Assembly: GCA_964188305.1 (NCBI GenBank)
Contig: OZ076888.1
From: Podarcis bocagei
Lineage: Eukaryota
Length of the DNA stretch: 64,000 bases
Strand: one strand, 5' to 3'
Both the position numbers and the translations under genes were made by a program. The number at the start of each line of letters is the position of its first letter. Positions within the stretch are counted from its first letter, which is position 1. Shown here one piece after another: positions 1 through 64,000 of the stretch. The notes under the pieces were generated by a model. The model was given only the letters and a program-made list of their open reading frames with translations. It was not told where the DNA came from and searched no databases.

Positions 1-115
1 TTCACAGAAGTGTGACTGGCCCAAGGTCACCCAGCAGCTGCCTGTGGAGGAGCAGAGACGCGAACCCGGTTCACCAGATTACGAGTCCACCGCTCTTAAC
101 CACTTCACCATACTG
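1..115 (-). mobile_element. tRNA-derived SINE 5' half (Squam3/MIR-like), cut by window edge
   Basis: Reverse complement reads CAGTATGGTGAAGTGGTTAAGAGCGGTGGACTCGTAATCTGGTGAACCGGGTTCGCGTC...GGGTGACCTTGGGCCAGTCAC: Pol III A/B boxes followed by a MIR-type core. Confidence 0.8.
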
Positions 116-421
116 TAGGGAAATGTTTTAACTATTTTACTTCTCTGAGCTGTCATTGGGATATGGACATCCAAGGAATAAACAGCATCTTCGGTAAGTA
201 TAAAAGCCGCTTCACGGATCATAGATCATCTTTCTAATAATAGGTGTAAATTGCAGTCCCCATGGGGAAAGGAATACAGAGTGCACAGCCAGGCAAGTGA
301 CCATCTTGTTGCCAGTAGTGTCAGGGAAGTGAGATGGGGTAAAAAGCAATGAGAATAGCCACAACAATCTAATGAGAACTAAGGTTCAGAAGGGAATGTG
401 CTGCTCCAGAGAAATACTATC

Positions 422-912
422 TGTCATGGGATACAGAAGCCTGTGGCATTTGTACAGAGCCCCTGGTCGTTTCATGGACTATTGACCTGTACACCACTGC
501 TTTATTCTTCTGCTGCCACCAACTAGGTTCCTTCTGGTGAAATACTGGGTCTCAGTCATGTTGTAAAGTCAACAACGAAGATTAAAGTTCATTGAAGAAC
601 AAACAAGTTTTAAATATGTTCAGAATGGTTTCTCAGATGCACACCCTTAACTAGATGTGACACTATCTCACACTGTCACACTCTTCTCTCTCAGTTCTAT
701 TCCTGTCTCTCACTCTAACTGTCACAACCACTATGTTCGACCTTTTTCTGCCTCTGTCTGACCCTCACTCCTCTATCTCCCAATGGTAAACGCCTGGGCT
801 GAGCCTCAAAACCAGGTGAGCTCCGCCTCTGAGCTTTCTCATTGGTCAATGTACATTAACCATTTCCATCCCCCTGTACAAACATAATCACAAGGAATGG
901 GCAAACACCACA
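422..912 (-). mobile_element. possible solo LTR (Gypsy-like), boundaries uncertain
   Basis: Starts TGTCA and ends CACCACA, with a CT-rich interior and a reverse CCAAT (ATTGG) near 841; no TSD found. Confidence 0.3.
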
Positions 913-992
913 TCGCCTAATGTAACTATGCATTTTATTATTTTATGCAAGCTCTCCTTGAGGATTGCTCTGGATTCAGTGGTGGAATACAA

Positions 993-1195
993 ATCCGAAC
1001 TCCAAGTCATCTGAAGGCAATCCTGCATAGGGAATATTTTTTAATGTTTAATGTTTTATTATGTTTTTATATATGTTGGAAGCTTCCCAGAGTGGCTGGG
1101 ACAACCCAGTAAGATGTGTGGGGTATAAATAGTAAATCATCATTATGGAATGGGACATCCCTGTTTTCATTGGAGAAATGTTGGAGGGCATGCAG
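993..1195 (+). mobile_element. partial copy of composite MITE-like element containing an L2 3' tail
   Basis: 1008-1146 matches the 3' end of the L2 at 11884-12050, then GGAATGGGACATCCCTGTTTTCATTGGAGAAATGTTGGAGGGCATGCAG; this is an inverted homologue of 2920-3082. Confidence 0.75.
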
Positions 1196-2919
1196 ACAGA
1201 CATACAAACAATTACTACAGAAAACAAATGATGGGGTGTATATGCTTCTGGACTGTATCAATTCAGACTGGAGGTGATTTGAATTTTTTTATTTTAAAAA
1301 AATTCTCTTCCAAGCAACAACAAGTCTGAACCTAGAAAAGTTACAAGTTGGAACAGCAACTTCTCAAGCCTGGGAAGTGGACACATAACATCCTCTTCCC
1401 AAGGCTTCAGAAAGCAGCCTTCACCAATCTGCCTTGCAGTTAAGTGGTGCTGGTCACTCTGAGTAACAGGAGCACAATAGAGGACCACACTGCTGACCTG
1501 GCAATTCATGTCCCGCCACCAACTCAAGCAGGTTGCCTCAAAAAAGCTCTCTCCCCTTGCTCTGCATTTCTAAGTGCCCCCCCCCACTGCTAAAAACTGG
1601 ATGGAAACACGAAACAATGAAAAAGGAGAAGAAGAATCAATAATCAAACTACAATAGGAGAGGCCAGCAAGAGGAAGCTTGCTCAGGGGAGGGGAAACAG
1701 GTCCTTGTCTGATGGATGGCCTCATGTGTTATTGAGATTCCAATTCTAATTCTTCTCAAAAGGTTGCAAATATATCAGGCATTCTTTTAAATATCATTTT
1801 GAATATATATTTTTTCCAAGGCAACAAAGGAAGACACAAAGACAATCATCTCAAGGGAGAGGCGGGGAGCAAAAGAGAGAGCAGCCTAAAATAACTGAGC
1901 AATAAATAAACAACACTGAATGGTCTGGTCTGTCTCTTTTAACAAAATGTATCCCTATCCAACCTCCAGCATGAAAAACACAATTCATGGGTAAATAAGT
2001 TGCAAAGAATGCTGAGTCACAGGAGACTCAAAATGCAGGAAAGAAGTCGTTGTTTAATTGCTTAATTAATTTTGGCCGTTTCCTTTTACTTTCTCATTTC
2101 TGAATAGAAGACAACTGCCTGCATTAGTAAGATGAACAGCATGACTCAGATATTAACTTGTGTTTTTCATGTGGTAGTGCTTGGGCATTTAACACTCTCA
2201 TTTTTCCCCCTTTGGCTTTCACCTCTTGGTGCCCTAGATGTTAAATGGAGATGATCCCTGGCATACACTATAACCTGATCAACTAAAACTGCCCATCTGT
2301 AAAATTCCTTTCTCCATCTGTAATTCCACAGCACTAAAGGCTTTATGTAATGGCTTGTCCAAGCTATAAACACTTTTGAATGACCAAGAAATCCACATTC
2401 ATTCAGCATGATCCTTTCTTCGTGAACTGGAAGGTTATTGCTGGTGCTGACATTTTAGTATATGTGACAGATATTGGTCTCCTGTGGAAAAAGCTGCATT
2501 CAAATGATGGTGCACTTTATTCCTTCTTCTAAAGATTCTTCCCCATTCTCACTGGATGTATGTCATAAAGAACAGATGCATCCTGGAATATTTAAGAGCT
2601 AAACAGGAGACACTCTTATAACACCCATATTTTCACACCAATGGTGCACACCCCATCCCACAATGTCTGTCAATAGTCTAAGCTGCACTGGCTTCTGAAG
2701 TAATATCTGTTAATATGTTGACCATGACAGGGGTGCTCCTGGTGTGTTGTTTTTTTAAAGTACAGCTCAAAATGGATCTAGATGTACTCATAGAATAATG
2801 ACAACTTGAAATATCCATGACTATTATCTCCAATGGTACACAATCATGTTCTCATTTAGTTATCTTAGAGGCATATCTGAGGAGTATTTCAAAACAATGG
2901 TTCTAATTCTTAATTATTG

Positions 2920-3229
2920 CTGCATACCCTCCAATATTTCTCCGATGAAAATAGGGATGTCCCATTCCATAATGCTAATTTTGCTATTTATATACCACAC
3001 ATCTTGCTGGGTTGCCCCAGCCACTTTTGGCAGTTTCCAAACTTCCCTATACAGGTTTGCCTTCAGACAGCTCGGGGGCTGGATAACTCCATACCCTCCA
3101 ACATTTCTCCAATGAAAATAAGGACATCCTAAGGAAAAGTAGGACATTCTAGAATCAACTCAGAAACCAGGACAGCTTCTCTAAATCAGGGACGTCCCTG
3201 GAAAATGGGGACACTTGGAGGGTCTGTAG
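2920..3229 (-). mobile_element. composite MITE-like element (TIR CTRCAKACCCTCCAA) with embedded L2 3' tail
   Basis: Ends CTGCATACCCTCCAA...TTGGAGGGTCTGTAG; subterminal unit repeated at 2923 and about 3090; L2 tail at about 2975-3068. No clean TSD. Confidence 0.7.
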
Positions 3230-4242
3230 CTGCATTTTGGTTCACTTATTGTTTCAGAAACTGCAGGTTTGGTAATTTGTCTTTAAATGTGAACTAACTG
3301 AATTTCTCCCTCATCTCATCGTACATGAATTCCCATCATGTTCCTAAAGAGCCTTTGCCAAACTGGTGTTTTGGACTACCACTGCCATTGGCTAATGAGA
3401 GTTGTAGTCAAAAACCTCTAGAAGCAAGAGATTAGCAAACAATGTTCTAAACTGTGGCAAGGAATACAGGAGGCAGGACAGCTGTATACTTTACGTAAGG
3501 AAACTCTCAGATAACTTCACTTTTTCAGTGGCTCCAATTTGTTTAAGGCACCATTTTGTAGCAGATGCAATGTAATGGTGATTCTAGCTCTGAGCTGATT
3601 GGTTTATGTAAATGAGAACAGCATTCTTATTTGAAATAATTTTGCTATTAAGAAATCCACTTTTCTTGAGAGACCAGAGAAACCTGTCATTTAGATCTAT
3701 AACAGATATACATGCACAGGTACTGTATTAGTTAATAATGATTCACCACATCAATCTCTAGCACACCAAATTTTGCTAAATACAAATTCAAGGGTGTATG
3801 TATTCAGATAGTCTGCTATTGAGACACCATGCATTTATGTCTGAAGCACATTTAAATAGAAATTGCTGTGCTAATGTCAACTTCCACCCATGTCATTCAT
3901 AATCCATTAAGTATATTATTGCACAAATTGTGTGAGAAAGCAATTTACAGCATTCATTTATAGCATCAAGAAGAGATGGAGAAACCATACTGTACATTTA
4001 TTGCTTTGTAGTTTATGCAGTGGTTTACAGTTGTAATGGGAATCAAGGCTTTCATGCTTTATTATAAGATGGGATTATGCAAGCATTATCATGTGAATAA
4101 GATACAATAAGTTTATTTTTTTTAACCAAAGTTATACAGGAAATAATATTTTTGCACCTACTCATATAGAAGCCTGCTGTCTGTTTCTTTTTCTCGTTCT
4201 GTTCCATTCATGAAAAGAAACTGGAATCCTGAAAACCACAGA

Positions 4243-4602
4243 AAAGGTAAAGGTACCCCTGCCAGTACGGGCCAGTCGTGTCCGACTCTAGGGTTGTGTG
4301 CCCATCTCACTCAAGAGGCCGGGGGCCAGCGCTGTCCGGAGACACTTCCGGGTCATGTGGCCAGCGTGACAAAGCTGCTCTGGCGAGCCAGCACCAGAGC
4401 AGCACACGGAAACGCCGTTTACCTTCCCGCTATAAAGCGGTACCTATTTATCTACTTGCACCTAGGGGTGCTTTCAAACTGCTAGGTGGGCAGGAGCTGG
4501 GACCGAAAGACGGGAGCTCACCCCGCCGCGGGGATTCGAACCGCCGACCATTCGATCGGCAAGTCCTAGGCGCTGAGGTTTTACCCACAGCGCCACCCGC
4601 GT
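4243..4602 (-). mobile_element. Sauria SINE (Squam1), near full length
   Basis: Minus strand begins ACGCGGGTGGCGCTGTGGGTAAAACC, has B box GGTTCGAATCC and the body AAGTGCAAGTAGATAAATAGGTACC, and ends in an (ACCTTT)n tail. Confidence 0.95.
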
Positions 4603-6324
4603 TAAACTTTAGCAATCACCCAGTTTGCCGGCATTTCAGTAATTAGTTATAGGATTCTAATGACTGCAAGATGGGATCAAGTTGTGATCTAACTTTCTTT
4701 TTAGCACAGGTTAAATACACCCACAGACACGTATCTTATAAGCTTTCACAGAAAGTAAGAGATGGGTAGGAGACTCTGCTTAACAAACAGTCACAGAGTT
4801 AAGTGAACTCCCAGTTTTATGAAATAAATGAAACAGTATTTCAAAATGAAGTGCACACATTTCTTATACTTAATTTAACGTCTCTTAAGAACCTTTCAAT
4901 GATCCCAGTATTCCAGCCCTTCAGCAATCTTGCAATGGAGAAACAGAAGAGTTCACTGAGAAAATATATATATGAGCCAGAGCTCCAAAAGCATAGACCA
5001 GTTTCAAATGACCTTACAGGTCTTATAACAAAATCCACAAAGGTTTCTAGCCCATAGGAGCGTTTCTGTTCATAAGTTTATTGTCCCATCCAAAGGTCTT
5101 GACAACCTTGTAGAAATAGTATTAATAAAGAACATATATCCATAACAGAAACAAACATCCATCATGTAAGAGAAGATACCAGAGACACCAACAAGCTTAA
5201 ATCTAATGTGATTTCAGATTAAACCTCCTAATCACCAAAACAACTTATCCAGCTCCTTTTTCCTCACATCTTTTTAATCACATCTTTTTTCTGTCTCTGC
5301 TATGTAACTGGCACCCTTAAAAAAAACACAGCCAGATTTTTTAAAAGAGAGAAACTCCTAGAAACAGGCTAGAGAGCTGGGAAGCTAATTCAATATATTG
5401 CTAGTTGGCTGAAAAAAAAAAATTGTAATAATTCTGAACTCTTCCTACAACCATTTTTCTTGCTGCCCAAGAAAGCCTCCTTTTATTTGTGTTATTTACT
5501 GATGGAAAAATTTCCAGCCGACAGTCTGAAAATCACTACTCAAAGTGTATTGCTTATGTCACTGGAGATACAGTTCTGAGCTCCCACTTATCTCTTCTTG
5601 GTTTCATTGCTTCCTTGATGTGCATTTAAACCTGCCCCTGAGTTAGGTTACTGTCACTAGTGTTATCTCTGCTTTTTCAATAGCTGTTGTGATATTCTCA
5701 GAGTGCATTGATCACGGACTGTCTGGGCTTGAACGCTGTTACATTAAGACAGATAATGGTCATAATACAGAATAGATCTTATTGCCATAGACATTTCTAT
5801 ACTTTCTCCAGCAGTGCCATGCACACAAGGGGAGGATTCAGAAAGTTCTGCCCATAAAGTGGAGATTATTCCTTAAAGTGAAGAACTACTAAAAGCCATA
5901 GGAGATGAATAATCTTTTAACAAAAAATCAGATTCAAACAATGGATTCAACTAAAAAATGAAACAAAGTTTAATCCCTACCTAAGAAGTCAAGGAAAATT
6001 CAATGACTGAAAACTAGATAATGTCAACATATACCTTGCCTTGCTATCAAACTTATGCATTAAAGTCACAACTGTGAACCTCCTTACAGAATTGGCAAAT
6101 CCTGTTGCCAACAGGATCAGGGGATGGGATTTGCAAGATAATAAAGAGGAATGATGTGTGCAATGCCTAAAGTTGCCACTCTTTAACCTAACAGATACTG
6201 TGCACCTTTCAGCAGAAGAGCTTCAGCTGGTGCAGTTTCAACATCACAGAGGCCCTTTACTAGGAAAACTATATCTGAAGCAGAAATCTGTTGTGTAAGT
6301 AGAACAACAACAGAAGAGAAGGAG

Positions 6325-6880
6325 GGAATCTTTCAGGGATCTGGGGCCTAAGTAATTTAGGGCTTTGAATTGGGTCCAGGAATGAACTAGCAACCAATGC
6401 AGCTATTTTAAAAAGAGGATTATATGAGTTCTAGATGGAACCCATGCCGATAATCTGGCTGCTGCTTTTTGGACCAGTTGAAGTTTCTGAGGGTCTTCAA
6501 GGGCGGCCTCACATAGAGTGCACTGCAGTAATCCACCTTGGAAGTTACCAGAACATGGAATACCTTGGCCAAGACATCACTGTTCAAAAGAGGCTGTAGT
6601 TAGCATTTATTTTTTTTTCATGAGAGTACAGCGACCATTTTGGTCACCTTGCTCTGATGCAATTTCAGGCCAATATCTCTCCTTTAAAAAGCCCTTTCTC
6701 CAGGTCCGCAATCTCACATGGGTCACGTGACTAGCACAGGATTTTGGATGCAGAAGGTGGTGTTCCAGATTTGAGCTGCATTGTGTTGGAAGGAATACAC
6801 CAATGGCACCTGAACCTCCAGTGACAATGTTGGACCCAGGTGTACCCACAAGCTATAGACCTGCTCCTTTCAGGAGAGTG
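6325..6880 (-). mobile_element. degenerate L2-clade LINE fragment (ORF2 3' part)
   Basis: Similar to 12260-12650 (TTTAGGGCTTT, CCAATGCAG, CTGGCTGCTGC, CTTCAAGGGCGGCC, GCAGTAATCCA, ACCTGCTCCTTTCAGG); no open frame. Confidence 0.65.
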
Positions 6881-8272
6881 CAACTTTCCACCTCCTGGAC
6901 TCAATAACTTGGTACACGTAATGCTTAAGGCTTTTTCAGGGCTATCTGGAATATATTTCATGTCGGTATTTGTCAGTATTAGACATAGGTCAATAGACAT
7001 TGATTTGGCAAGATTACCTAAACCACATCTGTGTATTTATCCTATCACTTTAATATTCATGCGACACCAGAGTACCTTAAGAATTCAATCATAGTACAAG
7101 AAATAAGTTTAGTATTTTTCCTCCCATTAGCAACATAGCAAAATGCTTAGCAACTTTTTCACAGTAACGGTGTGGCTCTCTCAGATATTAAGAAAATGAA
7201 AACCACTTGAATATATGTTTAAGGCACATACTCATGGCCTATCAAAGCTGCATGGATTTCAAGGGAAATTAACCAAAGTATGAGGTGCTTCCCCAGAGCT
7301 GGAATTAAACTGGAATTACAGTCTGCAGTTTGGAAGCCCCTGGACAGCTTTTTAGTAGTGTCTTAGGTACAGAAAATGTAACATAGCACTCCTGGGGTTC
7401 CCTTTTGTTTTATTTTTTAATTACATACCTTGGTAATGATCATAATAATTCAAAAATGCTCCACAAAATGAGGAATTAGGCCTCAAATCTTTTCAGTGCA
7501 TAAGATAAAATGCCAATTAAACTTCACTCTGCTGTGTGAGATTTCAGAAGTTAAGAGGTGTGGAAATACCTGCCAAAAACACAAGGTCAGAAACCCATTG
7601 TGCATCATAAAGTTCTTTAATGGGAGTCCCTTTTTCCCTCCATAAACTCCTCGATTACCTTCTGAGAAGGGAAAATTTAGTAAAGGACATTCCTAGCACT
7701 CAGGCCCGGAGCTTCCAGTTAATGCACAAAACCTCGGTGAGAATGGGCACAAGTTCTGTCACTACTAATAAGGACACATTCCATGAGAACTTGTGCCATG
7801 CAAAGCACTATAGGATTGTTACTTGAAGGGATTTTTGCTATCCACTTAGAATAGACTGGCACATACTGGTACTATGTGCAGCACTTTTTGCAGGAATGGT
7901 CCCCCGTACATATCAATACCATAATACCAAAAAGCACCCTTTTGAACATGTTCATGGAAGCAGTGCATAACTGTAGCTACGTGAAAGGGTATGTGTGAAT
8001 GTTGTCCGCACATGTGAAGCACCTGTATACTGAGTGAAACCACTGCTCTATCTGTACATGTACCGTAGGTGCCCTACACAGAATAGGACCACTGCTCTAT
8101 GTGGCCCAGAACCTTAAATTAGACTTGGCGCAGCTGTCTGGCAAGATCCTTCTTAGCACAGTTACCTAAATTTCTTCTGCCAAAGATTGACAGTGGGACC
8201 TTGTGGATGCAAAACATGCAGCCTACTACTGAATTAGGGCCCCCACTCCAGAACTAGTCACCATGAATATTC

Positions 8273-8332
<60 letters not shown>

Positions 8333-8342
8333 CATCATCATT
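8273..8342. repeat. (ATT)n/(ATC)n microsatellite
   Basis: Direct reading: about 19 ATT units followed by ATC units. Confidence 0.95.
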
Positions 8343-8496
8343 CTGCTTTTCAAAAGTGTATCCTGAAGATGTAAGTTGCTTTTTTTAAAACCAAAACTTA
8401 ATTACCCTCAGTGGGAAAGGGCTCTGAATATGCTCAAAAGTACTCTTAATGCCTGAATAAGTACCGTATTTATCTGAATAATTTCCGGGGGGGGGG

Positions 8497-8905
8497 CAGC
8501 CATGTTAATTTGCCTTCAAAACACTGCCACTTTGTACTCACCTACAATTACTTTCAGCTTTGGGGAGATCATGTGTCTTCAGCTCAATGGCACCAGTGTG
8601 CATACTCACACAGCTCCATGGTATGCAAAATAATAAATATGCACAAAAAACTGCTGTGGTGAAGTGTCACTGTGCTCATTTTGCATATGTGTAAGCTCTA
8701 ATTGAATGATCACAGACTGTACTATTTTGGATTCCATTGCTATTTGACTCCAACATTTATTTGTTTTCTTTACATATTCTGCTCATCACCCTGCCAAATG
8801 AGGATTGCAGTTGCTGCATCTGATGAAGTAGACTTTAGGCCACAAAACTTAATCCACAATAAATTTGTTAGTCTTTACAATTCCACAAGCTTCTTTCCTG
8901 TTTTT
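8497..8905. mobile_element. old Penelope-like pLTR relics in inverted arrangement (8497-8583 minus, 8816-8905 plus)
   Basis: Plus copy: GCATCTGATGAAGTAGACTTTAGGCCACAAAACTTAATCCACAATAAATTTGTTAGTCTTTA. Minus copy: CTGAAGA...AAAGCT...GCAAATTAACATGGCTGCC. Both resemble 16342-16550; the minus copy is weak. Confidence 0.55.
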
Positions 8906-9358
8906 ATTTGAGAAATGTTTACACTACTCTTCTTCAAAAATGATCTGAGTGCAACTTACAATGAAAACCATAATATATAATCAACATAAACTCAGTCATA
9001 AAGCAAGAGTAAATTAAAAGATTAAGGTCTAAAAGACCTTAAAATACAATTCTGTGCATGACTACTCATATGTCTGCCCCATTGAGTTTAATGGGACTTC
9101 CAAGTAAGTGGCTGTGGGATTGTGCCTTAAAGGTCTAGAAGAATAGAAAAGGGTTTTGCCTGGTGCCTAATGGATAGAAAGTTTGGTGTCAGAAAAGCAT
9201 CTGTGGGAAGGGAGTTCATGAAATGGAACACCAAAAAATGCCTTCTCCCCTAGTTCCCGTCACTTTCTCCCTGTTGGCAGTGACAACCTGGAGAACTCTA
9301 GCAGCTGATCTTAACATCTGGGCATGTTGATATGGGAATTGGCTTTCTCTAGGTACCA
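8900..9358 (-). mobile_element. degenerate L2-clade 3' end, interrupted by a small palindromic repeat at about 9043-9130
   Basis: TTTTGCCTGGTGCC, GGGAAGGGAGTTC, GCCTTCTC and GATCTTAA...GGGCA motifs, collinear with the L2 3' region. Confidence 0.5.
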
Positions 9359-11882
9359 GATATACTAACGAGAACACTTAACTCTCAATCTTACTTGTCA
9401 AATCTTGATTTTCCCTTTTGCTTTATACTTATCAAGCCGAAACTTTGTTGTGTGTGTGTTTTAATGTCCCTGTACAAGCAGACATGAAAAAATGGGTCTT
9501 TCATCAAAAACACAGCACAGCTGTTTGCTCAGCTATGTTTAAAAGTCCCCCATGAAGTCTTTTTACATCACTGTACTTTAAGAATGCAACATTTTAAAAT
9601 ATGTATCAGACATATGTTCATAATACTGCTATTTATGTGAAATTCTCCAATATGCAGTGCCATCTGCCAGCAAATTCTAGAAAACCTAACTATTAATATC
9701 TGCTTTAATTACAGGGAGAACTCCATATGATTGCTACCAGTGAAAGAAATCTGATTGCTTGCGTTTATCTGGTCCACAAAGCTTCAAACTGTGCTGCTCA
9801 GAACCCAGGGGTTCCTCAGAAGCTTATCAGTAGCAATCACTGCAAATGAGATGAACAGAAATGGGCATTTAGCTTCCCTAAAAGATGACTTTCTCATCAA
9901 TATTAATTGCACTGAAAATGCACAGTCACAGGGCAGCGCAGAGTGCACATTATGAGGCATATGGCCAATGCAGGCATGAATTAAGTGTACTCTTTTGAAC
10001 ATGTCCCAGACCCTCTGCAGCAGGTAAAAGTATAGGACCCCTGAACAGTTAAGTCCAGTCAAAGACGACTATGCGGTTGCGGCACACATCTCTCTTTCAG
10101 GTCAATGGAGCAAGCAGAGTAACACATTCTTTCTTTAAAATCACCTTAAAGTCATTCATTAAAATAATTTGTTTTCATTGCTGTGTTCTTACTTATTTCT
10201 GTTACTCCCCCTGCTGCTGCTACCACAACTGAGCCAATTTCACCACAGGTTTCATTTTCATTCCACACCCCGACTCTTTTCTTGTAATCCCCTGGAACAC
10301 CACAAAGTTTAGGGTATTCTGGGAAACAAAATGGCAGCAGCCCAAATCAACTGTTGTCAAGAGAGATGTGAGTCCCCCCCTCAAGTAAGGGATGAAAGAG
10401 ATAAAGAAAACCAACCCCTTTTTCACACACTTATTAGTCATTTCATAAGAAACAAAATTGAAGTGGCTAGGTGCCATTTGTTTCAATTTCTGGCAACATG
10501 TGCTGCTAACCATACTTGCAGTTACCATCTGAGTCAACGAAGGCTCCCCAAAGCAGATACGGTGCATAGCTCAGTTCTCAGCTGAGCATTGGCTTGTGGA
10601 AAGATGGTCTCTGCAGAGCCAAGTATCTGCTCAGTGCCAATTCTCAGCATGGTCTGCTTGTGGATTCTAAGGCACAACAGCCAAAGGAACAGTGTGCCTC
10701 TGGTCAACAGATGCTGGAGATTAACTACAAGGGATACATACCACCATCATCCTGTCCTGTTATGAATGTTTGAGGGGTAATCTGTCTGACCTCTGCAATG
10801 AACAGATTGCTAAATTAAGATGGACAATTGATCTAGCCTAATACGGCACTCATATTCATATAGGAGACTTTGGACATTATTTTTTAAACAAAAAGTACAG
10901 ATGAAGAGCTCAAGAGCAACAACCTTGCTACCCATGTCCTGGCCTATTTTTCATCATCAAAGCATAATACACAGTGATACATGATGTGTAGTTTCCTGCC
11001 AAGTCCTGCCTTAGTAAGATTCACTTGCATTTTTAATATGGATTTGCTAACAGCAGTTAACCAGGTATTCAGACTGGGGGAAAGAAATCATTTCTTAGCG
11101 ATCACACTTTAGTTTCCAATGTCATTCTGCAACCTGGAATGCTGATGTGCTGGGTCCCGCTGCTTTCCCATTAAACATTAATCGGGAACACGGCAGGGCT
11201 GAGAACACGGGTGCTGCAGCAGTATGGAACACAATTAGTGGGAGCATTGCAGGCTCCCCCCTTAATTGCCTGGCTTTCCGTAGCAGAACAGTAATTTAGA
11301 CCGTCCTAACACCACCTGTCCACATTCAAAGAGAAGCAATTTATAAATAACTCTGGAGAAACATATTCTCATGAGACTTCAGTCTGTATTAGAAGTAACA
11401 AATAACGATATAATCAGCCAGAGTTGAAACGATCCAATGATGTTTTAAAAGTGCACTGATGCAAACTGCACATGCACAATATGAAGGCTGATTTTAATGT
11501 CAGGAATAATGATACAATTATATACAGAAATTCAACAGCCAGGGCGGGAGGGGGGGAATTAGCATGCATAAAACCCCTAGGTTGAGTCAGTTAAGGATCT
11601 CAGATGGCAAGAACCTCGCTGGGAGAAGACAGTACCCTCCCCTCAATGGCTTGACTGAGCAGAGCACAGCTTTATACATGCATAGGAAACTAATCAGTGC
11701 TGTTGAAGAGGTCACCAACCCAATGGGCACATCTGGCATTTTGAGAAAGTGTTGCAGACACCAATAACAAAATGGCTGCTGTGAGATGTGGTGCAACACA
11801 AAATGGCTGCTGTGGTGGAGTAGTGTTATGGCTGAAAGAGAGGCAGGACAATCTGCTTTCCCATCAATGGAAGAAAAGGCAC

Positions 11883-11883
<1 letters not shown>

Positions 11884-11925
<42 letters not shown>

Positions 11926-13745
11926 TTATTATTTATACCCCGCCCATCTGGCTGGGTTTCCCCAGCCACTCTGGGCGGCTTCCAACTGAATATTAAAAAC
12001 AGTACAGCTTCAAACATTAAAAACTTCCCTAAAGAGGGCTGCCTTCAGATGCCTTTTAAAAGTAAAATAGTTGTTTATTGCTTTGACATCTGCTGGGAGG
12101 GCGTTCCACAGGGCAGGCGCCACTACCGAGAAGGCCCTCTTCCTGGTTCCCTGTAACCTCACTTCTCGCAATGAGGGAACCGCCAGGAGGCCCTCGGTGC
12201 TGGATCTCAGTGTCCGGGCTGAACGATGGGGGTGGAGACGCTCCTTCAGGTATACTGGACCGAGGCCATTTAGGGCTTTAAAGGTCAGCACCAACATTTT
12301 GAATTGTGGTCGGAAACGTACTGGGAGCCAATGCAGATCTCTCAGAACCGGTGTTATGTGGTCCCGGCGGCCACTCCCAGTCACCAGTCTAGCTGCCGCA
12401 TTCTGGATTAATTGCAGTTTCCGGGTCACCTTCAAAGGTAGCCCCACGTAGAGCGCGTTGCAGTAGTCCAAGCGGGAGATAACTAGAGCATGCACCACTC
12501 TGGCAAGACAGTCCGCGGGCAGGTAGGGTCTTAGCCTGCGTACCAGGTGGAGCTGGTAGACAGCTGCCCTGGACACAGAATTAACCTGTGCCTCCATGGA
12601 CAGCTGTGAGTCCAAAATGACTCCCAGGCTGCGCACCTGTTCCTTCAGGGGCACAGTTACCGCATTCAGGACCAGGGAATCCCCCACACCCGCCCGCCCC
12701 CTGTCCCCCAAAAACAGTACTTCTGTCTTGTCAGGATTCAACCTCAATCTGTTAGCCGCCATCCATCCTCCAACAGCCTCCAGGCACCCACACAGGACCT
12801 TCACCGCCTTCACTGGTTCTGATTTAAAGGAGAGGTAGAGCTGGGTGTCATCTGCATACTGATGAACACCCAGCCCAAACCCCCTGATGATCTCTCCCAG
12901 CGGCTTCATATATATATTAAAAAGCATGGGGGAGAGGACGGAACCCTGAGGCACCCCACAAGTGAGAGCCCAGGGGTCTGAACACTCATCCCCCACCACC
13001 ACTTTCTGGACACGGCCCAGGAGAAAGGAGCGGAACCACCGTATGACAGTGCCCCCAGCTCCCAGCTCCTCTAGACGGTCCAGAAGGATGTTATGGTCGA
13101 TGGTATCAAAGGCCGCTGAGAGATCCAGCAGAACTAGGAAACAGCTCTCACCTTTGTCCCTAGCTCGCCGGAGATCATCAACCAGTGCAACCAAGGCAGT
13201 TTCAGTCCCATGGTGAGGCCTGAATCCCGATTGGAAGGGATCCAAATGGTCCGCATCCTCCAGGCGTGCTTGGAGTTGTCTGGCAACCACCCGCTCAATC
13301 ACCTTGCTCAAGAATGGTAAATTTGAGACTGGGCGATAGTTGGCCAAATTGGCTGGGTCTAAAGATGTTTTTTTAAGAAGCGGTTTAATGACCGCCTCTT
13401 TCAGTGGGCCTGGGAAGGCTCCCTCACAGAGGGAAGCATTCACCACCCCGCAGAGCCCATCGCCCAGCCCTTCCCGGCTCGCTTTTATCAACCAAGATGG
13501 GCAAGGATCAAGGAGACAGGTGGTCGGTTTCAATTGTCCAAGCAGCCTGTCCACATCCTCGGAGGTAACAGATTGGAATTGATCCCATGTAACAGGACTA
13601 GACAAAACTCTAGCACTCTCCCACCCTGGCCCTGCTCCCACGGTGGAGTCTACCTCCTTCTGAATCTGAGCGACTTTATCTGCAAAAAACTTTGCAAAAG
13701 CATTGCAGGAGATCTTGGGGTCCCTACCAGGCCCCGGTGGGGGGG
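11884..13745 (-). mobile_element. L2-clade non-LTR retrotransposon, 5'-truncated, young
   Basis: Uninterrupted RT frame, short 3'UTR ending in (TTA)14 at 11884-11925, CpG-rich. No TSD seen. Appears inserted in an older hAT-like MITE (about 11707-13841). The 5' boundary is approximate. Confidence 0.92.
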
Positions 13746-13818
13746 ATTTTCGAGGTGGTGTTTGCTGAGACTTTTTGCAAGCAACATAGGAGGGACTGAC
13801 AGGCCCACTGGCAGCCAT
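12010..13818 (-). CDS. L2-clade ORF2 reverse transcriptase and C-terminal domain (endonuclease domain missing); first about 25 codons probably flank-derived
   Basis: Motifs NYRPVSNLPFLSK, QSGFR, LLDLSAAFDTIDH, GVPQGSVLSP, YADDTQLY, RLDYCNALY and HITPVLRDLHWLP, which are typical of L2. Confidence 0.9.
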   Translation of the reverse strand: MAASGPVSPSYVACKKSQQTPPRKSPPPGPGRDPKISCNAFAKFFADKVAQIQKEVDSTVGAGPGWESARVLSSPVTWDQFQSVTSEDVDRLLGQLKPTTCLLDPCPSWLIKASREGLGDGLCGVVNASLCEGAFPGPLKEAVIKPLLKKTSLDPANLANYRPVSNLPFLSKVIERVVARQLQARLEDADHLDPFQSGFRPHHGTETALVALVDDLRRARDKGESCFLVLLDLSAAFDTIDHNILLDRLEELGAGGTVIRWFRSFLLGRVQKVVVGDECSDPWALTCGVPQGSVLSPMLFNIYMKPLGEIIRGFGLGVHQYADDTQLYLSFKSEPVKAVKVLCGCLEAVGGWMAANRLRLNPDKTEVLFLGDRGRAGVGDSLVLNAVTVPLKEQVRSLGVILDSQLSMEAQVNSVSRAAVYQLHLVRRLRPYLPADCLARVVHALVISRLDYCNALYVGLPLKVTRKLQLIQNAAARLVTGSGRRDHITPVLRDLHWLPVRFRPQFKMLVLTFKALNGLGPVYLKERLHPHRSARTLRSSTEGLLAVPSLREVRLQGTRKRAFSVVAPALWNALPADVKAINNYFTFKRHLKAALFREVFNV

Positions 13819-13993
13819 GGGTACTGTGTTGGCAAGCCCTGAACTACTATTTTAAAAGGAATTTATTGGGATCTAAGGATCATAGGGTTGTAGCAGAATA
13901 GTTCTACCCTTGTTTTAAATATCCATCAAAAATCCAAGAATTCCAGGAGAGGAATCAATAATCTCAACCTAAAAATGCCACCACACAGAACTG

Positions 13994-14130
13994 CAGTCCT
14001 ATTTTTCTAGAAAAAGAGGTTCTGGGACTCACCATGAACACCTCCCTTGTTCTCTTATAATGGCAATGGCGCCCACCTGAGAGGTGCCGGAATTGAGTTC
14101 CAGCGAGTTCTGGCTGAAAAAAAGGCCCTG
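13994..14130. mobile_element. hAT-type MITE (TIR about CAGGGCTTTTTT)
   Basis: Inverted ends; 8-bp flanks CAGAACTG/CATATCTG (6/8); homologues at 43632-43761 and 56270-56383. Confidence 0.75.
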
Positions 14131-14591
14131 CATATCTGGCAAGTGAGAAATCAAGTGAAAGGTACATTGTCATACAATCAAGCTGGGTACAGAATGGGTT
14201 CTCTCTGCATTATTCAGAAACATGTCTGACCCTGGCTTTTTAGGGAGGCAATATACTGTCAAGTTCAAATTTCTGTAACTTTGATACTTTGAACAACTGT
14301 AATTGAAGTTCTAAATTTGCCTGCCATTTCGTTTCCCCCGATGGACATTTTTAAAGGGATGACTCCTGGGCAATTTTTGGCTTCCTAGTATTTCATCTCT
14401 TTTCTGTTTGAAGGATTATACCCTCCTTTTATTCTTTTCTGTGAGAATAATGCTTATAATGACGGACTCGGTGAATATAGAGATGGGAACATTCAGCTCT
14501 TCATTAAACGGAGAATCAAGGAGCATAGTCAATTGAGTCCTGAGTGGGCTAAGCAAAAGAACAGGAAGAAAGATTTCTGGAGTTCACGAAC

Positions 14592-14640
14592 ACTTGCTTG
14601 CTATGAGGCCATGAGGTCGAAACATAGTCTGAGCTCAAGT
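14592..14640 (+). ncRNA. degenerate type I hammerhead ribozyme motif (core G5 missing)
   Basis: GCTTG CT-ATGA GGCC ATGA GGTC GAAAC ATA GTC TGAGC: stems I, II and III can all pair, with a GUC cleavage triplet. Confidence 0.55.
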
Positions 14641-14865
14641 CAATAGAAGATTTAAGCATTGACTTGGTGGTTTCATTTTTAAATGTCTGAGGAATTTTAT
14701 TCCAATATAATGCAAAACTTGATTGTGGTGATAGCATGCATTACATTCCTATTTTTTATTTTATTTTTTGCTTCCTACTTTGATTGTGGTGCCTTTATGA
14801 TTTATGATAGTAGAAGTAATTGTAAACCAGCACAACTTTCAACCACACCAGAACTGTATTTAGAG

Positions 14866-15215
14866 CAGGGATGGTGGTGAAACGCATTCAATTACCATTT
14901 TAACATCAACTTGCCAAATTCACAATATGTGAGCAGAAACGCAGCTCTGCTTCAAGATGTGCATGTCCCCAAATTTTGTGATGAATTTCCCCAACAAAAT
15001 AATGTGTACGAACTTGAAGGCATTAGTCAGAAGTGCTTGCAAAATACATACGATAATGAAATTAATGTACCAAAAAACATTTTGTTAGGAAATGCATATA
15101 CTAGAAAAATTGCACATAATGAGAAGTGTCCAGATTTCACACAGAAACTGAGGGAAGTATCACAAATGCAGCATGAAAAACAGAGAAACCAAAATGACAA
15201 ATTCACCCCTCTCTA
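14866..15215 (+). mobile_element. old non-autonomous DNA transposon (TAGGGATG-type ends, hAT-like)
   Basis: Mutually similar to 19209-19601 (inverted), 53393-53810 and 3230-3318. Confidence 0.55.
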
Positions 15216-16341
15216 ATCCTAAGCACCAGGTAGATAACAGATTCATATATCCTTATATTTTCCCCAAATATTTTTAAAAGTCTGTGAATTTCATCCACTT
15301 CTGTCAAAACTATATTGCTGTTTTCAGTTCCCCAGGATAGTGGATGGGGATAAAGAAAGCTCTTTTCTCCTCGATGCAGATTTGGATTTCGACCATGACC
15401 TGAACTGAACAGCCTCCACATTGCTTTGAACCAAAGCAGGCAGCTTTCCAATGCACCCAGTCAGGATGTGAACTGCATCTTGTGGGTGGTGCATGCCCCT
15501 ATTTTGTATGTTAGTACCAGCCAGATTAACATGTGGAAAAAAAACTGGAACGCAAGTTTGAAACAACAAAACAAGAAAATGGCTTAGAAAATAAGGTATT
15601 TATTTATCTGAGTTAAACTAGCAGCTTATCAAAATTATTCTGTACAGTATCAGTTAGAAACTGAGATTTGGAGGGCTGTTGCCAATTACGTTTCAACAAC
15701 TGCGGAAAGTATTATCCTTTGTCCACTGTTGTTTGTGTTTACCACTATGTCAGCACTCATTCTTAGCACTGAACAATTAAATAACTCCACTGGGCAAGTC
15801 CAAGGCTGCTTTGTATTCTGTTCTGTGTCTATTGTTCCTGGCTAGCATGAAATAGTATATTATTATTGATTATAGACCAAACAATGTTACATTGTTTCTT
15901 AGGAGTGAACTGTACTTTGTCAATAATCTAAATGTTCAGCCACCTCCTATCTCATGTTGCTCCTGCTGGAACATATACAGAACCAATCAGTCTAATTTGT
16001 CTTGACTGATGCTCCACCATTAAATTATGTACGTCTTGGGGGAATGCTTCAGTAGCTGTCTCACTGAAATGAAATTAGGTGAAGGTTTATCATCTGAGCA
16101 TGATGAACAGGCTAAGGGGGAAAGAGCGCTTTCTCATGTCAATCGTCTCAAAAGGTTAGCATCTTAGAGGGAAATTATAGACTTGGAAGAGGTACACCAG
16201 AATAAAAAAAAAAGTGAAGGCAAAAATTCACTCCACAATTAGAACTGCCTATTTAATTTTAGGGAACAGCTGATCAGACAGGTATGATTCTATAAGCAAG
16301 GATGCCACAAAAAGGGGGAGGTCAGATACAAGTTCCTTGGG

Positions 16342-16550
16342 CAAAAAAAAAAAAAATTCTTCCAGTAGCACCTTAAAGACCAACTAAGTTAGTTCTTGGT
16401 ATGAGCTTTCGTGTGCATGCACACTTCTTCAGATAAATGCACACGAAAGCTCATACCAAGAACTAACTTAGTTGGTCTTTAAGGTGCTACTGGAAGAAAT
16501 TTTTTTTTTTTTTTTTTGACTATGGCAGACCAACACGGCTACCTATCTAC
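16342..16550. mobile_element. Penelope-like element (PLE) remnant: inverted partial pLTR pair
   Basis: Perfect 62-bp inverted arms 16357-16418 and 16437-16498 plus A/T runs; 15-bp TSD TACAAGTTCCTTGGG at 16327-16341 and 16551-16565; sequence resembles reptile Penelope pLTRs. Confidence 0.85.
16399..16435 (-). ncRNA. minimal type I hammerhead ribozyme motif of PLE type
   Basis: Minus strand UAU CUGAAGA A GUGUG CAUG CACAC GAAA GC UC|AUAC: full core, 5-bp stem II, palindromic AGCU in place of stem III, 3-bp stem I. Confidence 0.75.
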
Positions 16551-16838
16551 TACAAGTTCCTTGGGTTGTACGATTTCAGCCTGCAGGTGAGGGGGTTGGA
16601 TATTTGAATGCTCTTCTACTAGGAAGGTTCTCACTATAAAAAATTGTGGGATATCAAGTTGGGGCGTTTGAATGAATTTTTTTTCTTTGAATTGCTAGCT
16701 TTTACATGCAGGAAGTTCATTAGATAAACCATTCAAACTCCCTGCAGATTGAGGAGATGGCGTCTTAGACAGCTTTACTACCTTATTCTACATAAGCTGG
16801 TCCTTAATGAAGCACATGCGACACGTTTTTGCAATATT

Positions 16839-17181
16839 GCTGTGCGTTAAACCACAGAGCCTAGGGCTTGCCAATCAGAAGGTCTGTGGTTCGAATCCCC
16901 ACGATGGGGTGAGCTCCCGTTGCTCGGTCCCTGCTCCTGCCAACCCAGCAGTCTGAAAGCACGCCAAAAGTGCAAGTAGATAAAAAGGTACCACTCCAGC
17001 GGAAAGGTAAACGGCGTTTCCATGCACTGCTCTGGTTCGCCAGAAGCGGCTTGGTCATGCTGGCCACATGACCCAGAAGCTGTACGCCAGCTCCCTCGGC
17101 CAGTAAGGCGAGATGAGCTCCGCAACCCCAGAGTCGTCCGCGACTGGACCTAATGGTCAGGGGTCCCTTTACCCTTTACCT
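16839..17181 (+). mobile_element. Sauria SINE, slightly 5'-truncated
   Basis: GCTGTGCGTTAAACCACAGAGCCTAGGGCTTGCC...GGTTCGAATCC...GGGGTCCCTTTACCCTTTACC. Confidence 0.95.
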
Positions 17182-19208
17182 AAGTCTAAAATGTGCTATA
17201 CTGGTTGTGCATCACCTCCAAATTGAATATTGTCAAGGGAGGTGGGGCTTGAATCATATCCCTCTCATGCTTAGTTAAGTAGTGTGAATCTACCAAGATA
17301 CCAACCAGGAGGAATAACATTTCTAGAGACTTTTGAAATGACATTTCTATTATTTTCCAGATCTACAATGCTGGCTCATCATGCCAAAATGTAACCATTA
17401 AAACATCAAAACTGGAAAGTACTTTTCCAATCAACGAATTAATGGTTTCCTGAAGGCTACTTGTGCCAGAGTATAGCTTAATCTCTCTCTATCTAGAAAC
17501 TAATAATCCTCCACAAGATAAACCAACTTTTTTCTTCTCTTTCAGTGAGCTTATGCTCTGCTAAATTCTACAGGTTAATACAAGATTTACACACATAAAA
17601 GGCAGATCTCAACAGCATGACTAAGAAACCTAGCTTAAAATGCAACTGTGTTGATAGTTTGGTTTTAAATGAATGGGGTCAGGTGATGGGACAAGAGCAC
17701 AGAGCAAAATTAGCTACTCACAGGTGTGCCAAGAGCATTCCCATATAGCTGAGTGGTTTCTACCCATTCATATGGACAAAATTTAAGCTTTGCATTTGGC
17801 AACAAAGCTTTGTAATGGCACCTGGGAGCCTATGGATAATAAGCTTTACAAATACTACCCACTATAATAATGAGCATTGTTGCAGTCCAACATGACCAAG
17901 TATTGGTGGGCAGTGGTCTCCAAGCCGGCTGCTGTCTCTGAAAATTCAGTGTCAGTCGCACACAAACACCCCCAATCATCTCAGCCATGTTGTCTTAGCT
18001 AAAGGAAGGAATTGAGTGGGGGAAATGATCCAACCGGGACTTGAAGCTTCTGTTTACTTTCCTCACAATAGCTTTAGATTTAACACCAGCTTCAAACCTA
18101 CTTCTGTAAGAAAAGCGTTCAGGGAAAGAATAGAAAACACTTGCCAACATTCCTCAACCATTTAATCTCACTCACGTTCTTGCTTAGATCTCCACTTTCT
18201 TTTAATGGCTCTCATCATCTCTTTCTTTCTGCAAAATTATATCTGTTGCTGTTTCAAAGCCATTTAGACATGTAAGGAAATATTCAAGCTTTATTTGGCT
18301 CCTGGAATATTCCAAAACAGAAATGTATCTAAGGCAAAACATTTTATGCCTTTTGGAGCTTTGCTCACTCATTACATATAAAGATTTGATTACTGATTCC
18401 CTCTGATTTAGGAAAGAATATATATTCATAGATCCATCATCATAATCTAATCTTTTTATGTTTACATAGCCTGATTTATACTTTAAAGCCTTCTAAGTGA
18501 TGCTTTTTAATTACTATATCATAATATATTGCATTTATTTAAATGCTGAAAAAATTAAATGTTTTCAAATGAAGCTCTTGGCAAACCCCTTTTTCAGACA
18601 TTAATGATGAAGGCAGACCATAAAGCAGTGATCTTCCTTTATTGAACAGTGAATAGAAAAACAGTTATTGAAACAATCAAAGGCAATGCAGAAAAAAATG
18701 CATTTTGACCTCTTCAGATCCATTTATAGCTAACTTAACCTCTACAAACCTATCCAATTCAGGTAATGAGTTGGACTGACTAATTTTAGTAGTCGCAAGC
18801 TGGTTCCTGCTCACTAATTTCACTAAGCTAAGCAAACCCACTAGAGTAAAGATAGCTCTCCATTCCCCTCCTCAAAAAGACAAGCATGCTTGGAACCAGT
18901 ACAAAGGTGCCATTCATTCCTTCTCCCTCTCTGTGGGTCATTCTCTATAATAGTACTGATTAGAATTTATTTTCACCAGAGCAAGCTAAATCAATGTGAA
19001 TTCTAGTCCCTTCACCATGCCAAAGAGACGTTCAGGATAGGAGTGGGCAAAAAACACTAGGACATTGGTCTTCGTTCTGGATTAGGCCCCAGACTAACTT
19101 CATCACAAATAATAGTGAACACTCTGGAAAACTTACTTTCTGCAAAGCTTAGCAAGATCTGAAAGATGCACACATCACATCCACACTGGCCAGGCTCCCT
19201 CTGCCAGC

Positions 19209-19601
19209 TAGGGGTAAAAGGGTCTGTTAATTCACTTCTCTCAGTTTCACACACTTCCAATTTTAAATTCAGTTTTCCACATTTCTGCAACAATTTGTAA
19301 TTTTGAAAAAATCCTGGTGAAAATTCATTGCATTTCAGTGCAAATGTCTCCAAATAAACACATTTTTGTTGCAATTTCCCCTAAAATAATGCTTTTCCCC
19401 ATGTTGTTTTCGTGAATATGTGCATTTGATGCACATTTTCCCCCAATGTAAACATTACTTGGTTGGAAAACTTTGCGAAAGTCAGGCAAGTGTGCATTTT
19501 GAAGGGTAGCTGTGTTTTGGTTCACATACTGTTTCGGAAAATTTGAACTGGATAGATTTTCCTTTAAAAGCATACTGAGTTGACTTTCTCCCCCATCCGT
19601 A
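19209..19601 (-). mobile_element. old non-autonomous DNA transposon (same family as 14866-15215)
   Basis: Reverse-complement similarity to 14866-15215 and 53393-53810; degenerate TAGGGATG-type ends. Confidence 0.55.
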
Positions 19602-19605
19602 ATGC

Positions 19606-19737
19606 CAGGCATGGCCAAACTTGGCCTTCCAGATGTTTGGGGACTACAACTCCCATCGTCCCTAGCTAACTGGACCAGTGGTCAAGGATGATGGGAACTG
19701 TAGTCCCAAAACATCTGGAGGGCCAAGTTGCCAACTG
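19606..19737. mobile_element. palindromic hAT-type MITE (GGACTACAACTCCCATC family)
   Basis: CAGGCATGGCCAAACTTGGCC...CCAGATGTTTGGGGACTACAACTCCCATC and the inverted GATGGGAACTGTAGTCCCAAAACATCTGG. Many relatives in the window (about 3350, 36282, 45060, 46510, 57380). Confidence 0.8.
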
Positions 19738-19944
19738 GATATCAAGATGGAAGCATTGGCTACTGCTATCAGTAGGTCTTTTAACAGTTAAGACAGTTGC
19801 CAGACTAGGATATGAGGTCTGGATCAGAAAATCAATATGGGAGAAGATGCTACACATGCCACATAATAGCCACATTTCTGGAAGAGAACTAAGAAGTAGG
19901 TGTTGATGACAGGAAAACCTACAGATAACTGGTAATTGTAATGT

Positions 19945-19999
19945 TCTTGGCAAATGTCTACTTACTTCTGAGTCAGAAGTAAGTAGACATTTGCCAAGA
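19945..19999. repeat. perfect palindrome, 27-bp arms and 1-nt spacer
   Basis: TCTTGGCAAATGTCTACTTACTTCTGA G TCAGAAGTAAGTAGACATTTGCCAAGA. Confidence 0.95.
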
Positions 20000-21335
20000 G
20001 AGTTTAGTAGATACCACTGACTTTGCTTTGAGATCTTTTTCTTGACACTGGACTCCGATCACATTGCATGCATAGTCTACATATATGGAGCCACCCATGC
20101 CCTGGTGTGGCTTTTCCTCACAGAGAGCAGCATTACTTATCAACACCCCATACTGGCTATGGCAAACAGTGCCAGCATCCAGAGTCTAAAATAAATGCAT
20201 TTTAAAAAATGCAATACACACAACACAGTTACATAACCTATAAAACTAATTTAAAGCCAACAACTCTCTTAAGCATTTCTACAGGAAATTAGCCCTTTAT
20301 AACTTTCTACAGTGTTCTTACAGTAAAACACAGCCTGCATACTGAGTCAAAAATAGTACCTTTCATTGAATACATCCATCAAAACACATCTGTACATGGA
20401 TTTTTAGAGAGCACTTTAATTTGTTCAAATGTTGAATGGAATAAAAGGGGATATGGAGGCAAACATTTAAAGAGATTTTCTGTGTTTTCCTTCCTGACAT
20501 TCAGCTTGGATTTTTTACACCATGGGGAAATGCTTAATCAAGTACATGTATATTTGAAATACAGGATCCTTGCATGAAAAAAACAACCTGGGCAATATTT
20601 TTAAGTGTCAAAAGTTATAGATGTTGTCCCCAAATTGCCCCGTATTTATTTATTTTTAAAAAGCTGGAGTTATATAGCATTAAACTTTTTTCTTGGCCCA
20701 TACCTTTGAGATGGGGAAACTTCCATGAACTGCATCGCATCTGAATGTTGCTAATACAAAATGAGTATGGAGTGGAAAGGAATTTTTATACCAAATGTTC
20801 CCTGTGCCATGTGGCTCATTTCCTTTTCAGATGATAGAAACTCAAATAACGATTTTTGGAGGAGTTTGGTATAATTTTTGGAAAGGAACACCAACCAAGA
20901 GTCAATAATTCTTTTGTTGTGTTCTTCAGATGGCATTTTTACTTATTCATACAACTGAGCTATGTAGAAATTGTTGGTATGTGATTGTGTCTTTCCTTAC
21001 TATCCTTACTATCAGCTGCTATGGGGCTCAAACCAAGAACTGTGTGGATTCTTGTTTCTTGAGCCACCAGGACTGCTAGTCAGAGGAGGGAATGACCAAC
21101 TGTTATTCCTGGGGCCTTCACATTGTGGGAGGGGCCCCAAGGGCCCCTAAAAATGATAGACTGTCGCTTTAAGAAAATGCTAAGAAACTGCAAAAGCTCT
21201 GAAACTGCCAAGAAAGCTTTTGTTATACAAGTGCCCTTTGCCATGGGAAGAGAAGCTGCTAACATCTTTATTGCAGAACATACACAGCTATTACACGTAG
21301 GTTCAACAAACGCACAACAGATTTTGCTATAAAAA

Positions 21336-22354
21336 TGTAACACAATGTTTCTACACTGAGGCCATATAGATGACAGCAAAACAGCCGATGCTTATGCTAA
21401 GTTTGCGCTGAAGGACACAAGAATGTGAAATAAAGGTCAGGGGCATGCCTTGGAACGTGCAAAGAGAAGATAAGGAAAATGGCCTGGGCGGAAGCATGTA
21501 CGGGCGGTGCCTGCCGTAAACAGATTATATAAAACTTGCTATGCAAGCTAGGCAAGTGCGCATGTTCAGAGAGGGTGGTGTCAGGGACCAATGAAGAAGG
21601 GCTAACAGGGCACTGCACCAGTAGTAGATAGGTAGCCATGTTGGTCTGCCATAGTCAAAATAAAAAAATTCCTTCTAGTAGCACCTTAAAGACCAACTAA
21701 GTTAGTTCTTGGTATGAGCTTTCGTGTGCATGCACACTTCTTCATGCACACGAAAGCTCATACCAAGAACTAACTTAGTTGGTCTTTAAGTGCTACTAGA
21801 AGGATTTTTTTTATTTAGGGCACTGCACGAGCCAGATAAGAGAATGAGTTGAATTGTGTAGTATGGTTGGATAAGGAAAGGGATGACGATGTATGGGGTG
21901 ATGAGGAGGGTATAAAAATTGCTTGCCAACATGCTGTAAGGCCTGCCAGCCTTTGGAAGCAATTCCGCTGGCCGCCTCTGCGCAGAGCTGAATAAACTCT
22001 TTCTCTGTGAAACCTCACCCTGGTGTCCATTGACTCCTCTATCATCTCACCCTGGGGCAACACTCAGAAGGGGAAAAGGCTACAGCGCAAGCGCACTGAT
22101 TTGAAATGTTTCCAATAACTGAATGAGGTAATGAGAAATACTTCTATGCATATGATTGGAGAAAATTGAAATACTTTGTGTAAAAACTTATCAATAACAC
22201 CCCCCAGACCGCTGAATCGTGGTTGCAGTTTTTGCGGAGTAATCCAACCTATTGCTTGGAAAGTAATAAATGGCTGGACTTTATCTCCTCCCAGCTCCTG
22301 AGTTTTATTGGCCACAGACCTAGGAGTTTTTATAGCCTTTGGGGGCTTGCAACA
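21336..22354 (+). mobile_element. ERV-like LTR sequence(s), probably one or two solo LTRs; boundaries uncertain
   Basis: CCAAT at 21588, TATAAAA at 21911, AATAAA at 21991 followed by a U5-like tract; second AATAAA at 22265 and end TGCAACA at 22354. Interrupted by the PLE at 21622-21816. Confidence 0.45.
21622..21816. mobile_element. second Penelope-like inverted pLTR remnant
   Basis: Near-identical to 16342-16550 in the opposite overall orientation; arms about 21670-21732 and 21743-21804; TSD AGGGCACTGCAC(C/G)AG at 21607-21621 and 21817-21831. Confidence 0.85.
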
Positions 22355-23770
22355 ACACCACAGCTCATCCTCTTGGTCACCACCCCAGGACTCACTTGCT
22401 GTTTCCTCCATTTTAAGAAAACTGCCATCGAGGAATACCACCAGATCAGATCCTCTTTGATGCCACCATAAAACCTCATTTCTATCTTCCTGCTTGTCAC
22501 TTGCCCTAGGTACTTGCCCAGTCTCAGGCCTGAGTGCCCAACACTTATCAGTGTTCTTTCAGAGAGGAAATAAAGGTCTCAATTTCAGCACAGTTTTTCT
22601 ACACTTCCTCCCTCAGCTCTGCCCTCTGGCAGTTGGTTGCCCAGGCAACACCGCTATTCCCTGAGGATCAGCATTCCACAGTGCTCTGCTGCCATGCAAA
22701 AGGAGGGCTTGCAAAGTGACACCCCCATCTCCTGTATTGGCTTATTTAGATGGGCAGTTTGCCTGAAGAAAATTGAAGCTCAAGGGAAAGTGCAATTGTC
22801 TCATTTTTTAGAGCTTGAAAGTAGATTGATTGTGAATGCTGATGTTGAGCCAGTAGAATAAAGAATTTGTATAATTTGGCTCTACTGGAGCTAGAATAAA
22901 ATATTGAGGCTGATGGGCAGTTAATGTTGGGAGCTTCTCCTCCTCGTCGTCTCCTCACCCTCACATAACGTTTCATAAGGCAAATAGCAGGCAATGAAGC
23001 ATAATGGGGATGGCAAAACATAACACACAGTGATCTCACTTCTCACATTTTGTTTAACTGAATGTTATGGGGAGTGAGGAAGAGGAAATGTCAAGCCACA
23101 GCTTTTGGCAGAGACCACACGTTGGCCATTCAATCCATTGAAAAAGGACTGTCAAGTGGATATCCTTACATTTGCTCATTCAACACTACCATGGGCACAG
23201 ATTCTTGCTGTGGATTATTTTCACCTTAGTTTTCTTAAACAACAATAACAACTAACTTGCACACTTTATACATAAATAGATAAGTAAATTAATTTGCAAT
23301 ATATGTTATTTACATATTCATTGATGTATAATTGCCACTGTGTTGAAGTTGGCCATTGCTTGACTATATGCACAATGGCTGAGAAGTCAATCTCACAGAA
23401 TTCAGTGGGGCTCGCTTCCCATTGTGAATTTCAAAAAGCAATAGAATGCATTGTGTGCATTATTGTTGTTTTCACATGGAGAAATCATTCTTTTCGCATG
23501 GAGATTACCTTGAATGTTATGTTTCAGCTGACACGCACATTGCCATTTTCTGAATAAAATACAAGTTTATTAAATAAATTGTTGAAATGGGGGCGGGACT
23601 TATTTGCAGTTCAGTGGCAGGAGTAATTCATGTAATCCAAGATACAAAATGCAAAATATCAGCAGGGTGCTAAACAATCTCTCCCTGACGCCTGAGTGAG
23701 GGAAATGAAACGTTATGTCAAGTTAATATTGAACTCTGAAGTCAAGCTTATTGAGATAGGCTGCAGCCCT

Positions 23771-24912
23771 GGGGGGCCCACTAGGGGGCGCATTGGAAGA
23801 TGGCTGACAATAACATCTCTCCAACCCACACGAGGTAATTTGGAGGCTATGATGGGGGTAATTAGCCTCCTTAACCCCCCCCAGGATTGTGGGGGGGGCG
23901 GCCCTTGCCTGCTGTGCCCTACACCACCCCCGAATTTGTGGGGGTGGGGGCACTAGGCACAAAGCCCTCCTGTGGGATTTCGGCACTCCTGAACGCCGTC
24001 CCTGATTCGCGCCACTAGATGCAGAACTTCAAAGGAAACAATTTGGATGAAAGGAATGCACATATTTCAAGAAAGAAGGGGGAGTAAAGACTGCTAACAG
24101 AAGAGATCTCTGACAAAACAAGATAAGAATAAAACATGAGAAGATAAGCCAAGACAAGGTACGGCAAATGACTGATGGGGGAGGGGGAAAAAACCTCTCC
24201 CTTCTTTCCCTATGTGATTAAACAAGAATCCCCTCCCCTCACGAGTCAGAAATGTCGTTTTAAGGACTTAAGCTGTGGATTTAAGGCTGTGTGGAGATAA
24301 ACTTTCGAACCAAAGCATGTTTTAAGAAGAGCGAGGAATGTATAAGAGCTTGGGAATGACGCAGTTAAAAATGCCGTCGCCATATTGGGAAGTTCTGTTG
24401 GAGGTCTTGAGTCTGGGAGGAGAAAGAGAGAAATAGAGCTGTTTATATATTGTGGGTTAAACTCCTCAGTGGGACTCAGAGCGACAGTTTTACGAGACTA
24501 TGATGGAAAGAGTGATGTTATCTATGAAGGAGACGATATATGGAAACCATCTCGATTTGAGGATTGGAAGAACGGAAAATTCACACAGGACTATTATTAC
24601 TATTGGTTTTATCGGCTTAAGGAGACTATCAGAAGAGATCATAAAGAAAAAAGAGAAAATATATGAACAAGATGTGATGTGGAAACAGCAAGATAAGATG
24701 GGATAGAACTATGAACTTTGTTTGGACTGATTTGGACTGATTGGGACATTAACGCAGCAGCAAGATGATGATGATCAGAATCCTCCTTCGGATCTTGAAA
24801 TATGGGTCCCCCCAACAAAATTTAAAATTCGGCTTTGTAATTCAGAATTTATGTGATATGATTTAATTTGATGTGATTGGCCAGTTAATAAAATTATTTT
24901 TTTTAAAAAAAA
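23771..24912 (+). mobile_element. non-autonomous, apparently full-length retroposon mobilised by L1-type machinery
   Basis: 18-bp TSD GAGATAGGCTGCAGCCCT at 23753-23770 and 24913-24930; G-run start; GC/CpG-rich 5' region; AATAAA plus A-tail; no long ORF. Confidence 0.85.
23778..23804 (+). promoter_or_regulatory. CTCF core motif and YY1 motif at the retroposon 5' end (motif match only)
   Basis: CCACTAGGGGGCGC (23778-23791) and AAGATGGC (23797-23804). Confidence 0.55.
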
Positions 24913-27900
24913 GAGATAGGCTGCAGCCCTAACCCAATTTAAAATGGGAGTAAACCTCACTGAATTCAGTAGGACTTCCTTCTGGGTAGTCAAGGTTAGA
25001 ACCATAGATCACTTTGTGATGGGGCACTAAACACTACGCCTCTGAAAATTCTTTAGTGTTGAAAGGGAGCACACAGAAGGTAGTTGATTTGTAAACATCT
25101 GTTGATGGCTGGGATATGTGTGTCTATTGTACACTGTGAGATACGTAACCCCACCCCACTCCCAAAAAACAACTTATATTACTGCATCAGTAGCTGATGA
25201 AATAGAAGAAAGACATGCAAATAAACCAATTGCTGCAGAATGGAAAATAGCAGATGAAAGCGTGAATGACTTTTGGAAAAGATTGAGTCTTGTTTATTCA
25301 TACATCCATTGCATCGTATCTCATGTGAACCACGTTACCCAAGATCTTAGATTGTGGACGAGCTCTGATGGGAGAGTAATGGTTTCTACCAGTTAGTTTT
25401 GTGCTTCTATATGAAAGACATATGTTAAGAATGTTACAGAAAATGCTTTGATATAATTTATTCTTTCACTAAGCCTTTGAATATTGTAGTTAAAATGGGT
25501 CAAGAGACAGAAAATAAGGTGACCCCAATGAAAGAGAAACTGTGTAATATTTTTCTCAGGGACTCAAGGATGTGCTGGTAAACTTGACAGGTATTTTTCT
25601 CATTTTAGACCTGGCTATATGTAATTCTAGGCTTTACTTGTAGGGATAATATAAATGATGATTCAACGGTAGATACAATATGTATAATTCTAGGGAATTA
25701 AAGTATATTCGTGCTATACTAATAAGGATACCTTCTCTAAAGTACAGTAGCTTATAAAGTAAAGTACCTTTTTTCTTTTTTCTTTTTTGATGAAACATTC
25801 TTTCCAGCCTGGCCAGTAGAAGGGAAAAGAATTATTACTTTAATTAGGTTGAATCTCTCTTAATTCTTATTTCTTTTACAGGAATCTTAATCCTTTCTCT
25901 TGTAACTCTTTATTTCAAGATAGCACAAGCTGTTAAAACCTAATTATTTCTCTGTATCATTACTTTAATTTCAATTTATTCAGAAACCCTTTTAAAATGC
26001 TGTGTAATTTGAGCATATTGTATTTTCTATTTTATGATTTTCAGTAAAACTTGTTAAAATTCATTTCTGACCTTGCTTTATTTCCTGGGGAAGTATTTAG
26101 CTCTCTGTTCTTCTAACAATAAGAAAGTTCTGGAGACAAACAGTGCTGTGGAAATTAAAAGTGCTCATGGGGGCTGCTTTGATAGCTAGGGCTCCTTAGT
26201 CACTATAACTTGGTGTTACCACAAGCCTCTCCTCTGTGCTTACTCTGACCTCTAGTATCAATGATATATTCTAGAGTCTACAGAGGCATTTTGGAACATT
26301 CATCCTCCTTATGAGCAGACACAGTAGCCCATCTGGTCTGTGAGCTGAACATCACCATTCCTGTCTCTGCTCATCCACAGTATCTTTCTACCATTTGAGT
26401 TTGTGCCTACTATTCCTTGCACACAGAAAAATCTGCTTGGGGCTGATCCCATTCTGGAATTGCTTTTCCAGAACCAGAGACATGGTTTTCCAGAACCTCA
26501 TCCATGGGAAACATGGGAGGCAAAAGATTTTTCATGCATGCAATGACAGAACTTACTAGATTCACAAATGCTTGCTAAAACGTTTTAAACTCATATAACT
26601 ATTGTGTTATCCAGCATCACAGACTAGTATACTGAATGCTGTGCATGGTACATATTCATCATATGAAACTTCAGATATCTTTGAGGCTCAGGTACCAAAT
26701 CTGAATTTATTCATTTACTGGATTTAAAAATATAATAATATTCTCATTCATTAACCCAAAAAATGGGGGGGGGGAGCATAGAGCCAAAACATACCATTTT
26801 TCCAGAGGCATGTGGAATGAAAAGTCTTCATGTAATTAGAAGGCATATTATGTTGTAGAATGCCAATTTAAATTTCAACTGTATGGATTAAAACAAAATA
26901 CTGACAAGTGTCACTCGCCCTGACTGAATACCTTTCACAAACTTAAGCAGATGGCAACACTCTGGATTGTAAGTACAGTAAGCCCGCAACCTACACTCAC
27001 TTTAGTTATGCCAACGCTACCTTACGTGGGCAACCAACCAACCAACCAATAAATAACGAAGAAAAATGCAGGGGAAATAAGGGGAAATCAACAACAGAAG
27101 GGGACTGGAGAGCAGGAAACAACAGTTGGCAATCCCATCAGCCACTGCACTCATTTTCCACCAATGGTTGGTGTGGTAGAGGTAAAAGTGAGTAGAGCAA
27201 TATATGAGCATTCTACTTTTGTGTAGTAGGCTAGTTTTTACATCCACTCACAAAACTGAGTGTTTCCAATAGGTGCTACATGCTGACTCCTAGTGCCAGT
27301 GAAGCCTCTGACATCAGTTGACTTCAGGCCTCTTCAGCATGTGGAAGAGCTAAAATATGGCAGTTTCTCAGTCCCTCCTCTTGTACTGCAGTGATAATTA
27401 TAAACAGCTCAAGGATCGCATGCAGGTAGCAGAAAGATTAAGCTGCCAGTGACACAACAGATGTGAGAAACGCACAGGTTTTCACTGAACGTCCGTGAGC
27501 ATGCTCCAAGTAAAGTTAAATTCAAAGAAGCTTCCATACATCAACTAATATCGACAGGGTTATGAATGGCGATTATGAGACTCAATGTCACAGGACAGTT
27601 TAAGTGACAGGTAAAAAAGTAAGGTGAAAAGATCTGTGCTATATTTTTTAACCAAAAATGTGCAATCTCATTTATAAAGATGAGCAAGAAGTATTTCCAG
27701 CTGTAAATATATTCATTGAATACATCTTGATTTAGAACTTGAACTGCTTGGATTGCTATGTGTCAGCTCCTTGCTGTCAATCACACAGCTTTATAGAACC
27801 GTGCTATATGATTGATACAGCTTGATGCAACATATCAAAACTGTACAAAATAAATAAAACTGGGGCGCATATGTTAAAACTGAAAGAGGTGAAACATGCT

Positions 27901-28424
27901 TATTTTATAAAGTGAAGTGAACTTTTTTTCATTTAACAATAGGAAGGTTGAAGAACTAAAAGCATGAAGATGAATTTGGAGCCAAGGGAGTCTGTAGGAA
28001 TTACTGTGGCTGATTAACCTGAAAGAGGGCTATAAGCAACAAAGAATATAGACTGCATTATGGAACAGTAACTCCTCAGTCAAATATAGCCTCCAAGAAG
28101 CCACCAGGCCCAGGAGCAGCCTACTTAGAAGCATCTGGTGAGGAAACTATGTATTCCAGAGCAAAATTTACAAGCAGGCTACTTTGAAGGGTGTCATAAT
28201 CTCGTTGCTGGGCAACAACTTGCAGAGTTCAGTGGAGGGAGAGGCCAGCCAACCAGGAGTGTCTCTGAGGTGTACTTGCCTGGAGGCAGAGTCATCATCC
28301 AAAGTCAGATCCAGTCTTAGGGTCGGGCACACAGCAATCTGCATGGTCAGATGGTCCAGGGGTCAGGAAATCCGATGATCAGAGGGTCAAGGGTCAAGAC
28401 TAGCAGGAAGCTAGTCAAAATAAG

Positions 28425-28619
28425 GTCAAAATAAAGACAATTCAAGACAAAGACAAATTTTTGGGAAGATACCAGGAGGACCTGCAGAAGGGGACTGTAA
28501 ACCCAATTGCAGAACAAAGGAGAGTATTAGATATTTTGAATCTTTCGTTTGGACAAAAACCACCACCATCAGAAGAAGAGCAACAACTTGGAGCTGTTGG
28601 AGGAGTCTCTGAAAAATAA
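28425..28619 (+). pseudogene. 3' remnant of L1 ORF1 (no start codon)
   Basis: Open frame VKIKTIQDKDKFLGRYQEDLQKG...GAVGGVSEK-stop, ending 4 nt before the ORF2 ATG; assigned by position. Confidence 0.65.
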
Positions 28620-28623
28620 CAAG

Positions 28624-31600
28624 ATGGCGCTGCAATTCCTAAGCTGGAATTGTAATGGGCTCAATGGGCCTTTGAGAAGAAGACAAGTATTTCACATTTT
28701 GAACAGAGAACAACTGGATTTGATATGTCTACAAGAAACCCACATAACCAGAGCTCACAGGAGATTACTTACAAATAAAAGACTAGGACAAGAATTTATC
28801 TCATCAGATAAAGTAAAAAAAAGAGGAGTTGTGATATATGTGAAAGAGAAATGGACTCCAAAAATGATGTTTAAAGATGAACAAGGGAGATATCTGGCAG
28901 TAGAGATACAAGTACAAGGAGAAAAACTTTTAGTTGTTGGAATCTATGCACCAAATGAAGGCAAATCTGACTTCTTTAAGAGACTTCATGAAACCCTGAC
29001 GGACTATTTGGATTATAATATGATAATCATGGGAGACATGAATGGTGTGGTCTCCACTAACATGGACAAGGCACAAAGACTAACAGTTACTAAGGAAGGG
29101 AGACTTCCTAGGACCTTTTTTGAAATGACGGAAAACATGGACTTGATAGACATATGGAGAACAAGGAACCCTCTGGAGAGAGAGGGAACCTTTTTCTCCC
29201 AAGCAATGATGACCTGGACCAGAATTGACCAAATTTGGATTACTAGTGGTATGGCTCCATTGATTAAGAAGGTGGAAATCTGCCCAAAAACTTGCTCCGA
29301 CCATAACGCCGTGAAGATGGAGATGAAACTTACAACAACTGGTCAATTTAGATGGAGAATGAATGACACCCTCTTTCGAGATAAGGAGATCCTTATGAAG
29401 GCCCAAAAAACTTTAAAAGACTATTTTGAAATAAATTTGAGGGCCGATGTGGAGAAAAGAGTGATCTGGGACGCAAGTAAAGCGGTGATGCGAGGTTTCT
29501 TGATTCAACAAAACTCAATAAAGAGGAAAAAACAAAATGAGAAAAAAGAAAAGATTTTGGAAAAGATAAAGGAAGGAGAGAAAAAATTAAGAACAAAACC
29601 AAAGTCCCAGGAGATTTTAAGAGAGATTAAGTTATATCAAACACAATATATGGAATTGATGAACCAAGAGATTGAATGGAAGATAAAGCAAATGAAACAA
29701 AAGACATTCGAATCAGCAAATAAATGTGGCAAACTTCTGGCATGGCAACTGAAGAAAAGGCAGAAATTAAATACAGTTACAAGCCTAGAAGTGGATGGGA
29801 AAAATATATCTAAACCCAATGAAATCAGAAATTGCTTTTTGAGTTATTTCAAAAAACTTTATACTCAAGGCCCGCGAAACGAAGAAGATATAGATAAATT
29901 CCTTGATAAATATGGATTACAAAAAATCTCTCATCAAAGTAAGATGGATCTGAACCAGAGAATAACAGAACAAGAGATAGAGGCTGCCATTCAGAATATG
30001 CAACTGGGCAAATCTCCAGGACCAGATGGACTGACTTCCAGATACTACAAATCGCTGAAGGAATGGTTGATTCAACCACTAAAAGAAGTTTGCAATGAGA
30101 TCCTTGAGGGAAAAAAGGCACCTGAATCGTGGAAAGAAGCATATATTTCACTCATACCAAAGACAGAGACTGAAAAGACCCAATTGAAGAACTACCGCCC
30201 AATATCACTACTTAATGTGGATTACAAAATTTTTGCAGACATTTTGGCAAAAAGATTTAAAAAAGTGCTGATGGAGAAGATTCATAAGGACCAAGCAGGC
30301 TTTCTCCCAAAAAGACACCTAGCAGACAATGTAAGGAATATAATAGATATTTTGGAAAAGCTAGAGGTGAATATAAACACTAAAGCAGTATTGATTTTTG
30401 TGGACGCGGAGAAAGCCTTTGACAATATTTCTTGGAGTTTTATGATAAAGAATCTTCATGGGATGGGGGTAGGCCAAGGTTTTGAGAATGGTATGGAGGC
30501 AATATACTCTGAACAAAAAGCTAAGTTGATTGTAAATAATGTAATAACTGAGGAACTTAAGATAGAAAAAGGAACACGACAGGGGTGCCCAATTTCTCCA
30601 TTACTCTTCATTTCAGTTTTGGAGGTGTTGCTGAATATGATTAGAAATGACCAGCAGGTTAAGGGAGTGCAGGTCGGAGCTAAACAGTATAAGTTAAGAG
30701 CATTTGCAGATGACCTAGTATTGACTTTGCAAGAGCCAAACACTAGTACGAAAAGGGTCTTAGAAATAATCCAACTGTTTGGCCAGGTGGCTGGATTTAA
30801 GTTGAATAAACAAAAAACCAAAGTTCTAGGAAAAAACTTAACAGATATGGAAAAAGAGGAATTCCAAGAGGAGACAGGGTTGATGGTGGTTAAGAAGGTT
30901 AAATACCTAGGGGTTTATTTGACATCCAAAAATGTGAATTTGTACAAGGATAACTATGAAAAATGTTGGTCAGAGATTAAAAAAGATCTAGAAATATGGT
31001 CAAATTTGAAATTGTCAATGTTAGGCCGAATTGCAGTGATTAAAATGAATGTATTGCCTAGAATGTTATTTTTGTTCCAGACCTTGCAGATTCTGGATAA
31101 GATGGAATGTTTCAAGAGGTGGCAGAAAGATATTTCGAAATTTGTCTGGCAGGGCAAAAAGCCCAGAATCAAATTTAAAATATTGACAGATGCTAAAGAA
31201 AGAGGGGGTTTTGCCTTGCCGGACTTGAAATTGTACTATGAGGCAGCAGCATTTTGCTGGCTGAAAGAATGGATGCTCCTCGAAAACACAGACATCTTAG
31301 ATCTGGAAGGCTTCAACAATGCTTTTGGTTGGCATGCATATCTATGGTATGATAAAATCAATAGTGCCTTTAAAAATCATATTGTTAGAAAAGCATTGTT
31401 CAATGTTTGGATAAGATATAAAGATCTGTTGGAAAACAAAACCCCTAGATGGGTGTCACCAGTGGAGGCCAAGGCAGTGAAGAAACTCAATATGGAGGTC
31501 GGATGGCCGAAGTATTGGGAAATTTTGGAACAGGATGGAGATAAGTTCAAATTACAAAGTCATGAGAAATTGAAACATAAGGTACAAAATTGGTTTCAAT

Positions 31601-32355
31601 ATCATCAAATAATGGAATTTTTCAAACAGGATAGGAAAATTGGCTTCCAGATGGAAAAATCAAAACTAGAAACTGAATTGTTAGAACCCAGTACTAAGAA
31701 TTTATCTAGAATGTATAACTTGTTGCTGAAATGGAATACACAGGATGAAACAGTCAAATCAGCTATGATTAAGTGGGCACAGGATGTTGGTCATAACATT
31801 ATGTCAGCTGACTGGGAAGGGTTATGGAACACCGCTATCAAATTTACGGCATGTAATGCCTTAAAGGAAAATATTATGAAAATGGTATACAGGTGGTACA
31901 TGACCCCAGTCAAGCTGGCAAAAATTTATCATTTGCCCGATAACAAATGTTGGAAATGTAAAGAGACTGAAGGTACCTTCTACCACCTTTGGTGGACATG
32001 CCCGAAGATTAAGGCTTTCTGGGAAATGATCTATAATGAAATGAAAAAGGTACTTAAATGTACCTTTCCTAAAAAACCAGAGGCCTTTCTCCTGGGCATT
32101 GTCGGCCAATTGGTGTCAAAGAGGGATAGAACTTTCTTTATGTACGCTACAACAGCAGCAAGAATACTTATCGCGAAGTATTGGAAGACACAAGATCTAC
32201 CCACTCTGGAAGAATGGCAGATGAAAGTGATGGACTATATGACATTGGCCGAGATGACAGGCAGAATCCGCGATCAACGAATAGAGACGGTGGAAGAAGA
32301 ATGGAGAAAATTTAAAAGCTATCTTAAGGACTACTATAAACTTAATGAATGTTAA
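28624..32355 (+). CDS. L1 ORF2p: APE endonuclease, reverse transcriptase and C-terminal CCHC region, 1243 aa
   Basis: SWNCNGL, LQETH, YAPN, GDMN, RIDQI, SDH (APE); KSPGPDG, YRPISLLNVDYKI, DAEKAFD, GTRQGCPISP, FADD, YLG (RT); CWKC-x7-HLWWTC. Confidence 0.97.
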   Translation: MALQFLSWNCNGLNGPLRRRQVFHILNREQLDLICLQETHITRAHRRLLTNKRLGQEFISSDKVKKRGVVIYVKEKWTPKMMFKDEQGRYLAVEIQVQGEKLLVVGIYAPNEGKSDFFKRLHETLTDYLDYNMIIMGDMNGVVSTNMDKAQRLTVTKEGRLPRTFFEMTENMDLIDIWRTRNPLEREGTFFSQAMMTWTRIDQIWITSGMAPLIKKVEICPKTCSDHNAVKMEMKLTTTGQFRWRMNDTLFRDKEILMKAQKTLKDYFEINLRADVEKRVIWDASKAVMRGFLIQQNSIKRKKQNEKKEKILEKIKEGEKKLRTKPKSQEILREIKLYQTQYMELMNQEIEWKIKQMKQKTFESANKCGKLLAWQLKKRQKLNTVTSLEVDGKNISKPNEIRNCFLSYFKKLYTQGPRNEEDIDKFLDKYGLQKISHQSKMDLNQRITEQEIEAAIQNMQLGKSPGPDGLTSRYYKSLKEWLIQPLKEVCNEILEGKKAPESWKEAYISLIPKTETEKTQLKNYRPISLLNVDYKIFADILAKRFKKVLMEKIHKDQAGFLPKRHLADNVRNIIDILEKLEVNINTKAVLIFVDAEKAFDNISWSFMIKNLHGMGVGQGFENGMEAIYSEQKAKLIVNNVITEELKIEKGTRQGCPISPLLFISVLEVLLNMIRNDQQVKGVQVGAKQYKLRAFADDLVLTLQEPNTSTKRVLEIIQLFGQVAGFKLNKQKTKVLGKNLTDMEKEEFQEETGLMVVKKVKYLGVYLTSKNVNLYKDNYEKCWSEIKKDLEIWSNLKLSMLGRIAVIKMNVLPRMLFLFQTLQILDKMECFKRWQKDISKFVWQGKKPRIKFKILTDAKERGGFALPDLKLYYEAAAFCWLKEWMLLENTDILDLEGFNNAFGWHAYLWYDKINSAFKNHIVRKALFNVWIRYKDLLENKTPRWVSPVEAKAVKKLNMEVGWPKYWEILEQDGDKFKLQSHEKLKHKVQNWFQYHQIMEFFKQDRKIGFQMEKSKLETELLEPSTKNLSRMYNLLLKWNTQDETVKSAMIKWAQDVGHNIMSADWEGLWNTAIKFTACNALKENIMKMVYRWYMTPVKLAKIYHLPDNKCWKCKETEGTFYHLWWTCPKIKAFWEMIYNEMKKVLKCTFPKKPEAFLLGIVGQLVSKRDRTFFMYATTAARILIAKYWKTQDLPTLEEWQMKVMDYMTLAEMTGRIRDQRIETVEEEWRKFKSYLKDYYKLNEC

Positions 32356-34401
32356 AGTGTTCTGGTTTTCAGAAACAAAGGGATACAGTGATATAAGGTC
32401 AGAATATAGAGAGGACTACGATGACAGAGGCGGAGAGTAACAATAGGGAGTTGCTATAAAATTATGGACACTGGGATGCAGAAAGGGGGGGTATGGGGAA
32501 GTCCGAGAAAAGAGGTTTATGAAAATAGGTGATGAAACTATACATGTATGTTTGTTCTTTTAAGTGTTTGTTTGTTGTTTAAAACTTTGTAAAACCAATA
32601 AAAATTTTTATAAAAAAAAAAAAGACTAGCAGGAAGCAGCAAGGTAGGACCAGGAAATACAAGCACTGTTACTGGCATCTGACTGCTGCTGGAAGCTCTG
32701 CTTAAGAAGGCTGTAGCCAGCTGGTCCTTATCCGTGTCTTCTCCTCAGTGTCCTTGAAGGCTGATCAGTTGCAGGTGGGAGTCACTCCACCTTCTCCCCC
32801 TTCAGACAGGCAAAGCTGACTCCTGGCCCCATGACAGAGGGCTAGAGGTTGAGATGTTGGTCCATCTCACACTTCTCAAAGTGGCCTCCAGGAACATGAA
32901 TGGTCAACCAGAGGACTATACCATATGAAAGAGAGAATGCATTGGACCCAGAGAATGCCCACAGAAGGTGGCAGGGGGAAGCCAACTTTCCTTATTCCCA
33001 TCTATGCCCCCTGATCCTGCCCCTTTACAAAGTCTCTCCCAAATGTTAGAAGACCTTGCAGAATAGGGAGGCATGCAGCACAGAGGTTGAGAGAAAAGGG
33101 GATTCCTGAAAACCAGGCAATGCCAGCTTCTGCAAGCAGGGACGCTGGTCACAGAAGGTGCCTCTGCCTGATTTGGGGGGAGGGATATTGTGTGTCGACA
33201 GGAATGTTTGTCCCGATGCGTATCAGCTGGTATCTGCAACAACGGCAAAAGCAACAAATCTGCTTCCACATGTGAGTGCCATTTGCCAGAGCGGGCATCT
33301 GTCTACAGCATTTCATATGCTTCAACTTCATGGTGAGTGTGGGTGCCTTTCAAGTCATATCTCCTACAATGCAGGTTCCTTGCTGTTAATGTATTCAGAT
33401 TTTAAAGACCCTTACATATGAAGTGTAACTCTGTGCAAACTCAAAGCCAGGTAGGAGTGGTCCCAGAGGAGTGAGGAAAGTCACATGTGTGCAATTTAGT
33501 TTCCAACTTCAAAGCAGGTTCCAATTCTTAAACTTCATAGAGGGCTTAATTTGCGAGGAAAAACCTGAGGCACCAGATTTATATGAGCTGATTATAAATT
33601 GCCCTTAATCTTATGCACATATATACTGGCAACACAGTGCTTGGAAGAGAAAAACAACAGTGCTGTCTGTGGCTATAAACTCAAGATGGGCAGACGAGGA
33701 AAGAAAATGATATTGAGTGACCACCTGGTAATTTCACTTCAACAGTAGTTTATTTGGTCTTTCATTTATTTGCAATTTGCCAACAAAATACTTCCCCCAA
33801 AGGCCCAAAATGTGCATCAGTTTTTAAAACAGACTTTTTATATATTTTAACTCCCCTTTAGCTGGCCAGGCTCAAAAACAAACACACAATTATTTTTTTA
33901 AATGCCCTTAGATATTTTGTGTGTGTGTGGTTTCTCTGCTTTGTTTGTGATTAATCTACTGTTCATCCATCCCGGTTCAGAAAGTTTTCATTGCTGCTTT
34001 GTTTGCAACTATTACATTTTGCATTGTTCTCTCATAATATCTTTGGTTTAATATTTGGCCTTATAGTTCTGAACCAGCCCTGCAGGATGGGCAGATTAAG
34101 ACTAGGATGGTCTGTCCTTTAGGCTAATGGGTTCCAACTGATTATTGAATGCCTTTGGGTTTGTTTTCCAGTAGGCAGAGCATTGGAAAGAAGCATTCTA
34201 TTGCAGCTTGGCTTTGATATGTGTGCTGCACAAAACTGTTTGTCTGGTTTGCTAGTGTGTCCATGGGCCCAAAAAGGTTGGTAACCCCTGAGTTTATCAG
34301 TGCTACATTGCCTTTCACCTATCATACAAACAGATGGAGCTCATTTTATCCCATTTGTTTCCTCCACAGACATGTTTACATACAAGTACATGAGCACAGG
34401 C

Positions 34402-34537
34402 CAGCCTTCACTAGCCTGGTGTGCTCCAGATATTGTTGGACTATAATTCTCACCATTCCTGACTGTTGGCCATGTTTGCTTGGGCTGATGGGATCTGTAG
34501 TCAACAATATCTGGAACATACAGGTTGGGGAATGCTG
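34402..34537. mobile_element. palindromic hAT-type MITE
   Basis: CAGCCTTC...GAATGCTG ends; 8-bp flanks GCACAGGC/GCATAGAC (6/8). Confidence 0.7.
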
Positions 34538-37500
34538 GCATAGACAGACTCCAAAGAAAAGGACACAAATTTGTACTGCTAAATTCAAGATTCTAACCGA
34601 TTTTCATGTTTGCATATTTGACTGTGCATCATTCTTTTCATGCATTTATTTGCTTTTTGCTACAACTATTCTAATTTCATACATTGGTTGCTTGGATATT
34701 ATTATTTTTTTACACCTGGAAGAAAATTCATGAGCTACATTCTTATAGCTAACCAAGCTTTTCCTCTTTAGCTGCACAATTCCGAAAGGAACAATTCGCC
34801 GTTAAATGGGTTCATCATTTCTTTTGTGTCTTCCTATGCATCACGTTTAGATACATTCCCCAAGATATGCAGGCATTCAGCCATGCTTTGCAATATGTCC
34901 TTGCAGCAGGGATATTTCATTTAGGCAAGAGGAAGAGAGGGAATAAAATCCTTGACTAGAATTTTGCTATTTTTTCTTTTAATGTTAAATTTAATTCAAT
35001 CTCTCTCTATGCTACCTCCCATGTAATCTAAATAGTTTTCTAGCTGAAAGTATCTTCCCCCCCCCTCCACGAATGGCAAGATTAATAGCCCAGTAAGTTG
35101 TGTGTTGGAGCAGTAGTTTGTTTGAGTTATTTTCTTCATACACATGGGCTACAAATGCAGTGCCTCCACGTGCTTCTTTTCCAGAACAAGGGACACATTA
35201 ATGTGATATATTTTAGCACTATAGTCTTGTCTCTTTCTCTCCCCTATCCCACCCCACTCCTAAATGATCTTAAATCTGTTTGCCTAGATCAAATGGGAAG
35301 GAGAATGTTGCACTCGGTTTCTTCAGCTCCTTCCCCATTCCTCCTCCTGACAGTGCAAGGCTTGGCCATGCCATGCCCACAGGAGGCAGAGATGTGTCTG
35401 TCTTCTAAATGGCAATTCCTTGGAGAGACTATCCATTATTAGTACATGTAGAGGACAGTAATTGGAATCCCATGTGATTAGAAAAGCACTAACAGCATTT
35501 GCTAAAGATTCCCACGCAACCTCAACTGTCATGTGTGTTCCTGATGGCCAGTCTCCCAACAAGAATTGCCATTTTATCTCCTATTCACCAGCCTTTTAAA
35601 TGTTTCAGTACAAAACCTACTATGTTACACACAGATTTTATTTCTGCAACAGCGTATCTTTTTAGTGGTTTCCCATATTCTCTTCTCCGCTTTGTTCTTT
35701 TGCATATACAGCTTTTCTCTATATACATACTTTTACTTTTTCTCTTTTCCTTGGGTTCAAGGGGGGCGGGGGAGAGACACCTGGTGTGTTATAGAATCTT
35801 GTGCCACAATTTGAAGAACCTGCTGTGAGTGGAAATGACTAAGACCATGTGGTTCATTTCCAACACAGCAGGTGTCATGAGAAAAGCAAAATGGGAGCCT
35901 GGTGCTTCCCCTCACATTCCAGCCTTTGGAGCCAGTTGGTAGCAGACAACCATTGTTAACAGCCTAAACCACCCAGTGAAAAGAGAAGGTCACATCTTTT
36001 CCGACTTAAACGTGAATCTGTGCTGGGGCAAATTGCAGACTGATGCCACACAAACTGAGCTCAGTATACTGTTTTCAAACATTTCATTGCTAACACATCT
36101 AGATTTCCAATTATACTCCATTCAGCTCACCGTAACCCAATAACTCACGTAGGAAGGTGGGAATATCACAAGCAAGCAGCATACACAAATACTATTCTTT
36201 TACAGAAGCAACGAATCTAAGGTATATTAGACCTCAAGAAAGACACCAGAATGCTAGCCAGTTGCTAGTTACTATATATAGCAGGCATGGGGAACCTGTG
36301 GTTCCGTGGATCTTGTTGAATTCCAAGTTCAACTTCCATCAGCCCCAGCCAGCATAGTCAGGGATTATAGGAATTGTAGCCAGCAATATCTGGAAACCCA
36401 CATTTTCCCCATTACTATAGAAATAATTCACAAGTACCATGTTGCTTGAAGAGAAAGGGAGTTATGCAATAAACATAATTGTAATATTCTTGCATTACAC
36501 AGTTCTCATGCACTTCTTACAAAATAGCCCCATGACCAAAGTTCTCCAGAAGAGCCACAATCCAAGGATTTCAAACATCTGTGGACTCAAAACACACACA
36601 GAGGTGAAACTAGGAAAGGCTACCTTATAGATCCTAAGATTTATCAGCGCTATTCTAGGCTGTATTTGTAGAACCCATACTACTGATTAAGTGCTTGTAT
36701 GATCTTTGTTCTGAAAGTCATTTAAGATTCTTTTCATCAAGTCAGATTAGATGGTGGATATGGTTGCTGAATAGACCTACAGCACATATGCCTTTTTCAA
36801 AGTTCTCTGTTTCCCGATTAGTCAAAACCAATTTATCCAATTAGCCCCTTATCGTACAACCACATCAACGTCTATATTCATATCTCCCCGCTTCTGTGTT
36901 GACTACAGCAGTATTGAAATTAAGTCTAATTAAGCAGACTTATGGATTCTCACTAATGGCTCTGTATATGTATAAGTACATGTTCCCCATAGCTATTTGT
37001 TCAAGGAACTCTTCATATCATTTAACTCACTTCAATTATGCATATTATAGCTCGCCTACTGATGATTTTGCATAATTATTTTTTAAATATAAGTAAATGT
37101 GACCTGCAGGATTTTCAATATTAACTTAAGATTTTAAGATATTGGTTTGGCATGCAATTTGGTTTCCGTTCTTTGAGTTGGAGATCCCCGTGAAGTTTAA
37201 TTTTAAAATTGTATGATTGGACAAGGTCAGGAAGCAGATGATATGACGACGGATCATTCTTAAATACATATTTCCAGTATATTAAATGTGCATCCAGATG
37301 ATTATGTTGTAAGCCACTTTGATAACTTATTTTACCAGGAGGGCAAAAAGTATTGAAGAAAATAAATTTTAATATATCTAAATGCAGTCTTCTTATACTG
37401 AACTAAATGATGCTGCTGCCATGAGTCCAGCTGAAGTTTGCATGGCAGAATCAATAAGGATGCTTGCCTGCTTACTACCTGCCACAAATAGAGGCAACTA

Positions 37501-38466
37501 TGTGAAGACAATCGTCTTCCTGTTAAAACCAGATGGATTCAAGGGAAACCACAGCTTGTGTTTGAAACTGTATGAAAATGCTTGGTCAGAAAACTAATCT
37601 AAGTGCCTCTTTCCAGCACCAATTAGGGCTGCTTCCCACCCACTCCCGCCCCATTTGTTGATAGAGGAGCTTTGCTTTTAACAGCTACATGGCAGATGAG
37701 AAATTAAACAGGAGGGAACTTTGCCTATAGTTGAAACACTGTTTAATTCTCCTATGCCACTGTGAACAGCACAGAGTCTCTATCAGGAAAACAGTGGCAA
37801 CCATAGGACTGAAAACCACAGAAGAGAGTGATGCCATCCAAAAGCGATGTGAATAAAGATTTTATTCTCTTTTTCTGCAAGATATTCCCCTGAAAGGCTA
37901 TATATGTGCATTGGGGATTTGAATATTTCTGTTAACTTTCTGTTGTGTTGTTTTTTGTAGGGCCAGCATGTGTGAGGTAAGAATCAAGAAATTGCTCATC
38001 CTCTCCTTCTGATACCTGTACAAATTGCATCAGAATTACAATGGTAACATGAAAAGGAGCCACTGCTCAGGTCTTTTACAGAATAGCTGCAAGGTAACAT
38101 GTAGACTACAATGTACTCTTTTCAGCAATATCATGTTTCTGAAATGTAGGTCAGTTTTATTAATAAAATGGAGTACTGGAAATTAAATGTTCTTCTGATA
38201 AAAAAATACCAGGTTGCCATAGAGCACCTAAGAAGGTTCAGCCCTTTGTTCTGCTAGTCAGTTCGGCTCTTCTACATAAGTTTTTCAAAAGTAAATCTTC
38301 AAGCACAACCCTATCCTTGATTTATAACTTCTTGATGAGGATAGCGTAGCTGTAGTGGTGGAGCCACTGGTATGATGATGAGATGGATCTATGCTGGCAT
38401 AACCAGGGTGAAACATTGATGCAAGAGTAGCATGACAAGACTGGCATATAGGGGAACAGTTTGGAG

Positions 38467-38599
38467 CAGTTTCCCAAACTTGGGTCCCCAGCTGATTATG
38501 GACTATAATTCCCATCATCCCTGGTCACTGATCCTGCTAGCTAGGGGTGATGAGTTGGTAGTCCAAAAACACCTGGAGACCCAAGTTTGGGAAACCCTA
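38467..38599. mobile_element. palindromic hAT-type MITE
   Basis: TTTCCCAAACTTGGGTC/GACCCAAGTTTGGGAAA inverted ends; 8-bp TSD GTTTGGAG/GTTTAGAG. Confidence 0.8.
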
Positions 38600-39341
38600 G
38601 TTTAGAGGGTTGCAGATGAGGCAAGGAAGCAAGGGACTTAGGAGGAATCCAAAGCTCATTCAGAGGTTGGGTCCTAGCCTCAATTATGGCATAATGCTAT
38701 TCCAGAAAAGAAGACAACTTTAAGTTAAACACACCTTTTGAAGCTAAAAATCCAGACTGATTGCCCCTTGCCTCCTTTCTCTCAAAAGCCACAACAGAAG
38801 ATAGAATTCAGACCTACTCTGACCTAGTCATGCCATACCAACAATGGAATAGATGTCTTAGCCATAGGATACACACCTCAGATGTCAATTCATGTGATAA
38901 TAACAACCTGTCACAATGTTTAAAGAACTCAGATTGTACAAGCAGGAAATTGGGTGAAAACACACTTTGTCCAGGACTTTTTTTTTTTTTTTAAGTAGCT
39001 GTTCTGATCCAGGAGCTGACTCTAGTAGAGAAAGGTGAAACAATGTAGAAGTGGCTGAAATATTCAGAACAAGCGGTTCCACGGGGAGCCGGACCAAGTG
39101 AAGAATGCTGCATTAGAAACAGACTATCCCTGACAAAGTCTTTAAAAAGGCTGCCACTCAATCCAGAAAGTTATCTCCAGCATGCAGTGGGTAAAGTTCC
39201 TCTGTTTAACGGGGACTTCCTATACGTGCTTAGGGCAAAGACTCTGGTTTGCTGGGACTTCTGGGCTAGCAGCCTCAAGGTCAGAGAGCATCAATGCAAC
39301 TTTCTCAGGTCACAGATGTGTTGGCAGAATAGCCTCATCAT

Positions 39342-41840
39342 TCTCAAGGGCCACAAAATGAAGAGGATATAGATAAATTCCTTAATAAATATGGATTACA
39401 AAAAATCTCTCATCAAAGCAAGGTGGATTTAAACCAGAGAATAACAGAACAAGAGATAGAGGGTGCCATTCAAGACATGCAACTGGGCAAATCTCCAGGG
39501 CCAGATGGACTGACTTCCAGATATTACAAATCTTTGAAGGAGTGGTTGGTTTATCCGTTAAAGGAAGTCTGTAACGAGATTTTAGAGGGGAAAAAGGCAC
39601 CAGAATCGTGGAAAGAAGCGTATATTTCACTCATACCAAAGACAGAGACTGAAAAGACTCAACTTAAGAACTACCGCCCAATATCATTACTTAATGTGGA
39701 TTACAAAATTTTTGCACACATTTTGGCAAAAAGATTTAAAAGAGTGTTGATGGAGAAGATTCATAGGGATCAAGCAGGCTTTCTCCCAAAAAGGCACCTA
39801 TCAGACAATGTAAGGAATATAATAGACATTTTGGAATTGCTAGAGGTGAAAATAAACACTAAAGCAGTGCTGATCTTTGTGGACGCGGAGAAAGCCTTTG
39901 ACAATATTTCTTGGAGTTTTATGAAAAAGAATCTTCATGGGATGGGGGTAGGCCAAGGATTTGAGAACGGTATGGGTGCGATATACTCTGAACAAAAAGC
40001 CAAGCTGATTGTAAATAATGTGATAACTGAGGAACTTAAGATAGAAAAAGGAACACGACAGGGATGCCCAATTTCCCCATTGCTCTTTATTTCTGTCCTG
40101 CAGGTGTTGCTGAATATGATTAGAAATGACCAGCAGGTTAAAGGTGTACAGGTCGGAGCTAAACATTATAAGTTAAGGGCATTCGCAGATGACTTAGTAT
40201 TGACCCTACAAGAGCCAAACACTAGTACGAGAAGGGTGTTGGAGATAATTCAACAATTTGGCCAGGTAGCTGGATTCAAACTGAACAAACAAAAAACTAA
40301 AGTCTTAGGAAAAAATTTGACAGTCATGGAGAAGGAGAAATTTCAAGAAGAGACAGGTTTGACAGTGGTCAAGAAGGTGAAATACCGAGGGGTTTATTTG
40401 ACATCTAAAAATTTGAATTTGTATAAGGACAACTATGAAAAATGCTGGTTAGAAATTAAAAAAGATCTGGAAATATGGTCAAATTTGAAACTGTCAATGT
40501 TAGGCCGAATTGCAGTTATTAAGATGAATGTATTGCCTAGAATGTTATTTTTGTTTCAAACCTTACAGATTCTTGACAAGATGGACTGTTTCAAGAGGTG
40601 GCAGAAGGATATTTCGAAATTTGTCTGGCAGGGCAAAAAGCCCAGAATTAAATTCAAGATACTGACAGATGCCAAAGAAAGAGGGGGATTTGCCCTGCCG
40701 GATTTAAAATTGTACTATGAAGCAGCTGCGTTTTGCTGGCTGAAAGAGTGGATGCTCCTCGAGAACACAGACATGCTGGATTTGGAAGGGTTTAATAATG
40801 CATTTGGTTGGCATGCATATTTATGGTATGATAAAATCAAGGTGCATAGGGCCTTTAAAAACCATATTGTCAGAAAAGCATTGTTTAATGTTTGGATAAG
40901 ATACAAAGATTTGTTGGAAAACAAAACCCCTAGATGGTTGTCACCCTTGGAGGCTAAGGCATTGAAGAAACTCAATATGGAGGCCGGATGGCCAAAGTAT
41001 TGGGAAATTCTGGAACAGGATGGAGATAAATTGAAATTACAGAGTCATGAGAAATTGAAATCTAAATTACAAGACTGGCTTCAATATTTCCAAATAATGG
41101 AAGTTTTTAAACAGGACAGGAAAATTGGCTTTCAGGTGGAAAAATCAAAATTAGAGACTGAACTGTTAGAATCCAATACTAAGAACTTGTCAAGAATGTA
41201 TAATTTGCTGCTGAAATGGAACACACAAGACGAAACAGTTAAATCAGCTATGATTAAGTGGGCACAGGACATTGGTCATAACATTATGTTTGCTGACTGG
41301 GAATGGTTGTGGAACACCGGTATCAAATTTACGGCATGTAATGCCTTAAAGGAAAATATTATGAAAATGATTTACAGGTGGTACATGACCCCAGTCAAGC
41401 TAGCAAAAATTTACCATTTGCCTGATAATAAGTGTTGGAAATGTAAAGAAACTGAAGGTACTTTCTATCACCTTTGGTGGACATGCCCGAAGATTAAGGC
41501 TTTCTGGGAAATGATATATAATGAAATGAAAAAGGTACTTAAATGCACTTTCCCTAAAAAACCAGAGGCCTTTCTCTTGGGCATTGTCAGCCAATTGGTG
41601 TCAAAGAAGGACAGAACTTTCTTTATGTATGCTACAACAGCAGCAAGAATACTCATCGCAAAGTATTGGAAGACACAAGATCTACCCACCCTGGAAGAAT
41701 GGCAGATGAAAGTGATGGACTATATGACATTAGCCGAGATGACCGGCAGAATCCGCGACCAGGGAAAGGAGACGGCGGAAGAAGAATGGAAGAAATTTAA
41801 AATCTACCTTAAGGACTACTATAAACTTGCTGAATGTTAG
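39342..41840 (+). pseudogene. truncated L1 ORF2 (RT and C-terminal region, still open, no endonuclease domain)
   Basis: The frame is open from the junction to TAG; RT motifs present, but YLG is changed to YRG. Confidence 0.9.
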
Positions 41841-42110
41841 AATGTCGAGGTTTTGAGTAAGAAAGGGTTACAGCGATACAAGACTAGACTAAAGGAAAGA
41901 TTAAGAGGACAGAGGACTGACAGAAATATTTAGAGTTGCTAAAAACTTTTGGACATTGGGATGCAGAAAGGGGAGGTATGGGGGAGTCTGAGAAACATGG
42001 TTTACGGGGGAAAAAAGGTTATGAAACTATACGTGTGTGTATGTCTTTTTATATGTTTGTATTGTTTTAAAAACTTTGTAAAATCAATAAAAAAATTTAT
42101 ATATAAAAAA
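39342..42110 (+). mobile_element. L1-clade LINE, 5'-truncated within ORF2
   Basis: 16-bp TSD AGAATAGCCTCATCAT at 39326-39341 and 42111-42126; collinear with 29862-32621. Confidence 0.97.
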
Positions 42111-42290
42111 AGAATAGCCTCATCATGTACTGCAGTTTCTGGAGACCACTGTGGTTAGCCCTGTGAGCAATTCCCTCTCGGCCTTCAATTCTTCCTCCAA
42201 GCCCAAGGCTCCATCCCCCAAGGTCATGATGCTGCTTAAGTAATTTGCCTTTCCTTGTGCATTGTTTGATGCTCTCTGTGCATAGATATG

Positions 42291-42391
42291 CATGAGTTTG
42301 ACCAAACTGCAGGAGGCAGTGGAAGACAGGAGTGCCTGGCGTGCTCTGGTCCATGGGGTCACAAAGAGTAGGACATGACTAAACAACTAAA
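42291..42391 (+). mobile_element. BovB/RTE LINE 3' end
   Basis: CATGAGTTTGACCAAACTGCAGGAGGCAGTGGAAGACAGGAGTGCCTGGCGTGCTCTGGTCCATGGGGTCACAAAGAGTAGGACATGACTAAACAACTAAA. Confidence 0.85.
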
Positions 42392-43410
42392 ATGCATAGG
42401 TAATGGGCAGGTTTTGTGGGTGCCCTGTGCTGCTATTGGTGATAGCAGTGTTCCTATACATGTGTGTTTTGCTATGTTACGCCTTGTTTCTAACCATGGC
42501 TTTTTTGTTTTTGCTTTCTTTGTTTACATTTTGTTGGTGGCCACCATTGCATTGGGAGTGTAGCATGGCACTGCTAAATCTCATCACCAAAAGTTAATTC
42601 AGCATCACAGGTGGATTTGTAAAAGCCACCCAAAAGCTCAAGTGCCACTTAGCTCTCCTTAGACACCTGAAAAGCACTTGGGTGCTTTCTAACCATTAGC
42701 AGGCATCTTTTTTCTAAAAATTCTGAAAGCTTAAGGTTCCACTCTTTAACCACTTAGCCCACATTAGAGCTACTAGAACAGAATTACTCTGCTCCGTGTT
42801 ATTAAGATTACAGCTCAAAAATGCATTCCTGGTGCCACCAGAGTCATGCAGAAAAAATCCAATACAATTTTAATAGGGTTCACATTTCATTGCAGTAAGA
42901 GGAAGCAGAATTTTCTAGGACTTTTTCTATAAACAGCTAAGAAACGGTTTTTAAAAATGTTTTTCCATATTGTGTGTGTACCCCAGTCTCTGAGCAGTGA
43001 GAGACTCCAGGGGTCCTAGCATGTACCCAGGGTTTAGTTTCCTTGGAATGAAGCTCAAGGGTGTATTTAGTATATATGGTTTTATTTACACACATATACA
43101 ACTTGACCATAGGATAGGGGGGCTCACAATATTAATACTCCAACAGATTTTGCCCCCCTATTAGGTCCCTAGGGAACCCCTCCTTCCCCCCAAAGGCATA
43201 TCTTTGGATTCAGCATAGCTGAGAGAGTCAAGCTTCTCTCTCCAGCTCTTTCCAAAGCTCACATACCCAGTTCACCAGGTCAAATGTGGAATTAGGAATT
43301 AGGAGGTAAGTGGCAGCCACATTTGTAGGATATTGTTATAGGTTTGGGGGATTAGTCTAGATCATATCTCTGGGTCCCTTCCAGGTCTATGATTCTGTGT
43401 CTGTGTCATT

Positions 43411-43500
43411 AGAATCAACCCTCTGCAATGCAGGAATCTTTTTATCCAACATGGGGCTCAAACCCATGACCTTGAGATAAGTCTCATGCTCCCCCAACTA
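43411..43500 (-). mobile_element. tRNA-Lys-derived SINE with CR1-type tail, degenerate; tail-to-tail with a CR1 3' end at about 43340-43398
   Basis: Minus strand GAGCATGAGACTTATCTCAAGGTCATGGGTTTGAGCCCCATGTTGG then AAAAGATTCCTGCATTGCAGAGGGTTG. Confidence 0.65.
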
Positions 43501-43631
43501 TATGTGCAGATACATATACTTCTCCATTGTTGGACAAAGGCCGACAAGAGGTTTGAGGGGAATGCCAACATTCCTCTATGCACCTCAGCCTTCTTGGACA
43601 TTAACAACAAAAGATAGTTTATCAACATTAT

Positions 43632-43761
43632 CAAAAGGGCTTTTTCTTTGGCCAGAACTCAGATCTGGCACCTCTCAGGTGGGTACCATTGTCATCATAA
43701 GAGAACAAGGGAGGTGTTCATGGTGATGTCCGGCACCTCTTTTTCTAGAAAAATAGCCCTG
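43632..43761. mobile_element. hAT-type MITE, same family as 13994-14130
   Basis: Reverse-complement match to 13994-14130; ends AGGGCTTTTT...AAAATAGCCCTG. Confidence 0.75.
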
Positions 43762-44229
43762 ATAATTATCAACAATATGAATGACTGCCATCACCTCATT
43801 TCTGATGCACAATGTAAAACGTACACAATCCTACATGCATTTCCATTTTATGTCCATTAATTACGCCTCCCTTTCCGCTCTATCCAAGCTCTCACTTTGC
43901 CCTCAGGCAGTAAGTCCATCCATTCCTAATTACTATGCACACCTATGGAATTGTGCTTGGATGGCATTATCAACAGAGAAAGAGATTAGAAAAATATGGG
44001 CAGAGAACTACCTGCCCTAAGACTCGTAAATCTCCCACAGCTGTTGCTCCCTGGGACGCATCTTTCCCCAATCTACCTCAGCAGCCTTGCCCAACTCTAA
44101 TGCTGTGCATCGTCACTCTGCAGGTCCTTTTGCAATCACTTCAAAAGCATCCAGAAGTGAACACTGGGCTAGAAGTAGCATTAGGCGTGGGCTTTCATGA
44201 CAGATACATTATTTAAGTCTCCCTGTTGG

Positions 44230-44303
44230 AGATATGAAAAGAGCCCTGCTGGATCAGAGCAAAGGCTTGCATAGCACAGTATTCTGTTCTCACAGTGGCC
44301 AGT
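44230..44303 (-). mobile_element. CR1-type 3' end fragment
   Basis: AAGAGCCCTGCTGGATCAGAGCAAAGG...ATTCTGTTCTCACAGTGGCCA. Confidence 0.55.
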
Positions 44304-44741
44304 CCTTTTACTTCCTCATTTCCCAAACAGAAGACTTGGCATGCAAAAGGATTTTGCTCAACCATTTGGCGTGAACCTCCACAATCTGCAGCCAACAGAT
44401 CATGCTCAGATTGGAACACAGACATGCAAATTAGAGAGCTCATCTGCAAATCTTTCCAAGTATATCTCACTCCTGATGAAAGGTTTGGTTTATTATTATT
44501 ATTAAGTGATCTGAGGACTTCCTGGCTCTTCTTTATTTTTTAGAATCACTTCTAAATACTTGCAGCCGCTACAAAGTGTGGCGCTTGCTGTGCTCACTGG
44601 AAAGTTTTGAGTGAAAAGCCCCCAGAAGTGGCAGTACATTGTGAATGCCATCACGTCCTGTGATATTGTATGGGGGAATGATGGCTGCCCCATGTTTGGA
44701 GGAAGCTTTGTTCACAACATCCCTGTAAGGTTGACAGTGCA

Positions 44742-45046
44742 CAGGGCTGGATTAGCCATTAAGCAAAATAAGCACGCGCTTAGGGTGTCAAGGGAAGGGA
44801 GCACCACAGAAGTTTTCCATTGCTGGATTTACCATGGGTCATATGGTGCAACTAAACAAAAATAAACATTATTTATACAAATATACAAAAATAAACACTA
44901 TATTCCATCTTACTGTAGATTTTGTTCCATTTTGAAAAAATGTTTTTTTACAGTTTCTTATTGATTATATTTTAAATTAGATGTATATGAGGGCACCAAA
45001 ATCTTTTAAGTGCTTAGGGCCTCTTATTGATCTTAATCCAGCCCTG
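44742..45046. mobile_element. hAT-like MITE with 13-bp TIR CAGGGCTGGATTA
   Basis: CAGGGCTGGATTA...TAATCCAGCCCTG; TSD not convincing. Confidence 0.7.
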
Positions 45047-46167
45047 CCAATTAAACATATAGATTGACCTCCTCCAGATTACAACTCCTATTAGTCCCAG
45101 CCAGCATGGTGAAGCTGACTGGGGCGGATGGGAGTTACAGGGCAAAACGTATATAGGGCAACAGGCTGGAGAAGACTAGTCTAGATTTAGGAAATTACTT
45201 GACACTCCAAAGTTATTCAAAATCTGACGTATGTACTGATGCTTCACTGGTAAGGCAAAAAGTTCAGAAAATCTGTTCTGAATTGCCCGATAAATACATG
45301 AGCCTCTAAACTGTCTTAGGAGAACGCAACATTAAAATGAATTGAAAGCAAGGAACAGATGCACACAGAGCTGGAATTAGCTTGTGTTAAAAATTAAGTA
45401 AAGTAAAGTGGAGGGGGGAGGAGAAAGGAAAGAAGGCGGTATGATCGAAACATGAGGAAAAGCAGCAAATGTGAACCAAATCACCATAAATGTCAGTCTC
45501 TCAAAGTACACACCTGTTCTCTCCACCCACCCCTGCTGAGCACATGAAAAAACCAATTTCAAAAGACTGTAGTGAATATGAAAATTACAGGCCCATCCAT
45601 CACCATTATTCCCTCTATAGAAACAACGGCTGAAAAGGGAACAGAATAAACACATTAAACCTTTTTTATTATTTGAAAAGACACATTTTCTACAGACTCA
45701 GGCTTACGCTGAATCATCAAGGGCAACAATAACTTGGAACTGGCAAGTAATGTTTTAATGCCGCGAGGGCCTGCATTGGTGGGGGGGGGGACGGACAGGG
45801 CGGGGCATCTTGCATTTTATATAGTAATAGTATCTGTCTCAAACAGGTATCACCCAATAACCTTGCTATATGTCTCAGTGAAGACCTATCACACAGCAAT
45901 GACAACGCTCTAAGTGTTGAATGAAACAACCTAGAAACACCTTAAATTAGTGTTACATTTTCTTTGACCAAAACGTTGTTCCTAATTAAAGTACAGGAAG
46001 CAGGTTCAAAGCTAGCCTTTGTCCACCCGCATATCGGTAGCACAGAAAATGTTTCAGATGCTAAACGAGTCTAAATGGAGACACTCCATGCACCAATAAA
46101 ATGGAAATAGTAAGTGGGTTGGCTGTTGAACCTAAATATTACAGTTCACATAAAGTCACAGTATACA

Positions 46168-46284
46168 CCCCTATTTTCATTGGAGAAATGTTGGAGGAGA
46201 CATATTTATTTTCATTGGAGAAATGTTGGAGGGTATGGAATAGGATGTCCCTATTTTCATCAGAGAATTGTTGGAGGGTATGCA
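46168..46284 (+). repeat. three tandem copies of the composite element's subterminal unit
   Basis: TATTTTCATTGGAGAAATGTTGGAGG x3 (third copy degenerate), ending GGGTATGCAG as at 1195 and 2920. Confidence 0.8.
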
Positions 46285-48900
46285 GTAAACCCATTCAAAT
46301 CATTAAACCTAAGCTAGTCATGTTGACTAACTTCAATGGGTCTGTTCTAAGTAGGAGTAATACACAGCCCCATCTCCCCTCTAAGAACCCCCATTTTATC
46401 ACTCAAAGAAGTTTCAGAGTTTCACCTTTAGATACTTAAACTAGCAGAACTCATATGAAAAGGAAGTCATAAAGCACCTAGCAGGCCACAATGCATGTTT
46501 GTTGGCTCCTCCAGCCTGGTAAATTCCAGTTGTTGTTCAACTACAACTGTCATCAGCCCCAACCAGATTAGCTAAAGGTAAGAGATGATGGGAGTTGCTA
46601 TTCGGAACATCAGGGAGGCAAAACATTTGGGGGCTGGGAAAGGTTGGCAAATACCTTGGTGGTTCCAAGTTGTGCTGACCTGTTCTAAATTATGGTTAGA
46701 GATAATTTTTTTCATAATAACTCAGAATCAACAGAGGACAGATCATTTTGAAGACATATGGCAACTTCCATAGAATCAGAAGCACAGTAAAAAATGTGAT
46801 TTGTACACAAACCTTTATGGGCATAAAAACCTCACAATTAATTGCCCTGTCATGGGATATTGAGAACTGCTTCAGGAATAAAATATTCACATTTAAATCA
46901 AACCAGGGAGGTTAAGGCTGACAATATCCTTCTCCCAACGAACACTGTTAATATTTTACAAACTAATTTGTGCCCTACAGAGTATGCCTTCAGTCTTGTC
47001 AGCTTCATGAACATGCAGTGAATCTACAGTAACAATTTTTTTTTTAAAAAAAGAATTAGTTGGGGGTATAGAATGCCATTAAATATGTACAGGTACAAAC
47101 AGAAATTAATCTGAAATTAATCATGTAGAGCAATGCAGGTCTGCGGTTCCCTGCTCCTAACTAAATTCTCATTTTAAAAAAAAACAAAGCCATGCAGCTT
47201 GTGAAAAACAAGCCAACATTAAAAATTCAGGAAATGTTTGCCAAATCTGCTGGAGACAGTGTAGACAGCTAAAGGCTGTCAGTGGGGAATATTGTCATAA
47301 CACTAAGAATAATGTGTTATCTGGTGCCTAACACTGAACACAGTGTAAACAATTAATCATGGGACAAAAACTGTTGAAAATCAATAGGGTTCTGAGTTGC
47401 ATTTACAGCTTGCACTGATCAAGAAATTTCTCTGCCTTGCTGCTTATGATGAATAAATTGTGTTAACCTTTCTTGACACAATATGTCATTCTCTGAAATG
47501 TATGCATCTCACACTGGCATCTGGAAGAGATGCATTTTAGGTGTTGGAAAATGCAAATGCCTGTGGAAGGGTGAGAACAGAGCAGATGCCAGAAGCAGAA
47601 GAGGATCGAAAGAAGGTTCAGCAAACTATCAAAGCAGACTCCTTGGTAGGCGTGCCTGCAAAACTGCAGTTCAGTGTTTTGCAGTAGAATAGGACAGAAG
47701 CAACACATTCCTTGTATAGTCAGTTTACAGCAAGGCCAGGCCTGCTCAATTTGTGGAGACACGAGGCCGGGAGTGGCTAACCTTTTTTTGCCCTGAGGGT
47801 TGGCCAAACATCCAAGCGGCACACGCCAGCAGTGGGCATGGTCAAAGTGGCTATCACGCATGCTCCCCACATATACAGACCATATGCTCCTCACATATAT
47901 ATTCAGCCAGGCATTCCACCCCCTGAAAAGGTAGATCACTGCATAATTTTCTGCAAATGTTGGCTATCCCGTTTTTTGTAGCAGCCACCATTGCTGCCAC
48001 CCAGACATGGGGTGAAGGACATGGGTTTGTTTGTTTTTTGCATGAGACAGAAGAGGAAGCCACCTCTGGTTGGCAGGCAGCAGTGGCAGGCAGAACAAAG
48101 ATGCTGGTACTCCCATTCATCCTTATAAAGATGAAAGCAAACCTAACCCGTGATGTAAGAAAATCAAAAGCCAATTAATAGCAATAGAAGGAGCATCCCT
48201 GTGTGCTGTGTAATATAAGACCCGCACACCCAGTTACAGTTTTGGTGTAAGCACAGGACCCTGTAAGCATCTGTCCACCTTATCACATAAGCGATCAGGT
48301 AAACAACTCCCCTACAACTTAAGGAACTGAAGTTGAAAACAGAAATAAACCAATTTTAGTTTGGACTGAAACTTTCTTCAAAGTAGGAAAGATAAGTCTC
48401 CAATTAACACTTGCCTTCAGCTGTTTCAGAAATACATTTGTCAGCTTCTGGCAAATTAATTAATCCTGAAGGGGGTGATCTAATGTTCTCACCATTCTTC
48501 CTTCTGTCCCTTCTTCTTCAGCAAGGACCAAGATTCTTCTGGGATGTCACTGCATTTTAATTGCAAACTACTGATGTGATGTGTTTAAATGCAATGACCT
48601 GCTTGGCTTGATGGAACTATTGTTTAAGACACGTTTTCCTAAGAAAGAGTGCCTGTTTTTTGCTATAGAAGCTACCGTATTTTAAACATGCTGCTTTAGG
48701 AAGTATTGCTTCTCATACTGAACAGATTTAAGGAGCAGCAGGTACCACTGATCTGGACTGATGAGGGATAGCATAGGACTAGTTTGCAAAAGTGTATGTT
48801 TAACTTCCATTTCTCTGTATTTGATTACAGGACATCTGGTGACTGTCATCTGAATGTATGAACTGATATCTTTTAATAGCACAGTACTTTATGTGATATA

Positions 48901-49248
48901 GGGACGCAGGTGGCGCTGTGGGTTAAACCACAGAGCCTAGGACTTGCTGATCAGAAGGTCGGCGGTTCGAATCCCTGCAATGGGGTGAGCTCCCGTTGCT
49001 CAGTCTCTGCTCCTGCCCACCTAGCAGTTCGAAAGCCCTTTAAAGTGCAAGTAGATAAATAGGTACCGCTCCGGCGGGAAGGTAAATGGCGTTTCCGTGT
49101 GCTGTTATGGTTTGCCAGAAGCAGCTTAGTCATGCTGGCCACATGACCCGGAAGCTGTACGCCAGCTCCCTCGGCCAATAAAGCGAGATGAGCACCACAA
49201 CCCCAGAGTTGGTCACGACTGGACCTAATGGTCAGGGGTCCCTTTACT
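48901..49248 (+). mobile_element. Sauria SINE, full length
   Basis: GGGACGCAGGTGGCGCTGTGGGTTAAACC...GGGGTCCCTTTAC; 16-bp TSD TACTTTATGTGATATA at 48885-48900 and 49249-49264. Confidence 0.97.
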
Positions 49249-50906
49249 TACTTTATGTGATATAAATATTTTGTCTGTGGGGTTTGAACTGTGATTTTTT
49301 CCCCTGAGACTCTGCATAAAAAGTCCATGAAAATGCATTTTAGAAAACCATTCTAGAATCCTTTTCAGGTCAGGGAAACTGCTTCTAAACACAGAGGTTC
49401 CCTCTCATGATCAAAACCATTTCTGGTCCAATCTGTGGATTTGCAGACATACTCAGACCATGGTATTCTATTCTTAAGCATGGCATATTGGTACAAAGTT
49501 AACTTGGTTGCCTTTAAAAAAAAAAAAACATTTCTGGAGCAGCAGCTCCACATCTTCTCTGCCATGCTCTGACAAGATTTAATTTCCTTCTTTGCTGAGA
49601 AAATGTAACTATTTTGGAAGGTTGAATTGGAGCCATCTCTTCACTGCCAGATAAATTGGATCTACTTGTTGTCAAGCTGCTTTGGGTGCTGATGCACTTG
49701 GAGTTAGCACAGCCTCTGTTGGACAGCTGTTGTTGAGAATGCAAATGCTGGGACTTCTCAAGAGTCTTGCAGCAGCTCCCCAAACCGCTTCAGCAAAGTC
49801 GAGGGCTTTTACTGCCATAGATGCACAGCAGTGGGATTTTTGCAAAAAGGAGGCATTTAAGTGCAGCTCACAAGTAAGCTGCCTTCAGGACCAGGCTGTT
49901 TGCTTTCGTTCTCTAAATCTGCAGGCTTCTTGTAGTGCATGCTCAAAAAGAAGTGGCGGCTTTATTGTTTAAGGTTTTATTAGTATTCCTGCTGCTCTCT
50001 CCTGCAACAGCTGCAGACGACGCATTCAGCAAAGACATCTCTCTAAGCTTCAAAGTGCAGGAGCTGTGCACACAGAAACGACTGTGGCTGTAACTGGCAT
50101 CAGAGATCAGCAAAGTCAACAGAGACTAAGTGCTGTCCCATTTGACAGCCTCTGTTACCCACTGTGGGGCAAGCACTCGCCTCATTTTAAAGTGATGGTT
50201 TAACAGGTAGATTGAACAAGCAACCATAGCTGCTGCGGCATAGTAACAAGAGCAGGAGAAAAAGGGAGTTGAGAGGTAATCTGAAAATTTTCAGAAGAGA
50301 GTTTTTGGGTGATGTTTTAGATATTTTCTCCCCACCCCCAAAAGACGTCAATTTTGCAAAAAGAAAAATCTGCGCTGTTTTTTGTGGCAACCACTATTTC
50401 TACTTCCCCACACCAATGCTCTACAAGGTTAGGAGAATTATGGGCAGGGTGGGCAGAGTGATGGTCAGGCTCCCTGTCCAGGAATGCTGCTGCCATTTGC
50501 ATGAGTAGCAACAAAATAACAACAGGGGAAATAAATTGTGTTGGTGAGCTCCACTCCCAAGAAACCGTTAAGAGGATTTTGTTCCCCTCCATGTTGAATA
50601 TTCAATGAAATCTCATTCGCCCAATTTCACCACTCATGAATACAGCAGATAATTTTCTCTTGGCTCTTTTCACTTAAAGTTAACCATGGATGGGGAACTT
50701 GTGAACTTCCTGATGTTCTGGAACTCCACCATTCCTGTTGGCCTTTCTGAAGGCACTATTATTTTGTCCCAAAAAGAAACATTTTAACAGCTTTCTATGT
50801 ATGTCCTTCAAACAGCCTTATGTTCTCTGGTGCTTCTCCTAGACATATCAGTGTCCTTATTTTGCTATTTGAGAAGTCTGTTTGGGGTGTCCTGTTATAA
50901 ACTGTA

Positions 50907-51119
50907 CAGTGGTACCTCGGGTTACAGACGCTTCAGGTTGCAGACTCCGCTAACCCAGAAATAGTACCTCGGGTTAAGAACTTTGCTTCAGGATAAGAAC
51001 AGAAATTGCGTGGTGATGGCAGCACAAGGCCCCATTAGATAAAGTGGTACCTCAGGTTAAGAACAGTTTCAGGTTAAGAACGGACCTCCAGAACGAATTC
51101 CTAACCCGAAGTACCACTG
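50907..51119. mobile_element. Tc1/mariner (Tigger/pogo-like) MITE
   Basis: TA|CAGTGGTACCTCGGGTTA...TAACCCGAAGTACCACTG|TA. Confidence 0.88.
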
Positions 51120-51460
51120 TATTAGTTTTTGCATAAGTGGACCAGGGCTGCCATTCTTGGTGTTTCCATTCCCATCCATTCATCCAAAATAAAACTTCTG
51201 CATGGGGACAGGCAGCTTGATTCCAGAGCACATGCATGGGCATGCAGTGCATATACATGAACAGGACAATCCTATGCCCTCTGATTCTGGAGTAAGGCAC
51301 ACTGAAATCAGTGGGATTTACTGCTGACTAAACATGCATAGGATTAAAATACACAGCATGCTTTAGAAGAAAGCATAGTATTCCCTATGCTGCAGGGAAG
51401 TTGAGCTTGAAGTGTTGAGCTATAATGTATTAAAGACAATTACAGGTTTTTTTTAGTGTA

Positions 51461-51676
51461 CATAGGTACCTCGGTTTAAGAACAGCCCTGTTAACGAACT
51501 ATTCAATTTACAAACTCCGCAAAACCAGAAGTAGAGTCTACAAATGGAAGCTGAAAGGTGGAAGGGCACCGGCGGCAGGAGGCCTCATTAGGGAAAGTGA
51601 GCCTCGGTTTAAGAACAGCTTTGGTTTAAGAACCGACTTCCAGAACAGATTAAGTTCGTAAACCGAGGTACCACTG
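51461..51676. mobile_element. Tc1/mariner (Tigger/pogo-like) MITE, related subfamily
   Basis: TA|CATAGGTACCTCGGTTTA...TAAACCGAGGTACCACTG|TA. Confidence 0.85.
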
Positions 51677-53106
51677 TACCTTTGATCAAAGCAAACAAAC
51701 AAAAATATGCTTTTAAAAGCATGCAATCACCAAGTCCAGACTGTGGCTGTAGGTTCTTGCTTGGCCATTTAAACACCAAATGACAACATACTGCCTCTCT
51801 TCTACTCCTCTCTTCCCCTTCCTTTGTTAAAAGCCTATCCAAATAGTAAACCTTGCTGTGTGTAAAGAAAAGACTATTGCATAGCAAGTGAATATAGTAT
51901 GCAGAAAATAGCCTTCACCAATGCTCAGAGGTTGGTTCTAGTGAAATCCTGTATAATATGGGGGGAGGTGTCATCTGTGAAATATTGTGTGAAGTATAAT
52001 ATGATTATGACAAGTAGAAAATCAAACACCTGGATCGTGGATGAACTGGTAGATATTTGGGTAAGGCAATAGAGCAACATCCTCTTTTGCTGCAGCAATA
52101 AAACTGCTAGCATGTTTTGAAAGCTAAGCAGAGTGCAGTATGGTTTCAAATTGGATGGGGAACTGTTTGACGACATTCCTACATTGCAGGGGATTGGGAA
52201 ACATTTCTATTATTCCTCAATATAAGATACAACTGGTTATGAATGGGTTTTAATGAATCCAGATATTACAACTGGTTACTAAAGCAACTAATTTAATTTG
52301 CTTCAATGTTATTTTTTAAAAAAGAACACAATATTCTAACAGCCACAAACTGCTTATAAAATAAGCCATATTAACTTTTTTAAAAAGAAATGGGTATTAA
52401 TGTGCTGTAGAGTTGGGCTTATGAAGTTCTACAACCATCTCACAGTGATGTGCTTTTGTAACCTGTCAGAATTTCTTCAGGTGATCAGATGGTACACTTC
52501 TGAAATGCACTGGGGACAACTTGGGGATTCAAAAGTTGTCAGAACTGCCAAATAAAGCCATACACACACACCTTGTAAGATGGACCCAGCGGGAATAAAG
52601 GCCTTCTTTTGTAAAGAGTTACTGCTTGGCACATAACAGGAAATTATAGGACTCCAACTGATTAAAGGTCAAAGGCTGACCTAGGTTACAACCAGACATT
52701 TCAAGCCATTATTACCAGTGTTTTGCCCACCAATTGTTCAAGCAGCAGAAGAGGCAGGCATGTATTTTACATTCTAAAAGCTCCACACAAACCCCTTTCC
52801 CTTTTCTTTATGTGGCTGATAAGAGGGAGAAAGAGCAAGAGAGCTCAAAATCTTCACTTACTCATTTGTACATTGCCATATGGCCACTGACTGGAAGCAA
52901 TCTGTTCATTATTATTTTTTTATGTTACTCAAAAACTCAGCAAATCTTCATGATGATTGCCACCAAAATGCAATAGATGAAAGGCTGTTTTATATCTATA
53001 TCAGGAAGTTCCATAGGTAACTAAAATTCTAGAAGTAATATTCATTGCTGAATGGTATAAAGAATGCATTTTCTGCCCCCGCCCCCATGCATATATGGAG
53101 TGATCT

Positions 53107-53202
53107 AAGGCTGCAAGCCCAACCATGTCTACTCAGTGGTACGTCCCACTTAATTCAATGGGATTTACTCCTGGGTAAGTGAGGTTAAAGAAGCACCCTA
53201 AG
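53107..53202. repeat. short (about 90 bp) old palindromic interspersed repeat; relatives at about 9043, 24918, 51267 and 60455
   Basis: Shared GGCTGCA..CCTA / GGAGTAAG.CCCA.TGAA.TCAATGGGA.TTAC pattern. Confidence 0.6.
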
Positions 53203-53392
53203 TCATGTTGTTATCTTTCACACTAGGTTATCACCACCCCTCACCCCTGCATCATGTGTTTTGAATTACACTCAAATGTAGTTTGCTATAGTTTTTGACA
53301 AGTGCTGTGGTATTACTCTTTCAGAATCAAGAAATTTCTTTGGAGAGATAATTTTATGTTAATCATATGTTTCTTCAGATGATAGCTATGAG

Positions 53393-53810
53393 TAAGGATG
53401 GGTGAGCAATTTGTTCTGTTTGCACTTTAATGTGAGCCTATCTATCTTGTCATTCCTGGGCCAATGTGTGAGCTAAAATGCAGCTACCTTTCAAAATCTG
53501 CACATCTGTGAATGTTGTGATGCAAGTTCTCCAACCAAAAAAATGTAAAAGTATGCAGATGATAGAGAAAAGTACCCTCAACAATGTCTTTAGTGGAAAC
53601 ATCTTTCCAAAACACATTCTATTGAGGGATATGGCTTGCAAACAATGTGTACACTGTATTAGGAAAAACTGCACACCAAGTTGCACATAAAAACATGCAC
53701 AAATTTTCATTAAAAACCCCCACAAACTGACACGCATATGGAACTGAATTCAGAAACATGAGAAATGGAGAAAAGCAAAAAAATAGCAGATTTATTTATC
53801 CTCATCCCTA
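53393..53810 (+). mobile_element. old non-autonomous DNA transposon (TAGGGATG-type ends)
   Basis: TAAGGATGGGG...CTCATCCCTA; similar to 14866-15215. Confidence 0.6.
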
Positions 53811-54958
53811 GGCAAGAACAGATGATCACAACAAGGAAAAACAATTGTCTTCATTGTTTAGTCGTGTCCGACGCTTAGCTATCCAGATTATAGTGAGCAT
53901 CACAAGGAAGAGCAACTTTGCCAAAAACGCTCAACAATTTTTGTGTTCAGATGTTCACTTTTTGAAATATGGCAACCCTAATCTTGCACTCTTGATAAAG
54001 GATGCAAGACAACCAACAGTCTGGAAGGCAGTTTGGAGTGAAATGCCCTGCTCCTGTTGCAATGTCCTAGCCCTTGGAATGAGGAGGAGAGGTTGTTAGC
54101 AGCATTCTAAGGCAGTTAGAATCCGTTTGATTCACTTGAGGGCGGGCAATGAAAGGTGAGGAGTGAGAGAGAATTTGTGATATAGCAAGTTTACTTGGAG
54201 TAGGAAAGGAACAGTTGTTAATGACGATGCCAAGAAGTGCCGCTGCCATCACAGAAATCAGAACTGCTGAGGATATAAGCATATGAAGCTAGGAGAGGGT
54301 TGGAGAGGCTTAAGAGATGATTGAAGTGGCTGCCAGCTGTGATTTCCTATTTGCCAAGGACTAGACCTGGGAATACTGAACTATGGACTCTCCTCCAAGG
54401 TAAAACCTGCATTTTAGACTAGCTTTTTTGATGCCTGTGGCATGTGATGACATTTTCCATAGGCGAACAGTTAGGGCCAGAGGCACCAGCAATTGCAGGG
54501 AGGAAATGTGTGTGAGAATCACGCTTCCTTCTCAAAGCTGGGCTTTTGGGAAAGTGGCAGAAGAGCTCTTGGGCCCCCTTGGAGAATCATACCTCTCTCC
54601 CTACTCTAATTTACTGGGAACCTTTAGGAGACTAGCCTAGTCCCCCTAGTCCACCGACCACAAGTCACTGATCAATAGTTTATCAGAAGAACACTTCCAC
54701 ATGAGTTTGTCCAGAGTCTTGAAGAAGTCCTTTCTCTTTTGGGTGGGGATCACATATGGTTTACTACATATGTTAACCGGCCCTATATGAACACCCCCAC
54801 CCAGCCCTGTGCATTTGTAATGATGTGGATTTCAGAGAGTAAGAGACAGAGAGTGGTGAAACAACATCTGTTACTGGTTCAATTCATTGTTAGCTGAGGA
54901 GTTGTTGCGAATTAGCCACAGCCTAGAGAAGAAAGACTGCAATTATGGCTGATCTATG

Positions 54959-55135
54959 CAGTGTTTTTTTTTCTTAAAAAAAAAAAATGTTTAGGGGTAG
55001 TCTCATTTTAACTCAAGAAAATCACCATTTTATTGTTCAAAACAGGAAAAATAAATACAGTAAATGGATTCACAAAGATTCACAAAATGTTTAGGCGTAT
55101 GCATACCTCTGTGTATCCCCAGAAAAAAAGCACTG
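54959..55135. mobile_element. hAT MITE
   Basis: TIR CAGTGTTTTTTT/AAAAAAAGCACTG; perfect 8-bp TSD GATCTATG at 54951-54958 and 55136-55143. Confidence 0.9.
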
Positions 55136-56269
55136 GATCTATGTATTATATTTCTAGATTTCAGCATGCTTTATATTGTAATAGAGTATTGCTTAGCTTC
55201 ATTCATTCAAAGCACTTTTAGCCCACTCTTCGGTTAAAAAGTCTCCCAGAGCAGCTCACAAAGATGAAAAATAAGACAGTGCCTACCCTCAGTCCTACAA
55301 TCCAAAAGATGCAACACAAAAAGGAAAAAGGACTTGAAGCGCAGAGGAGAAAGAGCATACTCAGGCAAGTTCTTAGTTACAATATGACACTGCCACTCCC
55401 AGAGCAAATGGACTTGCTGTGAACAGAAGCTTCATTCCTTATACTGTATACTTAAATCCTTGTGGTATAGGTGACCAGCAAGACAAGGTTAAACAAATTC
55501 ATTGCCAAGGTGGCGGAGGGGGAAGTGCTCACTTTATAAAATTAAACTTATAAGGTGATAAGATCTATCTGTACCATTTTCAAAATTAAATATAAAATAT
55601 TTCATTATACAGTGTGTGTCCATGAAGAATGGGACCTGTTTTGTGAACTTGTCCTGGGTCTGGTGTGTGGCTCGGAAAATGATGAGAGATACGATGTCAC
55701 CTATTCTCTGTGCAACAATAGATCTGTTGGAGTATGACACATAGAATTAGACTTTCTGCTGTGATTAATCAAGTCCACTCAAAGTAGAAATGCTACTATC
55801 TCACACTATTGCATGAAACCAGTGGGATGCAATATATTCATGAAAAAGGCACTTGGAAAACTGCAGTGGAAGCCATTATCTTCTGCACTGTAAGGCATTT
55901 TGCCTCTGGAAAATGTCTTACTACTGCTACCAACATTTAAATTGAAATTAAGAAGCAAAACTCTGTGTTGACTTGAGTACAATTCTATATAACTTTCTGC
56001 AGATTAAGAGAGACATAAGAGCCAATAGTACTTTCTAGATTTGGCTTTCTTTTCAACCTTCTTCCTTCCATTTCTTAAGATATTTCAAAGTTATTTCAAT
56101 AAGATCATCTTCATCATCATCGTAATAATAAGCGTAATTCTACCAGACTTTTGGAGAAAGCTTGGATGAATTAGCCACTTATCTTCACTATAAAACACAT
56201 AGATGGTCACTATGATCCAACTAATTGTTCATCTAAAAATATGTATTTATTATTCTTATTCTTATTCTT

Positions 56270-56383
56270 AGGGCTTTTTTCAGCTGGAACTCACCAGAAC
56301 TCAGTTCTGGCACCTCTCAGGTGGGTGCCATTGTCATTCTAAGAGAACAAGGGAGGCTTTTATGGCGAGTTCTGACACCTCTT
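56270..56383. mobile_element. hAT-type MITE, truncated, same family as 13994-14130
   Basis: AGGGCTTTTTTCAGCTGGAACTC...GGCACCTCTCAGGTGGGTGCCATTGTCATT. Confidence 0.7.
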
Positions 56384-56404
56384 GATGATTAATTCTTTTA
56401 CATC

Positions 56405-56570
56405 TGTTTTTATCCTAGGAGCTTAGTGCGTCTTACAAGTTTCTCCCTCCTCTTATTCTCACAACAGTCCTGCAAGCCAAATTATGGGGATAAAGACTGA
56501 CTGACCCAAGATGTCCTAGTGAGGTTCATAGCTGAATGGGATTTGACCCAGGATGTTTGTTCCCAGTCTT
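56405..56570 (-). mobile_element. old MIR-like SINE
   Basis: CTCACAACAGTCCTGCAAG...TGACTGACCCAAG...CATAGCTGAATGGGATTTGACCCAGG. Confidence 0.6.
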
Positions 56571-56607
56571 AAGCTGGGAACTCTGATCGCTGCCATATGT
56601 GGGAATG

Positions 56608-56794
56608 CCCCTTCCGATCGTCAGGAGGAGGGGGGGTTGCGGGATCACGACCCCCGCCCACACTCGCTCTCACGAGGCTGGCGCCAGCCTCGCGGGAGGC
56701 AGGGATTCCCCCTATTAGCATCCCCTGTGGCGCCAGCCAATCGGCTGGCGGCAGGGGCGGGCCTTAGAAAGGCCACTTAAGGTCGGGGCAGCCC
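56608..56794. other. CpG-rich multi-hairpin insert between 10-bp direct repeats
   Basis: TGTGGGAATG at 56598-56607 and 56795-56804; internal palindromes; CCAAT and GC box. Confidence 0.6.
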
Positions 56795-59060
56795 TGTGGG
56801 AATGGGGATGTACATTTAAAAGTGCCAACAAACTGCTGTTAGGAAGCTCAAAGGGCAACAATCCATGCCACCTTACTGGCCTGTCCTGTCCTATCTTATA
56901 TACACACACATACATTGTAGCGACTTAAAAACAGCATGGTGTCATCGTATCAGGAAAATCCTTGTGTGGTTGCAGCTATATACACATATGCTGGCTTCAG
57001 CCATAAAGCATCTTTTCCCAAGCATTGCAAAAACTATGAAAATCTTCTCAGAGCATGTGCTACAATGCAGGCTAATGAAAATGTTCACTCAAGTACCACC
57101 AGCCCACCTGCTTTCAGGATAAAACTGATTCTGTAATACATGGGAGCCAAACTCCACCACAGGTTTAGGCATGGTGAAATAGTTCAGACAATAGTTCGGC
57201 TTATTTCTTAGAAAAAAAGCACATGTGCTCTTGTGGGGATTTGGCAGGAATAAATTTAGAAGAAAAGCTGCTCTATTTAAAACCTGTAGAAAAGAAGAGG
57301 ACAAGAGGATAGACTCAGATAAGCCAAACACAAAACAGGCAGGCGCCAACAATGATCGTCTTTCTTGTGGCCTTCCAGCTGCCATCAACCTCAACCAGTA
57401 TGGCCTCCAACTCACATCAACCTCAGTCAGGGATGAAGGTAGTTGGAGTCCAACAGCATCTGGAGGGCTGCAGGTTCCCCATCCTTGCCTTTCCAACTTG
57501 TGATGCATTAAAAAAACACCCCACAGCTCACTCGTCACCAGAAGTGGTTGGTGGGAAGAGGTGGGGAGCACATCTGTCCTCCCTGCAGCTGTGGCATTGC
57601 TACCACTTAGCAGGAGGGAGGGGTGCAGTGGAGAGGTCAGCAAGGTGTGGGCCCACTGGTGATCAATCTGGAACTCCAGCTGCTGCGCCTGCACAGCACT
57701 GATCTACCTACCACCTTGTTCTTCTCGTTTTGCTGACTGCCTGGGACAGTAAAAACAAGGAGGAGGGGCGACAGATCATGACTGAATGACTGGCTGTGAT
57801 TACAGATTGTGCAGACCTGCTTTAATGTTTACATCAAGAATGCATTGTAACGAAATGGGGATATTAGAAGCAAGGATACAGGGAGTGATGGTATCAGTAC
57901 TACAACATACTATTGATTAAAATGTCCTATGAGGGCAAGTTGCTATATAAATTATTTTAAAAGTTCATTGTATTCATTGAATAACCTACTGAAGCCGAGC
58001 TACATGACCCTTATGAGATGTAAGCCATTATCAGCATAGGGCCTCAAAAAAGATGACATCAGGCTAGATCCATGGCATTTTCTGCCTATTTTCCATCAAC
58101 AGGACACCCTGCATTTCGTCTGTTCCCCCCCCCCCGCCCCACTTTCACTCAAGCAATCTCTTTCTGTACTTCAGTGTTCCTTGCAGTCCTGTGCTCCCCT
58201 GAACCTGGCTGTGCCATTGCCTAGTTAGCACACTCTTGAAGGTGAATTACTAAGCCAAATGACATAATGAACGAGATACGATGACGCCAAGGAAAGTTGT
58301 TGATTTATGAGCATCTTTGCCAAAGCACTGTGACCTTCCTTCTAAGTTTTATTTTGGAATGTGCCATCAGGACTGTAAACAGTGGGAAATGGCTGAGGGA
58401 AGGGAAGAACAAGCGCATCAAGTCTCCATATTGGGGTGTGTGGCCTGTCCTCTCCTCAACAGCAGTACTTTCTTTCACTACTCAGACTCTTGGCTTTCAT
58501 TTTATATGCAACCAATATAAATAATTATAAAGCTCAGAAAGGTCCAGTTGACTCATTCAGCCTTGAGGAGTGGTGACACCAGCGATAAGGGTATATCAGC
58601 ATGACAGACTTCTGTTGGTTTTATACTAATCTGTCACGGCTTCCTCCCCTCATGCCCACTTAACTGAAACTTCTGTTGTCAAGAAACTTGGGGTATATGC
58701 ATTTTGTTGGACAATTTGCAAGGACTTGGCCTTCTTCTGCAATCTCATAATGATTCCATGAGCTGTCAAATGCTCTATTCGTCCTGTTCGGAATGGAGAG
58801 GTAGTGGGACTGCAACTTCCATACTCGTGCATATATTATTGACCCAATGCTAAGCAATTATTGTTTTCAAGGGGAGAAGGCCCCAAAATGTGCTTCATTC
58901 TCCCATCAATATCAATGGGATTTTAATGGACCTCAGTGGCATTCAAAATAAATTGCTGTAGATATGCTGCATGAAAATGACTCATTACATGAATTGACTC
59001 TTCACTGTTTGGTTTGCTGGAATGTTAACAAAGCGTGTTCTCACTAGAGGAGAGCACGTG

Positions 59061-59842
59061 TTGCGGATGGGGCCTAGCAAGACACCCCATAGTTGCCAGG
59101 CAGGATAAGATAGAGGGGCCTGGCAAGGATTGGCTGTTTGTGTTGCTGGGGTAAAATTGATGTTGCCAATTTGGGGGTGGGAACAGAGGTTATTTAAACA
59201 AGGTTCACAGCTAGCTGCTTTCTCTTTCGATATGGGAACCGGATCACCCGCCCGCCCTCCCTTTTGGGCTTGTGCTTTGACCTTGCTATGCCTGTCATGG
59301 GGTTGTCCGCCTTGGTGCGGGGGCCTGGTAGGAATTTTTCCATTTGGCTGATTAGTGTGTGCCATTTGGTTTTTGCCTACTGCGTAGCAAATCGTCACAA
59401 CTTGTAAGGTTGGCGGTTAGGCATTGGTTTAAATTGGTTGGTGGAGGGGTATGGATTGGCTGTGCCTGCCCCTCCAATGCTGCTGCTGCATGGGAATTCC
59501 GTTAAAGGAATTCTGGGGCTTACCATCCCCTTGTCCAAACCCCTGGAATCGGGTGCGGGCCCCAAGGAGCAAGCAGGGAGGAACTGAAGGGTCTGTGTCA
59601 CAGCCCCAGTTGCCCTGATCTTGTTCCTCCACACTGACTCTCGCTGGAATCCGGGAGTCAGTGCTGTCCCCCAAGGCGGGGGGGGGGGGACAGCTAGTCA
59701 TAACCAATGCCTAAGCAACCACTCACAATTTGTATGTTTAATAAAGTTGTGGCCAAAATTATGCCAAAAACCTTAAACAAAAATTTATGAGTGATGTGTG
59801 AGTTATTGGGGTAGGGGTGTTTTGGGGGACCTCAGCACGCAA
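59061..59842 (+). mobile_element. terminal-repeat remnant of a retroelement, possibly DIRS/Ngaro-type
   Basis: GC-rich block with TTGCG...CGCAA ends, TATTTAAA, CACCCGCCCGCCCTCCC and AATAAAGTTGTGGCC; lacks TG...CA termini and a clear TSD. Confidence 0.45.
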
Positions 59843-61459
59843 TGTTGTTGTGAACACTGTGAATTTTTTTTATTAAGGAGACCATTTGGCCATAAAGCAT
59901 TCACTAAAATAAATTGTACTTTCACCCAAGGTTTATAAATATACATATTTGCATACGGTACTTTTCTTCTAGAAAAAAAGGTACTGGTACTACGTATCCT
60001 TGAGTACCCCCCAGGAAAAAAAGCACTGCTTGAATAAATAAATATGTTAACATGCAATAAAACTCAGAGCATCACCTTTATCACATTGTCAAGGGCAGCA
60101 TTAAAGCCCATTGCTTTCAGAAAAACAGGAGGACTTTGTCCTTACCATATATACTGAAAAAGCACATTAGCCACATTCAGGAAAAATAGAAAAAGGGAAG
60201 GTATTGCATTTGTCTGAAATTATTTGATATAATTAGTCAACTTAAAACTGAAACTCGTACATTTCTGTCTTTCATTTTTCTTTTAAAAAACACTGAACAT
60301 CCACATTGATAGCTTGGCATTTGAATGTGCTTTGATGTTTCCAAGCTTTGAAATATATTTTCAAATTTTTATGCAAATTTCTGCTCCCAATTACATACCC
60401 ATTAGTTCCTCTACAACATCATCTTAATATTCTCAAAATGATTCTATGCTTCCCTAAGGCTGCAGTCCTATAGCAGTTTATCTAGGAGTAAGTCCCAGCT
60501 GAACTCAATGAGACTTGCTTCTGAGTAAGGCTTTCACTGTAAGGCTACCTACGGTCACTCAAAGGTCAGCCACAAGGCTATAGGAAGTTAAAATAGAAAA
60601 CTGAAAAGGAATCCAGAAAGTAAGTAAACCAAAGTGATTTCCTTTATTAAAGCAACATTATAAATTTAACAAGTTTGAACTATTTCCGACGCTCTGAGCG
60701 CATTGCATCTCACCAGCCATGGATTGTGGCTAGGTGCTTCCTGTCACCCACCACCCACTTTTTCAGTCCTTGATGGACCCCATATATGGTTGGGGGGTTG
60801 CACTCATCTTGGTAGGCCACAAGCTCTGCACATGTAGTGACTACTGAGTGCAATTAATTTATTCCAAATTCCTTCTGCACTAATATGCCATCTCAGAACA
60901 TTAAGCAACATTCTCTCTCGGAGCATCTGACAGATCAAGATAATTTAAATAGCAAGAAAATGTAACATGTACTGAGTAAGAAGTTTCATGCAAAAAGGAA
61001 CAAATTGGTAGCTTCAAGCCTAAGGCAAAGTCAAGATCCATTAATAGTTTCACTGCACCAGTTTGTGGGGGAAACATAATTGGCTTGAATGAAGTTCAAA
61101 TATATCTGATCTTTTACCCATTAAACATTGGATGAGCTTAATTGGTGACTTATGCATGATTTCATGGTTTATCAGACTCAAGGGATAACAGGAATTCTAA
61201 ATGCTTTGCACATCACCCCAACTTAGCTAATTAGTTTTCAAAACATTTCTGAAAGCAACTAGGACTATCTGCATTTAGAACAAGGCTTTGAAAGAGTACG
61301 TAAAGTGAATGGGCAAACTTTCTGATGGGTTGCTCAGTCTTTGTTGCACAGAAACTAAATGAAAAAGACATAAGCAGCAATGGAGGAATAATTCCCAGTG
61401 AAAGGGCTTGGAATAGCAAGCCTGTACCACATTTCTTTCTTCCTGCAGTGGGTATCATG

Positions 61460-61775
61460 TTTTTATTTATTTATCTAAAATATTTATATCCTGCCCTTCT
61501 GTCTATAAAAAATTCAGGCGCAACTTACAAAAATCTTATCAAGTACAATAAAATTAGGAGAACCACAGAAACACAGCAGAGAGATAAAACCATCAGTTAA
61601 AGCCACCTTCAACGACATACTGGAAGAACCCAAGCGTATACAAATATATTTGCCTGGGGACGAAGGGGAGCCTCCCTAGGGAGGGCATTCCATAGAGAGG
61701 GCATCACAACTGAGAAGGACCTCTTTTCCCCTCCCATCTAAGGAGGACTTGAAGGATGGCATCTGATCATAAAGT
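61460..61775 (-). mobile_element. degenerate L2-clade 3' end
   Basis: TTTATTTATTTAT...ATATCCTGCCCTT and GGGAGGGCATTCCATAG...CACAACTGAGAAGGACCTCT, matching 12095-12140. Confidence 0.65.
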
Positions 61776-62807
61776 TTTGACAGGCACTGTTAAAAGATGT
61801 TGGCATGGAATGGTGTTCTGAGATCCACTGAGGTCTCCTTGGTGGCAAGGATATCCAATGCAAAATGCTGACTTCATCCCAGGGGCATCCATCACTTCTC
61901 CAAGGAAATATAGTTTCAGTTTGCCAGATGGTGTACTGAAGGGCCAGCTCACATGTGCATGGAATCAAGCAATCATCCATTGGGACTGAACAACAGACAA
62001 ACAAAGCAAGCTGTCTCCTAGCAGTGAGCCATGTAGCTGGAGATGGCATGGATGGATCCTCTGCTATTGGCGAGATTATTCATGCTGCACCAGCTTTAAA
62101 GTGGGGTAGGGGCAGAAGACATTTGGTTGCATGTGTCCTTGGTTGCATGTATATATTCTCTCAAGAAAGAACTCATAAAGTCCATGGTTCTAATATTTAA
62201 GATAAAGGCATCCTTTATTAATATGACCATTCAACAGATTTTTCTGTAATAGTCCCATTGTGGCCAAAGGGCTTCTGTAGCTTCTCAGTCAAAAGTAAGA
62301 AATTTGAAGAGCATGGAGAGATCTCTTAAATGTATCATTTGTAAGCCTAGTAAAAAATACAAGTGCTTAAGGTCATGCAACCCACTACTGCCTGCTTTGT
62401 TTGGAAGTGCCTTACAGAGCCTCAGGTATTAAATATGTTGAGGGTTGAACTACATGCAAAACATGTACTCTGATACTGATCAGCGACTACCAAAAGGACA
62501 ATGGAAAGGGTTGTCCCAGGTCCAGTCTCCATGAGTGCCTGCCAATGCCTTATAGCTTGCACCAACATAATATGCTGGGATGGCATCCACCTGGTTCCAG
62601 CTGCAGCTATGTTTGTCGCATTGGCTTTTTCTCTCTCTCAGCACATCCCCTTGGTAGGATCATAAGAAACTGCCTTCAACCAAATCAGACAGATGATGCA
62701 TCCAAGTTAGCACTACTGACTGACAGGGTTTCAGACAGGGAACTATTCCAGCTCTAGCTGGAAATGCTGGGGATGGAATCTGGGACCTGCATGCCTAGAA
62801 GCACAAA

Positions 62808-62980
62808 ACTGTAGAGTTGGAGGTCGACTCCAAGGACCATCTAGTGCAATCCCCTGCAATGCAGGAATCTCAACTAGATTGTACGTGACAGACGGTCATC
62901 CACCTCTGCTTAAAAACCTCCAGTGAAGCAGAATACACAACCTTCTGAGGAAGTCCATTCCACAGTTGAACAGCTCTTAT
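62808..62980 (-). mobile_element. CR1 LINE 3' fragment nested in a degenerate tRNA-SINE (about 62730-63015, minus)
   Basis: TGTAGAGTTGGA...CATCTAGTGCAATCCCCTGCAATGCAGGAAT...CTCTGCTTAAAAACCTCCAGTGAAG...TTCCACAGTTGAACAGCTCTTA; flanks GGGATGGAATCTGGGACC and GCTCTACCATTGAGCTA. Confidence 0.75.
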
Positions 62981-64000
62981 CAGATGCTCTACCATTGAGC
63001 TATGTCCTTTCCCCAGTACCAGCTGGTATTTTGCTGTCTATAGTACTGTATTTTGTCTGCCAACCAATACTGGGGCCTGAAAATGTAGTAAACTCCACCT
63101 TCTACCAACCTCCACCCATACTACCAGTTGCATTTCACACACTCCATCCCTTCTTATTTCTGGTGGGTCACTACCCCCATTTCTGCCCTTTGGGGATGTT
63201 AGAAAACATTGGTGTTAGTTTCTAGAAGGGTCATTCTTCAGGAGAATTCACGCACCCCCACCCCCTAAGAGACCCTAGAAGTTAAATCTCATTGTAGTGT
63301 GTATTTTGCCTCCAGGCACATACATATGAATGCTAAGGCATCTTGCGGTGCACAGCTTGCCACTTTATAACATGCAGTTCCAGAGATACCTTTTGAACTG
63401 CTGGTAGTCTGTTGCAAGGCAGAACCTTCAGCAAGCTACACCCAGGGATGCTCTCCAACCGTACAAGAACTGGGATGTTTCAAAGGTATGCCTATTTTGT
63501 CTGTGAAGTCTTGAAGGGTATGCCATGATCTGAAAAATTCTATCCTAGCCCTACCCTTCCCAATTCATTCAGTTACAACCACAGGATACCAGGTCCTCAT
63601 AACCAAATTCTGTCATGCTTGTCTGGCCTTACTCCTCCTTGAAATAAAAAGTTGACAACCTTAGGCCCAGCCTACTGCCACCATTAGCATGGCAGATGGC
63701 TAACAAATGCAAATGAAGTTTGTGACTTCATCGCCATGGCAGAATCATCACAATCTCACTCCTCACCCTGCCCTGCTGATGCCACTGGAGGGAGGCTATT
63801 GCTGCAGCTCCTCCACACAGGTGAGCTGTTGTTATATGGACATCAGCAGAAGTTATTGCTGATAGATTGCAGAAAGCGAGATCAATATATAGCAGGAACA
63901 TCCAACTCCCAAGAGACTGCGATCTACTCCTAGTATAAAAAAACTGGCAGTGATCTACACATTGTCATTGGAGGGAGGGGGAGCGTGGTGGGTGGGTGGA

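What the first reader, a model, noticed from the sequence alone, without database searches (positions are those of the whole stretch)
23753..24930. 1142-bp non-coding L1-dependent retroposon with a CTCF + YY1 head
Seen: a perfect 18-bp TSD; the element starts GGGGGG, then CCACTAGGGGGCGC (CTCF core) and AAGATGGC (YY1). A GC-rich region of about 250 bp follows with a second CTCF-like CCACTAGATG near 24012, then a purine-rich body with no ORF over 93 aa. The AATAAA/T-rich/poly(A) end resembles the tails of the two L1s here. No Pol III A/B box and no RT. Established: mammalian L1 5' ends begin with a G-run and a YY1 site that positions an internal Pol II promoter. Inference: a full-length non-autonomous, Pol II-driven parasite of lizard L1 (HAL1-like or a deletion derivative) that could spread CTCF sites through the genome. 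This is my best candidate for an undescribed family.
Basis: partly seen in the sequence, partly recalled or inferred. Interest (0 to 1): 0.75.

Follow-up and report, generated by a model that had tools for sequence, protein, structure and literature searches.

The report
Young non-coding L1-mobilised retroposon copy
A 1.14-kb stretch of non-coding DNA was recently copied into this lizard chromosome by the L1 jumping-gene machinery and carries a perfect CTCF-binding motif at its start, but whether it belongs to a self-propagating repeat family could not be checked with the tools available.

Summary
Window 23771-24912 (1142 bp) is flanked by a perfect 18-bp target-site duplication. It ends in AATAAA, a T-rich stretch and A8, and starts with G6. 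Positions 8-21 are the only perfect CTCF-core match in 64 kb (0.02 expected). It has no coding capacity: the longest open frame equals the shuffle mean. It has no RNA-family or tRNA match, no A/B boxes, and four internal T4 runs. Two 5'-truncated L1s nearby have the same insertion hallmarks, and one keeps an intact ORF2 that is 95% identical to Podarcis muralis proteins. L1-mediated retroposition of a polyadenylated non-coding RNA is therefore well supported.

Not supported:
- Any L1 ancestry (HAL1-like or a deletion derivative). There is no similarity to L1 UTRs, ORF1 or ORF2 from six lizard L1 copies, and no match to the published Anolis L1 5' termini.
- The second CTCF-like site and the YY1 8-mer, which both occur at chance frequency.

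Not testable here: copy number. No Podarcis DNA beyond the window was reachable.

The scan found this before on other DNA. First readers noted look-alike 1.18-kb elements (s1-354287, s1-354232) and a 1.24-kb one (s1-341803) elsewhere in this genome. These are unverified leads that favour a family. Most likely it is a new member of a known kind, of moderate interest.

The parts
23753..23770 (+). 5' copy of the 18-bp target-site duplication
   Evidence: Identical to 24913-24930. Only two occurrences in the window, and not extendable.
23771..24912 (+). Retroposed insert, 1142 bp, non-coding
   Evidence: Bounded by the TSD. The longest open frame, 106 codons, equals the mean of Markov-1 shuffles. 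No Pfam hit at E<0.1, no Rfam hit above chance, no tRNA.
23771..23776 (+). G6 run at the 5' terminus
   Evidence: Read directly. This fits a capped Pol II transcript copied to its 5' end (inference). Mammalian L1s also start with G2-6 (PMC5381506).
23778..23791 (+). Perfect CTCF core-consensus match, CCACTAGGGGGCGC
   Evidence: The only 0-mismatch match to CCASYAGRKGGCRS in 64 kb on both strands, against 0.02 expected. The consensus was taken from general knowledge. Binding is untested.
23797..23804 (+). YY1-like box AAGATGGC, which also contains the first ATG (a 12-codon upstream ORF)
   Evidence: Present but at chance frequency in the window. It has 2 mismatches to the mammalian L1 12-mer CAAGATGGCGGA.
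23771..24020 (+). GC-rich head (GC 0.60, CpG o/e 0.39)
   Evidence: The head folds better than shuffles (z = -3.0).
23869..23954 (+). Two tandem ~49-bp units, each a C-run/G-run hairpin
   Evidence: Direct repeat D1, 73% identity, spacing 49. Two 9-bp C:G stems appear in the minimum-energy fold.
24012..24025 (+). 'Second CTCF-like' site; judged to be chance
   Evidence: It has 3 mismatches to the 14-mer, and 104 sites of that quality occur in the window.
24021..24886 (+). Purine-rich body (60% purine, GC 0.38)
   Evidence: Contains four internal T4 runs and bypassed AATAAA/ATTAAA signals at element positions 358 and 447.
24887..24892 (+). Polyadenylation signal AATAAA
   Evidence: Lies 12 nt upstream of the A-tail.
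24893..24904 (+). A/T-only spacer ending in T8
   Evidence: An A/T-only spacer with a shorter or interrupted T-tract lies at the same place in the two L1 tails.
24905..24912 (+). A8 tail
24913..24930 (+). 3' copy of the target-site duplication
28412..32623 (+). Comparator and candidate mobilising lineage: 5'-truncated L1 with an intact ORF2 and a 14-16-bp TSD
   Evidence: ORF2 is 1268 codons with EN and RT domains and is 95% identical to Podarcis muralis proteins. TSD shown, tail.
39342..42111 (+). Comparator: second 5'-truncated L1 of the same lineage, with a 15-bp TSD
   Evidence: 89% nucleotide identity to the first L1. TSD shown, tail.

Best explanation
A ~1.14-kb non-coding, capped and polyadenylated RNA, most probably a Pol II transcript, was reverse-transcribed into this site by L1 ORF2p through target-primed reverse transcription. 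The event is recent. The copy looks complete at both ends.

Most likely it is one member of a small, uniform family of non-autonomous retroposons in this Podarcis-type lacertid genome. It would be mobilised in trans through its poly(A) end by the L1 lineage that also made the two neighbouring L1 inserts.

Its first 35 nt carry a G-run, a consensus CTCF core and a YY1-like box. If that head acts as a promoter lying downstream of the start site, daughter copies can be transcribed again, and each copy places a potential CTCF site in new DNA.

Shown: the insertion event, its hallmarks, the lack of coding capacity, and the motif match.
Inferred: Pol II origin, trans-mobilisation by this L1 lineage, family status, promoter activity and CTCF binding.
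For: - Perfect 18-bp TSD, unique in the window.
- AATAAA, A/T spacer and A8 tail.
- The tail pattern AATAAA + [AT]5-16 + A>=7 occurs only three times in 64 kb (0 expected). Those three sites are this element and the two L1s, and all three have perfect 14-18-bp TSDs.
- The insertion sites are pyrimidine|purine: ATT|GAGA here, and TC|AAGA or TCAA|GA at L1a, where the tail's A-run hides the exact nick.
- A neighbouring L1 keeps an intact EN+RT ORF2 that is 95% identical to Podarcis muralis proteins, so the machinery is recent.
- Non-coding: the longest open frame equals the shuffle mean; there is no Pfam hit and no homologue. HMMER against 1.84 billion proteins gave only four weak matches to unrelated proteins, one a bacterial-type PPC-domain protein; in the one aligned, the score was the sum of matches to its internal repeats.
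- Not Pol III: four internal T4 runs, no A or B box, no tRNA or Rfam match.
- CpG o/e of 0.39-0.57 in the element against 0.24 in the window fits a young age.
- Leads only, not verified: first readers of other windows of this genome noted 1.18-kb elements with CTCF and YY1 motifs in the first 35 bp (s1-354287, s1-354232) and a 1.24-kb one (s1-341803).
Against: - There is only one copy in the 64-kb window and no 5'-truncated fragments.
- No other copy could be fetched or aligned, so family status, conserved ends and motif conservation are untested.
- The YY1 box is at chance frequency.
- The head does not resemble any L1 5' end available, so the 'internal promoter' rests on analogy.
- The nick site is only a loose match to TT|AAAA.
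Confidence: 0.6

Rival explanations
1. It is a one-off, or few-off, processed retrocopy of a host gene transcript, such as a lncRNA or a short-ORF or UTR-rich mRNA. L1 copied it by accident, and the copies have no capacity to propagate. The CTCF and YY1 motifs are simply the promoter-proximal part of the parent gene's first exon.
For: - It has all the hallmarks of a processed pseudogene: TSD, poly(A) signal and tail, and a 5' G-run.
- It shows no similarity to L1.
- It is single in the window.
- YY1-type boxes just downstream of the start site that overlap an ATG are common in housekeeping genes (general knowledge).
Against: - There is no ORF, although the copy is young enough to have kept one.
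- Unverified scan notes describe at least two or three more elements of the same length with the same motifs in the first 35 bp in about 46 Mb of scanned windows. That would extrapolate to roughly a hundred copies, which is unusual for a retrocopied lncRNA.
Confidence: 0.25
2. It is an internally deleted L1 (5'UTR joined to 3'UTR) or a HAL1-like half-L1 from an L1 lineage not represented in the window.
For: - The G-run plus AAGATGGC start recalls the mammalian L1 terminus G2-6...CAAGATGGCGGA (PMC5381506).
- The tail architecture is the same as that of the two L1s.
- Lizards carry many divergent L1 lineages (PMC5381506; the ~53% identity group), so the right comparator may be missing.
- Scan notes describe other RT-less L1-type elements in this genome.
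Against: - No nucleotide similarity to the L1 UTRs in the window or to four other lizard L1 loci.
- blastx against ORF2 and two lizard ORF1 proteins gives nothing below E = 0.8.
- No Pfam L1 ORF1 domain.
- The Anolis L1 5' termini GACTTCCGGTGN8ATGGCG and GGGNGCTGCGCATGC are absent from the 5' end.
Confidence: 0.1
3. It is not an insertion at all. The 18-bp repeat would be a chance or recombination-derived direct repeat around ordinary intergenic DNA.
For: None beyond the formal possibility.
Against: - An exact 18-mer recurring once, placed exactly after an AATAAA/A-tail and exactly before a G-run, is not expected by chance in 64 kb.
- The composition changes sharply at both junctions.
Confidence: 0.01

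Closest known systems
Processed pseudogenes and retrocopies of Pol II transcripts made by L1
   Same: TSD of 14-18 bp, poly(A) signal and tail, a complete 5' end with extra G, and no sequence shared with L1. Mobilisation through the poly(A) tail in trans.
   Different: There is no recognisable parent ORF. If the scan notes hold, it is multi-copy with a uniform length, and that is family behaviour rather than a one-off retrocopy.
SVA (hominid SINE-VNTR-Alu), a non-coding, Pol II-transcribed, L1-dependent retroposon (PMC3287187)
   Same: Non-autonomous and non-coding, kilobase-sized, polyadenylated with AATAAA, and a GC-rich 5' part that contains a short tandem repeat. L1 hallmarks at the insertion.
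   Different: No sequence relation and no Alu-like or LTR-derived modules. It has only two 49-bp units rather than a VNTR. It is in a reptile.
HAL1 (half-L1) elements
   Same: An RT-less element mobilised by L1.
   Different: HAL1 keeps L1 UTRs and ORF1. This element has neither.
CTCF-motif-bearing retroposons such as rodent B2 SINEs (PMC3368268)
   Same: A consensus CTCF core carried inside a retroposed unit, so each insertion seeds a potential site.
   Different: B2 is a short Pol III SINE present in tens of thousands of copies with demonstrated binding. Here the carrier is a 1.1-kb Pol II-type element, the copy number is unknown, and binding is untested.
5' termini of L1: mammalian G2-6(A/C)G2AGNCAAGATGGCGGA; Anolis clade 1 GACTTCCGGTGN8ATGGCG; Anolis clade 2 GGGNGCTGCGCATGC (PMC5381506)
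   Same: A G-run start and an AAGATGGC box within the first 35 nt, as in mammalian L1.
   Different: The box starts at +27 rather than about +10, with a CTCF core in between. There is no match to either Anolis terminus.

Membership tests
L1-mediated (target-primed) retroposition product | Target-site duplication of roughly 7-20 bp flanking the insert | tested here: met
   Perfect 18-bp TSD, unique in the window.
L1-mediated (target-primed) retroposition product | 3' poly(A) tail preceded by a polyadenylation signal | tested here: met
   AATAAA at 24887, A8 at 24905-24912. The tail is short, like the A7-A12 tails of the two L1s.
L1-mediated (target-primed) retroposition product | Nick site resembling TT|AAAA | tested here: inconclusive
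   The site is ATT|GAGA. It is pyrimidine|purine but only a loose match.
L1-mediated (target-primed) retroposition product | A recently active L1 with EN and RT in the same genome | tested here: met
   Intact 1268-codon ORF2 with both domains and a perfect TSD at 28412-32623. It is 95% identical to a 36-member Podarcis muralis cluster.
Interspersed repeat family (non-autonomous retroposon) | Multiple dispersed copies with shared 5' and 3' ends and different TSDs | not testable with these tools
   No lacertid DNA beyond the window is reachable. Only unverified scan notes exist: s1-354287, s1-354232, s1-341803.
HAL1 / internally deleted L1 | ORF1 or an ORF1 remnant | tested here: not met
   No Pfam hit in eight ORF pieces. 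blastx against two lizard ORF1 proteins gives E >= 0.85. The open-frame length is at chance level.
HAL1 / internally deleted L1 | 5' and/or 3' UTR homologous to an L1 | tested here: not met
   No similarity to six lizard L1 copies or to the Anolis 5' termini. No full-length Podarcis L1 5'UTR was available, so the test is incomplete.
SINE (Pol III) | tRNA-, 7SL- or 5S-derived head with A/B boxes, no internal T4 terminators, and length under about 600 bp | tested here: not met
   No tRNA or Rfam match. The best A and B box matches have 2 mismatches. There are four internal T4 runs and the length is 1142 bp.
Processed pseudogene of a protein-coding gene | Recognisable ORF, or ORF remnant, of a host protein | tested here: not met
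Processed pseudogene / retrocopy of a host transcript | An intron-containing parent locus elsewhere in the genome | not testable with these tools
   No genome or transcriptome of the species is searchable by DNA.
CTCF-site-bearing transposable element | Match to the CTCF core motif | tested here: met
   14/14 match to the consensus, unique in the window, against 0.02 expected.
CTCF-site-bearing transposable element | Motif conserved among copies and occupied by CTCF | not testable with these tools
   This needs the other copies and ChIP or CUT&RUN data.

The most novel reading that the evidence does not exclude
The element is a member of an undescribed, currently active lacertid family of Pol II-transcribed non-coding L1 parasites. 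Its 35-nt head (G-run, CTCF core, YY1 box) would be a self-contained downstream promoter. The family would have seeded on the order of a hundred or more CTCF-occupied sites. That would be the first reptile case of CTCF-site expansion by a retroposon, and one carried by an SVA-like rather than a SINE-like vehicle.
Probability: 0.15. Interest if true: 0.65.

Novelty: new member of a known kind. Interest (0 to 1): 0.4.

Why it matters
Non-mammalian L1s are diverse and active, but almost nothing is described about what they mobilise in trans. A kilobase-sized, non-coding, polyadenylated passenger in a lizard would show that SVA-style parasitism of L1 is not a primate peculiarity. If copies share the 5' end and the CTCF core, the family would be a natural experiment in how retroposons distribute insulator or loop-anchor motifs outside mammals. 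As it stands, the window gives one clean, young insertion, and everything beyond that is still to be tested.

Tried and rejected
- Other copies in the window: blastn with word size 9 finds none. No paralogous empty site either.
- Other copies elsewhere:
  - The scan's sequence and relatives look-ups were blank.
  - Exact look-up of ten element ORFs in the protein collection found none.
  - The word search with the 93-aa ORF found nothing.
  - The Podarcis UniRef L1 protein has no contig on record.
- Collection scans with the head pattern (CTCF core, N4-8, AAGATGGC):
  - Viral contigs gave nothing.
  - Metagenome contigs gave two hits, L001 and L002. These are copies of an unrelated repeat from some other eukaryote, similar only over the searched motif.
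- Rfam at permissive E-value: one sub-threshold snoRNA-like hit at E = 0.65, rejected.
- HMMER of the 106-codon open frame against 1.84 billion representatives: four hits at E = 1e-7 to 1e-4, in unrelated proteins with no shared domain. One is a bacterial-type PPC-domain protein. In the one I aligned, the score adds up matches to its internal repeats. Rejected as chance.
- L1 ancestry: nucleotide and blastx comparisons with L1a, L1b and loci L003-L006 gave nothing. The Varanus L1 locus gave no TSD or ORF1, so its 5' end could not be defined.
- A U8:A8 hairpin or other shared 3' structure in the element and L1 tails: folding energies are no better than shuffles.
- The 201-aa ORF at 57089-57694 (-) was checked as a possible relative of the '201-aa HAL1-like' elements in the scan notes. 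It has no Pfam hit, looks like a chance frame over what reads like SINE-type repeat sequence (by eye, not tested), and shares nothing with the element.
- The last large protein search was not spent. The protein collection showed no Logan contig above 55% identity to this abundant L1, so it evidently lacks Podarcis genomic contigs.
Full report
**What is there**

An exact 18-mer, GAGATAGGCTGCAGCCCT, lies at 23753-23770 and again at 24913-24930. It occurs nowhere else in the window and cannot be extended by a single base on either side. The 1142 bp between the two copies (23771-24912) begin with G6 and end with AATAAA, twelve A/T bases that finish in T8, and then A8. Base composition changes at both junctions.

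A script looked for A-runs followed by a repeat of upstream sequence. It found only three convincing cases in the window:
- this element, with an 18-bp TSD;
- a 5'-truncated L1 at 28412-32623, with a 14-16-bp TSD;
- a second 5'-truncated L1 at 39342-42111, with a 15-bp TSD.

The tail architecture AATAAA + 5-16 A/T bases + at least seven A occurs exactly three times in 64 kb on both strands, at those same three 3' ends. None was expected under a first-order Markov model. I derived that pattern after seeing the tails, so it describes a shared hallmark and is not an independent test. The insertion sites are pyrimidine|purine junctions (ATT|GAGA here; TC|AAGA or TCAA|GA at the first L1, where the tail's A-run hides the exact nick). 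That is a loose fit to the L1 endonuclease preference.

**The machinery**

The first L1 keeps an uninterrupted 1268-codon ORF2 with endonuclease and reverse-transcriptase domains. Its product is 95% identical to a 36-member cluster of Podarcis muralis proteins. A second group of Podarcis L1 proteins lies at about 53% identity, and Anolis L1s at about 42%. The genome is therefore Podarcis or a close lacertid, which agrees with a follow-up note of this scan (s1-345173). It carries a young L1 lineage alongside older divergent ones, as described for lizards (PMC5381506). The two L1 copies are 89% identical to each other. Both are 5'-truncated, so the window holds no L1 5'UTR.

**Coding capacity and RNA class**

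- The longest listed ORF is 93 aa with a TTG start.
- The longest stop-free frame is 106 codons. That is exactly the mean for Markov-1 shuffles of the element, and 40% of shuffles reach it.
- Eight ORF pieces gave no Pfam hit at E < 0.1.
- Ten ORFs are absent from the protein collection, and the word search found no relatives.
- An exhaustive HMMER search gave only four weak matches, to unrelated proteins that share no domain (one a bacterial-type PPC-domain protein); in the one I aligned, the score comes from adding repeated partial matches.
- There is no tRNA and no Rfam family above chance.
- The best A and B box matches have two mismatches, and four T4 runs lie inside the element, so Pol III could not produce a 1.1-kb transcript.

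Together with the used AATAAA signal, this points to a capped, polyadenylated Pol II RNA. That step is inferred.

**The head**

- CCACTAGGGGGCGC at 23778-23791 matches all 14 positions of the CTCF core consensus CCASYAGRKGGCRS, which I took from general knowledge. It is the only such match in the window, against 0.02 expected.
- The AAGATGGC box at 23797 is real, but the 8-mer occurs at chance frequency: 2 hits against 3.4 expected. It has two mismatches to the 12-mer of the mammalian L1 terminus, a quality reached six times in the window.
- The 'second CTCF-like' site at 24012 has three mismatches, and 104 sites of that quality occur in the window. I discard it.
- The first 250 bp are GC-rich (0.60) but hold only nine CpGs (o/e 0.39). 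That is above the window background of 0.24, but it is not a CpG island.
- The head contains two tandem ~49-bp units, each a run of C facing a run of G. It folds better than shuffles, with z = -3.0.

**Is it derived from L1?**

I found no evidence that it is.
- Nucleotide searches with word sizes 7-11 and local alignments with shuffle controls show no similarity to either L1 in the window beyond the AATAAA/A-T/A-run tail.
- blastx against ORF2 gives nothing.
- I fetched four more lizard L1 loci: three Logan contigs related at 50-55% in ORF2, one of them with a 372-aa ORF1 and at least 470 bp of 5'UTR, and one Varanus locus. The element matches none of their UTRs, and blastx against the two ORF1 products among them gives nothing below E = 0.85.
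- The published 5' termini of Anolis L1 are GACTTCCGGTGN8ATGGCG for clade 1 and GGGNGCTGCGCATGC for clade 2 (PMC5381506). Neither is present at the 5' end.
It also shows that lizard L1 heads are different.

No full-length L1 of the Podarcis lineage itself could be obtained, so an origin from an unsampled lineage remains possible, though nothing here supports it.

**Is it a family?**

This is the key question, and I could not answer it by direct test. No collection I could search by DNA holds lacertid genomes, and the Podarcis proteins have no contig on record. The scan's own sequence look-ups were blank.

The scan's word index shows that first readers of other windows of the same genome noted:
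- two elements of 1177-1178 letters 'with CTCF and YY1 motifs in its first 35 bp' (s1-354287, s1-354232);
- a 1.24-kb 'non-coding retroposon with an L1-style YY1 promoter' 24.9 Mb away on the same piece (s1-341803);
- several other size classes of RT-less L1-type retroposons.

These are unverified notes and I treat them as leads. If they describe the same sequence, three or four full-length copies in roughly 46 Mb of scanned windows would extrapolate to about a hundred copies. That would be family behaviour rather than a one-off retrocopy. This is why I put the family reading at about 0.6 and the one-off retrocopy at about 0.25.

**Mechanism**

The most likely sequence of events is as follows.
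1. A source copy is transcribed by Pol II from the G-run.
2. The RNA is cleaved and polyadenylated about 12 nt after AATAAA.
3. ORF2p of the active L1 lineage captures the poly(A) end in trans and nicks a pyrimidine|purine site.
4. ORF2p primes reverse transcription and copies the RNA to its capped end, producing the 18-bp duplication.

For a family to persist, the promoter must travel with the transcript. The only candidates are the motifs just downstream of the start, by analogy with the YY1-positioned L1 promoter (PMC5381506). The CTCF core would then be either part of that promoter or a passenger. Either way, each insertion would deliver a consensus site, as B2 SINEs do in rodents (PMC3368268). 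None of this was tested here.

**A side result**

Scanning metagenome contigs for the composite head motif returned two contigs. Both are copies of one unrelated repeat in some other eukaryote. It has the same CTCF core, a 5-nt spacer and CAAGATGGCCGCC. Similarity to the lizard element is limited to the pattern I searched for, so it says nothing about relatedness.

**Verdict**

This is a real, young, complete L1-mediated insertion of a non-coding polyadenylated RNA with a genuine CTCF consensus at its 5' end. The HAL1 or deletion-derivative reading is not supported. The claims that it is a family, that it drives its own transcription and that it spreads CTCF sites are plausible but untested. 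It is best filed as a new member of a known kind (an L1-dependent non-autonomous retroposon or retrocopy), of moderate interest. It would become more interesting if the whole-genome copy census confirms a uniform family that retains the motif.

Noticed in passing
window 28412-32623 (+): A 5'-truncated L1 with an uninterrupted 1268-codon ORF2 (EN + RT), a 14-16-bp perfect TSD and an A12 tail. It is 95% identical in protein to a Podarcis muralis cluster of 36 members, so this lineage was active recently.
   Followed up: partly
window 39342-42111 (+): A second 5'-truncated L1 of the same lineage, 89% identical in nucleotides to the first. It has an 805-codon open RT part and a 15-bp perfect TSD.
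   Followed up: partly
window 11890-13818 (-): A different LINE fragment: a 602-aa ORF with an RT domain only, ending in a GC-rich stem-like segment followed by an (ATT)n microsatellite tail. This is a different 3'-end type from the L1s.
   Followed up: no
window ~4255-4610 (-): A tRNA-derived SINE-like sequence with a B box, GGTTCGAATCC. ARAGORN does not call it as a tRNA.
   Followed up: no
L001:780-1250 and L002:830-1290 (reverse strand): Two JGI metagenome contigs share a ~450-bp repeat from an unidentified eukaryote. It contains a perfect CTCF core, a 5-nt spacer and CAAGATGGCCGCC, which is the same composite and spacing as the lizard head. Further ATGGCCGCC-type boxes lie downstream. It is unrelated outside the motif.
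   Followed up: partly
window 57089-57694 (-): A 201-aa GTG-start ORF with no Pfam hit, lying over what reads like SINE-type repeat sequence (by eye, not tested). It looks like a chance frame and is not the 201-aa ORF of the HAL1-like elements that other first readers noted in this genome.
   Followed up: partly
L003:1-5512: A Logan contig (ERR14657318) carrying a near-complete lizard-type L1: at least 470 bp of 5'UTR, a 372-aa ORF1, an 86-bp spacer and a 1238-aa ORF2. Its ORF2 is 50% identical to the window's L1 ORF2.
   Followed up: partly
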